Source: an uncultured Candidatus Saccharibacteria bacterium (GTDB lineage: Bacteria > Patescibacteriota > Minisyncoccia > Phycocordibacterales > PALSA-1337). From it: 64,000 bases of DNA. How positions within the stretch are numbered: position 1 is the stretch's first letter; each line of letters opens with the position of its first letter. This document shows, one piece after another, positions 1-64,000 of this stretch. The stretch covers positions 43,948-107,947 of the forward strand of contig CAZRIX010000001.1 of assembly GCA_964600255.1 (NCBI GenBank), read 5' to 3'. Below the pieces are notes generated by a model. The model did not search any database, had not been told where the DNA came from, and saw nothing but the letters and a program-made list of their open reading frames with translations. A program made the translations under genes and the position numbers.

Positions 1-38
1 TAATTAGTTGTGCCGTAATTCGAGCGGTAGTTAATAAA

Positions 39-980
39 ATGAGTAAGCTATTCCACAACATCATATTCAATATCCTAGGAGCTCTAATAGGGTTTGCCTT
101 TGGTGTTATAGCTTTACTATTTTTCCCCGCGCCACTTAGTAGCTATCCAGATTTTTTCTTTGTACTTTCAACTTCGATAATTGGAATAGTAACTAGCTTG
201 GCAATAATTTATTACACCAAGGACAAGCAAGCTATCGCAGAAGAGAAACTTAGAAATGAAGCAGTAGCATTGATTACTCATGAGATGAGAACTTCCCTCA
301 CAACGACTACATGGACTATTGATTACCTTCTACATAACTATTCAGATGTGATGAAAAGTGATGATAAGAAAATGCTAAATGACATAACAAAGTCTATCCA
401 CACTACCGTTATGCATACCGTAAATCTACTTGATGTGAGTTTGCTGGATGTTGGTAAGTTGGCTATATCACTAGAGTGGACAGATCTTGCGGATCTAGAA
501 GCAATGTTTAAAGAAATAGTCGATAAGTACAGCTTGGGAATGAAGAAGGACAATATCAAATTCGAAACGAGTATCAATCTCAACAAGAATATGAAAGTTG
601 AGGTTGATAAATTGAGATTGAGAATCATTATCGAGAATCTCATCGAGAATTCGATACAATACACCAAAGAATCTGGCAAAGAAATCACTCTAGATATATC
701 AAACGACGATCATAATCTAAAAATAAACATATCTGATAACGGCATAGGAATACCCGAAGATGAGAAGGCGTCCATATTTACTGAGTTCTATAGAGCAAGC
801 AATGCACGCGCAAAGCTAAGTAGTGGAAGTGGTATAGGTTTACATATGTGCGCACAATATGTAAAAGCTCATCACGGAACAATAGACTTTGAATCAGAAG
901 AAGGTGTGGGCACAAAGTTTTACGTAACTATCCCTCTCAAAACAACTGCGGATACTAGAGAATTTTTGAAGCAAATATAG
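39..980 (+). CDS. Sensor histidine kinase. N-terminal TM helices, then HisKA and HATPase_c domains.
   Basis: Two N-terminal hydrophobic helices. H-box ITHEMRTSL. ATP-binding motifs DNGIGIPED and GSGIGLHMC. No response regulator lies inside the window. Confidence 0.75.
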   Translation: MSKLFHNIIFNILGALIGFAFGVIALLFFPAPLSSYPDFFFVLSTSIIGIVTSLAIIYYTKDKQAIAEEKLRNEAVALITHEMRTSLTTTTWTIDYLLHNYSDVMKSDDKKMLNDITKSIHTTVMHTVNLLDVSLLDVGKLAISLEWTDLADLEAMFKEIVDKYSLGMKKDNIKFETSINLNKNMKVEVDKLRLRIIIENLIENSIQYTKESGKEITLDISNDDHNLKINISDNGIGIPEDEKASIFTEFYRASNARAKLSSGSGIGLHMCAQYVKAHHGTIDFESEEGVGTKFYVTIPLKTTADTREFLKQI

Positions 981-1048
981 TTTTTCCAGACTAACAAACA
1001 CACTTATCCCACATTACCTAATTGTCGAATTATTGATATAATAACGAC

Positions 1049-1792
1049 ATGAAAGATCTGATTGTATTTGATTTAGATAACACCCTCGTTCCAAGCAAAA
1101 CTATTATGGACGATGAGATGGTCGGACTATTCACCGAGTTAATCAATAAAAAGAAAGTTGCTGTAATGTCAGGTGGAAGTTTGGAACAATTTAAGAAAGA
1201 ATTTATCAATTCCCTGCCAAGCACGGCGAATCTCTCAAACCTACTACTTTTTCCAACTGACGGGGCTGCTTTCTATAAATGGTCAGACTCAATAAAAGAT
1301 TGGGAGAAAGTATATCAAGAGACTCTGACGGTGGAACAAAAATCTAAAATTATAAGTGCTTTTGATGAAGTACTAAGTAGTATAAATTTTGATAGAGAAA
1401 ACATTAAAGGAAAATTGATCGAGGACAAAGACTCGGCAATGACCTTTTCTGCACTTGGACAAGATGCAGAACTTAAAATCAAAGAAGTTTGGGATCCTGA
1501 ACAGAAGAAAAGAGAGGAAATAAAATCTCTACTAGATCCGATTCTGACTGATTTTGAAGTACGAATAGCTGGAACAACATCAATTGATATAACCAAGAAG
1601 GGTCAGGATAAATCTTTTGGGATGCAAAAAATGATAGAATATACAGGAATCAAGGTAGAAAATATTGTTTATATAGGTGATTCCCTATTTGATGGTGGTA
1701 ACGATAATCCAGTAAAAAGTACTGGTGTAACAACGATCTCAGTTAGAAATCCAGAAGGTACTAAGGTTTTTATTAGACAAATAATTCAATAA
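1049..1792 (+). CDS. HAD-IIB hydrolase, eukaryotic-type phosphomannomutase/phosphoglucomutase-like
   Basis: N-terminal FDLDNTL (DxDxT) motif. C-terminal YIGDSLFDGGNDNPV resembles the PMM GGNDxEIF region. Spacing (SGGSLEQFKKE) matches eukaryotic PMM. ~247 aa. Confidence 0.55.
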   Translation: MKDLIVFDLDNTLVPSKTIMDDEMVGLFTELINKKKVAVMSGGSLEQFKKEFINSLPSTANLSNLLLFPTDGAAFYKWSDSIKDWEKVYQETLTVEQKSKIISAFDEVLSSINFDRENIKGKLIEDKDSAMTFSALGQDAELKIKEVWDPEQKKREEIKSLLDPILTDFEVRIAGTTSIDITKKGQDKSFGMQKMIEYTGIKVENIVYIGDSLFDGGNDNPVKSTGVTTISVRNPEGTKVFIRQIIQ

Positions 1793-1795
1793 TAT

Positions 1796-2344
1796 ATGAT
1801 CAAACCATTCGCTGAACGAGGTCACGAGAAAATGAAAGAGGTGTTAATGAATCCGGAAGCTTCTGGTCCAGCTATACACTACTACATGATCCGTGGTGGA
1901 AGTGACAAGAGAAACATAACTGTATGGGAACCTGGCACTATTGGTGGTGAGTACATCAAAGCTTATGGACATTATCATATTGGTGATCTTGAGGAAGACT
2001 ATACTATTTTAGAAGGTGAAGGAATGATACTACTACAAAGCCCTATCGTAGATGGTAGTGTATCTAGTTTCAAGGCTATCCGCGTTAAAGCTGGTGACAC
2101 AATCCATATTCCAAAGAATACAGGACACCTAGCACTAAATACAGGCAAAACATGGCTTGTGACATCAGACAACAGTCCAGTAAATTTTGAAGAGAAGGAT
2201 CCTGTGAGTTTGCCTGGCCACGCGGATTATGAAGTCGTAAAGAGTATAGGAGGATTTGCATATTTTGTCATAGAGCAAGATGGCAAGCCGGCATTTATAA
2301 AAAATCCGAAGTATAACAAGGTCCCTCCAGTAGAATTAGTGTGA
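1796..2344 (+). CDS. Cupin-type (archaeal-type) glucose-6-phosphate isomerase
   Basis: 182-aa cupin with GHYHIGDLEEDY, giving metal ligands H-x-H plus E. A second His motif lies in IHIPKNTGH. This is the pattern of Pyrococcus/Thermococcus cPGI. Confidence 0.6.
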   Translation: MIKPFAERGHEKMKEVLMNPEASGPAIHYYMIRGGSDKRNITVWEPGTIGGEYIKAYGHYHIGDLEEDYTILEGEGMILLQSPIVDGSVSSFKAIRVKAGDTIHIPKNTGHLALNTGKTWLVTSDNSPVNFEEKDPVSLPGHADYEVVKSIGGFAYFVIEQDGKPAFIKNPKYNKVPPVELV

Positions 2345-2357
2345 TATAATTTAAAAA

Positions 2358-3884
2358 ATGACTGCCAATATTCAACTGATGCGTTTTATTAAAAGACAGA
2401 AAGGATTAAAAATCCTCTTTGTGGCAACAGAAGCAGCTCCTTTTGTAAAAGTTGGAGGTCTAGGTGAAGTATTATTTGCTTTACCAAAAGCTCTAAGAGA
2501 ACTTGGTCATGATGCCCGCGTACTCATACCCAAATATTCTAGTATCCCAGCAGACAAATTCTCATTCAAACCACTCATTGATGGGATCAACATTGAAGGC
2601 AATGTAACAGGTAGACCTATCGTATGCAACGTAAGAGTGCTGGATCAAAAACAAGATGAGCCTATACATAACTATTTCCTAGAAAATCAAGAGTATTTTG
2701 AACAGAGAGGAAGTGTATACGGATACGATGATGATGCTGCTAGATGGGCTGTTATGTGCCGCGGGGCTTTAGAATTCGTCCGCACAGAACAAAATGACTG
2801 GAAGCCAGACTTGATAGTAGCTTCAGATTGGCAAGGTGGACTTATACCCAACTTGATGAAAACTGAGTACAGAGATGATCCTGTAATTTCCAAAATCGCA
2901 GTAGTATTTTCAATACACAATTTACACTACCAGGGAATGTTCGATCATCACCACATTAACGAACTAGACTATGATGATGGTCAGTCTCCTGTTCCTCATG
3001 TCGGTGACCCTAGACTCTTCAAAGCTAACTTTATGCGAAGAGGTATACGTTATGCTGATATAGTAAATACAGTTTCTCCAAACTATGCTCGCGAGATAAC
3101 TACACCGGAGTACGGCGAACTGCTCAACAATATTCTACAGGAACGTCGAGCGAGAGTATTTGGTATTCTAAATGGTATCGATTATACAACCAACGATCCT
3201 ATGTCGAATCCACACGTAGAGTTCAAGTATGATTCAAAATCATTGAAAGAAAGAGAGAAAAATAAACTTTTCCTACAGAGAAAATTCAATCTTGAAGAGA
3301 ATGTAGATATACCAATTTTCGCTATTGTTTCAAGACTTAGTGGACAAAAGGGTCTAGATTTATTGGCCGACACAATAGAACCACTACTGAATAACTACAA
3401 GATGCAACTTATAGTTCTTGGAACTGGAGAATCTAGATACCTTTCATTGTTTGACGATTTGGACAAGAGATATCCGCAGGTTGGAACACATCTTTCATTC
3501 GACCGAGCACTTCCCCACACTATTTATGCAGGCGCAGATGTGATAATGGTACCATCAAAGTTTGAGCCGTCAGGACTAACACAAATGGAAGCTATGAGAT
3601 ACGGTGCATTACCACTCGTTCGCAAAACTGGTGGACTAGCAGACAGTGTTGAAGCGTATTGCCCTATCAACAAAACAGGAACAGGATTCGTATTTGATAA
3701 CTATGACAAGTTTGCATTCTTTGGTGCCGTCGTTCAGGCAATAGAGACTTTCAAACATAAGGACGATTGGTTGGCTATCCAGAAACGCGCTATGGCATCC
3801 AATTTCTCATGGGAGAAGTCAGCAAAGGAATATGTGAATCTATTTAAAAAAGCAATTAATTTTAATAACGAGTATAAAGAATAA
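2358..3884 (+). CDS. glgA: Glycogen/starch synthase (GT5)
   Basis: N-terminal KVGGLGEV motif (KTGGL family). 508 aa. GT-B C-terminal half. Confidence 0.8.
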   Translation: MTANIQLMRFIKRQKGLKILFVATEAAPFVKVGGLGEVLFALPKALRELGHDARVLIPKYSSIPADKFSFKPLIDGINIEGNVTGRPIVCNVRVLDQKQDEPIHNYFLENQEYFEQRGSVYGYDDDAARWAVMCRGALEFVRTEQNDWKPDLIVASDWQGGLIPNLMKTEYRDDPVISKIAVVFSIHNLHYQGMFDHHHINELDYDDGQSPVPHVGDPRLFKANFMRRGIRYADIVNTVSPNYAREITTPEYGELLNNILQERRARVFGILNGIDYTTNDPMSNPHVEFKYDSKSLKEREKNKLFLQRKFNLEENVDIPIFAIVSRLSGQKGLDLLADTIEPLLNNYKMQLIVLGTGESRYLSLFDDLDKRYPQVGTHLSFDRALPHTIYAGADVIMVPSKFEPSGLTQMEAMRYGALPLVRKTGGLADSVEAYCPINKTGTGFVFDNYDKFAFFGAVVQAIETFKHKDDWLAIQKRAMASNFSWEKSAKEYVNLFKKAINFNNEYKE

Positions 3885-3888
3885 ATAA

Positions 3889-5382
3889 ATGTACTGGGCA
3901 AACTTTCTTCACATATATCAGCCAGCAAACCAGAGGAAGGATGTAATAGAAGCTGTTATTGCACAGTGTTACCGTCCACTACTTAAACATATACAAAAAT
4001 CCAAGCATGTAAGACTGACTTTGAATATAAATGCATCACTAGTTGAGCAATTCTACGAACATGGTCATCATGATCTCATCGAAATTCTAAAGGAAGTTGG
4101 ACTCGAAGGTAGAGTCGAGTTTACAAGTTCTGCAAAGTACCACGCATTTCTACCCCTGCTATCTGAAGATGAGATAGTACGTCAGATAAGGATGAATGAT
4201 GAGACAAACAAAAAGTATCTAGGTGACGCCTACAAGCCTGTAGGTTTCTTTTCACCTGAAATGGGATACTCTGAGAAACTACCGGCAATAATAGAAGCCT
4301 TGGGATACAAATGGATGATACTGGATGAAATCTCTGCATTCGGAGAGACTGAAAAGGTTGATCATGCAAAGATCTATAAAATAAAGAATACAAATGTTAA
4401 TGCTTTTTTCAGAGAAAGAAGAATAAGTAACTTAATAATGAGTGCCGTAGTTCGTTCTAGAGAGACACTTATAGAGGCAATGAAAGATGATTTGAAAACA
4501 AATAGGTACTTGATAACAGCGATGGATGGAGAGACATTCGGTCATCACAGGCCTGGCTTGGAGAAAATGCTATTTAAAGTATTTGATACACCAGAGTTCA
4601 ACTTGGTTACAATTTCAGATCTACAAAAACACTATCACGATATTGTAGAAATAGTTCCTGTAAAATCAACATGGGCAAGCAGTAAGCAAGATATTGATAG
4701 AGGTGTTCAGTTTCTATCATGGCATGACCCCTCAAACATCATCCATAGCTGGCAGTGGCAACTTATAAATCTAGTGGGGGCTCAGGTTAAAAAAGTTGAT
4801 ACGAAGGACCCAAAATACGAAGAAATCAGAAAGAAAATGGATCGTGCGCTAGCAAGCGATCATCTATGGTGGGCATCAGCGAAGCCTTGGTGGAGTGTTG
4901 AAATGATAGAGGATGGAGCGTTCAGATTGATAGAGACAATACGACTCATTCCAGGAGTAAGCGATACCGACCTAAGTGCTGCAAGTAAGCTATATGAGAA
5001 TATAGTATCGACCGCTTTTGATTGGCAGCGTTCAGGAAAAATATACCAGATGATGCAAGAACAGAATTCAATACTCAGAATTCCCTTCTTAGAAAGGACA
5101 GTTGGTAAAGGTGGTGCTGAGGTTGGTGTATATCATGCAATTATAAGTCTTATGAAAGGTCTCGAGGAGAAAGCAATAGAAAAGCGTGAATACGAGCAAG
5201 CAATACTTTGGAGAGATGCGATGTACAAACTAGAAAACAAGCTCGATATATACGATACAGTAAACGCAATTGACCTAATGAGAACCCATATTCCGAATGA
5301 TGAAGTTGAGAAGGTTATCGAAATGTACAAGGAAAAGTATAGAGAAATACGAGGTGGTCAAGTTGAACAAAGGGGATCATAA
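3889..5382 (+). CDS. GH57-family glycoside hydrolase (alpha-glucan branching enzyme or amylase type)
   Basis: N-terminal HIYQP motif. Downstream DGETFGHH catalytic region is typical of GH57. Confidence 0.7.
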   Translation: MYWANFLHIYQPANQRKDVIEAVIAQCYRPLLKHIQKSKHVRLTLNINASLVEQFYEHGHHDLIEILKEVGLEGRVEFTSSAKYHAFLPLLSEDEIVRQIRMNDETNKKYLGDAYKPVGFFSPEMGYSEKLPAIIEALGYKWMILDEISAFGETEKVDHAKIYKIKNTNVNAFFRERRISNLIMSAVVRSRETLIEAMKDDLKTNRYLITAMDGETFGHHRPGLEKMLFKVFDTPEFNLVTISDLQKHYHDIVEIVPVKSTWASSKQDIDRGVQFLSWHDPSNIIHSWQWQLINLVGAQVKKVDTKDPKYEEIRKKMDRALASDHLWWASAKPWWSVEMIEDGAFRLIETIRLIPGVSDTDLSAASKLYENIVSTAFDWQRSGKIYQMMQEQNSILRIPFLERTVGKGGAEVGVYHAIISLMKGLEEKAIEKREYEQAILWRDAMYKLENKLDIYDTVNAIDLMRTHIPNDEVEKVIEMYKEKYREIRGGQVEQRGS

Positions 5383-5421
5383 TACAATTATTTAATTTTA
5401 AATAAATTCACTCACAAGCAA

Positions 5422-7038
5422 ATGTGGTTAGACAAATTCAAGAAACCAGAAAACTATAAAGGATTTAGAAAGGAACCAGTAGCGTATTTTTGTGCTGAGT
5501 ATGCCCTCTTTGACCATACACCACTTTATGCAGGTGGACTTGGTATTCTAGCTGGAGACTATGTAAAAGAAATGGTAAAAGAAAACATGCCTGCCGTAGC
5601 GGTAGGCCTTTATTACCACAAAGAACATGAACACGGGCTTGATTTGAATAGAGAAAAAAAGACACCTACAGATCTGGGATTGAACTTAGTGAAAGATTCA
5701 AATGGGAATGTAGTCAAAATACCCATCCTACTCGGTGAAAGAACCGTCTATGTTCAAGTATGGAGCTGGAAAAAGAGTGAGTTGAACCTATACCTTCTGG
5801 ATACTCAAGTCGCTGAAAATAGTCCTATTGATTGGGATATTTGTGACTATCTATACGTGGAAGATAGAAATATCAGACTTAGACAAGAAATTATTCTAGG
5901 TATAGCCGGAGTTAGACTGCTTAAAGTTTTGGATATCAGACCATCAGTTTTTCATATGAATGAAGGTCATTCAGCTTTTCTAGCGTTTGAATTGATACGA
6001 CATGAGATGAAGAGTAGGAATATTGATTTCAAGACTGCGGTAAACTTTGCAAAACAGCGCATTGTTTTTACAAACCATACACTAGTTCCTGCTGGTCACG
6101 AATTGTTCAATATTGACACCATAAAAGATGTGGCGGCTGGATTTGCCAAAGATCTTGGGATTGATATAAACGAACTAGTTCAACTAGGATTCAATAGTGA
6201 GACAAATATGTTCTCTATGACGGAATTGGCTTTGACACTATCTACTAAGGTAAATGCAGTGAGTAAATTACATGCAGTTAAAGCGAAAGAAGTTTGGAAA
6301 TCTCATGAAGTGGAAGTAGTTACTAATGGTATATACGTAGATGATTGGGATCAATTGAAACACTATAGCCACAAGGAACTGAAGAGAAAACTGATAGATC
6401 ATGTTAATACAAATTGCGGAGTAAACTTCAGTGAAGATATATTAACACTTGGTTGGGCTAGGAGATTCGTCGATTACAAGAGACCTTTAGCGATTCTAGG
6501 AGACGTTGAGAGACTAAAGAAACTAGGGAAAGTTCAGATTGTATTTTCTAGTGCAATAAATTCTACATATTCCGAGGAGAATGAATACTATAAAGAACTT
6601 TTAAAGCTAAGCGAAAACGAACTTAAAGGTATGGTAGCTATTATTCCAGACTACGACATACATGTTGCAAAACTGATGACTTCTGGTTGTGACGTATGGC
6701 TCAATACTCCAATAGTTGGCCGCGAAGCTTGTGGTACAAGTGGAATGAAGGCCTGCCTAAATGGTGTACTACCCCTATCAACAAGTGATGGATGGGTTGA
6801 TGAAGTTGATCTAACTGATATTGGTTGGAAGGTAGAGGATGGAGAGATAACAAAAAACCTACTAGATGCATTAGAAAAAGAGGTTATACCTGAGTACTAT
6901 AACAATCAGGAAAGTTGGACAAGGAGAATGCGTAAGTCTAGAGAATTAATCGTGCGTGGCTTTGGAATGAATAGAGCCCTAAAGGAATATATCAACAATA
7001 TATACTTGCCAATATACAATACTAGGAAAAATAACTAG
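5422..7038 (+). CDS. glgP: Alpha-glucan (glycogen/maltodextrin) phosphorylase, GT35
   Basis: FCAEYALFDHTPLYAGGLGILAGD N-terminal signature. EACGTSGMKA pyridoxal-phosphate lysine motif. Confidence 0.8.
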   Translation: MWLDKFKKPENYKGFRKEPVAYFCAEYALFDHTPLYAGGLGILAGDYVKEMVKENMPAVAVGLYYHKEHEHGLDLNREKKTPTDLGLNLVKDSNGNVVKIPILLGERTVYVQVWSWKKSELNLYLLDTQVAENSPIDWDICDYLYVEDRNIRLRQEIILGIAGVRLLKVLDIRPSVFHMNEGHSAFLAFELIRHEMKSRNIDFKTAVNFAKQRIVFTNHTLVPAGHELFNIDTIKDVAAGFAKDLGIDINELVQLGFNSETNMFSMTELALTLSTKVNAVSKLHAVKAKEVWKSHEVEVVTNGIYVDDWDQLKHYSHKELKRKLIDHVNTNCGVNFSEDILTLGWARRFVDYKRPLAILGDVERLKKLGKVQIVFSSAINSTYSEENEYYKELLKLSENELKGMVAIIPDYDIHVAKLMTSGCDVWLNTPIVGREACGTSGMKACLNGVLPLSTSDGWVDEVDLTDIGWKVEDGEITKNLLDALEKEVIPEYYNNQESWTRRMRKSRELIVRGFGMNRALKEYINNIYLPIYNTRKNN

Positions 7039-8012
7039 CGTGAGTCGCCGACTTTGTCGATAAACTGACCTAATAGCTTTTCAGTATTAATCTCCCTCTC
7101 ACCAAAATCAGAACGTAGTATTATTACCGCTATTGGATAGCGTTTGTTACCGATCTTTTTGTCGAAAAGTGTAACCATAGCTTCTTTTGCCTCATTTGTT
7201 CTACCAGTCTTCCCTCCTATAAATTCAGGATATGTTACAAACGGATTGATATTTATCAGACTATTTGATCCATGAGTGGTCGTTGTTGCAATATCAATTT
7301 GCTGAACCCTAGAAATCCTGAGTATATCCGGCTCTGAGCGATATAAGTATTTTGCTAATATAAACAAATCATTTGCATTCGAGATATTTCCAGAACTTAA
7401 TCCTGATGGATCCTTGAATGACGTATTACTCATACCAATTTCCTGAGCGAAAGCATTCATACTTTCGATAAATTTATCGTAACCATATGAGTAAGCAAAG
7501 GCTTCTGCCGCATCATTACTCGAAACTAGAAGCAGACTGTGCAGTAGTTCACCTATATTGTATCTCTCATCAAGTTTAAGTCCCCCAGAATCACCGTAGG
7601 CATCTAGCATTGGTTGGGTTATAGCGATACTAATATTTGGATCGAGAATGTGCTTTACCACAAGAGATGTATACAATTTACTAACTGATGCTATTGGAAA
7701 GACTTTACTTGGATTGTACTGTAGGTATCTCTCACCGGTTTCTAGATTGGCCACAAGGTATGACTCTGCCGTTATATATGGTTTTATTACAATTTTTGCC
7801 GGCTCTTTGATTTCTGTCTTTTTAGCAGTAATAGGCTGCTCATGATCATCTAAAAGAATGCTTGAGTCCAGCCTATTATTTAAAGTGCCGACTGGTCTAT
7901 CCAGCTGCACGGCTCGGTTTAGTTCAGGTAATCGAGAATTGATATCCTTGACCGAAGCGACAATCAATACCAAAACTATACAGAAAATTAAAAGGTATTT
8001 ATTGCTATTCAT
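7035..8012 (-). CDS. D-alanyl-D-alanine carboxypeptidase (S11, PBP5/6-like)
   Basis: Signal anchor. SVSKL (SxxK) motif, SSND (SxN) motif and KTG motif. Confidence 0.7.
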   Translation of the reverse strand: MNSNKYLLIFCIVLVLIVASVKDINSRLPELNRAVQLDRPVGTLNNRLDSSILLDDHEQPITAKKTEIKEPAKIVIKPYITAESYLVANLETGERYLQYNPSKVFPIASVSKLYTSLVVKHILDPNISIAITQPMLDAYGDSGGLKLDERYNIGELLHSLLLVSSNDAAEAFAYSYGYDKFIESMNAFAQEIGMSNTSFKDPSGLSSGNISNANDLFILAKYLYRSEPDILRISRVQQIDIATTTTHGSNSLININPFVTYPEFIGGKTGRTNEAKEAMVTLFDKKIGNKRYPIAVIILRSDFGEREINTEKLLGQFIDKVGDSR

Positions 8013-8052
8013 TTAATACATTATACATCATATTTGCATATGAAGTCTGCCC

Positions 8053-8634
8053 CTACCTTGTAGCTTCGATGTTGGGAGTTATTTCACCCGTAGCACTAAC
8101 TACGATACGTCCGTTGGTATCCTTTGATATCAAATACTTTGTATCATAATCAGTAACTGATGTGAATTTGGCTCCAGTAGCTGTTGGATCAAAAGGTAGG
8201 CTCGATATGTATGTTGGAATCAAACATGAAGCGATATCAACACCCTGAGTCGTATCACTACTTATTACCTTTGGTGTACTTGGTATAACAACGGGACAGT
8301 TGAACACTCCGCGATTCTCGGCCATGTTCTGTCCAACGGCATTTAGGATTGCTGTCACATTACTAACCCTTTGTGAATCGTGTGCTAGCTTGAATTGACG
8401 TGATGGATTGATCGCTACTAGAACTATTGCAGATAGTACGGCAATGATACCTATTACCACCAATATTTCGATCAGAGTAAAACCGGAATTAGTTCTGAGA
8501 CTGCCTGACTTACGCGTCACAACAGGATCTCCAGCCCCAACCTTACTCCTTGCATTACTCACACCACCCCTCATTATTTTAATTTTATTATTCATTGTTT
8601 CTTGTATTATTAATAATATGTAAATCTTACACAA
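8053..8634 (-). CDS. Type IV pilin (prepilin with G/FTLIE processing site)
   Basis: GFTLIEILVVIGIIAVL class III signal with Glu at +5. The leader is long, so the true start may be an internal Met. Confidence 0.7.
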   Translation of the reverse strand: MCKIYILLIIQETMNNKIKIMRGGVSNARSKVGAGDPVVTRKSGSLRTNSGFTLIEILVVIGIIAVLSAIVLVAINPSRQFKLAHDSQRVSNVTAILNAVGQNMAENRGVFNCPVVIPSTPKVISSDTTQGVDIASCLIPTYISSLPFDPTATGAKFTSVTDYDTKYLISKDTNGRIVVSATGEITPNIEATR

Positions 8635-8687
8635 AACTAATTAAGGATCTTTAAATTAAAGATTAAAAAGTTATGAATTTTTTATAA

Positions 8688-9056
8688 CTAATTTACTATT
8701 TCCAAATAGCTATCAAAAAGCCTGACTTGTGAAGTCATCTTTACGTCTATATTCATATAATTCCCAGTCACATCAATAGTTACCACGCCATTTTTCTCAT
8801 CAACGCGATCAATACTACAATCAAAGTCAACCATCTGAGTTGATGTCGATACTCTATAGTAGAAATCATATGACAAGTTCAATATCGCTTGATCTATACA
8901 CGAAAGAGCATTGTAGTGATTCATGAGCCTATATTCCTTTGTCCTAGTTTGATCAAAGAAATGAGCTATTGCTATTGTTTTACTAAAAGACAAAGCCAGA
9001 AGTAGACCAGTTACAGTAATTACCAGTGTTATAGATATGAATCCTTTATTATTCAT
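8688..9056 (-). CDS. Small membrane-anchored protein. Possible degenerate pseudopilin.
   Basis: N-terminal KGFISITLVITVTGLLLALSF hydrophobic segment with no Glu at +5. Sits between prepilin genes in the same strand run. Confidence 0.35.
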   Translation of the reverse strand: MNNKGFISITLVITVTGLLLALSFSKTIAIAHFFDQTRTKEYRLMNHYNALSCIDQAILNLSYDFYYRVSTSTQMVDFDCSIDRVDEKNGVVTIDVTGNYMNIDVKMTSQVRLFDSYLEIVN

Positions 9057-9216
9057 GATAGTTTTTTATTAATTTTTCATAGTCAGCATCTGTAAAGTCT
9101 GAATGATTGGTTCCTGACCTAACATAGCTGAGAACAAGTGAAAACACTCCAGTCATGAGCACTGACACCAGAGAGATATAGACTATGAGTTCAAGTATAG
9201 AAAAGCCTTTTTTCAT
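9053..9216 (-). CDS. Small prepilin-like protein (~54 aa), absent from the ORF track
   Basis: Reverse-complement reading gives MKKGFSILELIVYISLVSVLMTGVFSLVLSYVRSG... with a G/FSILE class III signal. Its stop overlaps the start of the next gene. Confidence 0.5.
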
Positions 9217-9217
9217 A

Positions 9218-10534
9218 TTATTTTAAATCGATCATTAAGAAACCTTTCATATCTCCAGTAGCAAAATATAATCTTGAATTGTCACACGTCATTTTTACAA
9301 CCGATCCAACTAGCGGATAGCTTTGTTTCAGATTTAATAGACTAGGATCATACACTTGTAGTTCCTTACCAGTTGCATGAGTTAATAAAAGCAAATCACT
9401 TGGAGTCTGTATAATCCCATACACACCACCAGGAATATCTTTTGAGATAGTCGAGGTACCGAATACAAATACTTCGTGGTTACTTGTAACGTTAAAGCCA
9501 CCGACCGTTCTACCCAACATCAATCTATCCTCAAACATATTGATTGTTTTACCCTCCTGAGTCTGCCATCCGCTCGATGTAAATGAGTCTATTAGTCTAG
9601 GCTGTGATTTATCTTTTACATCAAGTACTCTCATCTGCATTTCGTCTGATGTAGCCAAATAGACCTTATCACCGGTGGCGTATATATCATTTACCAAGGT
9701 ACCAGTCTCATAGCTTCCAACCACAAATGGAAACTTTTTATCCGAGACATTTATAATATTTAACTCTGGACCATTCCATTTTGTCGTACCGAGATATATA
9801 TGGTTTCTATAATAGAAAATTGACGTAGCGATAGGTGGCGTGGTGGTTGGTGTTGGTAAAGGTAATCTCAACTGAGATATAAGTTTTGGATTGGTACGGT
9901 CGCTAATATCAACTATCTGCAACTGATTGGCTGTACTCGCCTGCGCAACAAACATATACGGTCCAGCAACTTCAAGTGACTTTATACCTGGACCAGTATG
10001 CAGTGACGACAGTATTCTTGGTATGTCCGCATCTGAATTATCAACTATATACAAATCCGGCAGGGATACATTACTTGAATCAGTTGATAGATATACGACA
10101 TCGTTTCTTGCCTCTATGTCTGAACTATAGTTACCCACTCCCGTATTTATACCAGTTGTGTATTCCCTTAACTGGCTGGGGTCGAAACTGAGTCTGGGAT
10201 AGCAAGCACCTCTTCCCCATGCATCAGTGTAGTTTGAGTGTGCAAGAGTAAAGATCTCATTAGAATATCTCATAGTACTATTACCATACATTGTTGAACT
10301 GGCGTATATACCGCGATCAAAGTCACGGACTAATAACTCCATTCGGTCTAACTCATTTAATGACCAAATCTTTAACCTTTGCATAGATAGATCAAGACTA
10401 AATATTGATATGGTAAAAATGGTAAAGATTGAAAATGCCAACATTACTTCAACAATCATAAACCCGCGATTTCTTATCTTCATTTTACTTCCACTTACTT
10501 TCACATTATTTTGATAGATGGTTTGAGATCTCAT
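9218..10534 (-). CDS. Large prepilin-like protein (minor pilin or tip adhesin candidate). N-terminal class III signal, repeat-rich extracellular domain.
   Basis: MKIRNRGFMIVEVMLAFSIF prepilin signal. The start is more likely the internal Met at ~10483. ~420-aa beta-rich body. Confidence 0.55.
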   Translation of the reverse strand: MRSQTIYQNNVKVSGSKMKIRNRGFMIVEVMLAFSIFTIFTISIFSLDLSMQRLKIWSLNELDRMELLVRDFDRGIYASSTMYGNSTMRYSNEIFTLAHSNYTDAWGRGACYPRLSFDPSQLREYTTGINTGVGNYSSDIEARNDVVYLSTDSSNVSLPDLYIVDNSDADIPRILSSLHTGPGIKSLEVAGPYMFVAQASTANQLQIVDISDRTNPKLISQLRLPLPTPTTTPPIATSIFYYRNHIYLGTTKWNGPELNIINVSDKKFPFVVGSYETGTLVNDIYATGDKVYLATSDEMQMRVLDVKDKSQPRLIDSFTSSGWQTQEGKTINMFEDRLMLGRTVGGFNVTSNHEVFVFGTSTISKDIPGGVYGIIQTPSDLLLLTHATGKELQVYDPSLLNLKQSYPLVGSVVKMTCDNSRLYFATGDMKGFLMIDLK

Positions 10535-11582
10535 ATACAGGCAAAATTATTGATAGAGCAATAGATCCAACCACTAAGCCCATAAAAACCATTAGCACCG
10601 GCTCTATAAGTGAAGTAAAACTCTTTAATACATTCTCTATTTCTTGTTCAAATATCCTAGCCGTATGTCCGAAAAGCGCACCGAGGTTGCCTGTCTTTTC
10701 CCCAATACTAACCATATCAATCATCAAGCTTGGTATATACAATTTAGATCTATCCAAAGATATTGATAGTGCAATACCATTCAAAGATTCTGCATAAACT
10801 CTATTGAATGTATTCTTCAATACTGAGTTTGAATTTGAATCCCGAGCAAATACAAGAAGCTCCTGAATGCCTCTGCCGGAGTTAAGTAGCATTTCTCCCA
10901 TACTGCATATCGGTATCATCATATTTATTTTTGTATATTTATGAACTATGGGTATAGACAGGATAAGTAGATCGAACTTGTATTTAACCGTGGTGGATTT
11001 TAGGATAAGAATTCGAAGTAGTACACCTAGGACCAAGCCTGAAACAAGTGCATATATTCCAAACTCAGTCATGAGATAGTAGATCTCCTGCACTATTCTA
11101 GTCATGAGTGGTAGCTCAATATCTAGACTAGATAATAGAGGAACTATTTTAGGAAAAATATAAAGGATTAGAAAAAGCGACATAAAGATAGTGGCGATAA
11201 ATATAAATATTGGATACACCAATGCACTAACTATCTTCTTTTTTAACTCACTCTTTTTATAAAGATAGTTGTATGCCTGCAACAGTGAATCTGAAAGAGT
11301 TCCATTCTGCTCTCCGTTTTCTATGAGTATTAGCAGTAAACTATTGAATCTTAAGTTCTGGTTCCTTATAGATTTACTCAGACTTAATCCATGTTGAATA
11401 CTATTCACTATCTCTCCTAGCATATTTTTCTTACCTATAGAATTTTCTATCTTGCGGATCATCTCTAACCCATCGACAAGTGATATTCCGGAATTTAGTA
11501 ATATAGACAATCTCTGTGCAAAGTGTATTTGATCTGCCAGACTAAAAATCCTACTATTCATGTAATGTTCGATTGACTTCAT
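10506..11582 (-). CDS. pilC: Type IV pilus/T2SS platform protein (GspF/PilC family)
   Basis: Two T2SSF-like repeats with polytopic TM topology. Lies directly downstream of the PilB ATPase. Confidence 0.75.
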   Translation of the reverse strand: MKSIEHYMNSRIFSLADQIHFAQRLSILLNSGISLVDGLEMIRKIENSIGKKNMLGEIVNSIQHGLSLSKSIRNQNLRFNSLLLILIENGEQNGTLSDSLLQAYNYLYKKSELKKKIVSALVYPIFIFIATIFMSLFLILYIFPKIVPLLSSLDIELPLMTRIVQEIYYLMTEFGIYALVSGLVLGVLLRILILKSTTVKYKFDLLILSIPIVHKYTKINMMIPICSMGEMLLNSGRGIQELLVFARDSNSNSVLKNTFNRVYAESLNGIALSISLDRSKLYIPSLMIDMVSIGEKTGNLGALFGHTARIFEQEIENVLKSFTSLIEPVLMVFMGLVVGSIALSIILPVYEISNHLSK

Positions 11583-12690
11583 TTTCAGTTGTTATTCCAT
11601 TTTCTACTTTTATCATTGCGTCCTCATACATTGTCTTCATACCTTTGGAACGGGCATAAAGGGTAATATCTGCCATAGATGTTCGAGTCATTATGTATTT
11701 TCTCATTTCATCATCAACCATGAGTGTTTCTGCAACGACGGTTCGACCTTTATATCCAGACCCATCACATACCAAACATCCGCAACCAGCCCCGAAACAC
11801 ACCCTGCAAGTCTTTCTCACTAGTCTCTGGGCAATAACTAGTGAAAGAGTCGATGCTACTAGATACGGATCTATACCCATATCTACAAGCCTAGGAATTG
11901 CTCCTAGGGCCGAGTTTGTATGCAAAGTGGATAGAAGCAAATGACCAGTCAAAGAAACGTTTGTGGCAATGACAGCAGTCTCTTTGTCACGTATCTCACC
12001 TACCATTATGATATCTGGATCCTGTCTAACGATGGATCTCAATCCATTTGCAAAAGTAATACCGTGTTTTGAGTTTATTTGTATCTGCCTTACATCTGGG
12101 ATTGCGTATTCTATTGGATCCTCTAGTGTGATTATTGAGTTCTTGTTGGTAGCAAGTGATGCAATGAGTGTATACAGGGTCGAAGTCTTTCCGGACCCGG
12201 TTGGACCTGTTACCAATATCATTCCCTGATGCAATGACAGACTTGTAAGTATTCTATCTACATCTAGCTCAGAAAATCCGAGACTGCCTAGTGTAGGAAT
12301 TTCTTTGTCATTCTTTAATATTCTAAGTACAGCATTCTCTCCGTAGTGTGTCGGTATGATCGAAACTCTCACGTCACAGTTAAATGATAATTGAGCAAAC
12401 TTAAATCTTCCATCTTGTGGTACAAAATGTATATCTGTTCGTAATCCAGACACTACTTTTATCCTAGCTATTACTTCTTCATGGGTATCGTGCAAAAGTG
12501 TATCTATCACCGTCAAAACCCCATCTATCCTAAACTTAACAACTGTACCGTTTGGTGATGGGTCTATGTGTATGTCGGATGCATTTCTATACAAAGCAAA
12601 GGTAACTATAGAGTCTACCAGCTCTACAACAGAAACGATGTCATGCAACATTTTTTCGTTATTAATAATTTTATATATCTTTTCTTGCAT
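11554..12690 (-). CDS. pilB: Type IV pilus assembly ATPase (GspE/PilB family), short form lacking the N-terminal domain
   Basis: Walker A GPTGSGKTST. Asp and His boxes. C-terminal tetracysteine CRVCFGAGCGCLVC. Confidence 0.8.
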   Translation of the reverse strand: MQEKIYKIINNEKMLHDIVSVVELVDSIVTFALYRNASDIHIDPSPNGTVVKFRIDGVLTVIDTLLHDTHEEVIARIKVVSGLRTDIHFVPQDGRFKFAQLSFNCDVRVSIIPTHYGENAVLRILKNDKEIPTLGSLGFSELDVDRILTSLSLHQGMILVTGPTGSGKTSTLYTLIASLATNKNSIITLEDPIEYAIPDVRQIQINSKHGITFANGLRSIVRQDPDIIMVGEIRDKETAVIATNVSLTGHLLLSTLHTNSALGAIPRLVDMGIDPYLVASTLSLVIAQRLVRKTCRVCFGAGCGCLVCDGSGYKGRTVVAETLMVDDEMRKYIMTRTSMADITLYARSKGMKTMYEDAMIKVENGITTENEVNRTLHE

Positions 12691-12823
12691 GCGAAAAGAT
12701 TAACAAAATGAGATTAAGAGAATATAAAAGATTAATAAAAAAGTGATAAAAAGACCTATATACTGTGAATATCTTTGTAAATTATGTCGTTATACACATA
12801 TACACAGCCATAATTGATTTTGC

Positions 12824-13582
12824 TTGTTTTTTGTTGTATATTACTATCCGGCTGTTCTTCTCGTTTTTAACGTTAAGAAATCTCCAGCTACGCTAGAAAA
12901 TTCGGTGAAAGGAATAAGAGTGAGAAAACTGGTTCACTTTGGCCTCCACGGCCCATCATGCTCCGGAAAGGGCTACGTCACAGGTCACCTATGCGAACGC
13001 TATCACGGACACGTCTTCGTGATTGGTCTAGGTGACATGATTCGTGCTCGGCGCAGTGCCGATCCAGAATTCAGAGCCTATACTGACCAACAGACGCGCG
13101 ACGGTGTGATGATAGATGACGCGATTGTCACAGAAATGACTCGAGTCCGATTCGAGGAAGGCCTTCGTGCCGGATACGACACCTTCATCTGGGAAGGTTT
13201 CGGACGCAACTACACCCAAATGAAGCAGCAAATGGAGTGGTGGGGCAAAAATGATGGTCGTATCTTCAACCTCCTAGCAGGCCTAGACACAGTGGTCGAG
13301 AGACTTCGTAAGGCAATCAGTGAGGGCAGACGATCTGATCGAGAAGATAACGGTGCGATCACTGTACGTTTTGCGCTTCACGACAGTCAGATGAGTGAAG
13401 TTGCGCGGGCGGTAAGGAACGCTGACCGTTTCTTGACCCCGATCGATGCGAGCGTTGATTTGGGGTTGTTTGCTCGCAAAATTGCGTTCTACGCCAACGG
13501 AGTGCGTGGTTTTAGGGAGGCTTCAGCCCCCACAGAATCATACATGAACAGCCAGCGTACTGCGGATGCAGTTGCAGCATAG
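12824..13582 (+). CDS. P-loop nucleoside-monophosphate kinase, adenylate-kinase-like. High-GC foreign gene. True start is probably near 12905-12930.
   Basis: GLHGPSCSGKGY P-loop. GDMIRA and GFGRNYTQ resemble the adenylate kinase GDLLRA and GFPRT motifs. GC is ~53% in an AT-rich backbone. Confidence 0.45.
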   Translation: MFFVVYYYPAVLLVFNVKKSPATLENSVKGIRVRKLVHFGLHGPSCSGKGYVTGHLCERYHGHVFVIGLGDMIRARRSADPEFRAYTDQQTRDGVMIDDAIVTEMTRVRFEEGLRAGYDTFIWEGFGRNYTQMKQQMEWWGKNDGRIFNLLAGLDTVVERLRKAISEGRRSDREDNGAITVRFALHDSQMSEVARAVRNADRFLTPIDASVDLGLFARKIAFYANGVRGFREASAPTESYMNSQRTADAVAA

Positions 13583-13603
13583 TCCCGCCTCTTACAGGCT
13601 CAA

Positions 13604-13637
13604 AGCCGTCGCCCCCTCACGGGACGACGGCTTTTTT
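13604..13637 (+). terminator. Intrinsic terminator after the kinase-like gene
   Basis: GCCGTCGCCCC...GGGACGACGGC hairpin followed by TTTTTT. Confidence 0.6.
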
Positions 13638-13676
13638 CCATCCAATTTTACCTAGAAATCTCTATTTTAAATATTC

Positions 13677-15872
13677 CTACCCAACCCATTCTTCAACCAT
13701 CAACATTTTCTTGTCCTGTATAGGCATATCTTTCCAAATCTCTTCTGTTACATATGGAATAAATGGATGTAGTACTTTTAATATTTTTGCCAACGTATGC
13801 AATAGGAACTGCTTGCGGGATTTTATCTCCATTTCATTTCCCTCTTTTAATATTTTCTTACTATCCTCAAGTATTACATCTGCAAAGTTATGCCATGCAT
13901 AGTGGTACAACTTCTCTGCTGCTAGGTATAGACGATAATTCTCAATGTCACCGGTAATCTCTTTTAGTAGACTTGATAGCTCTTCATTTAGTTTTGCATC
14001 AGCATCACTCCACTTATCAAATCCCTTATCCAATTCTTCCCCATCAACTGAAGTCAAAACGAAGCGAGTGATATTCCAAAGCTTATTTGCAAAATGTTTG
14101 TAACCCTTGATCTTATCTTCAGAAAGTTTCAAATCATTACCCGGTCCATTACCTATGATCAAAGACAAGCGTGTTGCATCAGCGCCGTATTTCTCAATCA
14201 TATCGAGAGGATTGATGTTAGTTTCTGGCTTTGACTTAGACATTTTCTCTCCACTTGCTGTACGTACTAGTCCATGTAAATACACAGTTTTAAATGGGAC
14301 AGTATCAAGCAAACATCCAGTCATTAGTATCATACGAGCTACCCAGAAGAAAAGAATATCGTATCCGGTCTCTAGTAAATCAGTTGGATGGAAAGTATTT
14401 AGATCTACAGTCTTCTCTGGCCAACCGAGAGTAGAGAAAGTCCAAAGTCCAGATGAGAACCAAGTATCCAAGGTATCCTCATCTTGCTTCCAGCCCTCAC
14501 CCTTTGGTGCCTCAACTCCAACATAAATCTCTTCACCCTTGTACCAAACAGGAATTCTATGACCATACCAGATCTGTCTTGAAATACACCAATCTCGAAG
14601 ATTATTTATCCAACTAAAATATGTTTTCTCAAATCTATCTGGAACAATATTTATCTTCTTACTCTCAACAGCATCAATCATCATTTCCTTGAGAGTTCTC
14701 TCCTTCCCATTTTTCTTAAACTTTTTGTTAACAGCGATGAACCATTGCAACATAACTTGTGGCTCTATAATTCCACCAGTTCTCTCGGCCGTCGCAACGT
14801 TGTGAGTATAATCTTCTTCTTTTACCAAAAGACCTTTTTCCTTCAACTTCTCTAGCATCTTTTTCCTTGCCTCAGCAATTTTCATTCCAGCAAATTCTCC
14901 GGCGATTGGAAGTAGTTTGCCAAGTCTATCTATAATCTGTTCACCTTCAAGATTATGTCGTTGGGCGATATCAAAGTCCACCATACTATGGAAAGGAGTA
15001 ATAGTCATAACTCCAGTACCAAATTCCATATCGATAGAATCATCCTTTATGATAGTTGCCGTGATGGGTCCGTTTATCCATTCCAAATCAATTTTCTGTC
15101 CATGCTTGTAATCCTCATATCTCTTATCGTCTGGATGCATTACGACGTACTTATCACCGAACTTTGTCTCAGGTCGTGATGTACCAATAGTAAAAGGTCC
15201 GTACTTGAAATAATAAAACTTTGTCTTCTCTTCAACATAAACAATCTCATCGTCAGAAATGGTTGTCTGTCCTTTTGGATCCCAGTTAACTATTCTATTG
15301 CCACGATAAATGAGACCTAGGTCATACATTTCTTTAAATGCAGTTCTTACGGCTAGATTTCTTTTTTCATCCAAAGTAAAAGCTTCGCGAGACCAGTCTA
15401 TAGATGCTCCCATTTTTATAACTTGCCCGACAATAGTATCGTGACTAGCCAAAGCAAAGTCATTCACTCTTTTCAAAAATTCTTCACGCCCCAAGTCATG
15501 ACGGTTCTTGCCTTCTTTCTTTGTTAAATCTTTCTCAACTTTAGATTGAGTAGCGATTGCAGCATGATCAGTTCCAGGAATCCAAAGAGTTTTGTACCCT
15601 CTCATTCTCTTAAAACGAATCAAAATATCCTCTATAGCAATCATAGCAGCGTGACCCATATGCAAAGTTCCAGTAACGTTCGGTGGAGGCAAAACGATGG
15701 TATATGGCTCTACATGACGAGCAGGAAGCTTGTCAGGATTGAAATACCCACTAGCAAGCCACTCTTCGTAAGTTCGACTTTCGACCTCTAGGTGGTTGTA
15801 TGGCTTTAGGAATTTCTCATTTATGTTTGGATTAATATAACCCTCCTTCTGCTCTTTGATGTCTTTGCTCAT
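13677..15872 (-). CDS. valS: Valyl-tRNA synthetase (short form)
   Basis: PPPNVTGTLHMGHA (HIGH) and KMSKS motifs. Editing-domain region present. 731 aa. Confidence 0.8.
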   Translation of the reverse strand: MSKDIKEQKEGYINPNINEKFLKPYNHLEVESRTYEEWLASGYFNPDKLPARHVEPYTIVLPPPNVTGTLHMGHAAMIAIEDILIRFKRMRGYKTLWIPGTDHAAIATQSKVEKDLTKKEGKNRHDLGREEFLKRVNDFALASHDTIVGQVIKMGASIDWSREAFTLDEKRNLAVRTAFKEMYDLGLIYRGNRIVNWDPKGQTTISDDEIVYVEEKTKFYYFKYGPFTIGTSRPETKFGDKYVVMHPDDKRYEDYKHGQKIDLEWINGPITATIIKDDSIDMEFGTGVMTITPFHSMVDFDIAQRHNLEGEQIIDRLGKLLPIAGEFAGMKIAEARKKMLEKLKEKGLLVKEEDYTHNVATAERTGGIIEPQVMLQWFIAVNKKFKKNGKERTLKEMMIDAVESKKINIVPDRFEKTYFSWINNLRDWCISRQIWYGHRIPVWYKGEEIYVGVEAPKGEGWKQDEDTLDTWFSSGLWTFSTLGWPEKTVDLNTFHPTDLLETGYDILFFWVARMILMTGCLLDTVPFKTVYLHGLVRTASGEKMSKSKPETNINPLDMIEKYGADATRLSLIIGNGPGNDLKLSEDKIKGYKHFANKLWNITRFVLTSVDGEELDKGFDKWSDADAKLNEELSSLLKEITGDIENYRLYLAAEKLYHYAWHNFADVILEDSKKILKEGNEMEIKSRKQFLLHTLAKILKVLHPFIPYVTEEIWKDMPIQDKKMLMVEEWVG

Positions 15873-15960
15873 ATATTTATGTATTGAATAATAGCAGAAA
15901 AAGGGGCCTTTTGACTAGTTTTTTATATAAAAAACATTCAATTTTGTCTAATCTTTACTA

Positions 15961-16082
15961 TTGACTTTTCATATAAAATGTGCTAATATATTAGGAGAAG
16001 TTAGAGAAAACTGAGTACTCTGCCGTGCTTTGCACGGAGTGGAGGAAAAAGTGATCTTTGACAATTTAACAGGAGATAGTGT
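15961..16082 (+). promoter_or_regulatory. Consensus-like sigma70 promoter (TTGACT-17-TAATAT) plus conserved structured leader, copy A
   Basis: TTGACT at 15961-15966, 17-nt spacer, TAATAT at 15984-15989. The leader has a CCGTGC/GCACGG hairpin and GGAGG tracts. Copy B at 17070 is near-identical. Confidence 0.6.
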
Positions 16083-16970
16083 ATGGACATTAGTTTTAAC
16101 AAGGAAACCAACGTTTTGAGATGGACCCCAGTTCTATTAACAGATCGATATGTAGTGAAGATGGAAGGTGGAACTGCTCCAGATGACTGGACTAATGAGT
16201 ACTCAGTCCCTGAAACAGTAACCGGCATTAAACTAGTTGAATCGGCGTACTGGGGCAACATCAAGGAAACTGGTGCGAAGATAACCATCACTGCGCTCGA
16301 TGATAGTAGGAGCACTCTGGATACTGTCGACATCAACATTACCATCCCGAAGCAGAAGTGGCACCAGGGAGCGGCCGTGAGGCTGTTCATGCTACTGGCG
16401 GTCCTACTCGGCGCTTGGGCGTCATACTCACAGTACAAATTGGGTAAGGCCAATGACGTTATGGCTGAGCGGGATGAAGCAAAAACACTTCTTGCTGCTC
16501 AGGTGACACTGACAGCAGACTGGAAGAAGGCACACGACAAAGCTACCAACCAGCCAGTTGTAACATTGTACGAAACCAATGTGGTAACGGTGCCTGTGTA
16601 CGAGAAGATCAAAGTCTACGACATCCCGCAAGGGATGCCGAAGGCTGGACCAGCGACGAATGATACGTTGGTCCATTACTTCTCGCCTACCAACCAGCAC
16701 ACGGTGACGAAGTTCATCACCGATGGAGATGGGACTATGTTCCTCACTCCAAACGACTGGCAGATCAACTGCCTGGTCTACGGTAACGTGGCCGATTTCG
16801 ATCGGCTCGTGAACATCGGGGGACTTACCAACCCCCACTGGATCCATTACGGACCAGGAACAAAACTTCCAGAGGCGACCAAGGTGGTCGCATATTGGAT
16901 TAGAAACCGAGTGCAGAACTCCCACCTCAAGGTGGAGTTCGTGCTCACACCCGTCGCCTCTACTCCATAG
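16083..16970 (+). CDS. Hypothetical membrane protein (single central TM) in the high-GC island
   Basis: 295-aa ORF with RBS AGGAGA. GC ~50%. Central hydrophobic helix AAVRLFMLLAVLLGAWASY. No recognisable motif. Confidence 0.5.
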   Translation: MDISFNKETNVLRWTPVLLTDRYVVKMEGGTAPDDWTNEYSVPETVTGIKLVESAYWGNIKETGAKITITALDDSRSTLDTVDINITIPKQKWHQGAAVRLFMLLAVLLGAWASYSQYKLGKANDVMAERDEAKTLLAAQVTLTADWKKAHDKATNQPVVTLYETNVVTVPVYEKIKVYDIPQGMPKAGPATNDTLVHYFSPTNQHTVTKFITDGDGTMFLTPNDWQINCLVYGNVADFDRLVNIGGLTNPHWIHYGPGTKLPEATKVVAYWIRNRVQNSHLKVEFVLTPVASTP

Positions 16971-16990
16971 CAAAGCGCGACCGGCAAAGG

Positions 16991-17025
16991 GAGCCTGGGA
17001 TTTTATTCCAGGCTCTTTTCTTTTG
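16991..17025 (+). terminator. Intrinsic terminator
   Basis: GAGCCTGG-N9-CCAGGCTC perfect 8-bp stem followed by TTTTCTTTT. Confidence 0.65.
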
Positions 17026-17069
17026 TGTGTTTACTAAATAATTTAAAGATTTTTAAAGCATAATTACCA

Positions 17070-17182
17070 TTGACTTTTCATTTAAAATGTGCTAATATAT
17101 TAGGAGAGTTAGAAGGCCAAGTACTCTGACACGCTGTAGCGTGGAGGGAGGAAAGGAAGAACTTTGACAACAAGGATAATTC
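17070..17182 (+). promoter_or_regulatory. Consensus-like sigma70 promoter plus conserved structured leader, copy B
   Basis: TTGACT at 17070-17075, 17-nt spacer, TAATAT at 17093-17098. The hairpin ACGC/GCGT sits where copy A has CCGTGC/GCACGG, which is a compensatory change. Confidence 0.6.
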
Positions 17183-18112
17183 GTGAAAAAACTATCATAC
17201 GAGTCGCAATTTTGGAGATTAGTCGTCTCCATCATGTCACTGCCCATAACGATGTACGTCATCTACAAGGTCGTATACACGGTTGTTGTATTCATGCGAT
17301 TCGATCCATCGGTGGCCGAGAAGTTAGCGAACTGGGTAGGCCTACCGGCCTCCTGGTATATCTACTTCAAGTTCCTACTCGAACGGTTCTGGATTGATGT
17401 AGCACTTGAAGACGTGGTCCTAGAAGATTCCTTCAGTTTCCGGAACAGGAAGGTCGGTGATCAAGCAGACCCATTGGCTTTGCCGAGTGGTCTGAGGTCA
17501 GTTGGTGGACCAGGGTTCAGAGCGAAGGGTTTCTTTGAGACCGTCAAGACGAGATTACCTGTAGTATCTAAAGAGAAGAATGGTGGCCTCGAAGTCGACG
17601 ACAAGCAAACGAACACCTTCAACGTCAGTTACTCCATGACATTTACTAGGGTCAGGGGTAAATTCTCTGTGATTGGTTCAACCTACAAAGAGGAAGAGGC
17701 AGTTAAAACCCTCGAAGCCATCGTTGAGGCGCGAATTGAGGAATTATTCGCAAACGAGCAGGATGGTAGGAATATCCGGGCTTCACTTGATAAACGTAAC
17801 GAGGATCTCTCTAAGGTCCTCGGCGGCGATCGAGATATCAGCACCGAAGAGATTCGTTGTGGGTTCTTCATAACAAAACTTCGAATCAAGACGGTTGATG
17901 AGGCTGCAGCAACAAAACAGCGTAACCAGACCCAAGCGCTGGCAACAGCTGTGAATTCTGCAGCAGATGCTCTATCAAAGGGTATCGGGGCTGGAGCAGA
18001 TCCAAACCTTATTATGGCCCTTGCTGCAAGTGCAGCTGGGGTTAAGGGTGACGGAGTTAAAGTGAGTATAGTCAAGGGTCTCGAGAAAGGCGGCACATAC
18101 AACGTAAGTTAA
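17183..18112 (+). CDS. Membrane protein with weak SPFH/band-7-like features (GTG start)
   Basis: N-terminal TM helices. Central region and Ala/Gln-rich C-terminal helix loosely resemble stomatin/HflKC organisation. Unknown function. Confidence 0.4.
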   Translation: MKKLSYESQFWRLVVSIMSLPITMYVIYKVVYTVVVFMRFDPSVAEKLANWVGLPASWYIYFKFLLERFWIDVALEDVVLEDSFSFRNRKVGDQADPLALPSGLRSVGGPGFRAKGFFETVKTRLPVVSKEKNGGLEVDDKQTNTFNVSYSMTFTRVRGKFSVIGSTYKEEEAVKTLEAIVEARIEELFANEQDGRNIRASLDKRNEDLSKVLGGDRDISTEEIRCGFFITKLRIKTVDEAAATKQRNQTQALATAVNSAADALSKGIGAGADPNLIMALAASAAGVKGDGVKVSIVKGLEKGGTYNVS

Positions 18113-18113
18113 C

Positions 18114-18554
18114 ATGAACACCACACTTCTCAAAAAACTGGCGTGGTATGGGCCAATCGCGGCGATACTAATCGCTACGATGTTCTACATCCGATCCTAC
18201 AACGGGTCAGAAAAGAAGGTACAGCACGTCCCTGTCACTGGCGGTGGTAAGGCTTCGGCAACCACCACAATCACGATCATCAAGGGGGCAACTCCTAGGA
18301 TGATCGATTACCCACATTTCTCCCGGTTCAGATCGGGAATTGTGGAAGATGACGTTGCGTACGTCATACACATCAATCTCGTCGGTCGGCCTGACCATGA
18401 GATTGAAAAAATATTCGTACCTGCCAGAAACGACAGACCGAGCAATTGGTCTGATCCGCTCGCAGGCAAGAATATTGCGAGGATCGGGTTTACGCTCGAT
18501 CCTTCCTCGGCCAAGGATATTGGCCACATCGAGTACGTAGTCGAGAGGCAGTAG
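18114..18554 (+). CDS. Hypothetical membrane-anchored protein, probably co-transcribed with 17183..18112
   Basis: ORF begins 2 nt after the upstream stop. N-terminal TM. High GC. Confidence 0.45.
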   Translation: MNTTLLKKLAWYGPIAAILIATMFYIRSYNGSEKKVQHVPVTGGGKASATTTITIIKGATPRMIDYPHFSRFRSGIVEDDVAYVIHINLVGRPDHEIEKIFVPARNDRPSNWSDPLAGKNIARIGFTLDPSSAKDIGHIEYVVERQ

Positions 18555-18580
18555 ATAATACCACCACTCGAAAACGGCAA

Positions 18581-18608
18581 AGGGGGACCCTATGGGACCC
18601 CCTTTTAC
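18581..18608. terminator. Bidirectional intrinsic terminator between the island and the pilin array
   Basis: GGGGGACCC-TAT-GGGACCCCC hairpin with an A-run upstream and a T-run downstream. Confidence 0.6.
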
Positions 18609-18636
18609 TTTGCATATTTTATTCTAAACAACTTCC

Positions 18637-18966
18637 CTACTGGAATGGATCAGTAACACCCACTGGTGCAAGTGTACTGACTATAACCCTAATTATCCCA
18701 TATGCCGATACCATGATGAACATTCCCGCCGCACTCCAGAATATACTTCTCTTGCCGTCTTCTCTTGCATCAGAATCCTCCTGACTCGCAATCATTTTGA
18801 ATATGCCGTACACAAATGTTACAAAAGACAGTAGGAACATTACACCAAGAATCGGTGTGATTATGTTCAAAGCAATACTATCTAGAAAACCACGTATAGT
18901 GGGGTTCTTCGATAGAACTTGTGACGCAGACTGTGCGTGAGCAATGTTTATCAAGCTAATCATCAA
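18637..18966 (-). CDS. VirB2/TrbC-like two-TM pilin-family protein, paralog 1
   Basis: Signal peptide ending AHAQS. Hydrophobic helix, short Asp/Glu/Arg-rich loop (QEDSDAREDGKRS), second hydrophobic helix. Confidence 0.5.
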   Translation of the reverse strand: MMISLINIAHAQSASQVLSKNPTIRGFLDSIALNIITPILGVMFLLSFVTFVYGIFKMIASQEDSDAREDGKRSIFWSAAGMFIMVSAYGIIRVIVSTLAPVGVTDPFQ

Positions 18967-18973
18967 ATTGGAT

Positions 18974-19345
18974 TTATGGAATCTGTGGTGGTGGTGGAAG
19001 CTGAATGTTGTTTACCTTGTCTGTTGGAAGATTGTTTTGTCCAAACTGGAATGAGTTTGTTAGAAGATATACAAGTCCCCAGATTGATAGGATTGCAAAT
19101 AGACCTATAACTCCATAAAGTATAGCCTGTCCCCCCTTCTTACGAGCTTCCTCATCATCACTACCTGCGATTAGGTATCTGACAACACTGATTATGATCC
19201 ATAGAACTGCAAATGAGATAGCTAGTCTAACGAGCAAGTTACCAATATTTGTTGCCTTCATTGCAACAGAGTTGATGTCATTTAGCTGTTGAGCAAATAC
19301 AAGCGTAGGTGAAAATGCGATAATGGCTGCGATTATTTTTTTCAT
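18974..19345 (-). CDS. VirB2/TrbC-like two-TM pilin-family protein, paralog 2
   Basis: Signal peptide ending VFAQQ. TM. AGSDDEEARKKGGQAILYGVIGLFAIL loop and TM. ~75% identical to paralog 3. Confidence 0.55.
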   Translation of the reverse strand: MKKIIAAIIAFSPTLVFAQQLNDINSVAMKATNIGNLLVRLAISFAVLWIIISVVRYLIAGSDDEEARKKGGQAILYGVIGLFAILSIWGLVYLLTNSFQFGQNNLPTDKVNNIQLPPPPQIP

Positions 19346-19423
19346 GATAATATATTATTTAATAACTACTAAATTATAACAGTTTAAAGGTTTAGCAACA
19401 AATGGGCTGTGGATACGAGAATG

Positions 19424-19795
19424 CTATATATTAGAATTAATCGTAGGGTCCTGTATTCTCAAATTGTTAAAATTTGGTCTTTGATCTTCAGAGAATCTAA
19501 ATGTATTTACTAGAAGATATACCATTCCCCAAATAGACAAAATCGCAAATAGACCAATAACACCATAAAGTATAGCATCACCACCCTTCTTGCGAGCATC
19601 CTCATCGTCACTACCTGCGATTAGGTATCTGACAACATTTACGATTATAAATACTACAGCCAGTGAAATTGCTAACTGGATTACAAGATTACCAATGTTT
19701 ACACTCTTCTGCGCCACATCATTAATATCTCGTAGCTGTTGTGCTGATGCAAATGCTGGAAATAGGATTGTTGTTAGAGTAAGTATTTTTTTCAT
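19424..19795 (-). CDS. VirB2/TrbC-like two-TM pilin-family protein, paralog 3
   Basis: Same architecture. Loop AGSDDEDARKKGGDAILYGVIGLFAIL. Confidence 0.55.
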   Translation of the reverse strand: MKKILTLTTILFPAFASAQQLRDINDVAQKSVNIGNLVIQLAISLAVVFIIVNVVRYLIAGSDDEDARKKGGDAILYGVIGLFAILSIWGMVYLLVNTFRFSEDQRPNFNNLRIQDPTINSNI

Positions 19796-19802
19796 ATTTT
19801 AT

Positions 19803-20411
19803 TTAATTACCTGATGGGTCCGAACCTGTAGCACCGGATTCTGATGGTTGTGTACCACCAGTACTAGGTGACCCACTCGGAGAGTTTGATGTACTACCAG
19901 ATCCGCTACCATTTGAATTCCCTGTTGCTGGCGATCCGCTTGGTCCATTGAAAACATTACCTGAACCGCTTGGAGGGTTTGTTGTTCCACTAGTGCCACT
20001 TGAAGGGTTTGTTGTAGCTCCACTCACACTTGGAACTGTATTACCACCAGATGTACTGCCACCACCGCCATTGAAATTCACAAATGATGGTACGGTTCCT
20101 GGTTGTCTACTATCTAACTGTAGTGTATTAGTAAATATTGCGACTATTCCCCAGAACGAAAGTATTACAAAGAATCCAATTACACTGAATAATACGTACT
20201 TACCTGCTTCAGTTCTGTCCTTTTCAGTAAAGAAGTAGATGAATACATTCCAAACAAACACCACAACGGCAAGACCTATGATCAGTGATAAGGCTATGTT
20301 TAGATATTCAGCTACTAGACGCGCTAGATCCTTCAGTGACTTGCCCTGCGCAAAAGTAAAACCGGGTAAAAGTAGTGTTAATAGTAATAATTTGCTTTGT
20401 AATTTATTCAT
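19803..20411 (-). CDS. VirB2/TrbC-like two-TM pilin-family protein with Gly/Ser/Thr/Pro-rich C-terminal tail, paralog 4
   Basis: Signal peptide. TM. TEKDRTEAGKYVLFSVIGFFVIL loop and TM. Then a ~100-aa low-complexity GSTPN tail. Confidence 0.5.
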   Translation of the reverse strand: MNKLQSKLLLLTLLLPGFTFAQGKSLKDLARLVAEYLNIALSLIIGLAVVVFVWNVFIYFFTEKDRTEAGKYVLFSVIGFFVILSFWGIVAIFTNTLQLDSRQPGTVPSFVNFNGGGGSTSGGNTVPSVSGATTNPSSGTSGTTNPPSGSGNVFNGPSGSPATGNSNGSGSGSTSNSPSGSPSTGGTQPSESGATGSDPSGN

Positions 20412-20420
20412 AAATATTAA

Positions 20421-20846
20421 TTATTTTTTAAATTGCTGTTCAGTAACCAAACCCGCACTGATGAGTGTGGTCTTAACAACTTCTACCACAACCTTTGAAC
20501 TGATGAGTAAGGCAGTACCTATAACGGCATACATAAACCATTCTTTGGCTTCAGATATAGCACTATCATTACCCTGTGCCATTACAAATTTGAATCCTAT
20601 GTATATAAACATAAGCACGGCCACGATAGATCCAAGATATATCGCCAGATCAACAAGAGTCAGCAGAAGATCACTTATACTATTTACTTTGATTGGATTG
20701 TCGAGTTTGACCACTACTGGTGTCTTGTTGGCAGTTGTATCTAAATTACCTTTATTTGCGGTAGTATCAATAGCAGCATTTGTAATAGGAAAACTATACA
20801 CAAATCCGGAAATTAGTAGAATCGCAATAACTAGTATTTTTTTCAT
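20421..20846 (-). CDS. VirB2/TrbC-like two-TM pilin-family protein, paralog 5
   Basis: Signal peptide. TM. AQGNDSAISEAKEWFMYAVIGTALL loop and TM. Confidence 0.5.
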   Translation of the reverse strand: MKKILVIAILLISGFVYSFPITNAAIDTTANKGNLDTTANKTPVVVKLDNPIKVNSISDLLLTLVDLAIYLGSIVAVLMFIYIGFKFVMAQGNDSAISEAKEWFMYAVIGTALLISSKVVVEVVKTTLISAGLVTEQQFKK

Positions 20847-21298
20847 TTTGATGGTGTATTAATAAATGTACCGATCACAGTTTTATTCTTCTCTGTCACG
20901 AACCAGTTGACTACCGTGATAACTGAAATCCATGCTACAAGCATTATTATAAACCCCTTAGCCACTGATGGGAAGATCTTCTTTGCTGTACTTATATTAC
21001 CAGAAGTACCTGTCATATACAGAAGTCCTGCATAGGCCATAAGCACAGTGACTATTGGCACGGTTATGAAGAACAGCCAATTTATCGTTGATTTCACCAT
21101 ATTCATTAGTGCATTGAAATCACAAACTTGTTGTCTGTCTTTCTCTAATGGATTACCATTTATATCTTTAGCCACAACACCATCACACTTCACCAACCCG
21201 CTATAATCTAGCTTTACCGGCTGTGCATTCTGCGCAAAAGAAAATACTGGGACAATAAGAGATAAAAATATTGTAAGTGTTATTAGATATTTTTTCAT
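20843..21298 (-). CDS. VirB2/TrbC-like two-TM pilin-family protein, paralog 6
   Basis: Signal peptide ending SFAQN. TM. TGTSGNISTAKKIFPSVAKGFIIMLVAW loop and TM. Confidence 0.5.
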   Translation of the reverse strand: MKKYLITLTIFLSLIVPVFSFAQNAQPVKLDYSGLVKCDGVVAKDINGNPLEKDRQQVCDFNALMNMVKSTINWLFFITVPIVTVLMAYAGLLYMTGTSGNISTAKKIFPSVAKGFIIMLVAWISVITVVNWFVTEKNKTVIGTFINTPSK

Positions 21299-22587
21299 TT
21301 GTTTTGTAGTGATAGGTTAAGTTCATCACTTGCATTCTTGATCGCAGTATATGTATCCAAACGACCACTTGTGACAGATTGGACCATATTTGTAAATATT
21401 TGGTTTGATCTTACAGGGTCAGCGTCCAGCCAACCTCGTGAAATAAGCGCTGCATCCAAGAAGCTTGCCATATATGGATTGGTAGATCCTTGAGCTATTA
21501 CATCACGCCTAACTGATGGTAAAAATGTTATCTTGCTCAAGATAGACATAGCGTCGCCTGCTGTAAGTATTCGCATAACATTATATGTATTTGCTTGATT
21601 TTGTGAACTTTTTACCAATGACAATCCATACATATTTCCGTATGTAGTTCGTATTGTACCAGTTCTAGCTTGAGGTATCGGAGCAACATCGTAGTCTATG
21701 TTTGGATTCTTTTGCCTTAATTCATTTACCTCTGAAGCAAAACCAAAATATGTAGCCAGGGTTCCAGCTAGGAAACTTGCTTTTGATGATGGTAATGACC
21801 TATTCCAAGAATAGTGTGAATCTCTAGGATCTGAAAACTGAGTAAAGAAAGTCAGTGCAGGTGTAGAAGTTCTAGAACCTGAATATGAACTGTCACTTAG
21901 CCCACTCTGTATACCAGCTGAACCATATAGTGTTACAGGATTACCAGCCTGAAGGAATAGAGTGCTTAGGATTTCTCTAGCATGATCAATATTTGCGAAC
22001 TCTCCCATAGCTATAGAACTTCTTCTAATATTTGAATTGATATCCTTGATGTCTATTTTCTTTCCTATATTTGCAAACTCATCCCAATACACTGGGTACT
22101 TTGCTATACCTGCATTTGTAAACATTGTTCTATTCCAATACATGACCATAGGATCCACTAGGAAAGGAATAGCTGTGAAGCCTGTTTGTGTAATATACAA
22201 ATCTGATTGGCCAATAAATGTATCTTGATATGCACGCTGTGACAGTGCAGTGTTTGGAATCTCGATAATCTTATCTACTAGACCCAATATGTACTGCTGC
22301 GGTACTAGTATTGCGTCGGGGCCTCTACCATTTGCTAGCTCCTCTATGAACTGTCTTCTAAAGTCTGCTGCGGGTATTTGGACATAGTTGATACTCAATG
22401 CTGATGCACGTGTCTGGTTCAACTGATTGACCATCTCGGTAATAGTAGAAGATGGTAGAGTTCCCCATATCGTTACTGTTGGTAACTGAGTTGATGTATT
22501 ACTACTTTTGAATGTGGCGAAAGCAATAACTCCGATCACGATACAAAAAACAAAAACTCCAGTTAAAATTATTTGAAATTTACTCAT
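21295..22587 (-). CDS. Membrane-anchored protein with periplasmic solute-binding-protein-like fold
   Basis: N-terminal TM anchor, then a ~400-aa alpha/beta domain of SBP-like composition. No ABC permease nearby. Start and stop overlap the flanking genes. Confidence 0.35.
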   Translation of the reverse strand: MSKFQIILTGVFVFCIVIGVIAFATFKSSNTSTQLPTVTIWGTLPSSTITEMVNQLNQTRASALSINYVQIPAADFRRQFIEELANGRGPDAILVPQQYILGLVDKIIEIPNTALSQRAYQDTFIGQSDLYITQTGFTAIPFLVDPMVMYWNRTMFTNAGIAKYPVYWDEFANIGKKIDIKDINSNIRRSSIAMGEFANIDHAREILSTLFLQAGNPVTLYGSAGIQSGLSDSSYSGSRTSTPALTFFTQFSDPRDSHYSWNRSLPSSKASFLAGTLATYFGFASEVNELRQKNPNIDYDVAPIPQARTGTIRTTYGNMYGLSLVKSSQNQANTYNVMRILTAGDAMSILSKITFLPSVRRDVIAQGSTNPYMASFLDAALISRGWLDADPVRSNQIFTNMVQSVTSGRLDTYTAIKNASDELNLSLQNK

Positions 22588-23108
22588 TGTTTTTTAAATA
22601 TAATACCATAATGATGATCTCCGGCATCAAAAGTCTTCTCTATTGTAAGACCTACCTTTTGGAAAATACCTTCAGCAAGCATCTGTGGAACTAGTGTCTT
22701 TGGACTCAATGGACTTCCAGATGACCAATCGATAACTAGAAGCTTACCTCCGGACTTCAGAAGTCTCTTTACCTCAAGTGCTAGGTTGTCTCTATCTGCA
22801 ACTTCTATTTGGAAGAGTGTATTTGAAAGAATTACACGATCAGCGATCGCTTCACGAAGTTTTGTTCCACCTAGTTTTTCTATATTACCCCAAACAACCT
22901 CGATATTGCGTAGACCGGCAAGTGCCCCACTGTTTTTAATCTTGTTCAAAAGATCTTGTTGAACATCTACTGCATATACTCGTCCAGAAGCACCGGCTTT
23001 CTTGGCTGCTTCTATTGTATAGAAACCTGATCCAGCACCTAGGTCGACAACTTTCATACCATGGTCGATACCTAACATTGCTATATTTTTTTGAGGGTCA
23101 GAAAACAT
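22584..23108 (-). CDS. Class I SAM-dependent methyltransferase
   Basis: VVDLGAGSGFYT glycine-rich SAM motif. Acidic residue after strand 2 (AVDVQ). Confidence 0.65.
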   Translation of the reverse strand: MFSDPQKNIAMLGIDHGMKVVDLGAGSGFYTIEAAKKAGASGRVYAVDVQQDLLNKIKNSGALAGLRNIEVVWGNIEKLGGTKLREAIADRVILSNTLFQIEVADRDNLALEVKRLLKSGGKLLVIDWSSGSPLSPKTLVPQMLAEGIFQKVGLTIEKTFDAGDHHYGIIFKKQ

Positions 23109-23293
23109 GCAATTATTATAACATAGGAAATAAAAAACAAGAGCGATTTAAGATATTGTATGCAAAAGAGAATGAAATATACGCCTCAGGACACGCACTA
23201 TCGCCTACTGGCGATGTACTAGTTCTCGACGTCTCCACGTCTCCGAAATGTCCTTCGTCATACATTTCATTCTCTCTTCTTTTTTACCAACAA

Positions 23294-25774
23294 TTATAAA
23301 CAAATAAGTGACGCCAATGAATCCCCATCTCTTAGCTTCATCACACGCACTCCTTGAGTTGAACGGCCTAGAGTTGGAATTTCATTTAGATTTACACGGA
23401 TAACTTGACTCTTCTTTGACATTGCCACCATTTCTTCGATCTCATCTGTAACAACCTTTGCAGCAATCAATGGACCTGTCTTGTCTGTGACGTTCATAGT
23501 TAGAATACCTGAGCCACCACGATTCTGTGTCTTGTATTCTTCAAGTTTTGTTTTCTTTCCATATCCATGAGCACCCATTACGAATAGTTTTGGATTCTTT
23601 GCGTCCTTTGATACAACATCAGCACTGATAACCGCATCGTCTTTACCAAGCTTTATCACACGAACTCCGGCTGCATTTCTGCCCATCTCACGAACGTCTT
23701 CAGCTTCGAAGCGGATTGATTGACCGTCACGAGTTGCAATAACCACATCATCATTCTTTGATACAAATGATGCAGACATTAGCTCATCACCATCTTCTAG
23801 TGTGATAGCGATCAAACCAGAACGACGAACGTCATGGAAATGTGTAGCTGAACTCTTCTTTCCTGTTCCATTCTTTGTAACCATCATCAAAGCTAGACCA
23901 TCTGCTTCCTTTTTGTTCTTTGGCATTGGCAAAATAGATGTGATTTTCTCTGATTCTGAAAGTGATAGGAAATTCATCACTGACTTACCACGAGTAGCTC
24001 TTTTACCCTCTGGAAGATCGTACATTTTGATCTGATATGCCTTTCCTTTATCTGTAAAGAAAAGAAGATCGTTGTGAGCATTGGCATAAACTAGGTGAGT
24101 AATGAAATCCTCTTCCTTTGTATCTAGATCAACAACTCCAACACCGCCACGCTTCTGCTGGCGATATTCATCTGGATTTGTGCGCTTTATGTAACCTCCC
24201 TTTGTAAGGACAAGTACACTTTCCTGATCTGGAATCAAATCTTCTGGATTGAAATCCTTTAGACCATGCTTTATCAAACGAGTACGTCTCTCGTCACCAT
24301 ACTTTGCCTTTATTTCAACCAATTCATCACGTATGATTCCGCGGATCTTTTTCTCACTACCTAGAATCTCTTTCAGCTTAGCGATAAGTTCCTGGATCTC
24401 AGCCAATTCATCTAGAACTTTCTTTCTCTCTAGACCAGCGAGCTTTTGCAAACGCATTTCAAGAATAGCTGTAGCTTGCTTTTCTGAGAATTTGAACTTT
24501 TTCATCAAATTAGCATGAGCCTCAACAGCATCCTTTGAACTACGGATCAAAGTTATGATTTCATCGATATGATCTAGAGCCTTTTTCAAGCCTAATAGAA
24601 TATGCTCGCGCTCTTCTGCTTTATTCAAATCAAATTGTGTACGACGGCGAACAACCTCAACTCTGTGTAGGATGAATTCTTCTAGGATAGACTTTAGAGA
24701 TAGAGTTTGAGGAACACCGTTTACCAGAGCAACTGTATTTACATGGAAAGTATCTTCGAGTTGAGTATGCTTGTAGATGTAGTTTAAAACCTTTTCTGGA
24801 TATGCACCGTTCTTGAGATCGATAACGATACGCATCTCTTTGTCTGATTCATCACGAAGACCCTTGATACCTTCGATAGCTTTGTCGCGAACTAGGTCTG
24901 CGATTCTCACTATCAATTCTGACTTGTTTACACGGTATGGAATTGAACTGATGATGATTTGGAATTGACCTTTCTTGTCTTCAACTATTTCTGCTTCACC
25001 ACGAACAACGATCCCTCCACGACCTGTTGAATATGCATGCTGGATATCCTTTTCTCCATACATAATTCCTCCAGTTGGGAAATCTGGACCCTTAATGAAT
25101 TGCAGTAGATCTTCTGTAGTTGCATTTTTGTTTTCTATCAAATGAGTAGTTGCATCTACAACCTCACCTAGGTTGTGAGGAGCTATATTTGTTGCCATAC
25201 CCACAGCAATACCCAAAGTTCCATTCAAAAGTAGGTTTGGAACAGCGGTTGGTAGAACTACTGGCTCTTTGCGTGTACCGTCGTAGTTTGGACGGAACTC
25301 CACAGTATCTTTCTCAATATCACGAAGAAGTTCAGCAGCAGGACGAGACATCTTGGCCTCGGTATAACGCATAGCAGCTGCTGGATCTCCGTCAATGTTA
25401 CCGAAGTTACCTTGACCTTGGATTAGCTGATATCTCATCTTAAAATCCTGAGCCATACCTACCATAGAATCGTAAACAGCAACGTCACCGTGAGGGTGGT
25501 AGTTACCAAGCACGTCTCCCACAACAACGGCAGACTTACGGAACTTTGCAGAGGCGGTTAGTCCCTTTTCATGCATTGCATAAAGGATTCTGCGGTGCAC
25601 AGGCTTCAAACCATCACGAACATCTGGAAGTGCACGTGCAGTAATAACTGACATGGCATAGTCCAAGTATGACTCACGCATTTCGGCCGTTATGTTTCTT
25701 GCGACAATTCCAAGCGCTGGATCTCGAGCTTCTGGAGCATCATTCTTCTCAGTTATTTCTGGTTTTTTTGCCAT
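23294..25774 (-). CDS. gyrA: DNA gyrase subunit A
   Basis: [15 protein letters not shown] signature. Active-site Tyr region. C-terminal beta-pinwheel repeats. 826 aa. Confidence 0.9.
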
Positions 25775-25887
25775 GGTTTTGTTGTGTTTTTGATAATTTT
25801 ATTTGGAAAGTATAGCAAAAAAATGGAGTTTTGTCGCGGTTATGTCTGTATTGACTTTGTGCCAAATAAATGTTATGATATGGTCTG

Positions 25888-26163
25888 ATGAAAAGAATTC
25901 AAATGGTGGGTGTCGCCATTGCTGCATACACTCTCTTAATTACAGTGGAGTACCTTTACCTAAATATATGGTGGTCGATGCCGATTTGGTTATTATCGGG
26001 CGTGACTGCATATAGACTCTCTAACCAGAAGGAGAGTCGCTACGCAATAATGATCCTGTCCTGCATCGCAGGACTGTTCTCTCTCGCCTATCTACTCGGA
26101 TACGTAGTGGCAGAGTACGACATAGAGAGAATTACAAACCCCGGTAAAAAAACCGGGGCATAA
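25888..26163 (+). CDS. Small hypothetical membrane protein
   Basis: 91-aa ORF with two hydrophobic helices. TTGACT-17-TATGAT promoter upstream. Stem-loops plus T-run downstream at 26140-26210. Confidence 0.4.
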   Translation: MKRIQMVGVAIAAYTLLITVEYLYLNIWWSMPIWLLSGVTAYRLSNQKESRYAIMILSCIAGLFSLAYLLGYVVAEYDIERITNPGKKTGA

Positions 26164-26220
26164 TCAAATTTCGCCCGCGGCACATCAAGTGTTCCGGGCG
26201 ATATTCTTTTTATAAACAAA

Positions 26221-26565
26221 CTATCTCTCCCCTCCTACAATTTCTATTTGCGATGAATACTCTGTTTTGTTTGATCCGAAGATAATACTCTTTACATCAT
26301 CAAAAACTCCAACAGCAGAAGCACTGAGTGAAGAAATTGGTGAATCTACTTTTGCACTTTGTGTCTCTTTCGAATTTGTCTGTGCACCATTTACATCCTT
26401 TGTGGTATTTGCACTTGTATCTGCTAGTACTGGAGAATTGCTAAATCCATATGAAGCAATCCATCCTACAAAAATTAGAGCTGATATAGAAAAAGAAACG
26501 ACAAAGGCATATTTCCTTCGAATATGCTCTGGTTTGCCCTTCATTTTCTCTATGTGTTCAAACAT
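26221..26565 (-). CDS. Hypothetical membrane-anchored protein
   Basis: N-terminal TM (FVVSFSISALIFVGWIASYGF) followed by a Ser/Thr-rich segment. Confidence 0.35.
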   Translation of the reverse strand: MFEHIEKMKGKPEHIRRKYAFVVSFSISALIFVGWIASYGFSNSPVLADTSANTTKDVNGAQTNSKETQSAKVDSPISSLSASAVGVFDDVKSIIFGSNKTEYSSQIEIVGGER

Positions 26566-26637
26566 GTATATATTTTATCACAGAAATCTTTTGCAAACAT
26601 CAACGTAACGGAAATATTCTAGCGGTAGATGAATGTA

Positions 26638-27357
26638 CTACTCATTTACAGAATCCAAAAGCACAATATCACCTTCTTTTCCTTCTAGATCCTTTTTCTT
26701 TAGAGTAAGCTTTGGCTCAGACTTTGGATTCTCCCCTGCTTCTTTTAGGAAAACCTTCAGAGCGTCTTTTTCTCCAATATCACCAAAATGCATTGGGATT
26801 ATAATCTTTGGTTCAAGTGATACGGCTAGCTTGTAAGCCTTTGCAGGATCGAGCACACCATCTCCACCAATTGGAACGAATAGAATATCGATCTCGTCTA
26901 GAGCCTCGACAGTTTCATTCTTTAGCTCAGCGCTATTGTTTGCACCCAAGAAACAAATGTTCATATTCTCAAGAGATACTGTATATATAGTATTTACCAA
27001 ATCTTTGCCACCGTATTTAGACTCTGAAGGAAGGCCTTTGATGAAAACTTCCTTTACCTCATATTCACCGGGACCTGATATTACGAAAGGTTTCTTTTCT
27101 CCGTGAGTCACCTGATCTACTCCATTGAAGTCCTCATGATATGTACTTGTAAGAACAATGTCGGCTCCGAAGCGACTAGACTTTAACTTTGACTCTTTAG
27201 AAATAGGATTAAAAGCAAGCGTTGTATCGCCAAACTGTACCTTAAAAAATTCACCTCCGTAATATGTAATAATCATAGTGAGTGCATTATAACAGAAAGA
27301 TATGATATCGTTAATACATGCAAGAAAATATCTGGGAAAAGGAATATCGCGATCCAA
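26638..27357 (-). CDS. MBL-fold metal-dependent hydrolase (UPF0173-like)
   Basis: ILFVPIGGDG...IIIPMHFGD pattern typical of the metallo-beta-lactamase superfamily. Confidence 0.55.
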   Translation of the reverse strand: MDRDIPFPRYFLACINDIISFCYNALTMIITYYGGEFFKVQFGDTTLAFNPISKESKLKSSRFGADIVLTSTYHEDFNGVDQVTHGEKKPFVISGPGEYEVKEVFIKGLPSESKYGGKDLVNTIYTVSLENMNICFLGANNSAELKNETVEALDEIDILFVPIGGDGVLDPAKAYKLAVSLEPKIIIPMHFGDIGEKDALKVFLKEAGENPKSEPKLTLKKKDLEGKEGDIVLLDSVNE

Positions 27358-27992
27358 CCTTGGTTAGTCTAAGTGACGTACCTGCACAATGTGTGAGGGA
27401 TTTTGCGCGTTTCTTGAGAAAGGAGAAAAAAATAGAGCTAGACAATCTCAATATTCTCGATCTTGGCTGTGGAAATGGCAAGAATAGTCACTATATAGCC
27501 GAGCAAGGTTTGAACAATAAGATTACAGGCATAGAAATATCTGATACCGTTCTCAATCATGCTCGTAAGCTCGTTCCAAATGGGAATTTCATAAAGCAAA
27601 GTATAGGGATCAAATGGCCAGTAGCTGATCAGAGTTTTGATATCGTTCTAGATGTCACTTGTTCAAATTCATTAAATGAACAAGAAAGAGCCGTCTATTT
27701 ATCTGAATTACAAAGAAGCCTGAAGCCTGGTGGTTACTTTTTCCTTAGAGCACTTTGCAAAGATGGGGACAAAAACGCACAGAATTTACTAAAAACAAAT
27801 CCAGGTACAGAGAAAGACACGTATATAATGCCAGGATTAAGATTAACTGAGAGAGTTTTCTCTAAGGAAGACCTGTTGGCGACGTATTCTAGTCTAGGTG
27901 AGCCTTTGTATTTGGACAAAGAAGTCCATTATACGCAGTTCGGAGGAAAGTCTTATAAAAGAAATTTCTGGGTTGGGGTGTGGGGGAAGTAA
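27318..27992 (+). CDS. Class I SAM-dependent methyltransferase
   Basis: ILDLGCGNGKNSHYIA motif I. Acidic motif II IEISD. Confidence 0.6.
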   Translation: MQENIWEKEYRDPTLVSLSDVPAQCVRDFARFLRKEKKIELDNLNILDLGCGNGKNSHYIAEQGLNNKITGIEISDTVLNHARKLVPNGNFIKQSIGIKWPVADQSFDIVLDVTCSNSLNEQERAVYLSELQRSLKPGGYFFLRALCKDGDKNAQNLLKTNPGTEKDTYIMPGLRLTERVFSKEDLLATYSSLGEPLYLDKEVHYTQFGGKSYKRNFWVGVWGK

Positions 27993-28000
27993 ATAGACGA

Positions 28001-28624
28001 TTATTTATCCAGAGATTCTACTGGTCGGAAACTGAAGTCTCGGATTATCCAATTTGCCCATTGTACATTATCTGGATATTTCTTACTCTTTATTAAATAG
28101 TGAATAATCAGTTTCTTCCCTACAGGATTTTCCACCAAAACATAATTGTACATGTCGTTATCTCTCAGAGCGTAACCTGTACCATTTTCTCCATTAAATT
28201 TATCTTCTAAGGTAAATGAATACGCGGGATTACCAGCAAAAGTTATTTGCTTCAAATCTCCAACCTTTGGATCATTACTTTTACTACTATCATCCAACTG
28301 CATGTTTCTAATACGTTGAGCATATTCTAAAAGTGGAGTTGTTGTTGGCTCATTAAGATCAACATTTATAGAGAAAATTTCACTTTCACCTGGAATTTCG
28401 AGATAAATATCTTTTTGAACCTCGAGAGAATTTCTGCCGTAATCATTGTCTGTACCCATTTTCATAAAAGATGGATAATCTAAAATGTATCTGTAAGTAT
28501 TGTTCATATACCTAAAAGAACTTTCTACCTTCCTCTTTTCTTTAGTGCTAGATAAATTTACCAGAGTCAAAACGACAGCTAGTAATATTAGTAATATAAA
28601 CAATAACGTTAAATTTTTCTTCAT
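28001..28624 (-). CDS. Hypothetical exported or lipo-protein
   Basis: N-terminal signal/TM segment LTLLFILLILLAVVLTLVNL. No recognisable motif. Confidence 0.4.
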   Translation of the reverse strand: MKKNLTLLFILLILLAVVLTLVNLSSTKEKRKVESSFRYMNNTYRYILDYPSFMKMGTDNDYGRNSLEVQKDIYLEIPGESEIFSINVDLNEPTTTPLLEYAQRIRNMQLDDSSKSNDPKVGDLKQITFAGNPAYSFTLEDKFNGENGTGYALRDNDMYNYVLVENPVGKKLIIHYLIKSKKYPDNVQWANWIIRDFSFRPVESLDK

Positions 28625-28670
28625 TATAATTAAATACTAGCACTAATTAAAAATTTAAGGAAGAATTAAA

Positions 28671-28760
28671 TTGACTTTGAGCATGACTCGGCTATAATTT
28701 GTACATTATACGGACATGGTCGCATCGAGATTCCCCGCCTTAAAGCGGGGTTTCGTTTTA
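28671..28760 (+). ncRNA. Candidate small RNA unit: promoter TTGACT-16-TATAAT plus ~55-nt transcript ending in an intrinsic terminator
   Basis: TTGACT at 28671-28676. TATAAT at 28693-28698. CCCCGCC-TTAAA-GCGGGG hairpin at 28733-28750 followed by TTTCGTTTT. No ORF between them. Confidence 0.35.
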
Positions 28761-29156
28761 TATAAAAGAGTTCATGCTTTTCTCCTTTATTAATTCAAAT
28801 TCTACTTCTCCAAGTCTCCTGATTAATCTAAGTAACCTGTTTGAGCTGTAAGATCTGATTTGATTCAATAATATGTAATTTAACTCCCCTTTATATAGTA
28901 TTGTGTATTTTAAATCTCTCTTATTTTTCTGTGATGTAATCGGTAAACCGATAAATGAATTTTCATTGAACTTCTTTAAAATTAAAACTGGTCTTTCAAA
29001 ATTATCATGTTTCCCATCAATCTCATTTCCGATATTTACTCCTGTTGATGTCCACCAAATTTCTCTATCCAAGAAAAAGAAAGAGTCTGGTAATACCCTC
29101 TTGTTTAGATCTTTTTTCTTATTGTTCCATTTATCATAATCCTTCTCATAACCCAT
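28758..29156 (-). CDS. PemK/MazF-family endoribonuclease toxin
   Basis: REIWW...ERPVLIL...FIGLPITS...LNQIRSY.. parallels Kid/MazF (GEIWLV, RPVLIV, LPVVPVTS, C-terminal RxxD). No antitoxin ORF adjacent. Confidence 0.65.
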   Translation of the reverse strand: MGYEKDYDKWNNKKKDLNKRVLPDSFFFLDREIWWTSTGVNIGNEIDGKHDNFERPVLILKKFNENSFIGLPITSQKNKRDLKYTILYKGELNYILLNQIRSYSSNRLLRLIRRLGEVEFELIKEKSMNSFI

Positions 29157-29306
29157 CCCTCAATTATGATAAATAGAAAAACTAAAACAATAGTAAAAAA
29201 TATAATAATTTTAACAATTTTTCATTCCGCGGGGATATGTTGGGGATAAGTAGAAAGACCGCTCAAGCTTTCGCTTGGCGGTCTGTTGTGTGGGTTTATG
29301 ACAACC

Positions 29307-29768
29307 CTATTTTCGCAATGTCGCGATAAGTGCAGATCGATCAATGAGCAAATCGAGCGCGTCTAAGATTGAAGTTGTAACGATGTCCGAATTTAAAAGC
29401 ACCTGTACATGTACACCCTCAGACTGAATCGTAACTATTCTGAGCTTGACCACCTTCATGAGCTCTAGATCTATCAAACCGTTGCCAATAGACACGCAAG
29501 TATCGGGATTGAGCTTTAACGCTTCATACCTTTTTGCGTCTCCATTTTCAGCCAAAATCCAATCAATACCCAATTCAGCAGCGATTTGATCTGCATTGTT
29601 GCGTGTATTGCCAGTAAAGAACAGGATATGATATCCAAGGTCCTTTAATCGTGTAAGGCGTTCCTTTACTCCTTCGGGGATTACTCCCATGACGGTTAAA
29701 GTGCCGTTAAGATCGAGAATGAGAGTTTTAAGCTCCAACTGACCGACACCGGGAATTTGGTATACCAT
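29307..29768 (-). CDS. Small HAD-superfamily hydrolase
   Basis: LILDLNGTL (DxD motif I). FFTGN motif II. GNGLID motif IV-like. ~153 aa. Confidence 0.5.
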   Translation of the reverse strand: MVYQIPGVGQLELKTLILDLNGTLTVMGVIPEGVKERLTRLKDLGYHILFFTGNTRNNADQIAAELGIDWILAENGDAKRYEALKLNPDTCVSIGNGLIDLELMKVVKLRIVTIQSEGVHVQVLLNSDIVTTSILDALDLLIDRSALIATLRK

Positions 29769-30028
29769 TGATTGATTATATGAAATTTAAATTTAATATT
29801 CAAATCTCCCCTCGACATTTGCCATCTTTTATACTATAGTATCTCCTACGGCGTATTTGTTATTTATTTAATAAATTAGCCATTATTAACCCCTGTGTAC
29901 GCTAAAACCGCAATTATTTTTTCTTCCGGCAAGCGAGGAGCGTGTGAAAGATTATCTTTCACAACGTCCGAGCGCAGACGGAACAATTACATTACTAGTT
30001 TAAAAAGCGGACCGTATGCATTTAAAAT

Positions 30029-31180
30029 ATGATTAAAAAAACAAAGGACGTTGAGGTTGTGGAGGAAGCTCCAGTCAAGAAAGTTAAGAAGGAGAAGGTT
30101 GTCGTTGTTCCAAAGCTCGACACACAGATGGACAGAATCGTTCACGAATCTGCCAACCCACCACTTGTAGGTGAGCTAGTTGAAGGACCAGTTATTAATA
30201 TTGAGAAGTCAGCAGTTTATATTGATCTCGCACCATTTGGTACTGGTATCATTTATGGACGTGAATATCTTACAGCTCGCGATATTATCAAGAAAATAAA
30301 TATCGGGGATGTTATCGCTGCTAAGGTTATAGAAACAGACAACAAGGATGGATACTTGGAACTTTCTCTAAAGGAAGCTCGCCAGGCACTTATCTGGTCT
30401 GAAGCTGAAGCTGCTATTAACAACAAGACAACTCTTGAACTTCCAATCATCGAAGCAAACAAGGGAGGACTTATCATTCAGTGGCAAGGTATTTCTGGTT
30501 TCCTTCCAGCATCTCAACTTAAGACTGAACACTACCCTCGTGTAGCTGACGGTGACAAGGACAAGATTCTAGAAGAACTGAGAAAGCTTGTTGGAACAAA
30601 GATTTCAGTTTCTATCATTTCAGCAATTCCAAAGGAAGGTAAACTTATCTTCTCAGAGAAGACACCTGAATCAAAAGACAAGGAGAGAATTATCGGTAAA
30701 TACAAAGTTGGAGATACTATCGATGGAACAGTTACAGGTATCGTAGACTTCGGTGTTTTCGTTAAGCTTGAAGATGGACTAGAAGGACTTGTTCATATCT
30801 CAGAAATCGATTGGTCACTTGTAGAAGATCCACGTGCGCTATTTAAGGTAGGACAGAAGATCAAGGTGAAGGTAATCGAGATCAAGGAAGGAAAAGTTTC
30901 TCTATCTCTAAAAGCACTTAAGGAAAATCCTTGGGTAGAAGCTTCAAAGAAATACAAGAAGGATCAAGTAGTAGAAGGTGTAGTTATCAAGTTCAATAAG
31001 CACGGTGCCCTAGCTTCAATAGAAGAAGGAATCGCAGGACTTGTACACATTTCAGAATTTGGTTCAGAAGAAAAACTAAGGAAGACTCTAGAGTTAGGAA
31101 AGTCATACAGTTTCAAGATTACATTGTTTGATGTAAAGGAACAGAAGATGGCTCTATCTTTCACAGGAGAGAAGAAATAA
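30029..31180 (+). CDS. rpsA: 30S ribosomal protein S1 (short, ~4 S1 domains) with Lys/Val-rich N-terminus
   Basis: Repeated S1 domains, for example GDTIDGTVTGIVDFGVFVKL...GLVHISEI. 383 aa. Confidence 0.75.
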   Translation: MIKKTKDVEVVEEAPVKKVKKEKVVVVPKLDTQMDRIVHESANPPLVGELVEGPVINIEKSAVYIDLAPFGTGIIYGREYLTARDIIKKINIGDVIAAKVIETDNKDGYLELSLKEARQALIWSEAEAAINNKTTLELPIIEANKGGLIIQWQGISGFLPASQLKTEHYPRVADGDKDKILEELRKLVGTKISVSIISAIPKEGKLIFSEKTPESKDKERIIGKYKVGDTIDGTVTGIVDFGVFVKLEDGLEGLVHISEIDWSLVEDPRALFKVGQKIKVKVIEIKEGKVSLSLKALKENPWVEASKKYKKDQVVEGVVIKFNKHGALASIEEGIAGLVHISEFGSEEKLRKTLELGKSYSFKITLFDVKEQKMALSFTGEKK

Positions 31181-31195
31181 TAATTCTTTCAAATA

Positions 31196-31222
31196 AAAAA
31201 CCGCCACAAGCGGTTTTTTGTT
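31196..31222. terminator. Bidirectional intrinsic terminator between rpsA and pth
   Basis: AAAAAACCGCCACAAGCGGTTTTTTG: stem flanked by an A-run and a T-run. Confidence 0.7.
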
Positions 31223-31239
31223 TTGTATACAATTTGATA

Positions 31240-31818
31240 TTAGTTAAACTTCGTCATCGCCATATCCTTCCCTTCTTTTATAAGAACTTCAATAGCTTCA
31301 CTCACAGTCTTTGCTGTCTTTTTTATTATCTTCATCTCATCATCCTTAAAACCACCTAAAATAAACTTCTCTATTTTGTCATCTCCATGTGGAACTTTTG
31401 CTAAGCCTTTTGTATTCTCTGGTGCTACCCCTATTCTGATACGTAGAAACGCTTCGGTTTTCACTGCCTTTATAATAGACTCGACTCCATTGTGACCTCC
31501 TGAACTTCTATTGTATGAGATTCGTATTTTTCCTAGTGGTAAATTGAAATCATCGTAGATTACGATTAACTTCTCTGCCGCTTTTACACTTTTTACTAAA
31601 TATGCAATAGACTTACCAGAATTATTCATAAAGGTATCTGGTGCAACTAGCCTCACCTTCTCCTTTCCAACTTTTAATTCACTAATTTGCGCATTTATTT
31701 TTTTATCAAAAGAAAATTCCTCATCAGTTAATGATTGTAAAATAATTCTTCCAGTATTGTGACGAGTTTTTTCATATTCTTGTCCTGGATTTCCTAAACC
31801 TGCGATTATGTATGCCAT
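31240..31818 (-). CDS. pth: Peptidyl-tRNA hydrolase
   Basis: MAYIIAGLGNPG...YEKTRHN N-terminal signature. 192 aa. Confidence 0.85.
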   Translation of the reverse strand: MAYIIAGLGNPGQEYEKTRHNTGRIILQSLTDEEFSFDKKINAQISELKVGKEKVRLVAPDTFMNNSGKSIAYLVKSVKAAEKLIVIYDDFNLPLGKIRISYNRSSGGHNGVESIIKAVKTEAFLRIRIGVAPENTKGLAKVPHGDDKIEKFILGGFKDDEMKIIKKTAKTVSEAIEVLIKEGKDMAMTKFN

Positions 31819-31827
31819 GTAGCTATT

Positions 31828-32454
31828 ATGTCACAAACGAAAATCTTGTGTCAAACGAACATTGGCAGTACAATTGTTGCAATGAATCCTGAAATTAATA
31901 CAAATCAGCCTAAAGAAAATTTCTTTAAAGAAATTATTAAGTTCATCATCATAGCTCTAATAATAGTCATTCCTGTTCGCACATATATTGCTCAACCTTT
32001 CATAGTAAATGGTCCATCAATGGATCCAACTTTCAATACTGGCCAGTATATTATCGTTGATCAACTATCTTACCGATTGAATTCACCTGAGAGGGGTGAT
32101 GTTATCATCTTCAAGTACCCGAGAAATCCAAAAGTTTACTACATCAAGCGTATAATCGGTCTGCCTGGAGAAACTCTAGTATCAAACGGTGGTCGAGTTA
32201 CTGTTCAGAACAAAGAAAATCCTGAAGGTATAGTTCTAAACGATAGTTTTATTGCTGATCGTCACAGAACTAGCGATGATTTCAAAATCTCTCTCGGTCC
32301 AACTGAATACTTCGTTATGGGTGACAACCGTGCAGAGAGCGCGGATTCAAGAACTTGGGGGCCTCTTGATAAAAAGTTAATAGTTGGTCGCGCCTTCATA
32401 CGTTTATTACCACCCACAAAAATATCGATCCTACCTGGAGAATTTAAAATTTAA
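31828..32454 (+). CDS. lepB: Signal peptidase I
   Basis: GPSMDPTF (catalytic Ser), KRIIGLPGE and GDNRAESADSR boxes. Confidence 0.85.
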   Translation: MSQTKILCQTNIGSTIVAMNPEINTNQPKENFFKEIIKFIIIALIIVIPVRTYIAQPFIVNGPSMDPTFNTGQYIIVDQLSYRLNSPERGDVIIFKYPRNPKVYYIKRIIGLPGETLVSNGGRVTVQNKENPEGIVLNDSFIADRHRTSDDFKISLGPTEYFVMGDNRAESADSRTWGPLDKKLIVGRAFIRLLPPTKISILPGEFKI

Positions 32455-32463
32455 TACACTGAT

Positions 32464-33696
32464 ATGCAAAAGAATAATAATTCCACAGAGCAGAAATTCA
32501 TTCCGCACGAAAATTTAGACAAGATTGGTGAAATACCTGTTTACTATGGCTTTACACCACATCAGAGTCCTGAGATCAAAAAAATAGACATAGATCAGTC
32601 AAAAGGTTTGCTTGAAGGTGATCATATAGACGAAGATGAGAAATCTAGTACAAAACTACCACTACATGTAGAAGAAAAAGTGGCTCTTTTGCGCATGTAT
32701 ACAGAAAAAGAAATGCATGCACTACCTCAACCAATAATGTTCTATTTCAAAGAACCATTTAAGGGTTCAATAAAAAAGGGTGCGAGCTTCAATCGTTACT
32801 GTGATTTGGAAATAATGGGAGGATCGAAGAGTATTGCAGAGGCATTACTGATTCAGACAACTCGTGCGATTCTCAAAGAAGAAGGTTATGAGAATATTTG
32901 CCTTGAGATCAATAGTATTGGCGACAAAGAATCCATTAACAGATACACACGTGATCTTAGTAACTACTATAGGAAGCATGTAAACGATATGCATGCCGAG
33001 TGTCGTCAGCTTCTGAAAAAGGACCCTTTTGAACTTTTAACTTGCCAGAATGATAAATGTAAAAAAATAAATGAGAATGCACCAAACTCAATGACATTCT
33101 TGTCAGAGTCTAGTAGAACACACTTCCAGGAAGTTCTAGAGTACGTAGAGGCTCTTGGTATTCCATACAGAATAAATCACCACCTGATTGGTAATAGAAA
33201 ATATTGTACTGAGACAATCTTTTCAATAATAAACCTAGATCATGAGAATAATAAAAAAAGTAAGGAACAAAAAGTCCTAGCTATCGGTGTGAGATACGAT
33301 GGACTATCAAAGAAAATCGGCTACAAGAAAGAAATCCATGGTGTAGGTATATCACTACTTATTAAAGGTGGTAAAGCCGAACTAAGAAAGGAAATAAAAA
33401 AGACAAAGAGACCATTTGCATCTTTTGTTCAGCTTGGATTCGAGTCAAAACTCCTAAGTTTGGGTATCATAGAGAAACTTAGAGAAGTAAAGATACCTCT
33501 TTTTCTGTCATTGGCCCGCGATCGCCTAGGAGCACAGGTTTCAGCCGTTGAAAAATATCATATTCCATATGCCTTGATTATGGGTAAAAAGGAGGCTGTT
33601 GAAGGTACAATAATCGTAAGAAACAACGATACACATGCTCAGGAAGTGGTAAATATAGCTGATTTACCAAAATACATGAAAAAACTTGAAAAGTAA
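32464..33696 (+). CDS. Divergent histidyl-tRNA synthetase-like class II aaRS
   Basis: GVRYDGL (motif 3-like, GGRYD). C-terminal anticodon-binding-type domain (ALIMGKKEAVEGTIIVRN). N-terminal HisRS motifs are degenerate. Confidence 0.45.
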   Translation: MQKNNNSTEQKFIPHENLDKIGEIPVYYGFTPHQSPEIKKIDIDQSKGLLEGDHIDEDEKSSTKLPLHVEEKVALLRMYTEKEMHALPQPIMFYFKEPFKGSIKKGASFNRYCDLEIMGGSKSIAEALLIQTTRAILKEEGYENICLEINSIGDKESINRYTRDLSNYYRKHVNDMHAECRQLLKKDPFELLTCQNDKCKKINENAPNSMTFLSESSRTHFQEVLEYVEALGIPYRINHHLIGNRKYCTETIFSIINLDHENNKKSKEQKVLAIGVRYDGLSKKIGYKKEIHGVGISLLIKGGKAELRKEIKKTKRPFASFVQLGFESKLLSLGIIEKLREVKIPLFLSLARDRLGAQVSAVEKYHIPYALIMGKKEAVEGTIIVRNNDTHAQEVVNIADLPKYMKKLEK

Positions 33697-33723
33697 TAGA
33701 CTTTGTAGTAATATACTAAAAAT

Positions 33724-33969
33724 ATGATAAACGTAGAAATTACAAGAAATGGCAACGAAAACAGCGTAGGGGTTATTCGTCGTTTTACAAAGAAGGTTCA
33801 GGCAGCTGGTATTTTGCCTAGAGTTAGAAGTATTAGATACAATCAGAGAGAACTATCTTCATACAAGACAAAGATGAAGACCCTAAAGTCTCTAAAGCGC
33901 AAGGCAGAAATAGCAGAACTGATCCGACTTGGAAAGATGCAGGAAAAGACTTCTCGTTTCTCTAAATAA
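33724..33969 (+). CDS. rpsU: 30S ribosomal protein S21-like
   Basis: VIRRFTKKVQAAGILPRVRSIRYNQR parallels S21 [27 protein letters not shown]. Basic C-terminus. Confidence 0.55.
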   Translation: MINVEITRNGNENSVGVIRRFTKKVQAAGILPRVRSIRYNQRELSSYKTKMKTLKSLKRKAEIAELIRLGKMQEKTSRFSK

Positions 33970-34355
33970 TGAAGGGAGATAATTTTCATATAACAAATAC
34001 AACAAAATCAAAGTTACCAAACTTTGATTTTGTTGCTATGAAAGAGGCTGTTCTAGGTAAAAAGTATGAACTTTCTGTAATAATCGTTGGCAAGAAGGAG
34101 ATTCAGAAACTAAACAATGAGTATAGAGAGATAAACAAACCTACTGACATTCTAAGCTTCCCTCTTTCAGATAGTTTTGGAGAAATGTATATAAATCCAG
34201 AAATGACCGAGCTCGAGGCCAAAAAATTCGACCGAGATTATGATAATTTTTTCGCTTTTATATTTATCCACGGTTTGGTGCATTTGAAAGGATTCGATCA
34301 TGGTAGTACAATGGAAGGTATAGAGGCTCGTTTCCGAAAGAAATTCGGCATATAA
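33969..34355 (+). CDS. ybeY: rRNA maturation endoribonuclease YbeY
   Basis: IHGLVHLKGFDH zinc-binding motif (H..H...G.DH). 128 aa. Confidence 0.8.
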   Translation: MKGDNFHITNTTKSKLPNFDFVAMKEAVLGKKYELSVIIVGKKEIQKLNNEYREINKPTDILSFPLSDSFGEMYINPEMTELEAKKFDRDYDNFFAFIFIHGLVHLKGFDHGSTMEGIEARFRKKFGI

Positions 34356-34390
34356 ATGCGAATACATTTTGGAGACTCTTCTAACTCCGA

Positions 34391-35596
34391 ATGGCAAGCA
34401 ATATAATCACAGGAATAGATGTAGGAACACATCACGTAAAAGTGGTTATTGCTGATGCTTCAGAAAAAAATGAAAAGGTTGTCAAAGGTGATAACCGAGG
34501 TCAGCCAAAAATAATAGGTATTGGCTTGATAGAGACTCGAGGACTACGTCACGGCTATGTACTAAACATACAAGACGTAATAGCCAGTATTAAACAAGCA
34601 ATCCTTGAAGCTGAGAAAAGAGCTGATGTGAAAGTAAAGAAGGCCTATCTATCTATAGGTGGTATTGGTCTTGGAAGCATTACTTCATCAGGATCAACAA
34701 TCATCACACGTGCAGATTTAGAAATAACAAACCTAGATATTAAAAGAGTGCAGGAGCAGTGTGAAAAAGATATTCCACCCGCAGCGTCTTTGAATAGAAA
34801 AATAATTCATAGTATTCCAGTTCAGTACAAAATAGATGGAAAGCCAGCATTGGGCAAACCTGAAGGAATGCATGGTAGTAAATTTGAAGTTAAGACTTTG
34901 TATATAACATGCCTAGAACAACACCTAAACGACATAATAGAAGCGGTTGAGGAATCAGGTATTAGTGTACAAGACGTAATGGCTTCACCTATTGCAGCAA
35001 GTTTGGTAACACTAACCAAGTCACAGAAAATCGCAGGTTGCGTACTTGCAAACATCGGTGCTGAGACCGTTTCAATTGCCGTCTTTGAGAACAATATTCC
35101 TGTATCACTAGAAGTCTTCCCTATCGGATCTACAGATATCACTAACGATATCGCTCTCGGTCTAAAAGTACCGCTTGAAGAAGCTGAACAAATAAAGATT
35201 GGTGCAATCACTGGAACTTCATATCCAAGGAAGAAACTTGAAGAAATCGTTTCTGCTAGAATGTCAGATATTTTTGAACTTATTGAAGCTCATTTGAAAA
35301 AGATTGGACGAAATGGATTACTTCCAGCAGGAATTATTCTAACTGGTGGTGGTGCAGGTCTATCAGGAATAGAAGATATGGCAAAGTCATCACTTAGACT
35401 TCCAGCTCGTATCGGAAGCCTGAACCTTGGCCTACCAGAGAAAAACGGATTGAAGGATCCAGCATGGGCAGTGGCCTACGGTCTATGTATTCTGGGTATG
35501 CATGCGGATCAGGACACACCTATAGATTCTAGCTCGAGAATTTTTGAAAATTCAAAGAAAACTATACTAGCGTGGCTAAAGCAGTTTTTGCCATAA
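34391..35596 (+). CDS. ftsA: Cell division protein FtsA
   Basis: Actin-fold ATPase. ITGIDVGTHHVKVV phosphate-1 motif. Directly upstream of ftsZ. Confidence 0.8.
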   Translation: MASNIITGIDVGTHHVKVVIADASEKNEKVVKGDNRGQPKIIGIGLIETRGLRHGYVLNIQDVIASIKQAILEAEKRADVKVKKAYLSIGGIGLGSITSSGSTIITRADLEITNLDIKRVQEQCEKDIPPAASLNRKIIHSIPVQYKIDGKPALGKPEGMHGSKFEVKTLYITCLEQHLNDIIEAVEESGISVQDVMASPIAASLVTLTKSQKIAGCVLANIGAETVSIAVFENNIPVSLEVFPIGSTDITNDIALGLKVPLEEAEQIKIGAITGTSYPRKKLEEIVSARMSDIFELIEAHLKKIGRNGLLPAGIILTGGGAGLSGIEDMAKSSLRLPARIGSLNLGLPEKNGLKDPAWAVAYGLCILGMHADQDTPIDSSSRIFENSKKTILAWLKQFLP

Positions 35597-35661
35597 ATAA
35601 TTATATTTGGCTTGATATTAAAGTCTTTTGACTTATCCAAGCCATTTGATAAGATTGGACT

Positions 35662-36870
35662 ATGCCGAATATTACCCCAGAAATTGAAGCTTTTGCCCGT
35701 ATCAAAGTTATCGGTGTAGGTGGATCCGGAAAGAACGCAGTAAACCACATGATCAGCTCAAAGGTTAAAGGAGTTGATTTTATCTCAATAAATACTGACG
35801 CTCAGGATTTACACCACTCTCTAGCAAAGAAACGTATACACATTGGTAAGAATCTTACTCGTGGTCTAGGTACTGGAATGAATCCAGAAATGGGTCGCCG
35901 TGCTGTAGAAGAAACAAAAGAAGAAGTTCAGGAATCTCTAAAGGGTGCTGACATGGTTTTTGTTGCTTGCGGACTTGGAGGAGGAACTGGATCAGGAGCA
36001 AGTCCTGTAGTTGCCCGCACAGCAAAGGAACTAGGTGCGCTTACTGTTGCTGTAGTTACAAAGCCTTTCTTTTTTGAAGGACAAGCTCGTTCAAAGATTG
36101 CAGAATCAGGATTGGAGGAACTGAGAAAAGAAGTTGATGCAATCATTGTTATTCCAAACGACAGACTACTTTCAACAATTGATAAGAACACTACAGTCAA
36201 GAATGCATTCTCTATCTGTGATGAAATACTACGCCAGGCTGTAGAAGGTATTTCAGATTTGATCACAACTCCAGGTATCATCAACATTGACTTCGCTGAC
36301 ATTCGAACCGTTATGGAAAGTGCAGGTTCAGCACTTATGGGTATTGGTTCTGCCATAGGAGACAATCGTGCTGTAGAAGCTGCTAGAATGGCCATAAACT
36401 CTCCCCTACTTGATGTTTCAATACATGGAGCAAAAGGTGTTCTATTCTCTATTGCCGGTGGTGAGGATCTAACAATGTTTGAAATCCAGGATGCAGCAAA
36501 GGTTATTACCGAGTCTGTCGATCCAAATGCAAAGGTTATCTTCGGAACTGTTCGTGATGATAAGCTAAAGAAGAATGAAGTAAAAGTTACTGTTATTGCG
36601 GCTGGTTTCCCAGAAGGCATGCAGATCAATACTCCAGACAAGACAACAAATGCAGTAAACAGTATGCAGGAATTAAAGCCAAAGGAAGACACGTTGAGGA
36701 ATCGAATCTTCAATTCTGCTCCAGCGCCAGCTCGTGAACCAGTACCTACTCCAAAGGTAGTAGAGAAAGTTGTAGTAGAAGAGAAAAAAGAACTAAAGAA
36801 TGATATACAAAGCGACGATGATGATTGGGGTGCTGTTCCTGCCTTCTTGAGACGTTCTAAACTTAAGTAG
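35662..36870 (+). CDS. ftsZ: Cell division GTPase FtsZ
   Basis: Tubulin signature GGGTGSG. IKVIGVGGSGKNAV N-terminus. T7 loop region. Confidence 0.9.
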   Translation: MPNITPEIEAFARIKVIGVGGSGKNAVNHMISSKVKGVDFISINTDAQDLHHSLAKKRIHIGKNLTRGLGTGMNPEMGRRAVEETKEEVQESLKGADMVFVACGLGGGTGSGASPVVARTAKELGALTVAVVTKPFFFEGQARSKIAESGLEELRKEVDAIIVIPNDRLLSTIDKNTTVKNAFSICDEILRQAVEGISDLITTPGIINIDFADIRTVMESAGSALMGIGSAIGDNRAVEAARMAINSPLLDVSIHGAKGVLFSIAGGEDLTMFEIQDAAKVITESVDPNAKVIFGTVRDDKLKKNEVKVTVIAAGFPEGMQINTPDKTTNAVNSMQELKPKEDTLRNRIFNSAPAPAREPVPTPKVVEKVVVEEKKELKNDIQSDDDDWGAVPAFLRRSKLK

Positions 36871-37011
36871 TTAGTAAAATAGAGATAAAATCCGGTGAGG
36901 AAGTCTTTTTATTTTCTAGCATAAGCGTAAAAATAAAAAGAGCTTACGAACGCAAGTGATTTTACCCTATTTTATCTAAACTTTCTAAAACTTGTAGTAT
37001 AATATACTTCT

Positions 37012-37947
37012 ATGATTTACGACTTAACAATAATCGGTGGTGGACCAGCTGGAGTTGCCGCTGGAGTTTATGCTGCGCGCAAAGAACTCAATACCCTTTT
37101 CATTACAAAAGATTGGAATAGTCAGAGTACAGTATCTGAAGGTATCGAGAACTGGATAGGAACAATAAAGATTTCTGGTGCAGATTTTGCAAAGAGTCTT
37201 GAGGGTCATCTTCGTGCATACGCTAAAGATAAGGTAGATATTCATGTAGGAGAAGGAGTAGATTTGGTTGAGAAGTCTGCTAATGGTTTTAAAATCACGA
37301 CGAGTAAAGGTGGCAAAATTGCAACTTATGAATCAAAGACCGTTCTAACAACAGCAGGAAGTTTTAGAAAGAAACTAGAAGCGATTGGTGCTGACAAGTT
37401 TGAACACAAGGGTCTAACATATTGCGCATCATGTGATGGACCTCTTTTTGCTGGACAGGATGTTATTGTGATCGGTGGTGGAAATGCCGGTTTTGAAAGT
37501 GCTTCTCAACTCCTTGCATATTGTAAGACCGTTACTCTAATAAATCGCACAGAAACTTTCCGCGCAGATCCCATTACAGTAGAAGCTGTATCAAAGAATA
37601 CTCACTTTAAAATAATAACAAACGCTATTTCAAAAGAAATAAAGGGTGATAAGTTTGTTAACTCATATGTTTACACAGATACAAAAACAGGCAAAGATAT
37701 CGAAATACCTACAACAGGTATATTCGTAGAAATAGGTTCCCTACCGAATACATATTTTATAAAAGATTTAGTAAAACTTACTCAGTATAACCAAGTGATA
37801 GTTGATCCTAGAACACAGAGAACATCAGTAGATGGCATATGGGCTGCGGGAGATTGTACAGATGGACTATATCACCAGAACAACATTGCAACTGGAGATG
37901 CGGTAAAGGCACTTGAGGATATCTATCTTTATCTAAAGACTAAATAA
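37012..37947 (+). CDS. trxB: Thioredoxin-disulfide reductase
   Basis: GGGPAGVAAGVYAAR FAD motif. Redox CASCDG. GGGNAG NADPH motif. Confidence 0.8.
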   Translation: MIYDLTIIGGGPAGVAAGVYAARKELNTLFITKDWNSQSTVSEGIENWIGTIKISGADFAKSLEGHLRAYAKDKVDIHVGEGVDLVEKSANGFKITTSKGGKIATYESKTVLTTAGSFRKKLEAIGADKFEHKGLTYCASCDGPLFAGQDVIVIGGGNAGFESASQLLAYCKTVTLINRTETFRADPITVEAVSKNTHFKIITNAISKEIKGDKFVNSYVYTDTKTGKDIEIPTTGIFVEIGSLPNTYFIKDLVKLTQYNQVIVDPRTQRTSVDGIWAAGDCTDGLYHQNNIATGDAVKALEDIYLYLKTK

Positions 37948-38662
37948 GACCTTCTGCGTATTCAACTTCCTCTTTGCTATTTAGTCCCATTGCTTCAAAA
38001 AGTCCTATTTCTACTTCTGCAATACTATCTGCCATTTTAATTACGTCGGTTAAATAATACTCTCCTTGTATATTATTTGGTCGAACCTTACTTAAAGAAT
38101 CTCTAAGCCAATCAATACGAAAAGCATAAAATCCTGGATTAATTTTCTTTTGCAAGCGAACATCTTCACTTGCATCCTTATACTCAGTGATTCCTTTTAT
38201 CTTTCCTTCTGGAGAATACATTATTCTGCCCCAGTGTTGAAAAAGTTTTCTCCATCCCTCGAAATCTTCAGAATATGTAGTAGCTATTGCAACTGTGTGA
38301 GATTCTAATCCTTGAATTAGATTATCAATAGTCTGAGAGGATACGAATGGATGATCTGCATAAAGGATGACTACATATTTAGTACCTGGTAAGACAGCGG
38401 GTAGAGCAGTTAATGTTGCGTGACCTGTACCCTTTTGTTCTTCTTGATAAATGTACCTGACACGTTCATTTAAAAAAGCCTTAACCTGATCTGCCTTGTG
38501 ACCGATAACAACAATAGGCTTATGAATGAGTCCATTTTCCAAATTTAAAAGCAAACGATGAATCATAGGTTCACCCTTAACTTCTATTAAACACTTGGGC
38601 AAATCTGATGCCATTCGTGTACCCTTGCCAGCGGCAAGAATAATAATCTCCGTATTTTGCAT
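37940..38662 (-). CDS. Sugar-phosphate nucleotidyltransferase (GlmU N-terminal-domain-like NTP transferase)
   Basis: IILAAGKGTRMASDLPK signature of nucleotidyltransferase family. Confidence 0.55.
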   Translation of the reverse strand: MQNTEIIILAAGKGTRMASDLPKCLIEVKGEPMIHRLLLNLENGLIHKPIVVIGHKADQVKAFLNERVRYIYQEEQKGTGHATLTALPAVLPGTKYVVILYADHPFVSSQTIDNLIQGLESHTVAIATTYSEDFEGWRKLFQHWGRIMYSPEGKIKGITEYKDASEDVRLQKKINPGFYAFRIDWLRDSLSKVRPNNIQGEYYLTDVIKMADSIAEVEIGLFEAMGLNSKEEVEYAEGLI

Positions 38663-38665
38663 GGT

Positions 38666-39280
38666 CTATATACTACTACAACTATTCCATAATCCAAGTT
38701 TTTGCTCACGTGCTTTTTTCGCAAGTTCCTTGAAATCCTTTTGCTTCTGATATGGTGTATTGTAAGTATATTCATGCGCATATCCATTTTCTATCAAATA
38801 CTGATTTACCAACATACCATCATCTCTATATACATATGCTAAAAATCTACCGAACTTGTCTGTAGCACCCTGTGTAGTATCGGTCTCAAGTGTCACAGAA
38901 TGACCCAGGAGAAGCTCTCTGGTCTTGTCTGAGGCTTGCTTACCAAAACACTGAACCGCCTTTCTAGGGTCGACAGTCTCGGGAGTATCAACTCCTATCA
39001 TTCTTACCTTTACTACTCGACCTTCAACCTTAATGTCGAATGTGTCACCATCGACTACCTTTGTGACTTCATACTTCTTACTGAAGTCAATTTGCTCTAT
39101 TTTTGTAGAAAACTTATTATTCTTTGATTTTTGATTTGAACTTTCAGCAAAATATCCCAGAGTTGATGTCGTAATGATAATTAGAATAATAATAAAGGGT
39201 TTCCATTTATTCCTTTTCAAAGATTCGATATTATTTATACCCTTTATCAATTCTTTTTGAATATCATTACTAGTAGACAT
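38666..39280 (-). CDS. Membrane-anchored thermonuclease (staphylococcal nuclease-like)
   Basis: N-terminal TM. VVDGDTFDIKVEGRVVKVRMIGVDTPE SNase motif. Confidence 0.75.
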   Translation of the reverse strand: MSTSNDIQKELIKGINNIESLKRNKWKPFIIILIIITTSTLGYFAESSNQKSKNNKFSTKIEQIDFSKKYEVTKVVDGDTFDIKVEGRVVKVRMIGVDTPETVDPRKAVQCFGKQASDKTRELLLGHSVTLETDTTQGATDKFGRFLAYVYRDDGMLVNQYLIENGYAHEYTYNTPYQKQKDFKELAKKAREQKLGLWNSCSSI

Positions 39281-39339
39281 GTGTATAGGATAGCAGAGAT
39301 ATGATATAGGTAAAAGCCAATTTAATTGATATTAAAAAG

Positions 39340-39373
39340 ATGCGCAGAGATAAATCTCTGCGCATTCGTTGTC
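39340..39373 (-). terminator. Intrinsic terminator of the desaturase gene
   Basis: GCGCAGAGA-TAAA-TCTCTGCGC perfect 9-bp stem. The minus strand is followed by ATCTTTTTAAT. Confidence 0.6.
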
Positions 39374-39376
39374 CTA

Positions 39377-40306
39377 TTACAAGGACTTGAAGATCCCCAA
39401 CTTAATGAGAATCCAGATAGAAATGCCTGACCAATCAAAGCATCTCTCGAAGGTCGTCTCGCCTTGCCAATACAGTTGACTGCGATCAACTCGTGTATTC
39501 CTCCCCTCCCTTACACATTTAAGTGAAGGGTAGGCGTTATGGTGATTGTTGTGCCACCCTTCACCTAATGTAAGAATCGCGCATATCAAACTATTACGAC
39601 TTTCATCTCCGGTGCTATACCTCTGTGTTCCAATCAAATGCATGGCGGAATTAATGAGGAACGTGCCGTGCCAAAGAATCGTCGTAGCGAAGAAATAAGC
39701 ACACAAGGAAAAGATGAAATTCCAAATGAAAGAAGTATATCCACCAATCGAAAGTAGCCCCCCGACTAGTGAAAATATTCCTCCACCTGAAATAATACCG
39801 ATCCATTGGCGATTCTCGATCCACCTCAGAAACATGTTTCTACCTAAAAGAGGTATGAGTGACCAATCAACAACTCTATCACTCCCCTCCTTAACTACCC
39901 AGAGCCAATGGCACCATGGTATACCTCGCTGTTTGCAACTATGGTGATCCTCAGGCTCGTCTGAGTATCTGTGGTGCCATACATGCTCTGCAGCCCACTG
40001 ACAAACACCACGTTGAGCATCTGCAGATGATATGAAAGCAGAGACATTCTCCATCCACTCAAAACGCAGTCTGAATGAACGGTGGGCAAAATACCGATGT
40101 CTCCACACAGTTATGAACCACATCCCGATCTTGTATCTAAAGAACACCATGAACAAAGAGAGTAGGAGGTTCTCAACACTAAGTGATCCCGCAACACCTC
40201 TCCAAATCAAGGAAAGTAGCCAGGCCACTCCTATCACTTGTACACCGAAAAACACATATGTGTTCGGTGACTTCCAATCTACTTGCGATAACGCTTTCAT
40301 GTACAA
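39377..40306 (-). CDS. Membrane fatty-acid (acyl-lipid/acyl-CoA delta-9-type) desaturase
   Basis: Three His boxes: HRYFAH, HVWHHRYSD and WHNNHHNAYP, in the order and spacing of stearoyl-CoA desaturases. GC ~45%. Confidence 0.65.
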   Translation of the reverse strand: MYMKALSQVDWKSPNTYVFFGVQVIGVAWLLSLIWRGVAGSLSVENLLLSLFMVFFRYKIGMWFITVWRHRYFAHRSFRLRFEWMENVSAFISSADAQRGVCQWAAEHVWHHRYSDEPEDHHSCKQRGIPWCHWLWVVKEGSDRVVDWSLIPLLGRNMFLRWIENRQWIGIISGGGIFSLVGGLLSIGGYTSFIWNFIFSLCAYFFATTILWHGTFLINSAMHLIGTQRYSTGDESRNSLICAILTLGEGWHNNHHNAYPSLKCVREGRNTRVDRSQLYWQGETTFERCFDWSGISIWILIKLGIFKSL

Positions 40307-40448
40307 TCCTTGGTTAAGGTCTGTACTAATTTTAACATATGTAACTAGTTGAATAAGGTGGTGTTAAAAACTTCGATAACATAACCTTACATGCCGTCAG
40401 TCAAAAAACCGTATAGTTATTTTGATTGATCATTATATCAAATCTTTG

Positions 40449-40520
40449 TGACCCTACAGAGAGTCGAACTCTGGTTAACGGATTGAAAACCCGCTGTCCT
40501 AACCGTTAGACGATAGGGCC
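40449..40520 (-). tRNA. tRNA-Glu (UUC)
   Basis: 72-nt cloverleaf on the minus strand. Anticodon loop UUUUCAA. D- and T-arms close to bacterial tRNA-Glu. CCA not encoded. Confidence 0.8.
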
Positions 40521-40556
40521 ATTTGGCACTTTCAAATACTAACATATTTTTAAAAA

Positions 40557-40907
40557 ATGGCAAAAAATGCTACAATTTTGACGTTAAAAATAACACATAA
40601 AAATATGAAAGGATTTATTGATTTTATACGTACACAAGGGGTGGTTGGGCTGGCTGTAGGATTCATTTTGGGTAAGGCTGTATCAGACGTAGTGGCATCT
40701 ATAGTAAATGACCTTATAAACCCTATTATAGGCATAGTTTTGGGCCGTTTTGGGGACCTTTCTGCCCTATCTTTGCATGTATTATCAGCCAATATTACCT
40801 ACGGTAAATTCATAAGTATACTAATAAACTTCGCCATAATTGCCGGGGTGGTATATTTTGGAGTAAAGAAGTTGGGATTGGACAAGCTTGATAAGCCGAA
40901 GGTTTAG
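40557..40907 (+). CDS. mscL: Large-conductance mechanosensitive channel
   Basis: GFIDFIRTQGVVGLAVGFILGKA N-terminal signature. Two TM helices. 116 aa. Confidence 0.85.
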   Translation: MAKNATILTLKITHKNMKGFIDFIRTQGVVGLAVGFILGKAVSDVVASIVNDLINPIIGIVLGRFGDLSALSLHVLSANITYGKFISILINFAIIAGVVYFGVKKLGLDKLDKPKV

Positions 40908-40956
40908 AGTTAGTATAAAAAGCAAATCTTCTCGATTCTAACGGATCGAGAATCAT

Positions 40957-41032
40957 GCGCGGTTAGCTCAGTTGGTAGAGCATCCCCTTGACGTGGGGAG
41001 GGTCACAGGTTCGAGTCCTGTATCGCGCACCA
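40957..41032 (+). tRNA. tRNA-Val (GAC), CCA encoded
   Basis: 76-nt cloverleaf GCGCGGTTAGCTCAGTTGGTAGAGC...ACAGGTTCGAGTCCTGT...CCA. Anticodon loop UUGACGU. Confidence 0.85.
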
Positions 41033-42085
41033 ATGATTACATTAGGAATCGAAACAAGCTGTGATGAAACAGCACTATGTTTACTTGAATCAAGCGATAG
41101 TGACCGTGATGTTAAATACCGTGTACTTGGCAACATCGTTCACTCTCAAATAGATTTACATCGTGAATTCGGTGGTGTCTTCCCTATGCTTGCCAAAAGA
41201 GAACACATTAAGAACCTTCCAATTTTATATAAAAAAATAATCGAAGATAGCGGTGTCGATGAAGGCAATATAAACAGAATCGCTGTCACAAAGGGCCCTG
41301 GTCTTGAACCTGCTTTGTGGACTGGAATTCTTTTTGCAAATGATTTGGGTAAAAGACTGAACATACCGGTAATCCCTATAAATCATATGGAGGGTCACAT
41401 CATGGCTTCTTTGATATCAGATTCAAAAGCTAGTAGTGAATTTCAAATGTTAAAAGAAATCCAGTACCCAGCTCTGGCCCTACTTATAAGTGGTGGTCAT
41501 ACAGAAATTGTAAAAATTCACGAACATCAAAAATTCGAAATACTTGGTAGTACGGTAGACGATGCAGTTGGTGAGGCGTTCGATAAAGTAGCCAGAATGA
41601 TGAATCTCCCATATCCAGGTGGGCCAGAGATTTCAAGGCTTGCGGAACAGGCTCGTAAAGAGAATATACCGAATCTAGTCACTCTTCCCCGCCCAATGAT
41701 TCATTCCAAAGATCTTAGATTCTCTTTTTCTGGACTCAAAACTGCGGTTCTTTATGCACTAAAAAAGATTGAGAATCTAGATGAAAATCAAAAGAAAGAT
41801 ATAGCTCGAGAATTTGAAAATTCTGTTACCGAAGTTCTAATATCAAAGGTTAAGTTGGCTATAGAGGATAATGAAGTAAGAACGCTAATAATAGGTGGTG
41901 GTGTGATCGCCAATAAATACATTAGAGAAAATTTTGAGAAGTTGGCAAATGAGAGTAGTTTACCTCTATACCTACCTGGCGCTGGATTGACTGGAGATAA
42001 TGCACTAATGATAGCACTCGTTGGAGCAATAAAACCCTCTGATAGTCATGAGGGCTTTAGAGCTGAAGGAAATTTGTCTTTTTAG
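41033..42085 (+). CDS. tsaD: tRNA N6-adenosine threonylcarbamoyltransferase TsaD (Kae1/YgjD family)
   Basis: MITLGIETSCDETA N-terminus (GIETSCDxT). HMEGH metal motif. The ORF-track start at 40988 overlaps the tRNA, so the ATG at 41033 is preferred. Confidence 0.8.
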   Translation: MITLGIETSCDETALCLLESSDSDRDVKYRVLGNIVHSQIDLHREFGGVFPMLAKREHIKNLPILYKKIIEDSGVDEGNINRIAVTKGPGLEPALWTGILFANDLGKRLNIPVIPINHMEGHIMASLISDSKASSEFQMLKEIQYPALALLISGGHTEIVKIHEHQKFEILGSTVDDAVGEAFDKVARMMNLPYPGGPEISRLAEQARKENIPNLVTLPRPMIHSKDLRFSFSGLKTAVLYALKKIENLDENQKKDIAREFENSVTEVLISKVKLAIEDNEVRTLIIGGGVIANKYIRENFEKLANESSLPLYLPGAGLTGDNALMIALVGAIKPSDSHEGFRAEGNLSF

Positions 42086-42102
42086 AATTGCCTAAATACA
42101 AA

Positions 42103-45100
42103 CTATTTTCCAAATAGTAATTTCAATATCTTAAGGAAATATGTCTTTGTACCTACAACAATAGCTGATGTCACCTTTGAGATCGTGCCTTTATTACCTT
42201 TTACTGCAGTTTTGTTAGCACCAGCATCATTCTTTGTACTTGAGACAACCCCTATTAATCCTGTAGCCTTCTTAGATACTACACTCGTCCCTGACTCACT
42301 AGCTTTTACTTCCTTAGAATTTTTTGAACTTTCTAGTGGCTTTAATGTTGGCGCCTTTGTGACTGGGTCCGGCACAAGACTTGCAAATGGTGAGGTTAAC
42401 TGCCTTACAAAATTAATTGCTTTATGTGGATTTACAGCGGTCACAATAGCAGCTACTGGAGTTACAATCTCAGGTTCTGGATTGTATATAGTTATAACTA
42501 CACTTGTTGTTGCGAAGTTATTTGATGAATCGCGTGCTACAGCATATACAGTATAGCTACCATCAGCATAACTAGTACTATTGAGAGAAGTAAAATATGG
42601 ACTAGCCACATCCTCCACTCCCAAATATACTCCATCAATCATAAATCGAACTCCAGCTAGCGATACATTATCTACTGCAGATGCAACTATACTTACCGCA
42701 TTTCCAGATACCACTTCAGCGTTAGCTGGAGATACGATGGAAATAACAGGGGCAGTTATGTCTGGCACAATATTTGAAACCGTAATACTTACCGATGTTG
42801 TCGCATAGTTATTTGATGAATCCCGGGCAACCGCAGTGACAACATAATTACCATTTGCAACTGAAGTACTGTCAAAAGATATTGTGTATGGACTACTTGT
42901 ATCTTCTGATCCAAGATTTACATTATCGAGTTTAAACTGTACCCCTGCGACAGCTATGTTATCTGTTGCTGTAGCGGCAATGCTGTAAGAGCTTCCTGAG
43001 ACCGTAGCGAGGTCTGTAGGTGATGTAATAGATACAACTGGATCTGTAGTATCGGGTATTACAACTGCCAAAGCAGAAGCCATATTAGAATTACTTGTTC
43101 CACTAGCATCAACTAGTCTTATTCTGTAATAATAATCAATTCCATCGGAAATATATGGATCAGTAAATGTTGTTGTACCCTCTGGCACCAAATCTGAAAC
43201 TATGTTTTGAGTAAATAGGAAATTCGTAGCTCTATCTACATACAACATATGTGATGTTGTAGCATTGTTTGTCCAAGTCAGATCAACTTGATTTGCTCCT
43301 CTAGTAGCATCCAAACTTGTTGCAGCTGGAGTCAAACTTACTGATGGGAATACATCATCTAGATTCCAACTACTGTTCCATGAAATAGACATCGTATTGT
43401 TTGTTGGGAATGTCAAAGGTAACCAAACATGTCTACTGTTATACAATGATCCAGCGAGATTATTACTATAATCAAATCTATCTCCGATATAAATATATGC
43501 ATCACCACGTCCAGGTATATGCTCTATATCCGTTGTCTGGGAACGGTAAGCAATCATTCTATCTTCCTCAACACTAACCTGGAATGGATTTACAAGTGGT
43601 GACCAATTGCCCATAACACTCGTTGAGGTTGAATATTTATTCTCGTTTGGAGCCCATCCTGTTAGTCCAGATGTAAGTAGGAAGTACACACCATTTCGAA
43701 GTATCATCTGAGGACCCTCACGACCAATCAATACATTTGGTCTAACATATGTTCCAGAAGTGGTTAGATAATCATCTGATAGTTTTGAAATAACGAAATG
43801 CGTATTCGGACCGTCTGAGTATAGTAGATATCCTGATCCATCAGTATCCTTAAATAGGTTCATGTCGTTTAGATAGAATCCATCTGGGTTGTAAGATGAT
43901 GAAGCAATAGTGAATGCCCCGTATGGTGTGTCGTTGTAAGCAACCACTGCTGTAGATTTTCCGGATGCGATAACTCGGTGACCCCATAGTACGTATTTTC
44001 CAGTCGTGGCGTTATATAGCACGTGTGGTCTTTCTATCATATAACTTCTACCGAGATAAATAACAGGACCTTCATCTTTCCAATTTATCAAATCACTTGA
44101 TGAGTAACATGATATACCTACTGCTTCGATTTCTGGATCGTTTGCATTAAAAATCTGTCCGTACCAATAGTACTTACCGTTAAAGAATTGTATTTCTCCA
44201 TCATGTGACTCAATCAAATGGTTATCAGTATCTAACCAATCCTGTCCTGGCTTAAAATCGATATCGAACCAATATCTAGATTGAGGCGAGACTTCAGAGA
44301 CGAACATGCCATCACTTATAGCTATAGATTGAACTGTGGATGATGCACTCAGTACAAACGGTGCAGTGTATAGTACCGTTGTACCTTGTGGGACTCCGTC
44401 TACTACACTAGGAATACTACCGTCAGTTGTATAGTAAATAGATGCGTTGGTTGTGATACTAGAAAGTCTTACTCTAATTGGTTGTGCATACTTTCCTCCA
44501 TTTGGCGAAGCTGTAGGGTGAACAGGGGTATATGGAGTGGTTGTGCCAGGATTTCCAATCAATCTAAATTCGGCTAGGTTACCGTAGTTTCCATCTGGCA
44601 TAACTAGTCTGTAAAATCTGTATGCACTACCGCCGGCGTCGATAGCAATCTCACTCATCTGTCGCTGAGCATAATACGGAGGATATGGTTGTATTGTGTG
44701 TATAGTTGTCCAAGGTCCAGTACTAGAACTGACATTTGCTCCTTGCAGATATGCACCGTAAACTTGAACTGTGTATCCTGGTCTTGGTGCAATCTTCATT
44801 CGCGTTACAACAGCTGGTGCCTTTAGATCAAGGCCAACTAGAGAACCGTTTGCACTTTGAGAATCCCACCATGTAGAAGTATTGCCGTCATATACCTTTG
44901 AGTAAACATTTCCACTGTTATTGTAACTTCCTGGAGTTCCAAACTGGTATGCAGGTGAGATACTAAACTGTATTTCTCCAGTTGAAGTCGCTACCGGACA
45001 TGTTGCGGTGGTCAATGTCCTGTTTGGTCCATATGAAGTACCAGATAGGTTTATTGTATATGCTCTGAAGTTATAGACGGTAGCACATGATAGACCACTT

Positions 45101-48100
45101 ACTGTTAATGAGTATGGACCTACTGGATACAATCCAGTTTCAGTAGTTGTAGCTCCATAAGCGGAGTTTAGACCATACTGAAAACCTCTGGCTGTAGAAC
45201 TTGCTGCTCCGTCGTTTGTAATATTACCATTTAGTATTGCAGTGAAGCTTGTCGTTGAACTAGCTGCGGATGTAGTGATTGTTGCAGGCATAGAGTTATT
45301 CACGATCACTCCAATTGATGTAGACGTACTTACATTCCCTGTTGCATCCGCAGCAACAACTGAAATTGTATGATATCCATCTGCTACTGAAGTTGAATTC
45401 CAACTGATTGAATATGGTGATGTAGTTCCAGACGCACCTATACTAGTATTGGTATCAATTTTAAACTGTACACTTCCTATTCTCACGTTATCAGAAGTTG
45501 ATGCTGTAAGAGTTACGCTCGATCCTGTTAATGTTGAGCTGGCTGTTGGGACTACAATTGCTGTAGTCGGAGGAATTGTGTCAGCCAAAACTGTTATGGT
45601 TGTAGATGCGCCAGAATCTGGAGCCGTGATCCTCAATGTACCAGTACTACTACCAGCGGATACGGTGATGTTGGCACTGGTAGAGCTTGATACTACTTGT
45701 GACGTTATTGCTGCACCTGTACCACCACTTATTCCAAATGTAGGCGAACCGGGCGTACCAGAAGTCCAGCTGGTTGCATTTCCAGTCAGTGTTATCACAT
45801 TATTTATTGAGTTCTGATATATAGTCGGAGTATTGGCAGAAACAGTAATCTGGGTGTTTATTAGATTGACCAGAACGTCAGTTGATGTACCTACGTTGCC
45901 TGAAGAGTCGGTAACAATTACTCGTATATTATGAGGACCATCAGCAATACTTGCTGAATTCCATACTATTGAATACGGCGATGTTGTTCCAACCGCGCCG
46001 ATGTTTGTATTATCTACCTGAAACTGGACTGAACTTACACTAGTATCATCACTTGAAGTTGCCGTTAGAGTAACATTACCCAAAAGGTCTGCACCGTTTA
46101 CTGGAGACGTAACTGTTCCGGTTGGTGGAGTAACATCGGCTGATAGCAGGAAATTCGCGATAGCTGTTGTAGAGTTTGAAGTACCTGCAGCAGTCACAGT
46201 TCTGATTCTGTAGTAATATCTAGTATCGTTCACAATGTCAGTATCTACAAAATTTGAAATGGTAGTTGTTGCTCGTATTGAAATAAAGTTTTCAGTAAAA
46301 ATATTGTCAGTTGCCCTATCGATGTACAACTCATAGGAGTTCGTCTCATTATTAGTCCAAGACAGATTCACAGTCAGAGCATTCTTGGTTGCTGTGAGAC
46401 CGGTTGCGGCTTGTGTTGGTATAGAGGTTGTAAAAGCCTCGTCCAAAGTCCAGCCTGGATTCCAAGAGATCGACATGGTGTTGTCGGTTGGAAATGTAAT
46501 AGGTAAAAATAAATATGTACTATTGTATAGCGAGCCACTAGCCGTTGCTGAATTATCAAACCTATCTCCCAAATACATATACCCTTCGGTCCTGCCTTGG
46601 ATGGTTAATATGCCAGATGTATGAGATCTGTAAGCGATCGTATTATCTTCAGTTGCACTTGATTGAAAAGGATTAACTAGTGCAGAAAATGTACCCAGAG
46701 GACTGGTTGATGTTGAATATTTATTTGTTGTAGCAGTCCAACTATTTTGTCCACTATTTAACAAAAAGTAAACTCCATTTCTCTTTACCATTGCTGGCGC
46801 ACTTCTATTTGCATTCGCAGCTGAAATATTGGAAACACCAGACATACCTTCGTATGTACTATCTAGCTTGGAAATAATCATTTTAGAATTATCACTAGAT
46901 GTGTAAATTATGTATGCCGTACCATCTGTATCTTTAAATAGGTTGAGATCGTTCAATCCTAGGGCATCAGGATTAAGAGATGTGGTAACAACCCTAAACG
47001 GCCCGTATGGCGTACTTGATGTTGCGACTATTGCTCTAGAGTTTGTTACGTTTCTTGCCCACATAACATACCTACTTGTAGTAGCGTTATATATAACGTG
47101 TGGTCTTTCTAGTATATATGATGTATTTACATTAAAAACCAACCCCTGACTAGTCCAATTTACTAGGTCGGATGATGTATATAAGTTAACACCAAGTTTT
47201 TCCAACTCAGGTGAAATATTGTTCATTGACTCACCGTACCAGTAATATTTTCCATTGAAATAACTTATACCACCAGTATGTGCGTCTATGATATTGCCGT
47301 TATTGTCATGCCACGTGATTCCAGATCGGATTGCGGGATTGATGAAAAAATACGCTGGATTTGAAACCTCTGAGACATATGTATTTGCACTTACAGCAAT
47401 ACTTTTGATAGTCGTTGTTGCTGTTGTAGTTGCCATGAATGGACCTGTGTACAGACGAGTAGTACCTTGTGGTGAACCTCCACTAAAAGTTGGTGTCGTA
47501 CCATCGTTTGTATAATAAATAACTGCGTCCGTGGTTGAACTAGTAATAGTTACTTGAACTGGTTGTGCAAACTTTCCACCCATAGGACTAATCTTTGGGA
47601 CAACTGGTACGTATGGAGTCGTACTTGAAGCAATACCAATTAGTCTCATTTCTCCTAGAGATCCGTAGGCACCGTTTGGCATGACTAGGCGGTAATATCT
47701 GTAGAACAATCCACCAGTATTTATTGGTATTTCAGAAAATTGTTTCTGAGGATAGAACGGAGGATAACTAGGTATTGTATAAATCGTTGTCCAAGGTCCT
47801 GTAGAAGAACTCACGGTTGCACCTTGGAAAACAGCGCCATGTAGTCTAACCGTGTATCCTGTGCGTGGTGCTACCCACAGTTTTGTAACTTGCGCATTTA
47901 CAGTTAGATCCAATCCTACGTTTGAACCATTGGCAAAAGACTGATTGGCATCCCACCAACTAGTCAAATCTCCATCGAATACTTTGGCAATCGTGTTTCC
48001 GTTATTGAAATAACTTCCAGCTGTTCCTATTTGATATTGTGGAGCAATACTAAACTGAACTTCTCCTGTTGCTGCATATATGATTATAGGGTAAACAAAG

Positions 48101-48183
48101 GCGGAGATGAGCAAAAAGATTACTATGAAAAAGTGATCTTTAATCAACTTTTTTACTGCATAGTAAAATGTGCTCTTTTCCAT
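42103..48183 (-). CDS. Giant (2026 aa) secreted or surface protein with two tandem discoidin-like plus GH43-like beta-propeller modules, then FN3/Ig-like repeats
   Basis: N-terminal signal anchor. Two copies of an F5/8-type-C-like domain (DGDLTSWWDA / DGNTSTWWDS). Two clan GH-F propeller units (NGKYYWYG, SSDL.NW, ERPHV.YNATT..YV.W). Lys-rich C-terminal tail. Confidence 0.6.
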   Translation of the reverse strand: MEKSTFYYAVKKLIKDHFFIVIFLLISAFVYPIIIYAATGEVQFSIAPQYQIGTAGSYFNNGNTIAKVFDGDLTSWWDANQSFANGSNVGLDLTVNAQVTKLWVAPRTGYTVRLHGAVFQGATVSSSTGPWTTIYTIPSYPPFYPQKQFSEIPINTGGLFYRYYRLVMPNGAYGSLGEMRLIGIASSTTPYVPVVPKISPMGGKFAQPVQVTITSSTTDAVIYYTNDGTTPTFSGGSPQGTTRLYTGPFMATTTATTTIKSIAVSANTYVSEVSNPAYFFINPAIRSGITWHDNNGNIIDAHTGGISYFNGKYYWYGESMNNISPELEKLGVNLYTSSDLVNWTSQGLVFNVNTSYILERPHVIYNATTSRYVMWARNVTNSRAIVATSSTPYGPFRVVTTSLNPDALGLNDLNLFKDTDGTAYIIYTSSDNSKMIISKLDSTYEGMSGVSNISAANANRSAPAMVKRNGVYFLLNSGQNSWTATTNKYSTSTSPLGTFSALVNPFQSSATEDNTIAYRSHTSGILTIQGRTEGYMYLGDRFDNSATASGSLYNSTYLFLPITFPTDNTMSISWNPGWTLDEAFTTSIPTQAATGLTATKNALTVNLSWTNNETNSYELYIDRATDNIFTENFISIRATTTISNFVDTDIVNDTRYYYRIRTVTAAGTSNSTTAIANFLLSADVTPPTGTVTSPVNGADLLGNVTLTATSSDDTSVSSVQFQVDNTNIGAVGTTSPYSIVWNSASIADGPHNIRVIVTDSSGNVGTSTDVLVNLINTQITVSANTPTIYQNSINNVITLTGNATSWTSGTPGSPTFGISGGTGAAITSQVVSSSTSANITVSAGSSTGTLRITAPDSGASTTITVLADTIPPTTAIVVPTASSTLTGSSVTLTASTSDNVRIGSVQFKIDTNTSIGASGTTSPYSISWNSTSVADGYHTISVVAADATGNVSTSTSIGVIVNNSMPATITTSAASSTTSFTAILNGNITNDGAASSTARGFQYGLNSAYGATTTETGLYPVGPYSLTVSGLSCATVYNFRAYTINLSGTSYGPNRTLTTATCPVATSTGEIQFSISPAYQFGTPGSYNNSGNVYSKVYDGNTSTWWDSQSANGSLVGLDLKAPAVVTRMKIAPRPGYTVQVYGAYLQGANVSSSTGPWTTIHTIQPYPPYYAQRQMSEIAIDAGGSAYRFYRLVMPDGNYGNLAEFRLIGNPGTTTPYTPVHPTASPNGGKYAQPIRVRLSSITTNASIYYTTDGSIPSVVDGVPQGTTVLYTAPFVLSASSTVQSIAISDGMFVSEVSPQSRYWFDIDFKPGQDWLDTDNHLIESHDGEIQFFNGKYYWYGQIFNANDPEIEAVGISCYSSSDLINWKDEGPVIYLGRSYMIERPHVLYNATTGKYVLWGHRVIASGKSTAVVAYNDTPYGAFTIASSSYNPDGFYLNDMNLFKDTDGSGYLLYSDGPNTHFVISKLSDDYLTTSGTYVRPNVLIGREGPQMILRNGVYFLLTSGLTGWAPNENKYSTSTSVMGNWSPLVNPFQVSVEEDRMIAYRSQTTDIEHIPGRGDAYIYIGDRFDYSNNLAGSLYNSRHVWLPLTFPTNNTMSISWNSSWNLDDVFPSVSLTPAATSLDATRGANQVDLTWTNNATTSHMLYVDRATNFLFTQNIVSDLVPEGTTTFTDPYISDGIDYYYRIRLVDASGTSNSNMASALAVVIPDTTDPVVSITSPTDLATVSGSSYSIAATATDNIAVAGVQFKLDNVNLGSEDTSSPYTISFDSTSVANGNYVVTAVARDSSNNYATTSVSITVSNIVPDITAPVISIVSPANAEVVSGNAVSIVASAVDNVSLAGVRFMIDGVYLGVEDVASPYFTSLNSTSYADGSYTVYAVARDSSNNFATTSVVITIYNPEPEIVTPVAAIVTAVNPHKAINFVRQLTSPFASLVPDPVTKAPTLKPLESSKNSKEVKASESGTSVVSKKATGLIGVVSSTKNDAGANKTAVKGNKGTISKVTSAIVVGTKTYFLKILKLLFGK

Positions 48184-48285
48184 AAAAAGTTACATTCATT
48201 ATATCAAAAATGACACGATTTTTATACAATAAAACCCCCAAGTTATTCACATGAGGGTTTTATTGAAAAATAATTTATTTAGAGA

Positions 48286-49305
48286 TTATTTGTAACCGAA
48301 AATCCACTTTACAAATGACCAAATCTTTCCGAAGAATGATGTATTTGCTAGTGCGGCTGTCTGATTGTTACCGTTTGTACCTACTTCAGGAGAAAGTTGA
48401 ATTGTACCTGTAGCGTTTGTGCCGTCCTCTGCTGAGATGATTCCATTATCAATTGAGTTCTTGTATGCCTCTATTGTCGCCAACTGTGCAGCTGACAATG
48501 TTAGGTTTGTTCTACAATATATTTCATTTACCTTCTTCTGAGTTGTGTAGAATACTTCTCCTGTTGGAGTTGTAACTCCCCAAGGTGCCATAGTATCATT
48601 TACATACTTTGCCTGGAATGCCTTTACAGCATCTAGAGTCTTCTGATCAAACTGTCCGTTTATATCTACGTCTAGCTTCTCAGTATTCTTTAGGAATGAC
48701 TGTAGCTTTGTAACCTCAGCAGAATTATTGTTACCACCGAACTTTAGGAAAGTTGTTAGATAAGAACAATTTGCTACTGGAACAATAGTTGTAAAGTTAT
48801 TCAATGGTGCTGGACCTGATCCACCTGATGAACCACCAGAAACCTGGTTTCCGTTTGAAGAACTTCCACCATCTGTATTTGTATCTACTGGGGCTGGACC
48901 TGATGTATTCCCGTTATCTACTGTAGCTGGAGCTGGAGCATCAGCTGTTGTACCGTTTGATACTGTAGCTGGTGCTGAAGTGTTTCCATTATTTACTGTA
49001 GCTGGGGCACTTGTATTACCGTTATTTACAGTTGCTGGAGCTGCTGCATCTGCTGTAGTACCGTTTGATACTGCAACTGGTGCTGAAGTATTTCCATTAT
49101 CCTGTGTTGCAGGAGCACTTGTATTACCATTATCAGCTACTGATAGCTGTGTAGCAGTTGTGTGGTTTTCCACAGTTGCTGGAGCTGCAGTCGCTGTATT
49201 TCCATTATCAGCTACGTTAATGGCAAACGCTGGTGTTATAAACACAGCAAATGTCAGAACCGTAATTGACAGTAAACTTAGGCTTATTTTGATGTTTTTT
49301 GTCAT
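48286..49305 (-). CDS. Secreted protein with Asn/Gly/Thr/Ala tandem repeats and a C-terminal peptidoglycan-binding (PG_binding_1-like) domain
   Basis: Signal peptide. ~10 copies of the NGNTSAPATV-type repeat. C-terminal ...GGNNNSAEVTKLQSFLK...GQFDQKTLDAVKAFQ pattern. DNA-level tandem repeat at ~48880-49200. Confidence 0.55.
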   Translation of the reverse strand: MTKNIKISLSLLSITVLTFAVFITPAFAINVADNGNTATAAPATVENHTTATQLSVADNGNTSAPATQDNGNTSAPVAVSNGTTADAAAPATVNNGNTSAPATVNNGNTSAPATVSNGTTADAPAPATVDNGNTSGPAPVDTNTDGGSSSNGNQVSGGSSGGSGPAPLNNFTTIVPVANCSYLTTFLKFGGNNNSAEVTKLQSFLKNTEKLDVDINGQFDQKTLDAVKAFQAKYVNDTMAPWGVTTPTGEVFYTTQKKVNEIYCRTNLTLSAAQLATIEAYKNSIDNGIISAEDGTNATGTIQLSPEVGTNGNNQTAALANTSFFGKIWSFVKWIFGYK

Positions 49306-49384
49306 ATTTTTAATTATTATAATTCAACTTTTAACCTCGTTACCCTATCATACTAGAGTTAAAATGTCAATGGGTCAGACAAGA

Positions 49385-49414
49385 GAAAAGACCTACTCCG
49401 AAGAATAGGTCCTT
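49385..49414 (-). terminator. Intrinsic terminator of the high-GC secreted-protein gene
   Basis: GACCTA-N10-TAGGTC stem followed on the minus strand by TTTTCTCTT. Confidence 0.5.
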
Positions 49415-49446
49415 TTGGCGCTGATCGCCTCGAACTGAGTCGAGGG

Positions 49447-50418
49447 TCAGGGCATGAGCCGGAAGAATTGGGCGTCGGCGATTCCACTGACGGCAATCGT
49501 CTGACCCGCCACAATGTTGGTACCGGAAGTCCAGGGTCCGGTAAGTGTTGGGGCCACCTGCACCACATAGGTTCCGGCGTTGCCGTTGGTCTCGGCCCCC
49601 AGGTGCACAACACCATCCATGTTGTGGATGAAGAGGCGCGGGGTGGGAGGGATGAGAGACAACGTAAGCACCTTGGATGATGCTCCGGCAGTAGCCGTAA
49701 ACGTGATGGCAAAGTCGCCCACCACGTATGACATGACATTCTGGACCTCATTCTGATTCGAGACCTGGTAGGATTTGAAACCAACCACCACAACGAGCTC
49801 AGCAACCATCTGGGAAGAACTTCCCGTAGTCACCGTGCCACCATCTGCCCTCCAACCAGGCGACAGATCCGTATAGGAGTTGGACAGAAACGTGACGTCT
49901 TGTCCGAGGCTGTTGTTTCCTCCATCCTGACTCCGCAAAGCTGCGGAGACCATGGACAGACTGACATCGTTTGCGCCAGTCTTGCTCTTGGCTCGGACAA
50001 GGACCCACACAGTCTTACCATTCGCACCTGCGAACGAACCGGAAGGATTGAATCCAGCCCAATATGTCACTCCCGAGGGAGTGGTCATGATGCTGTCCCA
50101 CCTAATATGGTTAATCAGGCGGGGATCCGTCAGGTTGGTCGGAGATCCCATCGGCAATGTGCCAGTGGCTCGAACCACCGAAATGGCCTTCGCGACCAAT
50201 CCAGCGAAGGCGGGATTGAACCTCGGTGACCCTTCGAAGGGCACCAGGGTGATGTCGACCTGGGTGGTGGTATCCGCCGCAGGAGCGGCACCGCGAATTG
50301 CGATGCCTTCTGCAGTAGTATCACCATTGTCGACCACCACCGGCGGGGTCGATGCAGCGCTGACTCCGAAGACCATCGCGAAAGCGACGGCCAACAGGGA
50401 CATGATTTTCTTGTACAT
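49447..50418 (-). CDS. Hypothetical secreted protein encoded in a high-GC (~55%) island
   Basis: Signal peptide MYKKIMSLLAVAFAMVFGVSAAS. Gly/Thr/Ser-rich beta-type composition. No recognisable catalytic motif. Confidence 0.5.
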   Translation of the reverse strand: MYKKIMSLLAVAFAMVFGVSAASTPPVVVDNGDTTAEGIAIRGAAPAADTTTQVDITLVPFEGSPRFNPAFAGLVAKAISVVRATGTLPMGSPTNLTDPRLINHIRWDSIMTTPSGVTYWAGFNPSGSFAGANGKTVWVLVRAKSKTGANDVSLSMVSAALRSQDGGNNSLGQDVTFLSNSYTDLSPGWRADGGTVTTGSSSQMVAELVVVVGFKSYQVSNQNEVQNVMSYVVGDFAITFTATAGASSKVLTLSLIPPTPRLFIHNMDGVVHLGAETNGNAGTYVVQVAPTLTGPWTSGTNIVAGQTIAVSGIADAQFFRLMP

Positions 50419-50617
50419 AGGTTATCCTTAATCAGCTCAAATCATCAGGAAACGACTATAGACATCTGTTGTAAAACCGTTACAACATTTGTTTTTAAGT
50501 CTCTGACCGACAGGCCAATTCATCCTTAATTCAAAGAGCTAGTTGCAAGCAACCTATCATAGTTTGATATAATTGTCAATATGCTTCCCTACCTAATATT
50601 GATGCTATAATATTTGC

Positions 50618-51295
50618 ATGATTTTTCTTTATGCTCTTCTTGCAGGTGTACTTCCAGCACTACTTTGGCTTTGGTTTTGGCTACGTGAAGATAACTTGCA
50701 TCCAGAGCCTAGAGCACTAGTTGCTATTTCCTTTTTGATGGGTATTTTTTCAGTTGTAGTTGCAATAGGTCTTGAAAAAATTGTATTTGACATCACAAGT
50801 GACCAGACTTACAGATACATGGCCTGGGCTGCGATTGAGGAGATATGCAAATTCCTAGCAATCGCTTTTATTTTATTTAACTCAAAGTACATGGATGAAC
50901 CAGTTGATGCAATGATCTATTGTATAACAGTAGCATTGGGTTTTGCTGCGCTAGAGAATACACTTTTCATTCTTTCCCCACTTCACGAAGGTGAATTTGC
51001 AAAAGGAATAATTACAGGAAATATGAGATTCATTGGTGCGACACTTGTTCACACAGTTTGCTCAGCTATTATAGGATTTTTTGTCGGTATAGCTTATTAC
51101 AAGGACTTTTTTACAAAAAGTATATCAGTAATTTTTGGAGTTATCCTCGCTATTGTATTGCATGCTGGCTTTAATTTGTCTATAATTAATGAAACGGTAA
51201 CGAATACACTGAAAGTTTTTAGTTGGGTGTGGTTGGCAGTAATTATTACGCTCATCCTTTTTGAAGAAATTAAAGGAGTTCGGGCAAAGAATTAA
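50618..51295 (+). CDS. PrsW-family intramembrane metalloprotease
   Basis: Polytopic protein with AAIEEICKF (EExxK), FAALEN and HAGFN motifs. Confidence 0.6.
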   Translation: MIFLYALLAGVLPALLWLWFWLREDNLHPEPRALVAISFLMGIFSVVVAIGLEKIVFDITSDQTYRYMAWAAIEEICKFLAIAFILFNSKYMDEPVDAMIYCITVALGFAALENTLFILSPLHEGEFAKGIITGNMRFIGATLVHTVCSAIIGFFVGIAYYKDFFTKSISVIFGVILAIVLHAGFNLSIINETVTNTLKVFSWVWLAVIITLILFEEIKGVRAKN

Positions 51296-51312
51296 TTTAT
51301 TAAAATTGTAAT

Positions 51313-51795
51313 TTGAAATTCAGCAAAATCATGGCAAAAGAAAAAAAATCATTTTTTGAAAGAATCACAGGAACAGTCCGAATGGATGATGACAGTGATG
51401 ATCTACTTGAAGAAGAGCAAGAAAGCACAAAGACTATTTCTGCATGGGAAGATGAGGATGAAAAAGAAGGTGAACTAACTGTAGATGTATACCAAACATC
51501 AGACACTATAGTTATAAAGGCCATGATTGCTGGAGTTCGACCTGAAGATCTCGACATTTCTATCACTCGAGATATGGTGACTATTAAAGGAAAGAGAGAG
51601 GAGGAAAAAGTAGCGCGCGAAGATGACTATTTTATGCGCGAACTATATTGGGGTACGTTTTCAAGAACCATTTCCCTACCAGAGGAAATCGATGTGGACG
51701 AATCAGAAGCTATAGAGAAGCACGGGCTATTGATACTTAAGCTTCCTAAGCTCGACAAGAAGAGACAATCAAAATTGAAGGTAAAGATGCTTTAG
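51313..51795 (+). CDS. Small heat-shock protein (Hsp20/alpha-crystallin family)
   Basis: Alpha-crystallin domain GELTVDVYQTSDTIVIKAMIAGVRPEDLDISI...GLLILKLPK. Confidence 0.8.
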   Translation: MKFSKIMAKEKKSFFERITGTVRMDDDSDDLLEEEQESTKTISAWEDEDEKEGELTVDVYQTSDTIVIKAMIAGVRPEDLDISITRDMVTIKGKREEEKVAREDDYFMRELYWGTFSRTISLPEEIDVDESEAIEKHGLLILKLPKLDKKRQSKLKVKML

Positions 51796-51950
51796 AAAAA
51801 GCCTGGCGACATCTACACTGATTAAAATATACACTATTGACATTTATTGGAAATAGTGTATATTTTAATTCTGTTTGGCAATAAAATACCGTGTGATCGA
51901 TTGCCACACAGGGATCCGAACGCTTCCGCGTCTCGGGTCTTCTTTATTTG

Positions 51951-52023
51951 TGCCAAGGACCAGGATCGAACTGGTGACCCTTCCCTCTTCAGGGGAATGC
52001 TCTACCAACTGAGCTACCTTGGC
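51951..52023 (-). tRNA. tRNA-Phe (GAA)
   Basis: 73-nt cloverleaf GCCAAGGTAGCTCAGTTGGTAGAGC-ATTCCCCTGAAGAGGGAA-...GGTTCGATCC. Anticodon loop CUGAAGA. CCA not encoded. Confidence 0.8.
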
Positions 52024-52127
52024 GTTGGTATATCTAACTATAATATAACTTAAGTTGTTTTGGAATGTATACCTACCAAGACAGCTACTTGGCTTGGTAT
52101 TAAAACTACTATATTATATTTTCAAAC

Positions 52128-52394
52128 CTACTTCAATAAATCCTGTAGCAGTTGAAAACTTTCTTGTGGGTTCATTGTTGAATCTTTTGATCCACTAACT
52201 GTACTGCTCAAGAAATTTATATAAGGCTGTATGAAATATATTGCACCAAAAGATATACTGATTATTACTAACCAATATATAACACGCATTACCATTGAGA
52301 TTCTATTGGATAGACGAATAGACTTAAGAATTTCGTTATTCTCCTCGCATAACCTATACGTTCTCTCTAGCAAAGACCTTTCTTCTGGATTCAT
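52128..52394 (-). CDS. Small hypothetical membrane protein
   Basis: 88-aa ORF with one TM helix (VIYWLVIISISFGAIYFI). Confidence 0.3.
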   Translation of the reverse strand: MNPEERSLLERTYRLCEENNEILKSIRLSNRISMVMRVIYWLVIISISFGAIYFIQPYINFLSSTVSGSKDSTMNPQESFQLLQDLLK

Positions 52395-52443
52395 AAATAT
52401 GAGTATAGCAGATTTTATTAAAAAAACCAGAATTCAATCAGGA

Positions 52444-53085
52444 TTAATTATTGTCAGTGTTAATCACAAGGTCCGCTCTCTTTTCCGGATTATATTTTCC
52501 GATATAACGTTTTAGGGCGATTATTACTTGTCCAAAATATGAATCAGGGTGATCTTCTGAAAAATAATCCTTACCCCACATATTCTTTTCCCTTTCTACC
52601 CTTCTTTTATCAACTTCATCAATATTACCTGTAATGTAAATTCTCTTGTCCCAAAGATCATTCAAGAGCTCTGGGTGAAACATAAATGCACCCTCAATCA
52701 CAAGAATGCTTTTTGATAGGTCAAAAGTCTTTTCGACATCAATGTTTCCGGAAACTGGATTAAATATCTGTGTTCTATACAACGGTTCACCAGACCTATA
52801 CTTTTTTATAATATCTTCAATTTTATTACAATCTATATTTCTTAATTCAAATACGACAGATTTATCATTATTGTTTTTGAGTAAGTTTTCCAGGTTAGCC
52901 TTTGAGATCAAAAAATCATCCTGGTGAATAACCAGAACATCAGAATTAATTTTATCCAGTTCATTTGATATAGTAGTCTTACCAACGCCCGTATAACCAT
53001 CAATAGCTACAACCAGTTTTGGCTTATCTTTATACCAAGATTGGATGCTTTTATTTATCTCAGTTGCTAATTTAGAGATCGACAT
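52444..53085 (-). CDS. P-loop nucleoside kinase, uridine-kinase/phosphoribulokinase-family-like
   Basis: Walker A IDGYTGVGKTTIS. Asp-rich HQDDF. C-terminal ADLVIN as in Udk. Confidence 0.45.
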   Translation of the reverse strand: MSISKLATEINKSIQSWYKDKPKLVVAIDGYTGVGKTTISNELDKINSDVLVIHQDDFLISKANLENLLKNNNDKSVVFELRNIDCNKIEDIIKKYRSGEPLYRTQIFNPVSGNIDVEKTFDLSKSILVIEGAFMFHPELLNDLWDKRIYITGNIDEVDKRRVEREKNMWGKDYFSEDHPDSYFGQVIIALKRYIGKYNPEKRADLVINTDNN

Positions 53086-53096
53086 TTTATTATTAC

Positions 53097-53765
53097 CTAT
53101 TTTACCTTAATTCCTAATAATTGAACTATCTGGGCTGTCTGTGAAAAATCAATTGTAATATTTCTCATCTGTTCTGCCCCCATTTTAATACCATCAATCT
53201 GAGAACTGCTTAGATCAACACCCTTAATATTCGAGTTAGAAAAATCAACGTTACTCATCTTACAATTTATAAAATAAACATTATTTAACTCTGCACCTTG
53301 AAAATCTGAATCATTAAGACTACATCCATCAAATATCACATCTTCAATTATAGAAAAACGAAAGAGCGCGAGGTCGGCCTTACTATTCGTAAACGTCACA
53401 TATCTAAGTGAGGCACTTACCAGCTTTAAACCAGTAAGGCGGCAACTCTTAAATTCGACCCTACTGAAGCTAGCTTGCTCGAAATAAGTATTTAGCAGAT
53501 TAACTGCGTCAAACTGGACATCGGTTAATTTTATTGATTTCAGTTTTGAGCGACTGATTTCAACGTGATTAATTATTGAGTTCTCTATCGATAGATCAGA
53601 AGCTTCAACTAGACTTAAATCCAAATCAGATAATTTAATCTTTTCAAAATTAAAATCATCTACAAATTGTTCTCTGGACAACACAACCACATCCAAACCT
53701 TTAGGTATAATTGGTTTTAATATTGAACGGACTTTTTCAGGTTTTTGTTTTAAGGCTTGAATCAT
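53097..53765 (-). CDS. Pentapeptide-repeat protein
   Basis: Tandem A(D/N)LxF-type pentapeptides through the C-terminal half (FQGAELNNVYFINCKMSNVDFSNSNIKGVDLS). Confidence 0.7.
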   Translation of the reverse strand: MIQALKQKPEKVRSILKPIIPKGLDVVVLSREQFVDDFNFEKIKLSDLDLSLVEASDLSIENSIINHVEISRSKLKSIKLTDVQFDAVNLLNTYFEQASFSRVEFKSCRLTGLKLVSASLRYVTFTNSKADLALFRFSIIEDVIFDGCSLNDSDFQGAELNNVYFINCKMSNVDFSNSNIKGVDLSSSQIDGIKMGAEQMRNITIDFSQTAQIVQLLGIKVK

Positions 53766-53767
53766 TG

Positions 53768-53839
53768 TGCCCTCGGCAGGAATCGAACCTACATCTACTC
53801 CTTAGGACGGAACTGTTCTATCCATTGAACTACGAGGGC
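53768..53839 (-). tRNA. tRNA-Arg (CCU)
   Basis: 72-nt cloverleaf. D- and T-arms nearly identical to E. coli tRNA-Arg(CCU). Anticodon loop GUCCUAA. Confidence 0.75.
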
Positions 53840-53860
53840 AGTACAATGAATATACCACAA

Positions 53861-54097
53861 TTACTTAACTCCTAAAACCTCAGCCAAATGAGCCTCATCA
53901 AAGCCGACTGTAATATCGCCTTCAATATCGATAACTGGAACTCCTAGTTGTCCACTCTTGTCTACCATAACCTTTCTTTGCTCTAGATCTGAAGCTACAT
54001 TGTGTTCAGTATAGTTTACTCCGTGTGCCTTGAAATAATCCTTTGCTAATCCACAATAATGACAAGTTGGTGTTGAATATATAATTACATTTTTCAT
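53861..54097 (-). CDS. Glutaredoxin-like protein (NrdH-type redoxin)
   Basis: IIYSTPTCHYCGLAKDYF CxxC thioredoxin fold. 78 aa. Lies near nrdAB. Confidence 0.7.
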   Translation of the reverse strand: MKNVIIYSTPTCHYCGLAKDYFKAHGVNYTEHNVASDLEQRKVMVDKSGQLGVPVIDIEGDITVGFDEAHLAEVLGVK

Positions 54098-54114
54098 ATG
54101 AATATTCTATCAAA

Positions 54115-54492
54115 TTATCTAAACCAATGGAATACTTTAAAAAGTAAACTTTCTGTGGTAGAACCAGTAGTCGGTACTGATGTCGCTATTGGATCGACGA
54201 TGACTGCGATCTTCTCCCCATCTTTTATGGCACGGAACTTCGTGCGTATCTCATCCTCCACACCCTGATCTGTTTTTAAATAGTCTATAGATTCAGACAA
54301 CTTTTGCTGTCTCAAAGATAGCTTTGCTAATTCCAATTTTTCTCTTTCCAAATTTGCCTTACTGATCCGTGCTTTGCTGTACACACCCCATACACCACTA
54401 ATTAGAATGACGAGCAACAATGACATTATCACCAGCACGACGGGTGAATACATGATCTTTTTTAAATTTCTTTTTCTTTGGAAATCAAGCAT
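54115..54492 (-). CDS. FtsB/DivIC-like septum-formation protein
   Basis: N-terminal TM. Coiled coil (LEREKLELAKLSLRQQKL). Conserved C-terminal beta region. Confidence 0.4.
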   Translation of the reverse strand: MLDFQRKRNLKKIMYSPVVLVIMSLLLVILISGVWGVYSKARISKANLEREKLELAKLSLRQQKLSESIDYLKTDQGVEDEIRTKFRAIKDGEKIAVIVDPIATSVPTTGSTTESLLFKVFHWFR

Positions 54493-54675
54493 TGTATAAG
54501 TTGAAAAGTTTCAATATATAGTATACTATATTGCTCATATGTTATTCCACCAAAACACAAAAAAGGCCTTGCGAGTCGTTATGATTGTTGTAGGTATACT
54601 TATAATAATAAGTATGGTTATAAGTGTATTACCTAACTTAATGTAGTTTTATTCGACGTATATTCTAGGTATACA

Positions 54676-56481
54676 CTAGTCCGAGCGCATCATTTTTATA
54701 AATACTTCCTGAGGGATTGTAACGTTTCCTCTACCTAGTTCCTTCATTTTCTTTTTACCTTCTTTCTGCTTTTCCCATAGTTTCATTTTTCTTGTTCTAT
54801 CACCTCCGTACATATGCTGTGTAACGTTTTTCTGCATGCCTGCTAGGGTCTCTGAGGCTATTATTCTTCCCTGCGCTTTACCCTGAATCTTAACTGTGAA
54901 CATTTGTCTTGGTAGAACTTTATGCAACTTCTCAACCGAAGCCTTTGCTTCTTCTTCCAAACGACGTCTTGATACGACCCTAGTGAATGCAATAACAGGT
55001 TCATCAGCTACAAGCAAATCTAGACGAGCAACGTCTGCTTCGCGCATATCGGTAATCTCATATGAAATGGACGCATAACCTGAGGATACACTCTTGATCT
55101 CATCGAAGAAATTCCTCATCAATTCGCGTAATGGCATAATTAATGTTATTGAATTTCGATTTTCTCCAAAGTTATCTGTCGAAGTTACTTCCCCTTCATG
55201 ATTGAAGACACTTTGCATTATAGGACCTAGATAGTCTGGCGGAGTGATTATTTTCATCTTAACCAAAGGTTCATAGACTTTTTTAACCTCATGATCATCT
55301 GGGAAAAGTGCTGGTGAATACACTACCACTGTTTTGCCATTCTTAAGCTCAACGTTATAGGTAATACTTGGAATTGTAACTACTAGGTTTAAATTAAATT
55401 CACGACGCAAACGTTCGGTAATAATCTCAAGATGTAGCATTCCTAGGAAACCACATCGGAATCCTCTACCCAAAGTTCCTGAAGATTCTTCTTCGTGAGT
55501 AAATGATGAATCAGATAGTCTCAAACGACCAAGTGCCATTCTAAGAGAGTTGAAATCATCCTGACTCTCAGGATATACCGAAGCCCATACCACAGGACGA
55601 GGTGTCATGTAGCCATGAAGTGGTGAAGTTAGATCTTTGATTGAGGCAACCGTGTCTCCTACAGATGCGATTCCGGGTTGTTTGATACCAGTCACTATAT
55701 AGCCAATCTCACCAACACTGAGTGACTCAGTTGGAGTATCATCGGGAGCAAAGATTCCAACTTCTAGAGCTTGGAACTTCTCATCTGAAATTTTGAAAAG
55801 GAGTTGATCATGTCTTTTGACTGATCCATTCATTACGCGAATATACACGATAACACCTTTATGATTTGAATATTGAAAATCGAAAACAAGTGAGCGAAAT
55901 TCATTGGTTGCATTGTCTTCTGGAATCTTTGGGGCTGGAATGCGCTTTACAATCTCGTCTAGCAGATTGGTTACGCCCTCACCCGTCTTACCAGAAACCT
56001 TTAGAATCTCGCTTTCATCACAACCTATTAGCTCACAGACTTCTTGAGTCACCTCAGGGATACGCGCTAGAGGTGAGTCTATTTTTGAAATAACTGGAAT
56101 GATTTTTAGACCAGTTTCTTGAGCCATATGCAAAGTAGTAAGAGTCTGCGCTTGAACTCCCTGAGTCGCATCTACAAGTAGAATAGAGCCTTCCACAGCC
56201 TTTAGAGCACGTGACACTTCGTATGAGAAGTCGATGTGTCCTGGAGTATCGATTAGGTTCAAAATATAGTCCTGTCCTGCAGACTTAAACTTCATTCTAA
56301 CTGGCTGCATTTTGATTGTTATACCTCTCTCACGTTCAAGTTCCATACTATCAAGAACTTGCTCCTGCATTTTTCTTTTTTCTATAGTATTTGTAAGCTC
56401 AAGCATACGGTCAGCCAAGGTGGACTTACCGTGATCGATATGAGCTATTATGGAAAAGTTACGAATATTCTTTGGATTCAT
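54676..56481 (-). CDS. lepA: Elongation factor 4
   Basis: NIRNFSIIAHIDHGKSTL G1. DTPGH G3. 601 aa with LepA-specific C-terminal domain. Confidence 0.9.
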   Translation of the reverse strand: MNPKNIRNFSIIAHIDHGKSTLADRMLELTNTIEKRKMQEQVLDSMELERERGITIKMQPVRMKFKSAGQDYILNLIDTPGHIDFSYEVSRALKAVEGSILLVDATQGVQAQTLTTLHMAQETGLKIIPVISKIDSPLARIPEVTQEVCELIGCDESEILKVSGKTGEGVTNLLDEIVKRIPAPKIPEDNATNEFRSLVFDFQYSNHKGVIVYIRVMNGSVKRHDQLLFKISDEKFQALEVGIFAPDDTPTESLSVGEIGYIVTGIKQPGIASVGDTVASIKDLTSPLHGYMTPRPVVWASVYPESQDDFNSLRMALGRLRLSDSSFTHEEESSGTLGRGFRCGFLGMLHLEIITERLRREFNLNLVVTIPSITYNVELKNGKTVVVYSPALFPDDHEVKKVYEPLVKMKIITPPDYLGPIMQSVFNHEGEVTSTDNFGENRNSITLIMPLRELMRNFFDEIKSVSSGYASISYEITDMREADVARLDLLVADEPVIAFTRVVSRRRLEEEAKASVEKLHKVLPRQMFTVKIQGKAQGRIIASETLAGMQKNVTQHMYGGDRTRKMKLWEKQKEGKKKMKELGRGNVTIPQEVFIKMMRSD

Positions 56482-56533
56482 GTAGAACCTATACTATCAG
56501 AAACGTCAATAAAACTAAAGTTTTACGAAAAGA

Positions 56534-58213
56534 CTAGAGAGTTCCCTGGTCTGGAACAACAACGTTTGACTTCCAGAACTTGTGGTGCAGTGTCTGCCAA
56601 ACTTCCTGTATTTCCTTATTCTTTAGGATCAATAGCATCAAGATTAATACAATTATTCCCACAATTCCAGCCAAGAATCCCTGGAAAAACACGTTCCAAG
56701 CCTTTGTTAGTGGGAAGAATATATTAAAGAATCTCAGAGAAATAAAAGTAACATAACCCATGATTACCGATGCTGCGAAACTTTGGAACAATGTATTTAT
56801 AACTGGTTTTGTAAATCCTGGATAATCCTTTTCAAACATATGCCAATGTAAATATGTATTAAACATAACACCCAAACTGTATGCTAGAGCCAGCACAAGC
56901 ACACTAGTACCAGTCTGACCAGAAACTTTGAATAGATCCTCTAAGAAGAATCTGAACAGTGGGTAAAGGAAGAAGAGCTTTGTAAATATGTATCCCGATG
57001 CAACCATTATCGCTCCTGATACTATGTTTATAAATAGAGGCTTTCTTGTTTTACCTTCGGCATAATATGCGCGAACAAAAAGTAGTATTAGACTTTGTCC
57101 CATCACCGAGATTATAAAAATCGCTAGAACAGCAGCAGTAAGTCTAGTATCTGCCCAGTCGAACTTTCCCGCTCCATATATTGTTCTTACTATCTGTGCT
57201 CTCAATACAATAAACAGAATAGTAACGGGTATAGACCAGAATACGATATGCCTAGCTGAATCAATCATTTGACCCAAAAACTTCTGTCTATTTTTCTCTA
57301 CAAAAAATTTAGATAGTGTTGGAAAAACTGCAGAAGAATAGCTAACTCCTATTATTGATAACGGAACTGATTGTAGATTGAAAGCGAGGTTAAATACTGA
57401 TATTGAGCCTGCACTCATAAACGACGCTAGAGATATTAGAAAAAAAGATGCGAGCTGGTTTGAAGACAGAGTTAGTGTTCTAGGAAGAGAGATTACTGCC
57501 ACCTGTCTGATATCAGCCCAATTTATGTTAAAACTAAATCTTGGAAAAGTATCCTTGTGCATAATAAACGGTATCTGGATCGCCATATGCATAAATGCCC
57601 CAGCAACAACTCCAACTATTAGTCCGTTTAGACCTAGATATGGATAGATAAAAATAATTCCGACGATTATTCCTACGTTATATAGAATAGGACTAATAGC
57701 GTAGATCAGAAAACGTTTGTGCATCTGAGTAATACTTGAAAGAAAATTCGAGATTCCAAGAAATATTGGAGAGAGTAGCAATATTCTGGTAGCAAGAATA
57801 AGTTCGGGTAGTGACTTATCGTTCTTAAATCCCGGAACAAGTATTGTGATAATGTCTGGAATGAATATATAAACAATAATACTTACGAATATTATGATTA
57901 TAAAAAACGCTGAGAAAATACTATCAATAAACTTACGACCCTGATCAGGATCTTTGTTATATCTTTCAATGAAGAATGGTACTAGAACCGACGCAGAGGC
58001 TACTGAGGCTATAGATACGAATATCAAGTCCGGTATTCTAAAAGACAAATAGTATATATCTAGAGCATGATCGGCACCAAACTTGAATGCCAACATTTTG
58101 TCACGCACAAGAGCGAGTATTTGTGAGAAAAATGCAAATAGAGCAAGAAGATAGGCAGCCTCATGTAGGCCTTTTATCTCTTTTCCTACCATCTCGAAAA
58201 ACTTTTTTACCAT
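56534..58213 (-). CDS. murJ: Lipid II flippase MurJ (MviN)
   Basis: 14-TM MOP-superfamily protein with N-terminal SQILALVRDKMLAFKFGA...D.YY..FRIPD signature. Confidence 0.75.
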   Translation of the reverse strand: MVKKFFEMVGKEIKGLHEAAYLLALFAFFSQILALVRDKMLAFKFGADHALDIYYLSFRIPDLIFVSIASVASASVLVPFFIERYNKDPDQGRKFIDSIFSAFFIIIIFVSIIVYIFIPDIITILVPGFKNDKSLPELILATRILLLSPIFLGISNFLSSITQMHKRFLIYAISPILYNVGIIVGIIFIYPYLGLNGLIVGVVAGAFMHMAIQIPFIMHKDTFPRFSFNINWADIRQVAVISLPRTLTLSSNQLASFFLISLASFMSAGSISVFNLAFNLQSVPLSIIGVSYSSAVFPTLSKFFVEKNRQKFLGQMIDSARHIVFWSIPVTILFIVLRAQIVRTIYGAGKFDWADTRLTAAVLAIFIISVMGQSLILLFVRAYYAEGKTRKPLFINIVSGAIMVASGYIFTKLFFLYPLFRFFLEDLFKVSGQTGTSVLVLALAYSLGVMFNTYLHWHMFEKDYPGFTKPVINTLFQSFAASVIMGYVTFISLRFFNIFFPLTKAWNVFFQGFLAGIVGIIVLILMLLILKNKEIQEVWQTLHHKFWKSNVVVPDQGTL

Positions 58214-58236
58214 GTGATCTCAGAAAATATTAGGGA

Positions 58237-60657
58237 TTAATTTGTAACTGACTTTGCTGTACTCTTCTCTTTTATTGGTAAAGTCGTTCGCTTCTCTGGC
58301 TTACTATCTATAGGAGCTGGCGCATCATTGAAAGGTGATCTTCCCTTTCTTAAATTTGATAGGATCAAGTTTACCTCCGCATTGTCTGGATTAGAAACAA
58401 CCAGACTCTCAAACTGATCTATAGCTTCTGCCATCTTATTTAGACGTGCATACGATAGTCCCAAGAAGTACTGTGCGTTAGCATATTTTTCGTCTAATTT
58501 TAATGCTTGTGTTAATGAATCGATAGCTAGCTGGTAATTTTTATCATTATACTGCAACAAACCAAGCTGGAAGTGTAGTAGCGGATTCGCTGGACTAATT
58601 TTGATTGCATATTGTACAGAAGTAATTGCCTCCTTGGTCTGACCTTGGTTGACCTGTATCTGTGATAGTAGGAATATCGGATCTATATAATTTGGTTTTA
58701 ATTGTAATGATACTCCTATATTTCTCTGCGCTTCATCCAGTTTATTCTGTGACACTTCTAGTCTCGCTAGTGATAGATAAATAGAAGGATCATATGGATT
58801 GTATTTTAGAGCTGAAGCATATGCACTTTTGGCATTCTCATATGCATTTTCAACCTTTAGAGAGAGAGCGACTTCAGATATGCGAGCCTCTGCTAGATAG
58901 TTGTAATGATCTGTGTTATCTATAGCAATAGCCTTTCTACTATAATCCACAGCCTGAGTCACTAGATCACTAATCTGCTTTAAGATAGCTTCATTGTCCT
59001 TTGAATTACCGTTTGCTGAGTTTGACTGTAGTTGTCTAGAGAGACTTGAAATTCCAATAATGTTCACTTCAGATAGAGCTTGGTAGTATGAATCTGACTT
59101 ATCAAGCATAACTGCTTTTTCAAATGAAGACTTAGCCTTGTCTATGTCTATCAAACCAGTCGCACTATCTTTAGTATCAAGAATCTTAACACCTCTATGG
59201 AAATATGTGAGTCCAACAATCTTCATACCGAACAACACTACCCACACGACGAGCAATAACAGGAATATTAATATACCTGCAGACAAAATTCTTCGAACAA
59301 ATTTTCCATTATCATCATGGATGTTAACAAGTTTCAGATGCCCGCTATTTACAAGAGATGCAACAAACACTCCACTCATAACAAAGGTTAGCAGTAAAAC
59401 AACATGTGAAGGTACATAAACTAGACATACTAACCACAAAAATACTGAGGAAAAGAAAGCTGATGTAGTAAAGTATTTTGACTGTCCGTTACTTTTTTCT
59501 ATCAGAGAACTGTATCCAGTGCGTATAAATGAAGTCAAGAAAAGTATCCAAACTATGAGTCCTAGTATACCTTGTGTAACTACATAAGTAGGGATCAATC
59601 CAAAACCACTATTGAACTCTGCACTCCACAAGTTCGTTGGGTTTACATCATTGAATGGTTTATACTTCAAATACTGTCCGGCAAACCTATTTGGACCAGA
59701 GCCTAGGATAGGTGACTCTATGATAGTTTTTGAAGTTATATCCAAAGTCATTTGCCATGGTAGAGAAACCTCGGTTGGCAATATATTGAGTTTTGTTTGT
59801 AGCTTTGATAGTACTGGCCCACTACCGACGAATCCTAGAACAAATACTAGAGTAATAATAACAGCCATCCATGGAGTGTTCTTTATGATTGAAGATAGAC
59901 TTTTTATATTTACCTCGGATATGTAGTATTCGTATGCAACTACAAACAAAAATACGATAGATAGAACCCCTAGTATTACTTTATAGTTGACGAGCATTAT
60001 GAGCGCAATCGCAATTGCCATTATTCCAAAAAGAATGCCATTATATAACTTAGTTACATTTAAAACTTTGATCGTGCTATATGAAATCAGTGATACCAAT
60101 CCAGATAGTATAGCCAGGTCTCCCCACTTACCGAGAATCGTTGAAGTAGAGTAAGGTAATATGCCTAGAGATAATGTATCTGATCCGAATGCGAATCTTG
60201 AAATATGAAATACAGCAAGTAAACCGAACGAAGCAATTATCGCCCCGTATATGTAAAAGAATCTATCCTTATTCTTGTAAGTTAGATTGATAGTGGCCAA
60301 TGCAGACAAAAACAATATAAAAATAAAGCTCGCAGTGCCAGACTCAAATCCTTGACCAAACAAAGACTTTGAAATATTTGAACTGAACAAGGTTGAAAGA
60401 GACACGGAGGCAAGTATCAAAATTGAAAAGATTGAAATAGAATGACGAGGTATTGCTACAATTTTGTTCTTAAATATCGATACAGCGAGTACAATTGCAG
60501 TCACCAGCACTCCAAAAGTTATAAACACACTCTTTGCCAATTCGATAGGTACAAACTTTGAAGATACGAATATTAGGGGAGAGATAATAACGGTCAGAAT
60601 TAACAGAAAGTATGCCAGATTCTCGAGTCTACTTTTCTTTGTTGGATGAGTGTCCAT
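58237..60657 (-). CDS. Polytopic O-antigen-ligase/polymerase-like (Wzy_C-type) membrane protein with C-terminal TPR repeats
   Basis: ~12 N-terminal TM helices. ~300-aa C-terminal extracytoplasmic region with multiple TPR units (AQYFLGLSYARLNKMAEAIDQFE...). Confidence 0.45.
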   Translation of the reverse strand: MDTHPTKKSRLENLAYFLLILTVIISPLIFVSSKFVPIELAKSVFITFGVLVTAIVLAVSIFKNKIVAIPRHSISIFSILILASVSLSTLFSSNISKSLFGQGFESGTASFIFILFLSALATINLTYKNKDRFFYIYGAIIASFGLLAVFHISRFAFGSDTLSLGILPYSTSTILGKWGDLAILSGLVSLISYSTIKVLNVTKLYNGILFGIMAIAIALIMLVNYKVILGVLSIVFLFVVAYEYYISEVNIKSLSSIIKNTPWMAVIITLVFVLGFVGSGPVLSKLQTKLNILPTEVSLPWQMTLDITSKTIIESPILGSGPNRFAGQYLKYKPFNDVNPTNLWSAEFNSGFGLIPTYVVTQGILGLIVWILFLTSFIRTGYSSLIEKSNGQSKYFTTSAFFSSVFLWLVCLVYVPSHVVLLLTFVMSGVFVASLVNSGHLKLVNIHDDNGKFVRRILSAGILIFLLLLVVWVVLFGMKIVGLTYFHRGVKILDTKDSATGLIDIDKAKSSFEKAVMLDKSDSYYQALSEVNIIGISSLSRQLQSNSANGNSKDNEAILKQISDLVTQAVDYSRKAIAIDNTDHYNYLAEARISEVALSLKVENAYENAKSAYASALKYNPYDPSIYLSLARLEVSQNKLDEAQRNIGVSLQLKPNYIDPIFLLSQIQVNQGQTKEAITSVQYAIKISPANPLLHFQLGLLQYNDKNYQLAIDSLTQALKLDEKYANAQYFLGLSYARLNKMAEAIDQFESLVVSNPDNAEVNLILSNLRKGRSPFNDAPAPIDSKPEKRTTLPIKEKSTAKSVTN

Positions 60658-60737
60658 AATAAAATTTCAAGCGAATTATTAATAATCGAATATCACTTAT
60701 TATATCAAACAAAAAACCTCCTGTTAAGGAAGTTTTT

Positions 60738-61098
60738 TGATGTAACATATCGATAAGCCGAGTTCTGTACTTGGAAGTTTACACGACCAAGCGACAATCA
60801 TTTATCTGGGATTTACTTTACAGTAAACCTCAAGCGGCACTCTCAGTAGGTATTACTACCTACCAAGCACGGCCTTGCACTCAGGTAAGGATTTTGCCGT
60901 TGCACCTTGTATGTTGCCATACAAACTAATCCTAACGGATCCACTAGTCGTTTCCAACCAGTGCGTCTCTGTTCGCACCTCGCACCTCACGGCGGACGGG
61001 CGTTACCCGCTACCCTTTTAGAAGATTGCTCCTCCAAAGTGCTCGGACTTTCCTCTATTTATGCTTACGCATATACAGCGATTGTCTGATATGTACAA
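60738..61098 (-). ncRNA. rnpB: RNase P RNA (bacterial type)
   Basis: Minus strand carries the P4 halves GAGGAAAGUCCGAGC and ACAGAACUCGGCUUAUCG, plus GGGUAACGCC. P1 pairing UGUACAUAUCAGA with UCGAUAUGUUACA sets the ends. Confidence 0.8.
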
Positions 61099-61151
61099 AT
61101 ACTATACCATATTTTGATTAAAAAGGCTAGTTTGAGGTATTCTTGTTTTAA

Positions 61152-61178
61152 GAAAAAACTCTCTAGTGAGAGCTTTTT
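61152..61178 (-). terminator. Intrinsic terminator of nrdB
   Basis: GCTCTC-ACTA-GAGAGT stem followed by TTTTTTCTT on the minus strand. Confidence 0.5.
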
Positions 61179-61195
61179 CTAATTAGTATTTACAT

Positions 61196-62206
61196 TTACT
61201 CTTCCTTCGGCTTGTCGTCCTTCTTCTTTCCGTGTGCGTGTGAGTCTACTTCATAACTTGTATTCTGAGCTTCAAAAAAGTTCACTAGTTCGAATACATC
61301 GGTTGCTGTACTCATCCACTTTGCTGGATTTGTTACATTATAGAACTTTGGGAAACCTAACTCCTCTAGTCTTCTGTCTGTTACATACTTTACATACTGA
61401 TTTACATAGTCAGCATTCAGACCAAGAATTCCATTTGGGAATAGGTCCTTATTGTATTCAACCTCTAGATTCACTCCCTCAATGATTATATTTCTGATCT
61501 CATCAGCGAATTCTGCTGACAATAGTTCTGGATTTTCTTCTAGAATATTGTGAATCAAGTTCATTCCGAACTTGAGGTGTAGACTTTCGTCTCGTAGCAC
61601 CCAGTTGATCATTGAACCGAAGTTTCTAAGTTGCTTTCTCTGACGGAAAGATAGAACCACCATGAATCCTGAGTAGAACCATATACCTTCCATCACGATG
61701 TTTGTTGCAACAAGATTACGAATGAAATCCTTCTTACCTTCTGGAGTTTCTACGTCTAGAGTGGTCTCTGTCATTCTCCTCATGTACTTGTTTATGTAGT
61801 TCTCCTTTGCAATCATTGATGGGACTGAGACATGGTGATTGAAAACCTTCTCACGATCAAATGGGAATGTTTCTAGAACATACTCGAATGCCACACAATG
61901 GTTGGCTTCTTCCCACATCTGCTTTGCAAGGTAAAGATGACACTCTGGAGATTTCAAATATGGATATATTCCTAAAGCGATTGATCTATTTACAATCAAT
62001 TCTGCTGGATTAAAGAACGCCATCAAGAACTCAACAGCATGCTTTTCATCCTCGGTCATATTCTTCCAGTCATCAAGATCCTCTTTCAAAGTAATCTCGT
62101 GTGGAAACCAGGTATTTCTTACGGCTTGGTTATACAAGTCATAAGCCCATTTATACTTGATTGGGTGTAAACTTGTATCTTCTGGTGCAGCTTTTCCTAT
62201 AAGCAT
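61196..62206 (-). CDS. nrdB: Class I ribonucleotide reductase small (beta) subunit
   Basis: Di-iron ferritin-like EExxH motifs (WEEANHCVAFE, RDESLHLKF). Tyr-radical region. 336 aa. Confidence 0.85.
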   Translation of the reverse strand: MLIGKAAPEDTSLHPIKYKWAYDLYNQAVRNTWFPHEITLKEDLDDWKNMTEDEKHAVEFLMAFFNPAELIVNRSIALGIYPYLKSPECHLYLAKQMWEEANHCVAFEYVLETFPFDREKVFNHHVSVPSMIAKENYINKYMRRMTETTLDVETPEGKKDFIRNLVATNIVMEGIWFYSGFMVVLSFRQRKQLRNFGSMINWVLRDESLHLKFGMNLIHNILEENPELLSAEFADEIRNIIIEGVNLEVEYNKDLFPNGILGLNADYVNQYVKYVTDRRLEELGFPKFYNVTNPAKWMSTATDVFELVNFFEAQNTSYEVDSHAHGKKKDDKPKEE

Positions 62207-62312
62207 ATTTATTTATTATTTAAGATTAATAATTTTAAAATCAACACAACTTTACATCTTCGCTTTGGACATTGCAAGTTCCTGCTATTTAACCGAACAC
62301 TAGCCAGAAACC

Positions 62313-64000
62313 TTACTGACAAGCCTCGCACTGTGCCAACTCTGCAGGATCAACTGGGCATACCAAAGGTTTAGTCTTTACTTGAACACTTGGATTCTTA
62401 CTAAGTTGTTGCATTATCTGCTCCTTTGATAAAGCCTCAGATGATGCCTTGGGAATTTCCTTTGCTGGCTCAGGAGCTTTGAATTCGACTGAAGGAGCAC
62501 TAGATATGGGAGCAGTAGCTATGTTAACTACAGGTGTGGGTGCCTGGGACACAACTGAACTGGCAACTGATACAGGAGTAGTGACTGAAGCAAATGAGGG
62601 TTTCTCTGTCTGCATAACCAATGGAATACTCTGCTGTATTGTTGCTGCTTCCATAATCTCTTCTCGCACTTCCTCTCTAGAAAAATTTGGCTTTACTACG
62701 TTTGTAACTTCAACTAGTGGTACTTGTATTGGACTTTCTATAGGTGCCTTTACTTCAACAACGTTGTCGGTAGCTAGCTTTGCAGAAGCAACCGCCGCAA
62801 ATCCCTTCTTACCGAGCTTCTCAGCTTTGTTCACCTTTACTGTACTTTGTTCTGCAGTATGGCGAGGCTTCATGTGTAGATAGTATGTTGACTTCAATCC
62901 TTTCTTCCAAGCTGTAGTATAGATATCCATAGTCTCATCTATATCGCGAGTTTCAAGATACATATTTCTTGATAGAGCCTGATCAACCCACTTCTGAGCA
63001 CGTGCAGCAACTTCTACGTAAGCATAAGGTGAAGTTGTGAATGAGGTTTTATATACGTCCTTGATGTGCTGAGGGATTCCAGGAATATTTGCAATGTCAC
63101 CTTGATTTTCGATGATAGCATCCTTAACTTTTTCCCAAATTCCCATATTCTTCAAATCTTTTACCAGGTTGTTGTTGATGTCAAAATACTTACCTGAGAT
63201 TTTATTTCTAGAGAAAACTTGAGCGAAGCGTGCATCGATACCTGGAGTAGTTCCTACCACTAGACCGATATTTGCATTTGGAGCAACTGCCATTAGTGTT
63301 GCGTTTCGGATTCCCTTCTTGACCTTCTGTCGTAGAATTTCCCAGTTTAGACCCTTGTGCTTGCTCTGAGTATCCACTGTAACATCAATTCCTCTTTCAT
63401 CTGAGAGTTTCTTTATAGAGTCTACTGGCACACGACCCTTTGACCATTCAGAACCCTCAAAGTTACTATATGATCCTCTCTCCTGTGCTAGATTTGTACT
63501 TTCATCTATAGCCATGTAACTTACGAACTCAAATATTCTATCTGCAAAGTCCCAAGCATGCTCACTGTCATAAGCCATACCAAGCTGTTCGATAGTATCT
63601 GCAAATCCCATCACACCAAGACCTATTGCACGATTTGCTTTGTCTGACTTTGTAGCTTCTGCAACTGGAAGTACGTTTATATCGATCAAGTTATCGAGCT
63701 GTCTTACTGCCAAACGAACACTTTCCTCTAGTCTAGACCAGTTTATTTCTTTGTTCTTAATGTGAGCAGCTAGGTTTAGAGATGCTAGGTTACATACAGC
63801 AATATTATCCTTGTCCTGTGGTAGACAAATCTCAGTACACAAGTTAGACATGTGTATTGTTCCTGTATTGTTGTTTAGAGCACGGAGGTTTATTGTGTCC
63901 TTCCATACCAACCATGGATGTGATGTTGACTGTAGAGATGTAAGAATCTGTCTGTATTGTTCTTTTGCAGGAACTTTCTTGAACATTACCATTTCTCCCT
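62313..64000 (-). CDS. nrdA: Class I ribonucleotide reductase large (alpha) subunit. C-terminal part only; the gene runs off the window edge.
   Basis: Active-site NLCTEI motif. C-terminal Cys pair CEAC. An unusual ~150-aa low-complexity Pro/Ala/Ser/Val linker precedes the C-terminus. Confidence 0.8.
   Translation of the reverse strand, partial: GEMVMFKKVPAKEQYRQILTSLQSTSHPWLVWKDTINLRALNNNTGTIHMSNLCTEICLPQDKDNIAVCNLASLNLAAHIKNKEINWSRLEESVRLAVRQLDNLIDINVLPVAEATKSDKANRAIGLGVMGFADTIEQLGMAYDSEHAWDFADRIFEFVSYMAIDESTNLAQERGSYSNFEGSEWSKGRVPVDSIKKLSDERGIDVTVDTQSKHKGLNWEILRQKVKKGIRNATLMAVAPNANIGLVVGTTPGIDARFAQVFSRNKISGKYFDINNNLVKDLKNMGIWEKVKDAIIENQGDIANIPGIPQHIKDVYKTSFTTSPYAYVEVAARAQKWVDQALSRNMYLETRDIDETMDIYTTAWKKGLKSTYYLHMKPRHTAEQSTVKVNKAEKLGKKGFAAVASAKLATDNVVEVKAPIESPIQVPLVEVTNVVKPNFSREEVREEIMEAATIQQSIPLVMQTEKPSFASVTTPVSVASSVVSQAPTPVVNIATAPISSAPSVEFKAPEPAKEIPKASSEALSKEQIMQQLSKNPSVQVKTKPLVCPVDPAELAQCEACQ

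Follow-up and report, generated by a model that had tools for sequence, protein, structure and literature searches.

The five-gene locus

The window, which is the whole 64-kb stretch of DNA that was analysed, contained five ORFs on the + strand that filled positions 1049–7038 exactly according to the ORF listing. The intergenic gaps within this cluster were 3, 13, 4 and 39 nt, in agreement with the preliminary description of this DNA, which had reported five co-directional, tightly packed genes. The cluster and its surroundings were as follows.

39–980, +: histidine kinase ORF, upstream of the cluster
1034–1042, +: extended −10 promoter-like element TGATATAAT, 6 nt 5′ of the PgmH start codon
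1049–1792, +: PgmH-type HAD-IIB hexose-phosphate mutase, 247 aa; predicted alpha-phosphoglucomutase (G1P <-> G6P)
1796–2344, +: predicted cupin-type phosphoglucose isomerase (cPGI), 182 aa (G6P <-> F6P)
2342–2350, +: second TGATATAAT element, overlapping the cPGI stop codon, 7 nt 5′ of the GlgA start
2358–3884, +: GT5 glycogen/starch synthase GlgA, 508 aa (TIGR02095)
3889–5382, +: GH57 alpha-glucan-active enzyme, 497 aa (PF03065); candidate branching/remodelling enzyme
5422–7038, +: alpha-glucan phosphorylase, GlgP, 538 aa (TIGR02094 clade); predicted glycogen/maltodextrin + Pi -> alpha-G1P
7035–8012, −: D-Ala-D-Ala carboxypeptidase ORF, downstream of the cluster and convergent with it

All five cluster proteins scored above the curated cut-offs of their family profiles, so that each family call made previously was upheld, and the motifs quoted at that time (FDLDNT and GGND in the HAD protein, HxH...E in the cupin) were found. 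The window contained ten matches to TGNTATAAT, five of which ended 6–7 nt ahead of a start codon, and an SD-like sequence was present upstream of none of the five cluster genes. The TGATATAAT element at 1034–1042 may give rise to a leaderless PgmH-cPGI transcript, and the element at 2342–2350 is a possible internal promoter for GlgA-GH57-GlgP. Internal terminator-like sites showed no excess within the cluster.

The cluster was compared with 80 species-level CPR loci that carried the cupin. Genes for GlgA, GH57 and GlgP lay beside the cupin in 27 of the 80, in at least three arrangements, and the five-gene order of the window was retained in relatives at approximately 92% identity. The retention of this order in close relatives, together with the varied arrangements in the 27 loci, argues against a chance grouping.

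The predicted HAD-IIB mutase

The best characterised relative of the HAD protein, which scored 87 bits on TIGR01484 (HAD-IIB), was the structure of the Lactococcus alpha-phosphoglucomutase (4BND). The two shared 36.5% amino acid identity over 244 aa (E 5.8e-44, 153.6 bits) and the match was full length (residues 1–246). The L. lactis enzyme, PgmH or APGM, was described by Neves et al. (2006, J Biol Chem 281:36864), as cited in PMC8576529 and PMC9537760; like it, the window protein belongs to a HAD-IIB fold family related to eukaryotic PMMs. The best PMM match was 6i5x with 54.1 bits, and human PMM2 gave approximately 33–45 bits. On these alignments the HAD protein is nearer to APGM than to the eukaryotic-type PMMs, by approximately 100 bits over its full length.

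The sequences FDLDNT and GDSLFDGGND occupied aa 7–12 and aa 210–219 respectively, and residues D8, D10, T12, S41, G42, K188, D211, N218 and D219 were invariant in 28 sequences including 4BND. HAD motifs I–IV (DxDxT, Ser/Thr, Lys and GDx4GGND) were constant across the window protein, 4BND, and the unfused and fused forms of the family. The window protein shared with 4BND the SG that follows DxDxT as well as the cap motifs ALGQ and WDPx3KR. The GQ of the first of these (ALGQDA / AIGQKA) was common to both proteins, whereas PMM 6i5x, the single PMM alignment used for this position, had GR.

The preliminary description had called this protein a eukaryotic-type PMM and had proposed PF03332 as a check. 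The protein scored 38.1 bits on that family (cut-off 22.4), but 'eukaryotic' is only part of the Pfam name, and the nearest characterised protein is a bacterial PgmH-type alpha-PGM. The PF03332 ('Eukaryotic PMM') score does leave room for another role, in which the protein would interconvert M1P and M6P as a phosphomannomutase or would act as a phosphatase on sugar phosphates, freeing glucose from G1P or G6P for example, with a canonical PGM elsewhere converting G1P to G6P. The generic phosphatase family PF08282 scored slightly higher still (42.9 bits), NCBIfam stopped at 'HAD-IIB family hydrolase' and many homologs were named 'phosphomannomutase' by JGI. We consider this role unlikely, given that the PMMs fall so far behind the alpha-phosphoglucomutase and that GQ is shared with 4BND. 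A phosphatase would in addition waste the phosphate ester derived from phosphorolysis and leave the presumably co-transcribed PGI without a substrate.

Domain fusions and gene neighbourhoods bear on the same question. Searching with the HAD protein returned a clade of 2125 representatives at E<=1e-3, mostly CPR/metagenomic, some of whose members carried a fused GlgP, PMI cupin or other domain, unlike 4BND, which is a single-domain chain of 253 aa. A PgmH-like domain and GlgP were encoded as one ORF of 740–803 aa (TIGR01484 + TIGR02094) in 11 of the 27 cluster genomes, and the reverse fusion, GlgP then HAD, was found in one representative of 760 aa. Fusion in both orders suggests that G1P is the substrate of the PgmH-like domain. 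Fusions to PF01050 PMI cupins were also found (P0469 and P0423), which indicates that the wider family is not uniformly glucose-specific and that mannose phosphates are probably the substrates of certain members. In two loci that had the cluster without the HAD gene (L054 and L069), the gene immediately 5′ of the cupin encoded an alpha-D-phosphohexomutase, an arrangement that fits a canonical enzyme performing this step. The cluster in the window contained no mannose-related genes, and its genomic setting and the fusions to GlgP make glucose phosphates likelier than mannose phosphates as the predicted substrates of the HAD protein. Unlike L. lactis PgmH, the window gene forms part of a predicted glycogen operon.

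The predicted cupin isomerase

The 182 aa cupin scored 71.9 bits on PF06560 (GPI; cut-off 20.7), which places it in the PGI cupin family, as had been anticipated. The precomputed annotation of all 120 cupin homologs listed also contained PF06560. It was like the cPGIs of P. furiosus and T. litoralis (1X82, 1X7N and 1J3P) in this family membership, in its His-His-Glu-His metal site and in its cupin barrel. In PfPGI the Mn/Fe ligands are His88, His90, Glu97 and His136, His158 and Tyr152 are proton-transfer/substrate-contact residues, and Tyr152 is implicated in proton transfer (PMC6627849). The window cupin had GHYH at aa 58–61, E67 and H111; H59, H61, E67 and H111 aligned to the four PfPGI ligands and did not vary among the 81 sequences compared. 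H142 and Y145, which correspond to His158 and Tyr160, were likewise conserved in all 81. At the position of Tyr152, 73 of the cupins had Asp, 7 had Asn and 1 had Lys; the loop concerned carries an insertion and is of low model confidence.

The AF2 model of the cupin had a pLDDT of 74 and was poor at residues 132–141, the loop of the Tyr152 equivalent. A Foldseek search with this model placed P. furiosus or T. litoralis cPGI at each of ranks 1–12 (E 5e-12 to 2e-10, TM approximately 0.6); other cupins followed at E >=3e-6 and TM approximately 0.4. The nearest fold to the modelled cupin is that of the archaeal cPGIs. The preliminary description used the term 'archaeal' for this PGI, but members of the clade are found very widely among CPR bacteria (2855 clusters; 418 GTDB species matches).

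Unlike the archaeal cPGIs, the window cupin was approximately 30 residues shorter at the N-terminus, had one residue fewer between HxH and Glu, and carried an 8-residue insertion ahead of the PGHADY motif in addition to the Asp/Asn at Tyr152 typical of these cupins. It also comes from a mesophilic, low-GC bacterium, unlike the Pyrococcus/Thermococcus enzymes. Bacterial cPGIs of Salmonella and Ensifer were reportedly described by Hansen et al. in 2005.

Cupin PGIs have already been reported in CPR. According to the sections of Jaffe 2020 (PMC7304191) drawn on here, three alternative PGI forms occur in these bacteria, the cupin among them; the CPR cupin PGIs form a sibling clade to archaeal sequences, and they share both Pfam family and radiation with the protein described here. 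Those sections deal with PGI presence and absence and make no mention of the PgmH-GlgA-GH57-GlgP context, the G6PD/6PGD/ROK context or the PgmH-GlgP fusion.

The second of these contexts was found in 21 of the loci compared, apart from those with the glycogen cluster. In these 21, a G6P dehydrogenase gene lay within 6 kb of the cupin, and in 16 of them within 500 bp, mostly divergently transcribed; 6PGDH was present beside the pair in 19 loci and a ROK kinase in 18. The two independent cupin contexts (glycogen genes and G6PD/6PGDH/ROK) have G6P as their common metabolite, which strengthens the reading of the cupin as a PGI. We infer from this genomic context that the 182 aa protein is a metal-dependent G6P <-> F6P isomerase.

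It could instead be a PF06560-like cupin that has diverged in function, for example to a different sugar-phosphate isomerase/epimerase or to a metal- or sugar-binding regulator, the cell's PGI or PGI/PMI being a canonical enzyme encoded elsewhere. Its similarity to the solved cPGIs was only E 2e-9 with approximately 25–30% identity, no NCBIfam model matched it, and the missing N-terminal residues and the substitution at Tyr152 would suit such a divergence. In the same sections of Jaffe 2020, approximately 2% of CPR genomes had more than one PGI type and the cupin was the sole PGI in only around 15 genomes. This alternative nevertheless appears quite improbable, as the metal ligands and the His158 and Tyr160 equivalents are all invariant, the nearest folds are exclusively cPGIs, and the recurrent neighbours across lineages are makers or users of G6P (GlgP + mutase, G6PD, ROK kinase, phosphohexomutase). 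In nine loci a PMI-like cupin was encoded as a separate gene directly 5′ of the 182-aa-type cupin, which argues that the latter is not itself a PMI. A canonical PGI or PGM may coexist with the predicted cupin isomerase and mutase in this genome.

Glucan-active enzymes and the predicted pathway

GlgA scored 494.4 bits on TIGR02095 (cut-off 328.45) and 234 bits on PF08323, and aligned with E. coli GlgA (2qzs) at E 2e-78. It contained KVGGL (the N-terminal KxGGL) at aa 31–35 and EPSGLTQ at aa 403–409. All GlgA equivalog models in the profile search gave scores below their own cut-offs, and the donor may be either ADP- or UDP-glucose. The phosphorylase scored 455.2 bits on TIGR02094 (cut-off 191.7) and matched the alpha-glucan family phosphorylase 9l6i at E 6.3e-69; its GTSGMK, at aa 438–443, is presumably the GT35 PLP-lysine motif position.

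The GH57 protein scored 115.3 bits on PF03065 (cut-off 21.2). Assignment to a known branching-enzyme equivalog was rejected, with 27.9 bits on NF041133 (cut-off 1000) and 28.0 bits on NF041566 (cut-off 920). The first conserved region read HIYQP, and E124 (in PEMG) and D213 (in DGETFGHH) were invariant in 23 sequences. E124 aligned to WLPECAY of TK1436 and is the candidate nucleophile Glu; D213, which we take from the conserved regions of GH57 to be the acid/base, is the candidate acid/base Asp. A fold search recovered the (beta/alpha)7 catalytic domain and the helical C-terminal domain (TM 0.5–0.58), with all specificities matching about equally and branching enzymes not favoured. In its fold and candidate catalytic Glu/Asp the protein was like the solved GH57 enzymes, among them the branching enzymes 3N8T (TK1436), 5WU7 (P. 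horikoshii) and 3P0B (T. thermophilus), T. litoralis 4-alpha-glucanotransferase (1K1W), the amylopullulanases 7E1Y and 9K7C and AmyC (2B5D). Unlike any of these solved structures, to each of which it showed 12–19% identity, it had no preferred specificity class. Its homologs were mostly named 'hypothetical protein' in the source databases, and it is a candidate member of a CPR-wide subfamily without a characterised representative, putatively of branching/remodelling enzymes.

The classical bacterial glycogen operon, of the E. coli type, is glgBXCAP. The window cluster is like it in encoding a GT5 GlgA together with an alpha-glucan phosphorylase, and in the predicted synthesis and phosphorolysis of an alpha-1,4/1,6-glucan, as in the GlgC-GlgA pathway reviewed in PMC11046441. 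Unlike glgBXCAP, it has a GH57 in place of GlgB, a phosphorylase of the short TIGR02094 type, and added PGM and PGI functions, both predicted and both from non-canonical enzyme families. GlgC, GH13 GlgB and GlgX were absent from the cluster and from the 64-kb window, and none of these families was a recurrent neighbour of the cluster across the 27 related loci. A profile and motif scan of the large ORFs of the window found no glgC, which bears out the earlier remark that none is adjacent, and no PF00342 PGI or alpha-D-phosphohexomutase. The only nucleotidyltransferase in the window was a GlmU-N-type uridyltransferase domain, 31 kb from the cluster.

We consider it probable that this operon-like cluster gives a CPR (Patescibacteria) bacterium an almost complete set of enzymes connecting an alpha-glucan store with glycolysis. 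The observed basis is family membership, catalytic-residue conservation, conserved synteny and domain fusions, and from these we infer all catalytic activities, substrate specificities, flux direction and transcription units. In degradation, GlgP would phosphorolyse alpha-1,4-glucan to alpha-glucose-1-phosphate without ATP, the PgmH-type HAD-IIB mutase would convert G1P to G6P via an aspartyl-phosphate / glucose-1,6-bisphosphate cycle, and the metal-dependent cupin PGI would convert G6P to F6P. This chain had been proposed in the preliminary description, and it is supported by the 4BND match, the GlgP fusions and the residues, fold and contexts of the cupin. In synthesis, the PGI and mutase would run in reverse to provide G1P, GlgA would elongate alpha-1,4 chains from NDP-glucose, and the GH57 would branch or otherwise remodel the polymer; the NDP-glucose pyrophosphorylase step is absent from the cluster. 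The earlier term 'utilisation' module thus covers the degradation chain, but undersells the synthesis half, in which GH57 invariably adjoins GlgA.

The cluster might mainly consume exogenous host/community alpha-glucans or maltodextrins, or build a surface alpha-glucan, with the GH57 acting as an amylase, amylopullulanase or 4-alpha-glucanotransferase. TIGR02094 phosphorylases do take in maltodextrin phosphorylases (NF041129 gave 370 bits, below its cut-off), the GH57 fold resembled 4-alpha-glucanotransferase and amylopullulanase slightly more closely than it did the branching enzymes, and amylose degradation is the usual reading of GH57 in Patescibacteria surveys (PMC9868632). The lack of GlgC in the window and a solute-binding protein gene at 21295–22587 are also compatible with it. 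We regard it as doubtful: GlgA was always present and the GH57 gene lay directly 3′ of it in 27 of 27 cluster loci, a pattern expected of a synthase and branching-enzyme pair. The CSR3-like PEMGY of the GH57 resembles the TK1436 branching-enzyme motif, and no signal-peptide-like hydrophobic N-termini were seen by eye in the GlgA, GH57 and GlgP translations.

The cluster, read as a link between stored glucan and glycolysis, represents a sound annotation with useful new comparative evidence, and not a new kind of system; its stand-ins for two textbook enzymes, PGM and PGI, are unusual but already known. Possible, though held tentatively, is a wider reading in which the sole hexose entry to glycolysis in much of the CPR would be a kinase-free, ATP-free phosphorolytic shunt on two non-canonical enzymes, with PgmH-GlgP fusions, a GlgC-free GlgA and a new GH57 subfamily. 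Some lineages have the predicted enzymes of the first two steps joined in one chain (PgmH-GlgP), a fusion that may have arisen at least twice, and such a polypeptide would allow glycogen + Pi -> G6P. The GlgC-free GlgA might draw on UDP-glucose that a stand-alone GlmU-N-type uridyltransferase makes, or on NDP-glucose that the cell scavenges from a host, and the uniform 497 aa GH57 would be a new specificity subfamily, a CPR branching enzyme. If this wider reading is true, upper glycolysis would be systematically under-called in these CPR genomes, in which pipelines would label the enzymes of the shunt 'phosphomannomutase / HAD hydrolase' and 'cupin / hypothetical'.

Organisation and possible transcription of the proposed glycogen cluster

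Analysis of the ORF list identified five co-directional genes between 1049 and 7038, exactly at the location given in the preliminary description; all lay on the + strand. The five ORFs were separated, in order, by 3, 13, 4 and 39 nt.

Genes of the cluster and its immediate neighbours, from the ORF list
39–980, +, histidine kinase ORF, upstream of the cluster
1049–1792, +, HAD-IIB mutase (PgmH-type) gene, 247 aa
1796–2344, +, cupin phosphoglucose isomerase (cPGI) gene, 182 aa
2358–3884, +, GlgA gene, 508 aa
3889–5382, +, GH57 gene, 497 aa
5422–7038, +, GlgP gene, 538 aa
7035–8012, −, D-Ala-D-Ala carboxypeptidase ORF, convergent, downstream of the cluster

The evidence supports reading the cluster as a variant glycogen operon in which the phosphoglucomutase (PGM) and phosphoglucose isomerase (PGI) steps come from non-canonical, already known enzyme families, and which has a GH57 protein without assigned specificity and no GlgC. 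The interpretation in the preliminary description is therefore supported with corrected labels, and we regard a glycogen operon including both the PGM and the PGI step as the probable overall mechanism.

The window has a GC content of ~38% and contains a class A RNase P RNA (60737–61097), so the DNA is bacterial. Named homologs of the cluster proteins were all from Patescibacteria/CPR MAGs. For comparison, 80 species-level CPR loci (designated by L numbers) were fetched around cupin homologs, each of up to ~20.6 kb (up to 10 kb either side of the cupin gene). The histidine kinase at 39–980 was rejected as a member of the module, because only the nearest relatives, 8 of the 80 loci, retain it. 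Immediately downstream of the cluster, 8053–12690 (−) encoded a type IV pilus/type II secretion-like set, assigned by homology to annotated relatives as pilin-like N_methyl proteins, T2SSF and T2SSE; the synteny of this set was kept in the closest relatives.

No Shine-Dalgarno-like sequence was found upstream of any of the five cluster genes. An extended −10 element, TGATATAAT, was present at 1034–1042 and ended 6 nt before the ATG of the mutase gene, and a second, identical copy at 2342–2350 lay over the cupin stop codon and ended 7 nt before the GlgA ATG. There were 10 matches to TGNTATAAT in the window compared with 5.2 expected by chance, and five of them (1034–1042, 2342–2350, 23115–23123 (−), 27286–27294 (−) and 50603–50611) ended 6–7 nt before a start codon. 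These features suggest that the cluster may be expressed from leaderless transcripts, possibly as two transcription units, PgmH-cPGI and GlgA-GH57-GlgP, and leaderless transcription may be common in the source genome. A generic promoter and terminator scan gave no signal above background. The match at 27286–27294 (−) implies a true start near 27279 for the ORF listed as 26638–27357.

Elsewhere in the window, the largest ORF by far encoded 2026 aa (42103–48183, −). The stretch at 16001–18554 was GC-rich (0.48 vs ~0.38) and is possibly foreign or non-coding DNA; its ORFs at 16083–16970, 17183–18112 and 18114–18554 had no Pfam match and were overlapped by antisense ORFs. At 21295–22587 (−) lay a gene for an extracellular solute-binding protein (PF01547) without an NCBIfam match; it may be part of a system for taking up sugars or oligosaccharides, although no neighbouring permease genes were identified.

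The predicted HAD-IIB mutase and the fusion of related domains to GlgP

The two Pfam checks proposed in the preliminary description were both positive, as the curated profile scores exceeded their cut-offs: the 247-aa protein scored 38.1 bits against PF03332 ('Eukaryotic PMM'; cut-off 22.4) and the 182-aa cupin 71.9 bits against PF06560 (GPI; cut-off 20.7). The HAD protein also scored 87 bits against the HAD-IIB profile TIGR01484 and 42.9 bits against PF08282. A search of all PDB sequences revealed its top match by far to be 4BND (E 5.8e-44, 153.6 bits, residues 1–246 aligned; 36.5% global identity), which was deposited as an alpha-phosphoglucomutase and which we take to be the alpha-PGM encoded by pgmH of Lactococcus lactis. 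The best match to a phosphomannomutase (PMM) reached 54 bits, with human PMM2 at ~33–45 bits. The window protein and 4BND have in common the motifs DxDxT, SG, K and GDx4GGND, and in the cap region both carried ALGQ and WDPx3KR where PMM 6i5x has IGR, a comparison that rests on a single alignment with 6i5x. As 4BND far outscored the PMMs, the term 'eukaryotic-type PMM' used in the preliminary description holds as a Pfam family label but not for the nearest enzyme, the closest characterised relative being a bacterial alpha-PGM. The pgmH-encoded enzyme of L. lactis was reportedly shown to have no relationship to the alpha-D-phosphohexomutases (Neves et al. 2006, as cited in PMC8576529 and PMC9537760).

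In 11 of the 27 loci carrying GlgA, GH57 and GlgP (L013–L018, L022, L023, L030, L060 and L079), a PgmH-like domain and the phosphorylase formed a single ORF of 740–803 aa (e.g. L016:13598–15919, −). Residues ~1–250 of these fusions were 30–41% identical to the window HAD protein and the part after ~250 was 32–37% identical to the window GlgP, in agreement with the NCBIfam order of TIGR01484 followed by TIGR02094, which places the HAD domain at the N-terminus. An exhaustive protein search with the HAD protein returned 2125 representatives at E≤1e-3, 405 of them at E≤1e-30. Among the library proteins so matched (designated by P numbers), P0434 and P0443 also had the HAD-then-phosphorylase order, and the 760-aa P0509 had the reverse, phosphorylase then HAD; this opposite domain order suggests that PgmH/GlgP fusions arose independently. 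The fusion of the HAD domain to GlgP argues strongly that glucose-1-phosphate would be the substrate of the mutase in the glycogen context.

Other family members (P0469 and P0423) were fused to PF01050 mannose-6-phosphate-isomerase-type cupins, which warns that the wider HAD clade is not uniformly glucose-specific; some of its mutases are probably specific for mannose or specialised in another way. Further fusion partners of the PgmH/PMM-like HAD domain were a cytidylyltransferase-like domain (P0401), a histidine-phosphatase (dPGM-like) domain (P0371), an FAD-linked oxidase (P0407) and a Gmad2 domain (P0508).

The predicted cupin isomerase and its genomic neighbours

A search of PDB sequences with the 182-aa cupin returned solved cupin PGIs as the only significant matches (E 2e-9 to 4e-5); an NCBIfam profile search gave no match. 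In the cupin PGI of Pyrococcus furiosus (PfPGI), Mn is bound by His88, His90, Glu97 and His136, whereas proton transfer involves His158 and Tyr152 (PMC6627849). When 81 CPR cupin sequences were aligned with PfPGI, with residue roles taken from PMC6627849 and the PfPGI numbering checked against the published residues, it emerged that H59, H61, E67, H111 and H142, equivalent to the PfPGI metal ligands and His158, were invariant among the CPR sequences. The same was true of T42, G58, Y69, N115, D144 and Y145. The position of PfPGI Tyr152 was occupied by Asp in 73 of the CPR cupins, Asn in seven and Lys in one, and the CPR proteins were ~30 residues shorter than PfPGI at the N-terminus. The AlphaFold model of the window cupin (pLDDT 74; poor at residues 9–27 and 132–141) retrieved cPGIs at ranks 1–12 of a fold search (E 5e-12 to 2e-10, TM ~0.6), and non-PGI cupins (E ≥3e-6, TM ~0.4) fell below all of them.

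The cupin family comprised 2855 clusters at 90% identity, with 418 matches in GTDB species genomes. The cupin lay beside GlgA, GH57 and GlgP in 27 of the 80 loci and in at least three arrangements: every gene running in one direction, as in the window; PgmH::GlgP-GlgA-GH57 pointing towards the cupin in convergent orientation; and PgmH on the other strand. Glucose-6-phosphate (G6P) dehydrogenase (PF00479 and PF02781) was encoded within 6 kb of the cupin in 21 of the 80 loci, at <500 bp in 16, mostly divergently; 19 of these loci also encoded 6-phosphogluconate dehydrogenase and 18 a ROK kinase. Loci of this type included L019, L020, L025, L029, L035, L038, L043, L044, L046, L052, L057 and L070, and in most of them the cupin began at ~10001. 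Where Daviesbacteria-like genomes lacked the glycogen genes, the cupin divergently adjoined G6P dehydrogenase, and 6-phosphogluconate dehydrogenase and ROK kinase were encoded within a few kb; these neighbours would form an oxidative pentose-phosphate/G6P cluster. Many TPA_asm records with this CPR-type cupin and its neighbours (L019, L025, L029, L035, L038 and others) were titled 'uncultured Gammaproteobacteria' or 'Candidatus Saccharibacteria', and these titles look unreliable beside the Daviesbacteria/Paceibacterota names on near-identical gene arrangements.

A small PF01050 cupin of the mannose-6-phosphate isomerase (PMI) type was encoded upstream of the cPGI in nine loci, and in seven of them it abutted the cPGI gene or overlapped it by 2–4 nt. 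In L032, L036, L045, L055, L071, L072 and L080 (an example is the homolog L082:1803–2234) this second cupin, of ~143 aa, immediately preceded the cPGI gene, with an overlap of ~4 nt at the cPGI start, which suggests a PMI-PGI pair. An alpha-D-phosphohexomutase adjoined the cupin in three of the 80 loci. G6P is the metabolite that all these cupin neighbours share, as expected beside a PGI.

Glucan enzymes, nucleotide-sugar supply and significance

GlgA scored 494 bits against TIGR02095 (cut-off 328) and matched Escherichia coli GlgA (2qzs) with E 2e-78, and is predicted to be a standard GT5 synthase. In GT5 enzymes the sugar donor may be ADP-glucose or UDP-glucose (PMC11046441); GlgA scored under every NCBIfam equivalog cut-off, so that neither donor is favoured. 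The phosphorylase (TIGR02094, 455 bits, cut-off 192) belonged to the short TIGR02094 clade. The GH57 protein (PF03065, 115 bits) represented a strikingly uniform subfamily of 497 aa with at least 62% identity among the matches listed, most of them labelled hypothetical, and E124 and D213 were invariant among aligned relatives. No specificity class was favoured by PDB sequence search (only ~26-bit matches), by NCBIfam (branching-enzyme equivalogs at 28 bits) or by structure prediction with Foldseek, in which the model (pLDDT 79) matched branching enzymes no better or worse than 4-alpha-glucanotransferase, amylopullulanase and AmyC, all at similar levels (TM 0.5–0.58, 12–19% identity). The GH57 gene directly followed GlgA in 27 of 27 loci, and this strict position is the only argument for a putative branching role.

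No GlgC, GalU, PF00342 PGI or alpha-D-phosphohexomutase was encoded in the 64-kb window, and no pyrophosphorylase family recurred beside the cluster among related loci. The window's only nucleotidyltransferase was a stand-alone GlmU N-terminal uridyltransferase domain of 240 aa (37940–38662, −) without an acetyltransferase domain. It was rejected as the missing GlgC, as it scored 184 bits to positions 2–226 of the 452 of TIGR01173 and no curated model named it GlgC or GalU; a role as a source of UDP-sugar for the cluster is speculative. It was 43% identical to the gene preceding the phosphohexomutase in L054 (L054:3621–4367; also L069:6552–7298). These two loci share the gene row Ddl, GlmU-N, phosphohexomutase, cPGI, GlgA, GH57, GlgP, and their alpha-D-phosphohexomutase scored alike as PgmG (367 bits) and archaeal GlmM (335 bits). 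An in-place swap of PgmH for a canonical PGM was rejected as firm evidence and kept as a hint, because the Ddl, GlmU-N and phosphohexomutase trio may be a cell-wall precursor cluster.

Jaffe et al. 2020 (PMC7304191) reported three forms of PGI in CPR, among them cupin PGIs that form a sibling clade of the archaeal enzymes. For cultured prokaryotes, cPGI is described as a typically archaeal enzyme that was transferred to bacteria in few cases (PMC12525153), and CPR glycogen or starch genes receive passing mention only (PMC5220378, PMC9868632). Our searches of an incomplete literature found no description of a PgmH-type mutase in CPR, the five-gene operon or PgmH-GlgP fusions, and nothing specific on Patescibacteria with glycogen synthase and phosphorylase.

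The value of these findings lies in better annotation and testable enzymology rather than in new chemistry or a new principle, CPR cupin PGIs being already published. The PgmH-GlgP fusions provide a clean argument, from genome data, for what a HAD clade with poor annotation does, and an experimental handle, a single protein that would convert glycogen and Pi to G6P. A large part of bacterial diversity belongs to the CPR, yet nearly all that is known of CPR metabolism comes from annotation. Should both stand-in enzymes have the proposed activities, many of the CPR genomes regarded as lacking PGM or PGI would have a complete link joining an alpha-glucan reserve, or scavenged glucan, to glycolysis and the pentose-phosphate pathway. 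Such a link would yield phosphorylated hexose without ATP cost, which would be attractive for minimal-energy cells that usually have no hexokinase.

Follow-up and report, generated by a model that had tools for sequence, protein, structure and literature searches.

What kind of machine would be built by six tightly packed genes among which one predicted pilin ends in a beta-propeller, and what would such a machine bind? This question is raised by a run of six open reading frames (ORFs) on the minus strand, positions 12690..8053, of the 64-kb stretch of DNA analyzed here as a whole (the window). The initial annotation had described a minimal type IV pilus operon, and this description was borne out when the translated ORFs were examined: they comprise an extension-type ATPase from which the N1 domain is missing, a platform protein, and four proteins with a pilin fold or a prepilin signal. 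The product of these genes is probably a reduced type IV filament (pilus) machine, whose minor pilins prime assembly and form a tip with the propeller exposed for ligand binding. The source bacterium is a member of the Patescibacteria, most likely of the class Paceibacteria. Far from being restricted to its genome, the operon belongs to a large conserved family in the Patescibacteria.

Operon layout and prepilin signals

All six ORFs were confirmed by translation (Table 1). The start of the platform gene overlaps the ATPase gene by 29 nt and the start of the gene for the 122-aa protein overlaps the preceding small gene by 8 nt. Scans for promoters and terminators between 6900 and 13000 gave no more sites than were obtained with shuffled sequence and did not define a transcription unit.

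Table 1. Genes of the pilus operon and their assignments.
Feature	Position	Strand	Length, signal and domain matches
PilB/GspE-type ATPase	12690..11554	-	378 aa; PF00437 T2SSE, E 1e-110
PilC/GspF platform	11582..10506	-	358 aa; two PF00482 T2SSF domains, E 3e-44
Propeller pilin	10534..9218	-	438 aa; RNRG/FMIVE; PF08309 LVIVD, 35 bits (cutoff 20)
Headless micro-pilin	9216..9049	-	55 aa; KKG/FSILE; PF07963 N_methyl, E 4e-5
Glu5-less pilin-fold protein	9056..8688	-	122 aa; NKG/FISIT
Probable major pilin	8634..8053	-	193 aa; NSG/FTLIE; N_methyl, E 5e-7

A six-frame scan of the whole window for the pattern G-[hydrophobic]-x-x-x-E followed by a hydrophobic run returned exactly three occurrences, all of them within the pilus operon, so that the pattern is not a chance one. 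The class III signal (Gly-1, a hydrophobic residue at +1, Glu+5, and a hydrophobic helix) is thus complete in three ORFs, and a fourth, encoding the 122-aa protein, has it without Glu5.

Among the approximately 50 other ORFs of the window, Pfam scans detected neither Peptidase_A24 (PilD) nor a further T2SSE ATPase (PilT), PilN, PilO and PilQ were likewise not found, and the sole PilM_2 match in the window was weak and fell on FtsA (34391..35596), in agreement with the earlier statement that PilD, PilT and PilM/N/O/Q are missing from this stretch. An SNase-type nuclease and a large surface glycoside hydrolase are also encoded in the window, and a GC-rich stretch at 15800..19200 had no Rfam match.

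Motor, platform and gene content of related loci

The ATPase consists of an N2 domain and a C-terminal ATPase domain only, and its translation displays a Walker A motif (GPTGSGKT), a Walker B motif (IIMVGEIRD), a His box and a Cys cluster (CRVC...CGCLVC). With the NCBIfam models it scored 418 bits for GspE (equivalog cutoff 630), 378 for PilB (cutoff 676), 239 for ComGA (cutoff 300) and 175 for PilT, in all cases below the equivalog cutoff. When sequences of solved structures in the PDB were searched, the core of Thermus PilF gave 314 bits, matches to PilF/PilB ranged from 255 to 314 bits, and PilT gave 109 bits. Judged from its sequence, the protein is a short extension-type ATPase of the PilB/PilF/GspE clade. 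Likewise, the platform protein scored 206 bits for GspF (cutoff 424), 164 for Thermus PilC and 129 for ComGB (cutoff 240), again under the cutoffs, and is predicted to be an inner-membrane protein of the PilC/GspF type. An ATPase, a platform with two T2SSF domains and subunits with class III signals are the features expected for the type IV filament superfamily, with the prepilin peptidase not found within the window. Assignment to type IVa pili is disfavored by the PilB score and by the lack of PilM/N/O(/P/Q) and PilT in the window.

The genes for the ATPase, PilC and the propeller pilin follow one another in the same order in 62 of the 64 informative loci from Paceibacteria and neighboring Patescibacteria lineages, and in the same 62/64 the propeller pilin is encoded between pilC and the other minor pilins. 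Searches of 73 loci detected the 122-aa pilin in 57 of them, and the major pilin in 48. Named homologues come from Taylorbacteria, Paceibacteria and Nomurabacteria, and the three most informative proteins of the operon are all annotated as hypothetical. An ADK-like kinase (13/58 loci) and an S11 DD-carboxypeptidase (20/58 loci) were considered as parts of the system and rejected, as both track closer relatives only, which points to inherited synteny. Distant loci have five pilin genes, arranged like a full H-I-J-K series: ComGD-like pilin, propeller pilin, ComGF-like pilin, Glu5-less pilin and major pilin, with weak matches to ComGD, ComGE/PilV and ComGF occurring in that order. From gene order and weak matches of the N-terminal helices (E 1e-3 to 1e-6) we infer a mapping of the minor pilins onto GspH/I/J/K, for which structural support comes from the 122-aa protein alone. 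We propose that the lineage of the window would have lost the ComGD-like pilin and truncated the ComGF-like pilin to 55 aa.

Such a gene content also calls to mind a Com-type competence pseudopilus that captures or admits extracellular DNA for ComEC-mediated import and nucleotide salvage in an organism unable to make nucleotides, with the propeller as DNA receptor or wall-penetrating tip. Large DNA receptors at pilus tips are known elsewhere, for example Thermus ComZ. The short ATPase, the platform and pilins as the only components, with no second ATPase, PilT or PilM/N/O within 7 kb on either side of the operon in about 80 related loci, are Com-like, as is the order of the weak matches in distant loci. 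The SNase-type nuclease would suit this reading, the unusual conservation of the pilins is what a universal ligand would lead one to expect, and the occurrence of ComEC together with pilus genes has been widely reported in Patescibacteria (PMC8672522; PMC10936435). However, the propeller domain is acidic in 40/40 homologues (median pI 4.9, range 4.5-5.9; median net charge -12), which argues against DNA as the ligand, and the head of the major pilin has a pI of 5.7. Moreover, ATPase and platform score higher with GspE/PilB and GspF than with ComGA and ComGB, the Com equivalog cutoffs are reached by neither, and the pilin matches of 14-29 bits are below cutoff as well. The gene for the major pilin is the last of the operon, whereas comGC comes first, and no comEA, comEC or comF adjoins the operon. 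In Saccharibacteria TM7x, the propeller-bearing pilus T4P-2 is dispensable for transformation (PMC11623550), though that is a different system. Taken together, we regard a competence function as unlikely.

It is much harder still to see in the operon a type II secretion-like pseudopilus that exports through the cell envelope proteins like the window's large surface glycoside hydrolase. Although GspE and GspF are the best NCBIfam matches of motor and platform, the 122-aa protein is closest to GspK, and IMG calls the 55-aa protein PulG-like, the GspE and GspF scores lie far under the type II secretion equivalog cutoffs, and the window and related loci yielded neither a secretin nor GspC, GspD, GspL or GspM. 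The piston model of type II secretion leaves no role for a propeller on a pseudopilin. To our knowledge, Patescibacteria lack an outer membrane, and a secretin-based system would therefore have no place in them. We now return to the reduced type IV pilus and to the subunits from which it might be made.

A pilin carrying a seven-bladed propeller

The start of the propeller pilin is ambiguous, as IMG calls a protein of 438 aa and the NCBI record one of 421 aa that begins at a second Met (10483). Behind its class III signal (G/FMIVE) follow an alpha1 helix of about 50 residues (8-57), a three-strand sheet and a seven-bladed LVIVD beta-propeller of about 300-360 aa. Besides LVIVD, which exceeds its Pfam gathering score, Beta_propel was matched and RCC1 was not. 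An AlphaFold (AF2) model with a pLDDT of 92 displays a pilin helix joined to a seven-bladed propeller. Two Cys residues (95 and 401 in the numbering of the 422-aa query) are invariant and probably lock the propeller closed. The initial annotation had called this protein prepilin-like and beta-rich, with an unrelated enzyme as the outcome that would speak against it; the fold proved to be that of a pilin fused to a propeller, and the class III signal is conserved across the homologues. Mean column identity of the family amounts to 48% in its alignment. Conservation of propeller and major pilin is unusually high for host-specific adhesins and suggests a conserved ligand.

The same profile also matches giant proteins of 1400-6900 aa. 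That the 438-aa protein might be a surface propeller on an uncleaved signal anchor that resides in a pilus operon by chance, next to a 55-aa ORF encoding some small membrane peptide, is hardly credible: LVIVD propellers are indeed common in non-pilin surface proteins, the giant ones included, and for PilX2 of TM7x no PilD signal is predicted (PMC11623550), but Gly-1, Phe+1 and Glu+5 (the Glu in at least 90%) are conserved across the propeller pilin family, about 100 of the best 150 cluster representatives include the pilin helix and align from profile position 1-13, the place of the gene between pilC and the minor pilins is fixed as described above, and the 55-aa protein bears a canonical prepilin motif, KGF[ST]LIE, in 43 distinct sequences. 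By sequence and model, the propeller protein of the putative type IV pilus is a modular type IV pilin, in which a canonical signal and alpha1 helix, predicted to be cleaved and incorporated into the filament, precede an independently folded domain. A function as tip adhesin would fit this anatomy as well as the precedent of PilX2 (PMC11623550).

A pilin without a head

For the small prepilin ORF, a length of 54 aa and a start at 9053 had been given at first; the ORF and its G/FSILE motif are real, whereas size and coordinates had to be corrected to 55 aa and 9049..9216, stop codon included. Its omission from the ORF track fits its absence from the products recorded for the 381-kb NCBI contig, while an identical protein is called in a JGI/IMG contig as 'pseudopilin PulG'. 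Conservation in relatives had been named beforehand as the point on which this ORF would stand or fall. A short ORF of 42-98 aa (mostly 52-61) lies directly downstream of the propeller pilin in 37/73 loci, and position, length and motif are kept in these 37. Values of pN (0.28-0.44) are well under those of pS (0.61-0.87), which indicates a real gene under purifying selection.

The mature form would comprise 51 aa, in which a hydrophobic alpha1N helix is followed by a tail of 23 residues with a conserved DYExLIKNFHE at its end. At the same position, distant loci encode a minor pilin of 159-180 aa with which it shares a GFTLIE..IY.ALFS motif. The 55-aa pilin is apparently a truncated copy of this minor pilin, and the position that was truncated is probably that of ComGF/GspJ. 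We also considered a Flp/Tad-type pilin and rejected it, since the protein has GF[ST]LIE with a Tyr at +9 and not the Flp signature G/xxxxEY, and motor and platform belong to the PilB/PilC type.

A cap-like pilin and the probable major pilin

The 122-aa protein had been listed simply as a membrane protein. It exists as such, but it is more than that: a long alpha1 helix is combined with a four-strand sheet, two Cys are invariant, the model adopts a pilin fold, and the closest solved structures are the tip caps GspK/XcpX. Position +5 is occupied by Thr, and Glu is missing there in every readable aligned sequence of the family. GspK lacks Glu5 as well and caps the GspI-J-K tip. The inserted alpha-helical domain with a calcium site that is specific to GspK is missing from the model of the 122-aa protein, which consists of one helix and the four-strand sheet. 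A pilin fold devoid of Glu5 is what defines a cap, and the modeled structure places the protein among cap pilins of the GspK/PilX/ComGG-like kind.

The last ORF of the operon, which reads 193 aa from a TTG, was rightly recognized as a pilin with a G/FTLIE signal; public records start it at the ATG at 8595 and give 180 aa, which corresponds to a 38-aa leader. Its mature form has 142 aa with two conserved Cys. TIGR02532 scored 29 bits, and across 48 loci the protein shows very strong conservation (GFTLIEILVVIGIIAVLAAVVLVAINPARQFKLARDSQR; phmmer E as low as 1e-76). This ORF is the probable major pilin.

Discussion

In the mechanism that we propose for the reduced type IV pilus, a prepilin peptidase encoded elsewhere would cut the prepilins after the conserved Gly, and three minor pilins would then assemble a priming complex on PilC. 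This complex would become the pilus tip, a location that we infer. The GspK-like subunit would be the terminal cap, the alpha1 helix of the 421-aa subunit would join the filament core and leave its propeller exposed, and the headless pilin would occupy the third helix position, where the lack of a globular head would leave room for the bulky propeller. The ATPase would next polymerize the major pilin beneath the minor pilins, and the propeller exposed at the tip would serve as ligand-binding module. Within this model, the most likely role of the propeller is attachment to host cells or to cell-wall glycans, a proposal for which we would give even chances. As no PilT is encoded nearby, the pilus would have to retract, if at all, without an ATPase, like Com and type IVb pili.

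A more far-reaching reading, which we offer tentatively and hold to be doubtful, is that propeller pilin, headless pilin and Glu5-less cap form an undescribed minimal three-subunit tip, in which a propeller was grafted on one core minor pilin and the head was stripped from its neighbor. Such an organelle, conserved throughout the Paceibacteria, might be their main device for recognizing a conserved ligand of host or substrate, and could drive a motor-independent retraction like that brought about by the bulky minor pilin TcpB in type IVb pili.

Paceibacteria are among the most abundant uncultivated bacteria of groundwater and sediment, and the operon, one of few conserved surface machines in their tiny genomes, bears on how hosts or substrates are found and held. 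With its three hypothetical proteins read as a tip complex, the operon offers a soluble propeller domain as a target for ligand screens that probe host range or DNA capture in bacteria not yet in culture, and a conserved pilin as a target for antibodies and cryo-ET. The operon would also show, as a natural case, to what extent a type IV filament tolerates reduction: alignment complex and retraction ATPase are missing from it, and one minor pilin is a bare helix.

Comparison with known systems

Nearest to the propeller pilin among known precedents is PilX2, the RCC1-propeller pilin of TM7x (Nanosynbacter lyticus, Saccharibacteria), which is required for host binding and not for filament formation by T4P-2 (PMC11623550). 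Both T4P-2 and the operon of the window are type IV pili of Patescibacteria without a retraction ATPase of their own, and in both the largest minor pilin carries a seven-bladed beta-propeller proposed to be a tip adhesin. The fold class is shared and the repeat family is different: PilX2, compared here by its description, has RCC1 repeats and no predicted PilD signal, whereas the window protein has LVIVD repeats and a conserved G/FxxxE. In addition, PilB2, PilC2, PilM2, PilN2, PilO2 and the pilins of TM7x are split over two loci, in contrast to the one compact operon without PilM/N/O described here.

In the GspI-GspJ-GspK tip of type II secretion systems (PDB 3ci0, 5vtm), GspK has about 280 aa and a large alpha-domain insert, whereas its counterpart in the window has 122 aa and no such insert. 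The subunit at the J position would be a bare helix in the window, one subunit carries a propeller, and the operon is devoid of genes for a secretin, GspC, GspL and GspM.

With the ComG system of Firmicutes (ComGA to ComGG) the window shares a single operon with a short ATPase lacking N1, a platform and otherwise only pilins, the lack of PilT and PilM/N/O, a peptidase encoded elsewhere and, in its relatives, weak ComGD, ComGE and ComGF matches in the same order. It differs in scoring under every Com equivalog cutoff, in a major pilin gene that comes last and not third as in ComG, in the propeller grafted on one minor pilin, and in acidic heads that are ill suited to binding DNA.

Modular pilins have been described in Streptococcus sanguinis, where PilB carries a vWA module and PilC a lectin module (PMC8179133). 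There, as in the window, a functional module is displayed on the pilus by way of a pilin-type N-terminus; the modules grafted are vWA and lectin domains in the one case and an LVIVD propeller in the other. Finally, PilY1 of type IVa pili resembles the window protein in placing a C-terminal beta-propeller on a tip complex of minor pilins. However, PilY1 itself does not belong to the pilins and attaches to the minor pilins non-covalently, whereas the propeller of the window is fused to a pilin helix.

Organization of the operon

A six-frame motif scan of the 64-kb window detected only three full prepilin motifs, and all three lie inside a run of six closely packed minus-strand ORFs (12690..8053), whose family matches bear out the minimal type IV pilus operon proposed in the initial annotation. 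The ORFs described there exist, but the small ORF encodes 55 rather than 54 amino acids, and two genes have alternative starts. From 5' to 3', the ATPase and PilC genes overlap by 29 nt, the PilC and propeller pilin genes are separated by 22 nt or overlap by 29 nt depending on the start chosen, 1 nt separates the propeller gene from the 55-aa ORF, which overlaps the 122-aa ORF by 8 nt, and a 92-nt gap precedes the last gene. Such overlapping or near-abutting genes fit a single transcription unit; in the operon region, scans for consensus promoters and terminators gave no more sites than shuffled sequence. Pfam scans of the approximately 50 other ORFs of the window revealed no Peptidase_A24, second secretion ATPase or PilN/O/Q, and the only PilM_2 signal was weak and fell on FtsA, in line with the absence of PilD, PilM/N/O/Q and PilT from the window noted earlier.

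The operon is followed, after 40 nt, by a carboxypeptidase gene (also found at 20/58 related loci) and preceded by a divergent adenylate-kinase-like gene (13/58). These neighbours probably reflect inherited synteny, although the carboxypeptidase may be co-transcribed with the pilus genes.

Features of the pilus operon and of other regions of the window
Feature	Position	Strand	Size	Prepilin motif	Matches and remarks
ATPase	12690..11554	-	378 aa	none	PF00437 T2SSE, E 1e-110
PilC platform	11582..10506	-	358 aa	none	two PF00482 T2SSF domains
Propeller pilin	10534..9218	-	438 aa	RNRG/FMIVE	PF08309 LVIVD above cutoff; PF09826 Beta_propel weak
Headless pilin	9216..9049	-	55 aa	KKG/FSILE	PF07963 N_methyl
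Glu5-less pilin	9056..8688	-	122 aa	NKG/FISIT	no family match
Major pilin candidate	8634..8053	-	193 aa	NSG/FTLIE	PF07963 N_methyl, TIGR02532
Leader of major pilin candidate	8482-8595	-	38 residues		MNNKIKIMRGGVSNARSKVGAGDPVVTRKSGSLRTNSG
D-Ala-D-Ala carboxypeptidase	7035-8012	-			S11
Adenylate-kinase-like P-loop protein	12824-13582	+
GC-rich stretch	16000-18600				GC 0.48, ~0.38 elsewhere
ORFs in GC-rich stretch	16083-16970, 17183-18112, 18114-18554				no Pfam match
T4SS_pilin paralogues	18974-19345, 19424-19795, 19803-20411, 20421-20846	-			PF18895, E 7e-7 to 2e-11
MazF/PemK-type toxin	28758-29156	-	132 aa
SNase-type protein	38666-39280	-	204 aa		staphylococcal nuclease type
Giant protein	42103-48183	-	2026 aa		GH43, F5/8 type C (galactose-binding), CHB_HEX_C, four Big_7 Ig-like domains

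A pilin fused to a seven-bladed propeller

Database searches with the 438-aa protein retrieved 148 homologues (33-96% identity), all annotated as hypothetical; the few with organism names belong to Taylorbacteria, Paceibacterota or 'Patescibacteria group'. The class III signal initially assigned to it is kept across a 40-sequence alignment, in which the Gly-Phe-x-x-x-Glu signal (Glu in at least 90%), the hydrophobic helix and two invariant cysteines are conserved. An AlphaFold model built with this alignment (pLDDT 92, pTM 0.86) shows an N-terminal helix of 50 residues followed by a three-strand meander and seven four-stranded blades, so that the protein first described as prepilin-like and beta-rich is modelled as a pilin helix with a seven-bladed propeller. 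The cysteine pair would join the N-terminal strand to blade 7.

When 1.84 billion cluster representatives were searched with the propeller profile, about 100 of the best 150 measured 390-590 aa and aligned from profile position 1-13, which includes the pilin helix. By sequence, such proteins constitute a large family of modular pilins, as yet uncharacterised. The remaining representatives among the best 150 were giant multi-LVIVD proteins. Giants matched by the profile (P0147, P0148, P0151, P0257 and others) measure 1400-6900 aa and have 10-31 LVIVD stretches; they are multi-propeller surface proteins.

The accompanying pilins and the ATPase

Conservation identifies the 55-aa ORF as a real gene. 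All six genes recur in a relative at 63% identity, where the gene caller reported a 55-aa N_methyl protein. One-genome-per-species and metagenome sets supplied 83 loci, 73 of them with sufficient downstream sequence; in 37 of these 73 the propeller gene is directly followed by a short ORF, whose length is 42-98 aa and mostly 52-61. Common to the 43 distinct sequences are KGF[ST]LIE, a hydrophobic helix and, at the C-terminus, the motif DYExLIKNFHE. Against six relatives, pN (0.28-0.44) was far below pS (0.61-0.87, often saturated). The identical protein is public from a JGI contig as 'pseudopilin PulG' and is absent from the NCBI 381-kb contig record. The gene product is a headless pilin, 51 residues long in its mature form.

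The 122-aa ORF, initially recorded as a membrane protein, is more than that: AlphaFold (pLDDT 85) predicts the pilin lollipop fold, in which a helix of 60 residues leads into a four-strand sheet. Among the sequences listed from its family alignment of 64, the N-terminus reads KGF[IV]ALT and none has Glu at +5; two cysteines are invariant in a 15-sequence alignment (A2). The GspI-J-K tip is capped by GspK, a subunit that likewise lacks Glu5 (PDB 3ci0); in contrast to GspK, the 122-aa protein has no large insert.

The mature last-gene pilin (142 residues, two Cys) is highly conserved (GFTLIEILVVIGIIAVLAAVVLVAINPARQFKLARDSQR), with phmmer E values down to 1e-76 over 48 loci, which makes this protein the clear major-subunit candidate. 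The leader of the window's copy is unusually long; similar lysine-rich extensions occur in a few relatives (loci L023, L027 and L057), most leaders having 8-20 residues.

Against PDB sequences, the ATPase scored 314 bits with the crystallised core of Thermus PilF, 255-273 with PilB and GspE and only about 109 with PilT. Its alignment to GspE or PilB profiles begins near position 100 or 170, and it is therefore an extension-type ATPase with no domains but N2 and the C-terminal one. In translation, Walker A, Walker B and His boxes are intact and a Cys cluster is present. All NCBIfam equivalog scores fall below cutoff (ComGA, 239 versus 300). The median length among relatives is 379 aa, so the short form is normal for the family.

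Comparison of related loci

The order ATPase-PilC-propeller pilin is collinear in 62 of 64 informative loci, covering Taylor-, Nomura-, Vogel-, Lipton- and Staskawiczbacteria and, more distantly, Uhr-, Falkow- and Doudnabacteria; no related locus has a second ATPase within 7 kb. The distant loci carry five pilin genes: a 145-168-aa protein whose full-length match to ComGD is weak, the propeller pilin (N-terminus weakly matching ComGE and PilV), a 160-174-aa protein with a weak ComGF match that has a GFTLIE..IY.ALFS motif in common with the 55-aa protein, a Glu5-less protein of 130-140 aa, and the conserved major pilin. By the established correspondences between Com and T2SS minor pilins, this succession appears to be the H-I-J-K order of core minor pilins. 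The lineage of the window would have lost the first pilin and cut the third to a bare helix; in intermediate lineages the third-position pilin already measures only 53-69 aa.

A model for the pilus tip

The components and their folds are demonstrated here, and from them we infer an assembly pathway that we consider probable. A peptidase encoded elsewhere would process the four pilin-like proteins, and the three minor pilins would nucleate assembly on PilC and end up as the tip, with the Glu5-less protein uppermost and the propeller facing outward. A core helix without a head would come from the headless pilin, leaving space for the ~45 Å-wide propeller, and the major pilin would then be polymerised underneath by the ATPase. 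Retraction, if any, would be ATPase-independent.

Within this tip-complex model, we give adhesion an even chance of being the function. Adhesion has a precedent: PilX2 of TM7x (Nanosynbacter lyticus) is a propeller-bearing pilin required for host binding and dispensable for filament formation and competence (PMC11623550). The unusual conservation of propeller and pilin and the Com-like gene content point to a conserved ligand, for example DNA or a common wall polymer. Against direct DNA binding stand the acidity of the propeller domain in 40/40 homologues (pI 4.5-5.9, with a median net charge of -12) and the pI of 5.7 of the pilin head. Com-type DNA uptake seems unlikely.

Other features of the window

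Four tandem paralogues matching T4SS_pilin make up another pilin system, unrelated to the first: the conjugation-like T4SS of monoderm type that has been described for Patescibacteria. The nearby GC-rich stretch, which had no Rfam match, may be foreign or fast-evolving DNA. The SNase-type protein may be relevant to extracellular DNA scavenging in a nucleotide-salvage-dependent organism, and the 2026-aa protein resembles a very large glycoside hydrolase or adhesin of the cell surface. A MazF/PemK-type toxin is also encoded.

Relation to known systems

Of the papers returned when full texts were searched for LVIVD together with pilin, or for candidate phyla radiation together with pilin and propeller, the TM7x paper alone was relevant, and the Paceibacteria literature found mentioned pili only generically. 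As an idea, propeller-bearing pilins in Patescibacteria have thus already appeared in print; the same searches turned up no publication on this LVIVD family, the compact operon, the headless pilin or the mini-GspK cap. The machine belongs to the type IV filament superfamily, three of whose four defining features were found; the fourth, the peptidase, is not in the window. By defining components or equivalog scores it does not classify as type IVa, Com or T2SS; its mode of action would be closest to that of a minimal or monoderm Com-type pilus bearing a T2SS-like tip.

Follow-up and report, generated by a model that had tools for sequence, protein, structure and literature searches.

Within the window (the whole 64-kb stretch of DNA that was analysed), a gene for a kinase-like protein, called adkL here, lies between pilB and valS and is transcribed from the strand opposite to both, an orientation that the preliminary description had already given. 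The features of this locus are collected in Table 1.

Table 1. Features of the adkL locus, with positions counted in the window
Feature	Position	Strand	Description
pilB	11554–12690	−	T2SSE-type pilus ATPase, 39% GC; first gene of a pilB–pilC–LVIVD–pilin operon; divergent neighbour of adkL
pilB-proximal intergenic part	12691–12813		pilB side of the 229-bp region between the two divergent genes; putative pilB promoter and conserved blocks
Putative pilB promoter	12749–12721	−	TTATCA-17-TATATT, from a promoter scan
adkL promoter (predicted)	12814–12842	+	Sigma-70-type: −35 TTGATT at 12814–12819, 17-nt spacer, −10 TATATT at 12837–12842
Annotated N-terminal extension	12824–12919	+	32 codons from TTG 12824; mis-annotated, being promoter and 5′ leader
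adkL CDS	12920–13582	+	220 aa, GTG start; predicted short-LID adenylate/NMP-kinase-fold protein; 53% GC
P-loop GPSCSGKG	12950–12973	+	Residues 11–18; departs from the canonical adenylate-kinase motif GxPGxGKGT
Recombination breakpoint inside adkL	13420–13440		From sliding identity and dS by segment
C-terminal tail past the kinase core	13517–13579	+	Residues ~200–220, ...TADAVAA; pLDDT 52–56; Ala-Ala end
Intrinsic terminator	13602–13640	+	14-nt arms at 13602–13615 and 13621–13634, then a T-run; between convergent adkL and valS
valS	13677–15872	−	39% GC; convergent with adkL

The database entry for the protein (P0001) is a 252-aa version that starts at TTG 12824. However, the predicted promoter of adkL falls, with its −10 box, inside the extension that this version adds, and the promoter is conserved: across the 10 loci compared, the −10 box does not vary and the −35 box is kept as TTGC/TTGA. 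The orthologous upstream stretch is interrupted by in-frame stops in L001 and L085, and the DNA itself is conserved there. GTG 12920, which has the Shine-Dalgarno sequence AAAGGA upstream of it (12908–12913), is the position at which the orthologues start (with ATG in L001). Because of this internal conserved promoter, these stops and these orthologue starts, we read the 252-aa start as over-extended and place the true start at GTG 12920. The preliminary description had proposed that the AT-rich N-terminal 25 codons are not translated, which agrees with this evidence except in length, as the untranslated stretch covers 32 codons.

The other end of the gene is marked by a hairpin (13602–13634) with a predicted dG of −26.6 kcal/mol (z = −6.0, with 0 of 200 shuffles as stable) followed by a T-run, and it is retained in L085 and L087 through compensatory changes. 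This bears out the earlier proposal that a GC-rich intrinsic terminator ends the gene. The transcript is predicted to begin near 12849, and between promoter and start codon the leader contains a conserved block, GGCTGTTCTTCT, at 12850–12861. A riboswitch or other structured leader for adkL is unsupported: the fold of the leader is no more stable than shuffled sequences (z −0.15), and a Rfam search over 12600–13750 had no hits, whether at gathering level or at E ≤ 10, other than chance matches on the terminator. In the pilB-proximal part of the intergenic region, a four-locus alignment and the sequences of L005 and L006 show two more conserved blocks, GATAAAAAGA and CTGTG[A/G]ATA, the latter of which reads as the DnaA-box-like TTATCCACA in relatives.

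The base composition of adkL stands out from its surroundings, as the preliminary description had noted when it put the ORF body at ~53% GC. The CDS has 53.1% GC (GC1/2/3 of 0.61/0.45/0.53), whereas pilC, pilB and valS have 34–39% GC and a GC3 of 0.32–0.35. Across all 663-bp segments of the window, GC has a mean of 0.390 and an sd of 0.040, which puts adkL at z = +3.6; a GC of 0.50 or more occurs in only 2.5% of these segments. The four bases are used almost evenly at third codon positions of adkL (A.22, C.32, G.21, T.25), and the protein is rich in Arg (11.4%) and poor in Lys (2.7%) compared with its neighbours (4.4% and 6.9%, respectively).

The protein is predicted to be an adenylate/NMP kinase of the short-LID type, with a fold like that of AK1 and UMP/CMP kinases. 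It matches the Pfam ADK family (PF00406) at 38.9 bits, against a gathering cut-off of 26.8, with residues 10–161 aligned to positions 2–142 of the 151-position profile. An AlphaFold model built on a 33-sequence family alignment (pLDDT 91.7) has the CORE / NMP-bind / LID three-domain fold, and its top 50 PDB matches in Foldseek (E 7e-10 to 4e-7, TM up to 0.84) consist entirely of adenylate kinases and UMP/CMP kinases. Short-LID AK1-type enzymes and UMP/CMP kinases head that list, with a TM of ~0.8 and a probability of 1.0. Together with the P-loop GPSCSGKG, the profile score and the fold matches uphold the earlier description of an adenylate-kinase-like P-loop kinase.

The residues expected for catalysis are conserved in 33–35 family members with identities down to 20%: G38, G93, R96, Q100 and R141 are invariant, and G11, G16, K17 and G18 of the P-loop as well as D143 and R150 are conserved in at least 90%. 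The conserved sites include the NMP-site motif G38-D-x-x-R42 and the motif DGxxR (G93, R96), and in the family and HMM alignments the conserved residues fall on E. coli K13, R36-motif, R88, Q92, R156, D158 and R167. This conservation of phosphoryl-transfer and AMP-recognition residues supports adkL as an active NMP kinase, its catalysis being predicted. Q100 is the Gln four residues past the Arg of DGxxR, i.e., the position that reads adenine in adenylate kinases, so AMP would most simply be the preferred substrate. We word this with care because yeast uridylate kinase has the same Gln.

Among known enzymes, adkL most resembles the AK1-type short adenylate kinases and UMP/CMP kinases, here represented by PDB 1z83/2c95/3adk, URA6 (1uky), UMP/CMP kinases 2ukd and 1tev, and the M. 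tuberculosis Adk 2cdn. It has the same fold (TM 0.8–0.84 normalised to the target), a short LID loop with R-x-x-R-x-D...R, the NMP-binding motifs GDxxR and GxL(V/I)PD, and DGxxRxxxQ with the adenine-reading Gln. However, identity to these enzymes is only 16–20%, the family P-loop GP(P/S)xxGKG(Y/F/L/Q) replaces GxPGxGKGT, and the family has an Ala-ended extension of ~30 aa, is confined to a CPR subclade and is tied to pilus operons. In our comparison of 52 canonical with 81 family-type proteins, the P-loop motif splits the two groups, with a family consensus of GPPxVGKGx and GPSCSGKGY in the window. Canonical bacterial Adk (TIGR01351/NF001381) belongs to the same superfamily, PF00406, and has the same catalytic residue set, but adkL scores below all equivalog cut-offs, at about a quarter of them (46.6 bits vs 187 for NF001381 and 40.3 vs 168 for TIGR01351). 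It also differs from canonical Adk in its genomic context, its rate of evolution, its loss in close relatives and its GC-richness relative to its own genome. On profile scores and motifs, we assign it to a subfamily of the adenylate-kinase (NMP-kinase) fold that is small and so far unnamed. Of the functions that the preliminary description had considered, a duplicate nucleotide kinase is the best reading.

Past the kinase core, family members carry a C-terminal extension of ~30 aa (median length 223 aa vs 193 aa for canonical proteins), and the longer ones have an L[ST]PR[QE]R[LI] motif in it. Of the 81 family-type proteins, 37 (46%) have Ala as their C-terminal residue, but only 6 of the 52 canonical ones do (Fisher p 3e-5), an excess that is also clear against the Ala frequency of 6.9% (binomial p 7e-22). 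The close orthologues (P0002-4, P0007 and P0008) all end in VAA or IAA, and the window protein ends in ...AVAA, i.e., a non-polar C-terminus with an Ala-Ala end of the ssrA-like kind. ssrA-like C-terminal degrons (...LAA-COOH) are recognised by ClpXP. The Ala-ended tail may thus be a recognition tag, for which an ssrA-like proteolysis tag would be the simplest reading, but two differences should be noted: the tail is not added by tmRNA, and some family members end in Phe or have no tail.

Gene context was read in 13 lineages of Paceibacteria-type Patescibacteria/CPR that are not phylogenetically independent of one another (the window, L001/L004, L085, L087, L007, L008, L089, L090, L092, L093, L094 and L096). 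In all 13, adkL is divergent from the pilus operon, and pilB is its immediate neighbour in 12; the exception is L093, where adkL faces a pilin gene instead. In those 12 lineages the adkL–pilB spacer is 215–235 bp long and the operon reads pilB–pilC–LVIVD protein–pilins. The other flank varies, being valS in the window's subclade and bipA–thrS elsewhere, and T4SS-pilin genes lie near adkL in the window's subclade but not in the bipA-flanked lineages. Judged by position, co-regulation of adkL with the type IV pilus is suggested by its constant divergent layout with pilB and by the conserved control region that the two share. The family is small, with 38 representatives at E ≤ 1e-10 in an exhaustive profile search and only four close homologues of adkL among 5.8 billion proteins, and it was found only adjoining pilus operons of Paceibacteria-type Patescibacteria (CPR). 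Searching the 5.8-billion-protein set with the 33-sequence family alignment as a profile brought no additions among the 8000 candidates considered.

Two relatives, L005 and L006, have the pilus operon but no adkL, and valS directly adjoins pilB in both. Because L006 keeps a degraded remnant of the adkL promoter, the absence indicates loss in these relatives and not gain in the window. As the pilus operon persists without adkL, the gene appears to be dispensable, with a role auxiliary to the pilus.

GC-richness is a trait of the family as a whole. In each of the 13 lineages, both GC and GC3 are higher in adkL than in any of its flanking genes, with a mean excess of +0.19 in GC3, +0.21 in GC at 4-fold sites and +0.08 in GC1+2. 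At the same time, the GC3 of adkL tracks the host, being 0.34–0.40 in genomes of 30–31% GC and 0.5–0.6 in genomes of 36–40% GC. Synonymous sites of adkL are saturated between lineages (pS), which excludes un-ameliorated foreign DNA as the cause of the excess. The GC-richness is thus a standing, gene-specific property, with adkL at a compositional equilibrium of its own. The excess may stem from GC-biased gene conversion at a locus prone to recombination, from codon or mRNA selection, or from circulation of alleles among lineages. With an offset of about +0.2 in GC3 that persists through saturation in 13 lineages, adkL is a clean natural system in which to ask whether local GC content in bacteria is set by biased gene conversion or by selection.

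A second GC-rich block at 16.0–18.6 kb, which the preliminary description took for another acquired island, does exist and consists of three genes for membrane proteins (16083–18554). However, these genes and their orthologues have a conserved GC excess too, so this block is not recent either. The GC-rich genes of the window other than adkL encode membrane or secreted proteins, including a secreted protein at 49447–50418.

The window and L004 are the closest pair, and in this pair the synonymous divergence of adkL (dS 0.24) is close to that of its flanks (0.196 for pilB and 0.195 for valS), which indicates co-inheritance. Identity clusters also agree between adkL and pilB. At this equal dS, dN/dS is 0.33 in adkL vs 0.018 in pilB and 0.029 in valS, i.e., 10–18 times that of the housekeeping neighbours, and adkL is 77% identical between strains whose PilB proteins are 99% identical. 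A dN/dS of this size points to a gene that is functional but weakly constrained and fast-evolving.

Taken together, these results lead us to regard adkL as an old, vertically inherited, pilus-linked and GC-rich accessory paralogue of adenylate-kinase type with a candidate Ala tag, a reading to which we give a probability of about 0.6. The enzyme would catalyse NTP + (A)MP <-> NDP + (A)DP and would be a dispensable paralogue that is co-regulated with the pilus, with the Ala-ended tail providing proteolytic control or control by a partner. Two uses of this activity can be proposed: adkL may re-equilibrate ATP/ADP/AMP for the PilB ATPase, or it may phosphorylate nucleoside monophosphates that are salvaged from DNA taken up via the pilus. 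Both fit a CPR bacterium, since such an organism lives by salvage.

Each of these uses has a counterpart in a known system. Eukaryotic flagellar adenylate kinases are tethered beside ATPase motors, and a similar local buffering (2 ADP <-> ATP + AMP) could serve PilB here as a high-flux ATPase, although the flagellar enzymes are multi-domain proteins that gave only generic ADK-domain matches in the adkL family search. Competence (DNA-uptake) operons encode nucleotide enzymes, for example the Bacillus subtilis dCMP deaminase ComEB and ComFC. Like these, adkL would be a nucleotide-salvage-type enzyme placed, and presumably regulated, with a type IV pilus/DNA-uptake machine, a parallel that is plausible in CPR bacteria given their dependence on salvage, with the DNA-uptake role of this pilus being putative. 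adkL differs in belonging to another enzyme family and in being divergently transcribed instead of lying in the operon. Our literature search found no paper tying an adenylate kinase to PilB or to CPR pili. These organisms scavenge nucleotides and attach to hosts by pili, which is the context that gives a pilus–kinase link its interest, and an unnamed adenylate-kinase subfamily tied to a type IV pilus operon offers a concrete way to test how pilus activity and nucleotide handling are connected.

Other explanations should be weighed against this reading. The preliminary description saw a foreign gene inserted between the pilB operon and valS, which would make adkL a recent acquisition from a high-GC donor that is not yet ameliorated. 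Its GC content (53% vs 37–39% in the flanks), its Arg and Lys content and the scarcity of close homologues would fit such an origin, but we consider it very improbable. Close relatives would typically lack an island at the site in question, but adkL sits at the same divergent pilus-side position in 13 of 13 lineages, down to 20–30% protein identity and with a conserved promoter, and only the valS flank is subclade-specific. Because adkL belongs with the pilus operon and it is the other flank that changes, it was not inserted between the two. Deviating composition, another mark of islands, is present but common to all orthologues, hence not diagnostic. The preliminary description had itself proposed orthologue GC as half of a test of foreign origin, and the elevated GC turned out to be shared by the orthologues of relatives. 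In addition, adkL and its flanks agree in dS between the window and L004, GC3 is unchanged although synonymous sites have saturated between lineages, and 12.5–13.8 kb contains no integrase or other mobility gene, no tRNA and no meaningful flanking repeats. The only direct repeats are chance-level 14–15-mers, so att-site repeats flanking adkL can be dismissed. An origin from a mobile element was likewise rejected, as neither viral contigs nor phage records nor plasmids contain a relative of adkL, and matches to PHROG are insignificant. We therefore conclude from these comparisons that adkL is functional and vertically inherited, i.e., an old resident and not a recent foreign insert. The suggestion that it might be a toxin or an anti-phage defence-associated kinase is one to which we give hardly any credence. 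A small, fast-evolving P-loop kinase of odd composition could be such a protein, and a degron-like C-terminal tail would suit tight control, but PADLOC returned 0 families at E ≤ 1 for adkL, PHROG adds nothing significant, no partner antitoxin or defence gene is present at the locus, and the gene has a fixed location beside pilus and housekeeping genes, not in a variable island.

It is also conceivable, but unlikely, that adkL is the only adenylate kinase of the genome, i.e., a displaced housekeeping adk that has become fast-evolving in this clade. Its catalytic residues are intact, and no other adenylate-kinase-like gene is present in the 64-kb window or the fetched loci. Canonical bacterial adk is usually encoded with secY and map in a ribosomal-protein operon; when E. 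coli Adk, InfA and S13 were searched by tblastn against the 64-kb window, adkL was the sole match and there was no ribosomal-protein operon. Several observations stand against a housekeeping role: L005 and L006 have lost adkL but retain the pilus operon; the dN/dS of adkL and its divergence between strains with near-identical PilB are far from those of the housekeeping genes beside it; the NCBIfam adk equivalogs score at about a quarter of their cut-offs; and other CPR bacteria carry canonical adenylate kinases (as judged from source names). A further alternative is an exported effector, with the C-terminal tail as signal, that acts on host or external adenine nucleotides and evolves fast in an arms race. 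Secreted adenylate kinase is known as a virulence factor in Pseudomonas aeruginosa, which sets a precedent. Fast evolution, allele shuffling (see below), the disordered tail with its conserved terminal Ala and L[ST]PR[QE]R[LI] motif, the adjoining pilus genes (with T4SS-pilin genes in the window's subclade) and the membrane or secreted nature of the other GC-rich genes would all suit an effector. However, adkL has no N-terminal signal peptide, no secretion system is known to export it, the bipA-flanked lineages do not have the T4SS-pilin neighbourhood and dN/dS is below 1, so we rate this explanation as improbable. The same low rating applies to a broader version, in which adkL, the 16.0–18.6 kb membrane genes and the 49447–50418 secreted protein would form a host-interaction class of episymbiotic CPR, with adkL delivered via its Ala-ended tail to tap or disturb the host adenylate pool and with the GC offset as a footprint of persistent allele exchange (GC-biased gene conversion) under an arms race.

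To return to adkL as a resident gene, its sequence has been shuffled between lineages. Up to ~13430 the window and L004 are 90–97% identical. Between there and the stop codon, L004 instead matches L001 at 97–100% identity, and the window has a third allele that is saturated. The stretch 13596–16005, which takes in the terminator, valS and the region upstream of valS, is ~93% identical among the window, L001 and L004. On the pilus side, by comparison, the window is only 57–75% identical to L001, and the window–L001 dS is 0.35 for valS vs 1.85 for pilB. Because of this difference in identity between the two sides, valS, of ordinary composition, is read as the segment exchanged between lineages. 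Calling islands in CPR genomes by composition can therefore single out the wrong gene: here the GC-spiked adkL is the old resident, and valS the one that moved. By its valS relatives, the window falls in Patescibacteria (CPR), class Paceibacteria, close to MAGs labelled Candidatus Taylorbacteria, with a best valS identity of 82%.

Between the window and L001, a related locus in another assembly, the segment at 13596-16005, which comprises valS with its terminator and upstream region, is ~93% identical, and the pilus and glycogen genes are just 57-75% identical. Because valS is this similar, with a synonymous divergence (dS) of 0.35 as against 1.85 for pilB (the pilus ATPase gene), while both genes have a dS of 0.20 between the window and its closest relative, L004, the sequence comparison indicates that valS was swapped between lineages fairly recently. 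The exchanged segment has sharp edges, and these coincide with the two GC-rich blocks.

In the L001-type lineage, three independent assemblies end within ~150 bp after the promoter copy upstream of valS, and the point at which they break is the exact start of the GC-rich block in the window. Since three independent assemblies break there, we suggest that the sequence at the block start is strain-variable or repeated in this lineage.

The block beyond valS (16-18.6 kb) holds three GC-rich genes which encode membrane-anchored proteins, none of them matching a Pfam family, and a row of T4SS-pilin (PF18895) genes comes after them. Relatives keep the three genes at the same position (26-37% identity to L008), and the elevated GC is present in the relatives as well. 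Each of the two leading genes is preceded by a near-identical 39-bp promoter copy (TTGACT...TGCTAATAT; two matches, zero expected), and the leader that follows each copy contains a hairpin preserved via compensatory changes (CCGTGC/GCACGG vs CACGCT/AGCGTG). In both leading genes a CTTTGACAA motif sits 10-25 nt 5' of the start codon, and it is also found upstream of the L085 and L087 orthologues.

The leader of adkL, the GC-rich adenylate-kinase-like gene between pilB and valS, begins with ~45 nt (12850-12895; GGCTGTTCTTCTCGTTTT...AAGAA...CAGCT) whose conservation across 7-8 loci exceeds that of the coding sequence. Judged by eye, GGCTG/CAGCT and TTCTT/AAGAA pairing is retained at the leader start, with some compensatory changes; the predicted fold is no more stable than shuffles, and there is no Rfam match. 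Between the divergent pilB and adkL promoters lies a conserved block which in relatives reads CTGTGGATAA, i.e., the DnaA-box consensus TTATCCACA in reverse complement, and which in the window reads CTGTGAATAT, with two mismatches. Either a shared regulator site or chance could account for this block.

Neither the RNase P RNA nor any of the four tRNA genes in the window adjoins the adkL locus. One of the window's single-gene GC-rich outliers, the 323-aa protein, matches no Pfam family and has a signal-peptide-like N-terminus.

Coordinates of features in the window and related loci (window positions unless a locus is named)
Feature	Location	Strand	Remarks
Contig ends	L001 13062-13149; L002 9450-9585		breaks after promoter copy upstream of valS
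Conserved DnaA-box-like block	12763-12772; also L001, L085, L005, L006 intergenic regions		pilB-adkL or pilB-valS spacer
Promoter copies	15960-15998 and 17069-17107		leaders run on to 16082 / 17182
Three GC-rich genes and counterparts	16083-18554; L007 6617-9778; L008 362-3126; L085 11100-13311; L087 4088-6638		
91-aa ORF	25888-26163	+	GC3 0.53; single-gene GC-rich outlier
Fatty-acid-desaturase-like membrane protein	39377-40306	-	GC 0.45, GC3 0.48; single-gene GC-rich outlier
tRNA genes Glu-TTC, Val-GAC, Phe-GAA, Arg-CCT	40448-40520, 40957-41032, 51950-52023, 53767-53839		
2026-aa ORF	42103-48183	-	composition ordinary
323-aa protein	49447-50418	-	GC 0.57, GC3 0.66; single-gene GC-rich outlier
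Bacterial RNase P RNA class A	60737-61097	-	135.6 bits

Follow-up and report, generated by a model that had tools for sequence, protein, structure and literature searches.

The closest described systems

Patescibacteria spend their lives attached to other microbes, a way of life in which the machinery of the cell surface is central. Among proteins with SPFH or SPFH-like folds, FliL forms a ring around flagellar stator units and HflK/C forms a cage that encloses FtsH (PDB 7vhq, 7wi3). Prokaryotic SPFH-NfeD operons have been classified by Hinderhofer et al. 2009 (PMC2636767); the examples compared here are E. coli QmcA-YbbJ (PDB 8z5g), YqiK-YqiJ, B. subtilis FloT-YuaF and P. horikoshii PH1511-PH1510. 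NfeD proteins are about 140-150 aa in length, typically with three hydrophobic N-terminal stretches and a soluble all-beta C-terminal domain (PMC2636767). Arrays of VirB2-like pilin genes are widespread in Patescibacteria, and one such array is cited as essential in a cultivated member, Ca. S. epibionticum ML1 (PMC12102498).

The locus described here consists of three genes for membrane proteins (g1, g2 and g3; the trio) next to a pilin array. It lies in a stretch of 64,000 nucleotides that was analyzed as a whole (the window). The trio is, on balance, probably a vertically inherited and fast-evolving membrane module, built around an SPFH scaffold and specific to one lineage of ultra-small Paceibacteria (Ca. 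Taylorbacteria and relatives), and not a recent import.

Organization of the locus

The features of the locus are as follows.

13677-15872, minus strand: valS, flanking the island on one side
15961-15989, plus strand: predicted promoter of unit 1, TTGACT, 17 nt, TG-extended TAATAT
15990-16082, plus strand: 5' leader of g1, an imperfect stem-loop of ~65 nt (about 16000-16064) with an AGGAG Shine-Dalgarno sequence downstream
16083-16970, plus strand: g1, 295 aa, single-pass membrane protein, TM at about 96-114
16987-17019, plus strand: predicted intrinsic terminator of unit 1, -23.5 kcal/mol, z -4.8, a 15-pair stem (by scan) followed by a T run
17070-17098, plus strand: predicted promoter of unit 2, TTGACT, 17 nt, TG-extended TAATAT, nearly identical to the unit 1 promoter
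17099-17182, plus strand: 5' leader of g2-g3, a paralogue of the g1 leader
17183-18112, plus strand: g2, 309 aa, GTG start, membrane protein with a predicted, divergent SPFH/Band-7 fold
18114-18554, plus strand: g3, 146 aa, ATG start, membrane protein
18579-18605 and T run (to 18610), no strand assigned: predicted intrinsic terminator at the g3/pilin junction, -18.2 kcal/mol, z -3.1
18637-21298, minus strand: five VirB2-like T4SS_pilin (PF18895) genes and a gene for a 151-aa membrane protein; context, outside the island

The original prediction had placed the island between valS and the pilin array and had divided it into two plus-strand units that each carry a promoter and a terminator; it had specified proteins of 295, 309 and 146 aa, a single TM segment in the first, and a g3 start 2 nt past the g2 stop. 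All of this holds: the neighbors lie at 13677-15872 and from 18637 onward, both pairs of signals can be located, and the proteins are as described. The coding status of all three genes is real (dN/dS relative to orthologues is 0.09-0.38). One nucleotide separates the g2 stop from the g3 ATG, the two genes overlap in relatives, and g2-g3 are predicted to be co-transcribed and translationally coupled. As read from its sequence, the trio thus constitutes two self-contained units, g1 and g2-g3, and the pilin array converges on the second of them at g3.

Each promoter matches 9 of the 12 consensus positions, so that "near-perfect" σ70 promoters, as they had been called, is an overstatement. Both are contained in a duplicated 44-nt block (15955-15998 and 17064-17107, 95% identical), and the unit 1 promoter is kept upstream of the g1 orthologues in L002, L003 and L004 (designations of this kind refer to related lineages). 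Promoter-like sites in the region do not exceed shuffled expectation (12 versus 14.7); it is the duplication of the 44-nt block and its conservation in relatives, rather than site count, that support the promoter calls. (In a scan of metagenomes the promoter core turned up on 11 contigs, and just one of these has the leader and g1; the core is therefore generic and the leader specific.) The terminator at the g3/pilin junction was missed by a simple scan because its stem contains an A•A mismatch. Equivalent hairpins are found 3' of g3 in L007, L092 and L097, and placement between the converging g3 and first pilin gene would allow bidirectional action.

The g1 leader folds with -25.8 kcal/mol (z -3.8). 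Its apical hairpin is CCGUGC/GCACGG, and the conserved motif CTTTGACAA at 16056-16064 constitutes the 3' arm of its stem. The same motif recurs at 17162-17170 in the g2-g3 leader, whose apical hairpin is altered on both sides relative to that of g1 (CACGC/GCGUG). Both leaders end in YTTTGACAA, a sequence that is not in itself enriched in the window (3 matches versus 2.4 expected); its significance comes from position and conservation. No Rfam covariance model reaches its gathering score in the leaders, and the only matches at E≤10 are far below gathering scores, none of them supporting a leader family. When the leaders are aligned with MAFFT, their hairpins fall out of register, so that RNAalifold finds no consensus (the structures given here are those of leaders folded individually). 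A conserved structured leader that is common to two transcription units, and is without an Rfam family, is unusual.

The encoded proteins

The 309-aa product of g2 had been described as SPFH/band-7-like, and at the level of fold this is borne out by structure prediction and fold matches. The AF2 model, based on a 21-sequence alignment (a 4-sequence alignment gave a pLDDT of 36), has helices at residues 10-39 and 42-69, a beta-rich domain at 70-240 and a further helix at 242-268. A TM helix at residues 13-31, conserved in orthologues, is followed by a second hydrophobic helix, and the protein has the SPFH architecture of N-terminal membrane anchor, SPFH domain and C-terminal coiled-coil helix. 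Fold matches include the HflK/C-FtsH and QmcA-YbbJ complexes, and identity to solved SPFH proteins is about 10-17%. The model implies that g2 is a very divergent SPFH alpha/beta fold. The threshold of Pfam PF01145 (Band_7) is not reached by g2, which has no match at E≤1; 4 of the 21 g2 family members have sub-threshold Band_7 matches (best E 6.5e-4, 20.2 bits, cut-off 23.6). Alignment of the g2 profile with the single E. coli QmcA sequence (hhalign) is insignificant, a single-sequence template being an insensitive test.

The g3 protein has a single hydrophobic helix, at its N terminus, ahead of a C-terminal domain of about 100 aa. It shares an operon with the SPFH gene g2 and occupies the position of NfeD in SPFH operons. 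Its length is 146 aa, and its one hydrophobic stretch stands where three are typical of NfeD proteins. An NfeD (PF01957) sequence signal is absent from g3 in Pfam and in PDB-sequence profile searches, and hhalign of the g3 profile with the single E. coli YbbJ sequence (again an insensitive template) gives a probability of 0.4%.

The g1 protein consists of a variable N-terminal domain (FN3/Ig-like by eye, with a weak Big_15 match only), the TM segment at ~96-114, and a C-terminal domain, conserved and about 100 aa long, with the pattern P..DW..C.VY..DFDR...W.RN..KVEF. It is the fastest evolving of the three: its N-terminal region ranges from 214 to 632 aa among relatives, and one g1 allele, P0012, is a mosaic. 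As a guide to membrane topology, positive-inside counts are ambiguous.

Scans of g1, g2 and g3 with Pfam, PHROGs, PADLOC and NCBIfam yield nothing at threshold, PADLOC-DB has no family at E≤1 for any of them, and profile searches against PDB sequences return noise only. The earlier judgment that no motif of the three proteins points with confidence to a known family is sustained for g1 and g3 by the family scans and PDB-sequence profiles, and no homologues of these two proteins were detected outside the module. The g2 family comprises 18 clusters in a profile search of 1.84 billion proteins; in a set of 5.8 billion, clustered at 90% identity, it numbers 4. Each member whose contig is long enough for a judgment has the same pilin-array context of Paceibacteria type, and an outside donor is therefore not visible. 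A search of IMG/VR viral contigs with the g2 alignment found no relative, and a search of the genome contig collection with g2 gave no match; a valS search of the genome contigs provided the taxonomic frame and the comparison with L012-L015.

Conservation and base composition

In L002-L004, L007, L014, L015, L092-94 and L097 the trio lies at this same site and there, too, converges on the pilin array. Co-occurrence in other genomes, for which the original prediction had proposed a search, thus extends over eight lineages at one and the same site, and across these lineages the identity of g2 falls to about 20-23%. The g2-g3 operon arrangement is kept in all relatives that carry both genes. The upstream neighbor is valS in the window and in L007 but rbfA/IF-2 in L092 and L097, and only the pilin side is constant in every lineage examined; SBP, methyltransferase and gyrA also stay in place across relatives. 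The two closest GTDB species by valS, L012 and L013, retain only a single g1-like gene at the site, so that g2 and g3 can evidently be lost. L002 and L003 are 99% identical in the flanks, 81% in g1 and 83% in g2, with raised dS, and such divergent alleles in near-identical genomes point to allele exchange or replacement within the clade. As judged from dN/dS, the trio is under purifying selection.

The composition of the island had been put at ~50% GC against a ~36% backbone; the measured values are 48-51% (0.509, 0.482 and 0.510 for the ORFs of g1, g2 and g3) and 37.6%, the latter being the mean of the 55 other genes of the window (0.376, sd 0.029, max 0.431). GC3 of the three genes is 0.605, 0.510 and 0.612, with a mean of 0.315 (sd 0.044) in the same comparison set. 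The island accordingly stands at z = 3.7-4.7 for GC and 4.4-6.7 for GC3. Its codon usage is atypical relative to the window genes (C-ending codon shares are TTC 83%, TAC 85%, AAC 71% and ATC 58%), and intergenic stretches inside it are AT-rich (GC 0.30 and 0.38). Four GC-rich genes lie elsewhere in the same 64 kb, at 12920-13582, 25888-26163, 39377-40306 and 49447-50418. The GC shift is thus not unique to the island within the window. A comparison of GC and codon usage had been proposed as a check; made against the other genes of the window, it finds the trio atypical.

GC of the trio exceeds that of the flanks in each of the 8 lineages compared (the excess of g2 and g3 being small in L014 and L015), and GC3 is 0.15-0.3 above the flanks in most of them. 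With dS above 1 between lineages, synonymous changes have reached saturation, and GC3 is still above the flanks, which implies that the high GC is actively maintained and is not a residue of the origin of this DNA. Two forces could keep it high: selection on codons in highly expressed genes, which the C-ending codon shares given above might reflect, or recombination at the locus with GC-biased gene conversion. That a few genes of an AT-rich genome should be enriched in GC and at the same time syntenically conserved is a caution against equating high GC with recent transfer.

Mobility genes (integrase, transposase) are absent among the neighbors of the island, no tRNA gene lies beside it (the nearest is more than 20 kb away), and there are no flanking direct repeats, the sole repeats being the internal promoter/leader duplicates. 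Of the marks of a genomic island, deviant composition is found; patchy presence or different insertion sites, and mobility signatures, are not. (Hallmark genes and repeats of DGRs, retrons, integron cassettes and prophage remnants are likewise absent.)

Origin and function

The original prediction took the trio for a recently acquired module. GC and GC3 lying 4-7 sd above the window genes, atypical codon usage, units equipped with their own promoters and terminators, and the movement of DNA that is evident in the divergent alleles of near-identical L002 and L003 would all suit a foreign island from a higher-GC donor. Nevertheless, such exchange as can be observed replaces alleles inside the clade, the trio keeps its place and its order even where g2 is only 21-23% identical, and GC is raised in all eight lineages despite saturated dS. 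Integrase, adjacent tRNA and flanking repeat are all absent, a search of IMG/VR viral contigs gave no homologue, all recovered contexts are of Paceibacteria type, and the promoters are AT-rich like those of the host. A recent foreign origin is, on this evidence, very improbable. A phage-related role is also improbable, if less extremely so, be it that of an anti-phage or abortive-infection module in the membrane or that of a phage-receptor or immunity locus shaped by an arms race. It would account for fast divergence and lineage restriction, for replacement of alleles between close strains, for loss of g2 and g3 in some species, for autonomous units and for the highly variable length (214-632 aa) of the g1 N-terminal region. 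Against it stand the lack of any PADLOC, PHROG or NCBIfam defense match (the defense role entertained in the original prediction finds no PADLOC support), of a nuclease, protease, NTPase or other effector domain, a fixed and conserved location that is not a defense island, and dN/dS well below 1 throughout. The other roles that had been suggested for the trio, in membrane stress or host interaction, are possible.

A more ordinary reading makes g2-g3 a generic pair of SPFH protein and partner that serves in membrane quality control or stress, like QmcA-YbbJ or HflK/C in modulating FtsH or other proteases, with g1 an unrelated neighbor and the pilin adjacency an inherited gene order without functional meaning. 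The fold matches to HflK/C-FtsH and QmcA-YbbJ complexes, an operon order as in qmcA-ybbJ, and the general conservation of gene order in these small genomes (SBP, methyltransferase, gyrA) agree with it. However, g1 and g2-g3 share promoter and structured leader in all lineages, which argues for co-regulation; the upstream neighbor changes and the pilin side never does; and such fast evolution and allele exchange are unexpected of a housekeeping pair. We regard this reading as unlikely. A fuller proposal, advanced tentatively and itself rather doubtful, is that of a dedicated SPFH scaffold for the VirB2-like pilin/surface apparatus of Paceibacteria, controlled by the structured leader as a new kind of regulatory element and situated at a recombination hot spot, where allele exchange together with GC-biased conversion or codon selection would, for long spans of evolution, hold the conserved locus 10-15 GC points above the genome.

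If the trio is a vertically inherited membrane module, as we think probable, its workings can be sketched by analogy with HflK/C, QmcA-YbbJ, stomatin, flotillin and prohibitin. The g2 protein would form a large assembly at the cytoplasmic membrane, a ring or cage that fences off a microdomain; g3 would be its anchor or adaptor subunit, in the role of NfeD; and g1, with its conserved C-terminal domain, would be a co-regulated client or partner. The promoter and leader common to both units would link their expression, and the leader may also stabilize the mRNA. More speculatively, the clients of the scaffold might be products of the adjoining pilin/SBP cluster, that is, of the cell-surface apparatus on which these episymbionts rely. 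Trio and pilins are not co-transcribed, because the genes converge, and it is their conserved adjacency that suggests service of the one to the other.

Comparison with known systems

The trio resembles SPFH-NfeD operons in that a membrane-anchored SPFH-fold protein, g2, is followed by a translationally coupled membrane protein of ~146 aa, g3, that is hydrophobic near its N terminus and ends in a small, probably soluble domain. The two genes are ordered as in E. coli qmcA-ybbJ, which overlap by 4 nt. The trio differs in that g2 falls short of the Pfam Band_7 cut-off and has about 10-17% identity to SPFH proteins of solved structure, g3 is without NfeD sequence signal and has one hydrophobic stretch instead of three, a third co-regulated gene, g1, that has no counterpart in those operons is always present, and the island has a dedicated structured leader and elevated GC. 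Unlike HflK/C, it has neither a paired second SPFH paralogue nor an adjacent ftsH or hflX. FliL is a weaker match to g2 than the classical SPFH proteins and lacks the C-terminal coiled-coil region; moreover, flagellar genes are absent here.

The five T4SS_pilin (PF18895) genes next to the trio are like the Patescibacteria arrays of PMC12102498, with the difference that here an SPFH gene lies close by, and that paper mentions none. In the literature searched, likewise, no conserved pairing of a pilin array with g1-g2-g3 was found. An SPFH module joined to a pilin array would be a testable candidate for the membrane organization of the surface machinery.

Organization of the island and its transcription signals

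The island consists of three GC-rich genes in two transcription units (unit 1, g1; unit 2, g2-g3) between valS and an array of T4SS_pilin genes:

13677-15872, - strand: valS, one flank of the island
16083-16970, + strand: g1, 295 aa, one transmembrane segment near residues 96-114
16987-17019: strong intrinsic terminator of unit 1
17183-18112, + strand: g2, 309 aa, GTG start
18114-18554, + strand: g3, 146 aa, starting 2 nt past the g2 stop
18579-18605 plus T run: strong intrinsic terminator of unit 2
18637 onward, - strand: T4SS_pilin gene array, the other flank

Upstream of each unit, a promoter-like sequence (TTGACT and TAATAT spaced by 17 nt, the -10 being TG-extended) agrees with consensus at 9 of 12 positions. 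The promoter scan by itself is not significant (12 sites against 14.7 expected). Both promoters lie within a duplicated 44-nt block, the copies of which are 95% identical. The promoter core is generic, in the sense that 11 metagenome contigs carry it, and leader and g1 accompany it on only one of these. The same CGGCAAAGGG string precedes both terminators (16978-16990 and 18574-18585), so that the two units share 3'-end as well as 5'-end sequence. The original prediction of a GC-rich three-gene island with two units, each having its own promoter and terminator, is confirmed by the duplicated promoter block, the terminators, and GC and GC3 raised by 4-7 sd.

The common promoter is followed in both units by a leader of ~85-95 nt. 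Leaders were folded singly for one clade (W, the window's own lineage, with relatives L002, L004-L007, L014 and L015). Most form an imperfect stem-loop of ~65 nt, the 3' arm of which is the conserved motif YTTTGACAA; pairing of the apical hairpin is kept as its sequence varies (CCGUGC/GCACGG, CACGC/GCGUG, CACAC/GUGUG, CUACAU/GUGUAG). The more distant lineages L092, L095 and L009 retain a hairpin, followed by a (T/C)GACAA-type motif. Within the window, the leader motif occurs in a leader-like context at the two island sites only, and a search of Rfam matched no family. As the structure does not include the Shine-Dalgarno sequence, a role in stabilising the mRNA or in binding a protein is more likely for the leader than one as a translational switch.

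The three proteins

Orthologues of g1, g2 and g3 yield dN/dS of 0.09-0.38; all three are therefore coding and under purifying selection. None matches Pfam, PHROG, PADLOC or NCBIfam models at threshold. The proteins are extremely rare: among 5.8 billion proteins g2 accounts for 4 clusters (90% identity) and, by profile search, for 18 clusters among 1.84 billion representatives; g1 and g3 account for 8 and 5 clusters, respectively.

An AF2 model of g2 reached pLDDT 36 with a 4-sequence alignment, and pLDDT 78 (pTM 0.64) with a 21-sequence family alignment. In the latter model, two helices at the N-terminus precede an alpha/beta domain, and a long helix lies at the C-terminus. Its 42 Foldseek matches in the PDB at E<=0.001 (best E 6.9e-8) are all SPFH proteins (prohibitin, HflK/C, stomatin, QmcA, flotillin, vault), and matches in a viral library likewise include SPFH proteins. 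Sub-threshold Band_7 matches occur in 4 of the 21 family members. As modelled, g2 has an SPFH fold, in a form that has diverged beyond the reach of the Pfam model, and the SPFH/band-7 likeness first suggested for it is borne out at the level of the fold.

Translational coupling of g3 to g2 is invariable. In g3 proteins (135-165 aa), a hydrophobic helix at the N-terminus is followed by a C-terminal domain of ~100 aa. In operon position and size g3 resembles NfeD, with which SPFH proteins usually share an operon (PMC2636767), and the gene order is that of E. coli qmcA-ybbJ, which overlap by 4 nt. On the other hand, no sequence similarity to NfeD was detected, and g3 has one hydrophobic stretch in place of the three typical of NfeD. 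The g1 protein has a variable N-terminal region, one transmembrane segment and a conserved C-terminal domain of ~100 aa; its length among relatives ranges from 214 to 632 aa, with inserts that are Pro/Ala/Thr-rich and charged, coiled-coil-like.

Conservation of the locus

The neighbours of valS place the organism in Ca. Taylorbacteria / Paceibacteria (Patescibacteria). L002, L003 and L004 (g2 77-89% identical) share a gene order in which g1 and g2-g3 are followed by the converging pilin array, SBP and methyltransferase; so do L007, L014, L015, L092-94 and L097, with g2 identity down to ~20-23%. The pilin side is constant across lineages; the upstream neighbour varies, being valS in some and rbfA/IF-2 or others elsewhere. 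On the short contigs L005, L006, L009 and L095, g1-like, g2 and g3 genes are still together. The two GTDB species nearest by valS (L012 and L013, 81-82% identity) lack g2 and g3; at the site between pilins and valS they have a single GC-rich gene:

L012 2685-3953, - strand: single gene, 53% GC
L013 597-1607, - strand: single gene, 48% GC

The C-terminus of this gene is weakly like g1 (hhalign E 8.6e-4). Thus, g2 and g3 can be lost.

The conserved block beside the trio is:

18637-23108, - strand: five T4SS_pilin genes (VirB2-like), with genes for a membrane protein (151 aa), an SBP_bac_1/8 protein (430 aa) and a methyltransferase (174 aa)

Every long contig examined retains this order along with the trio. 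The 151-aa protein ending the array (20843-21298, - strand) has weak, sub-threshold matches to T4SS_pilin (E 0.048) and to YqiJ_N (E 0.014), the membrane portion of an SPFH partner of NfeD type; both are probably transmembrane-segment noise. Arrays of VirB2-like pilins have been described for Patescibacteria, one of them being reported as essential in a cultivated relative; SPFH genes are not mentioned in that account (PMC12102498).

Base composition

The window is AT-rich (38.9% GC). The means for the 55 genes not in the GC-rich set are 37.6% GC (sd 2.9) and GC3 0.315; g1, g2 and g3 lie 4-7 sd higher (GC 0.51, 0.48 and 0.51; GC3 0.60, 0.51 and 0.61), a shift to be read with the caveat that four further window genes are GC-rich (12920-13582, 25888-26163, 39377-40306, 49447-50418). 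Trio GC exceeds that of the flanks in 8 of 8 lineages, with a weaker excess in L014 and L015.

Trio and mean flank GC in three lineages
W: trio 0.48-0.51, flanks 0.39
L092: trio 0.47-0.56, flanks 0.37
L097: trio 0.50-0.54, flanks 0.44

Synonymous divergence between W and L004 is saturated (dS ~1.4-1.9), and the proteins of W are merely ~21-23% identical to those of L007 or L092. A GC residue of ancient transfer should have decayed at such divergence, and we infer from these sequence comparisons that some force maintains high GC3 in the trio. The data are compatible with two candidates. One, codon selection for high expression, would agree with trio codon use (TTC 83%, TAC 85%, AAC 71%, ATC 58%, against a background of 41%, 37%, 35% and 24%) and with the strong promoters, 5' stem-loops and tight terminators; against it, the G-ending codons CGG, GGG and ACG are also raised. 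The other candidate is GC-biased gene conversion at a recombining locus, which would agree with the divergent L002 and L003 alleles and the mosaic g1 allele described below.

The other GC-rich genes, and the RNA genes of the window, are:

12920-13582, + strand: self-contained gene (53% GC) across valS from the island, with its own promoter; divergent adenylate-kinase-like P-loop protein (Pfam ADK 1.7e-9; below NCBIfam cut-offs)
13603-13636: strong terminator of the ADK-like gene
25888-26163, + strand: 91-aa membrane protein after gyrA, moderately GC-rich (45%)
39377-40306, - strand: 309-aa membrane protein, moderately GC-rich (45%); weak desaturase-like match (NF049918, E 7e-10, far below cut-off)
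49447-50418, - strand: gene with the highest GC in the window (57%; GC3 0.65); 323 aa, signal-peptide-like N-terminus, no family matched
60737-61097, - strand: bacterial class A RNase P RNA (135.6 bits)
40448, 40957, 51950, 53767: tRNA genes

In L003, L007, L014 and L015, the position of the ADK-like gene holds a similarly sized gene, also of raised GC; L012 lacks the ADK-like gene as well. A small + strand gene is likewise present after gyrA in L003 and L092. The 49447-50418 gene adjoins genes for a 2026-aa protein (42103-48183, - strand) and a 339-aa protein with 33/75-nt tandem repeats (48882-49209). The RNase P RNA and tRNAs are ordinary housekeeping genes, and none adjoins the island.

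Allele exchange, origin and possible function

The flanks of L002 and L003 are 98-100% identical (dS 0-0.2); g1 and g2 are 81% (dS 0.42) and 83% (dS 0.81) identical. The g2 allele of L003 is nearer to that of the window than expected from the flanks. A g1 homologue from an ENA contig (P0012) is a recombinant mosaic of types represented by window 16083-16970 and L003 8836-9723: its N-terminal two thirds are identical to window g1, with L003-type sequence then following over ~30 residues. The trio is subject to purifying selection together with allele exchange. That it is a defence or arms-race locus is improbable, and that it is a recent foreign island highly improbable. Recent acquisition, as originally predicted from the composition, promoters and terminators, is unsupported by the data, because the trio occupies the same site at g2 identities of ~20-23%, no integrase, nearby tRNA or flanking repeat was found at the island, and no relative was found among IMG/VR viral contigs. 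The trio is a clear case of high GC without recent transfer.

An SPFH-fold membrane protein with its coupled small membrane partner, and a third membrane protein, are encoded in two units that carry the same promoter and leader, and their linkage to the pilin array is conserved. A generic SPFH quality-control pair, positioned there by inherited gene order only, is a rather unlikely reading of g2-g3. By analogy with HflK/C, QmcA-YbbJ, stomatin, flotillin and prohibitin, g2 would form a membrane ring or cage delimiting a microdomain; solved SPFH assemblies suggest that g3 may be its adaptor and g1 a co-regulated client or partner. More speculatively, the clients of such a scaffold might be the proteins encoded by the neighbouring pilin/SBP cluster.

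Operons that pair an SPFH gene with a small membrane partner are familiar, and the trio is a very divergent, clade-restricted variant of these. No description of the module was found in the literature searched; it should be useful for studies of the Patescibacteria cell surface. Relative to known SPFH operons, it adds a third co-regulated gene, a dedicated structured leader, and a GC enrichment that is conserved along with the locus.
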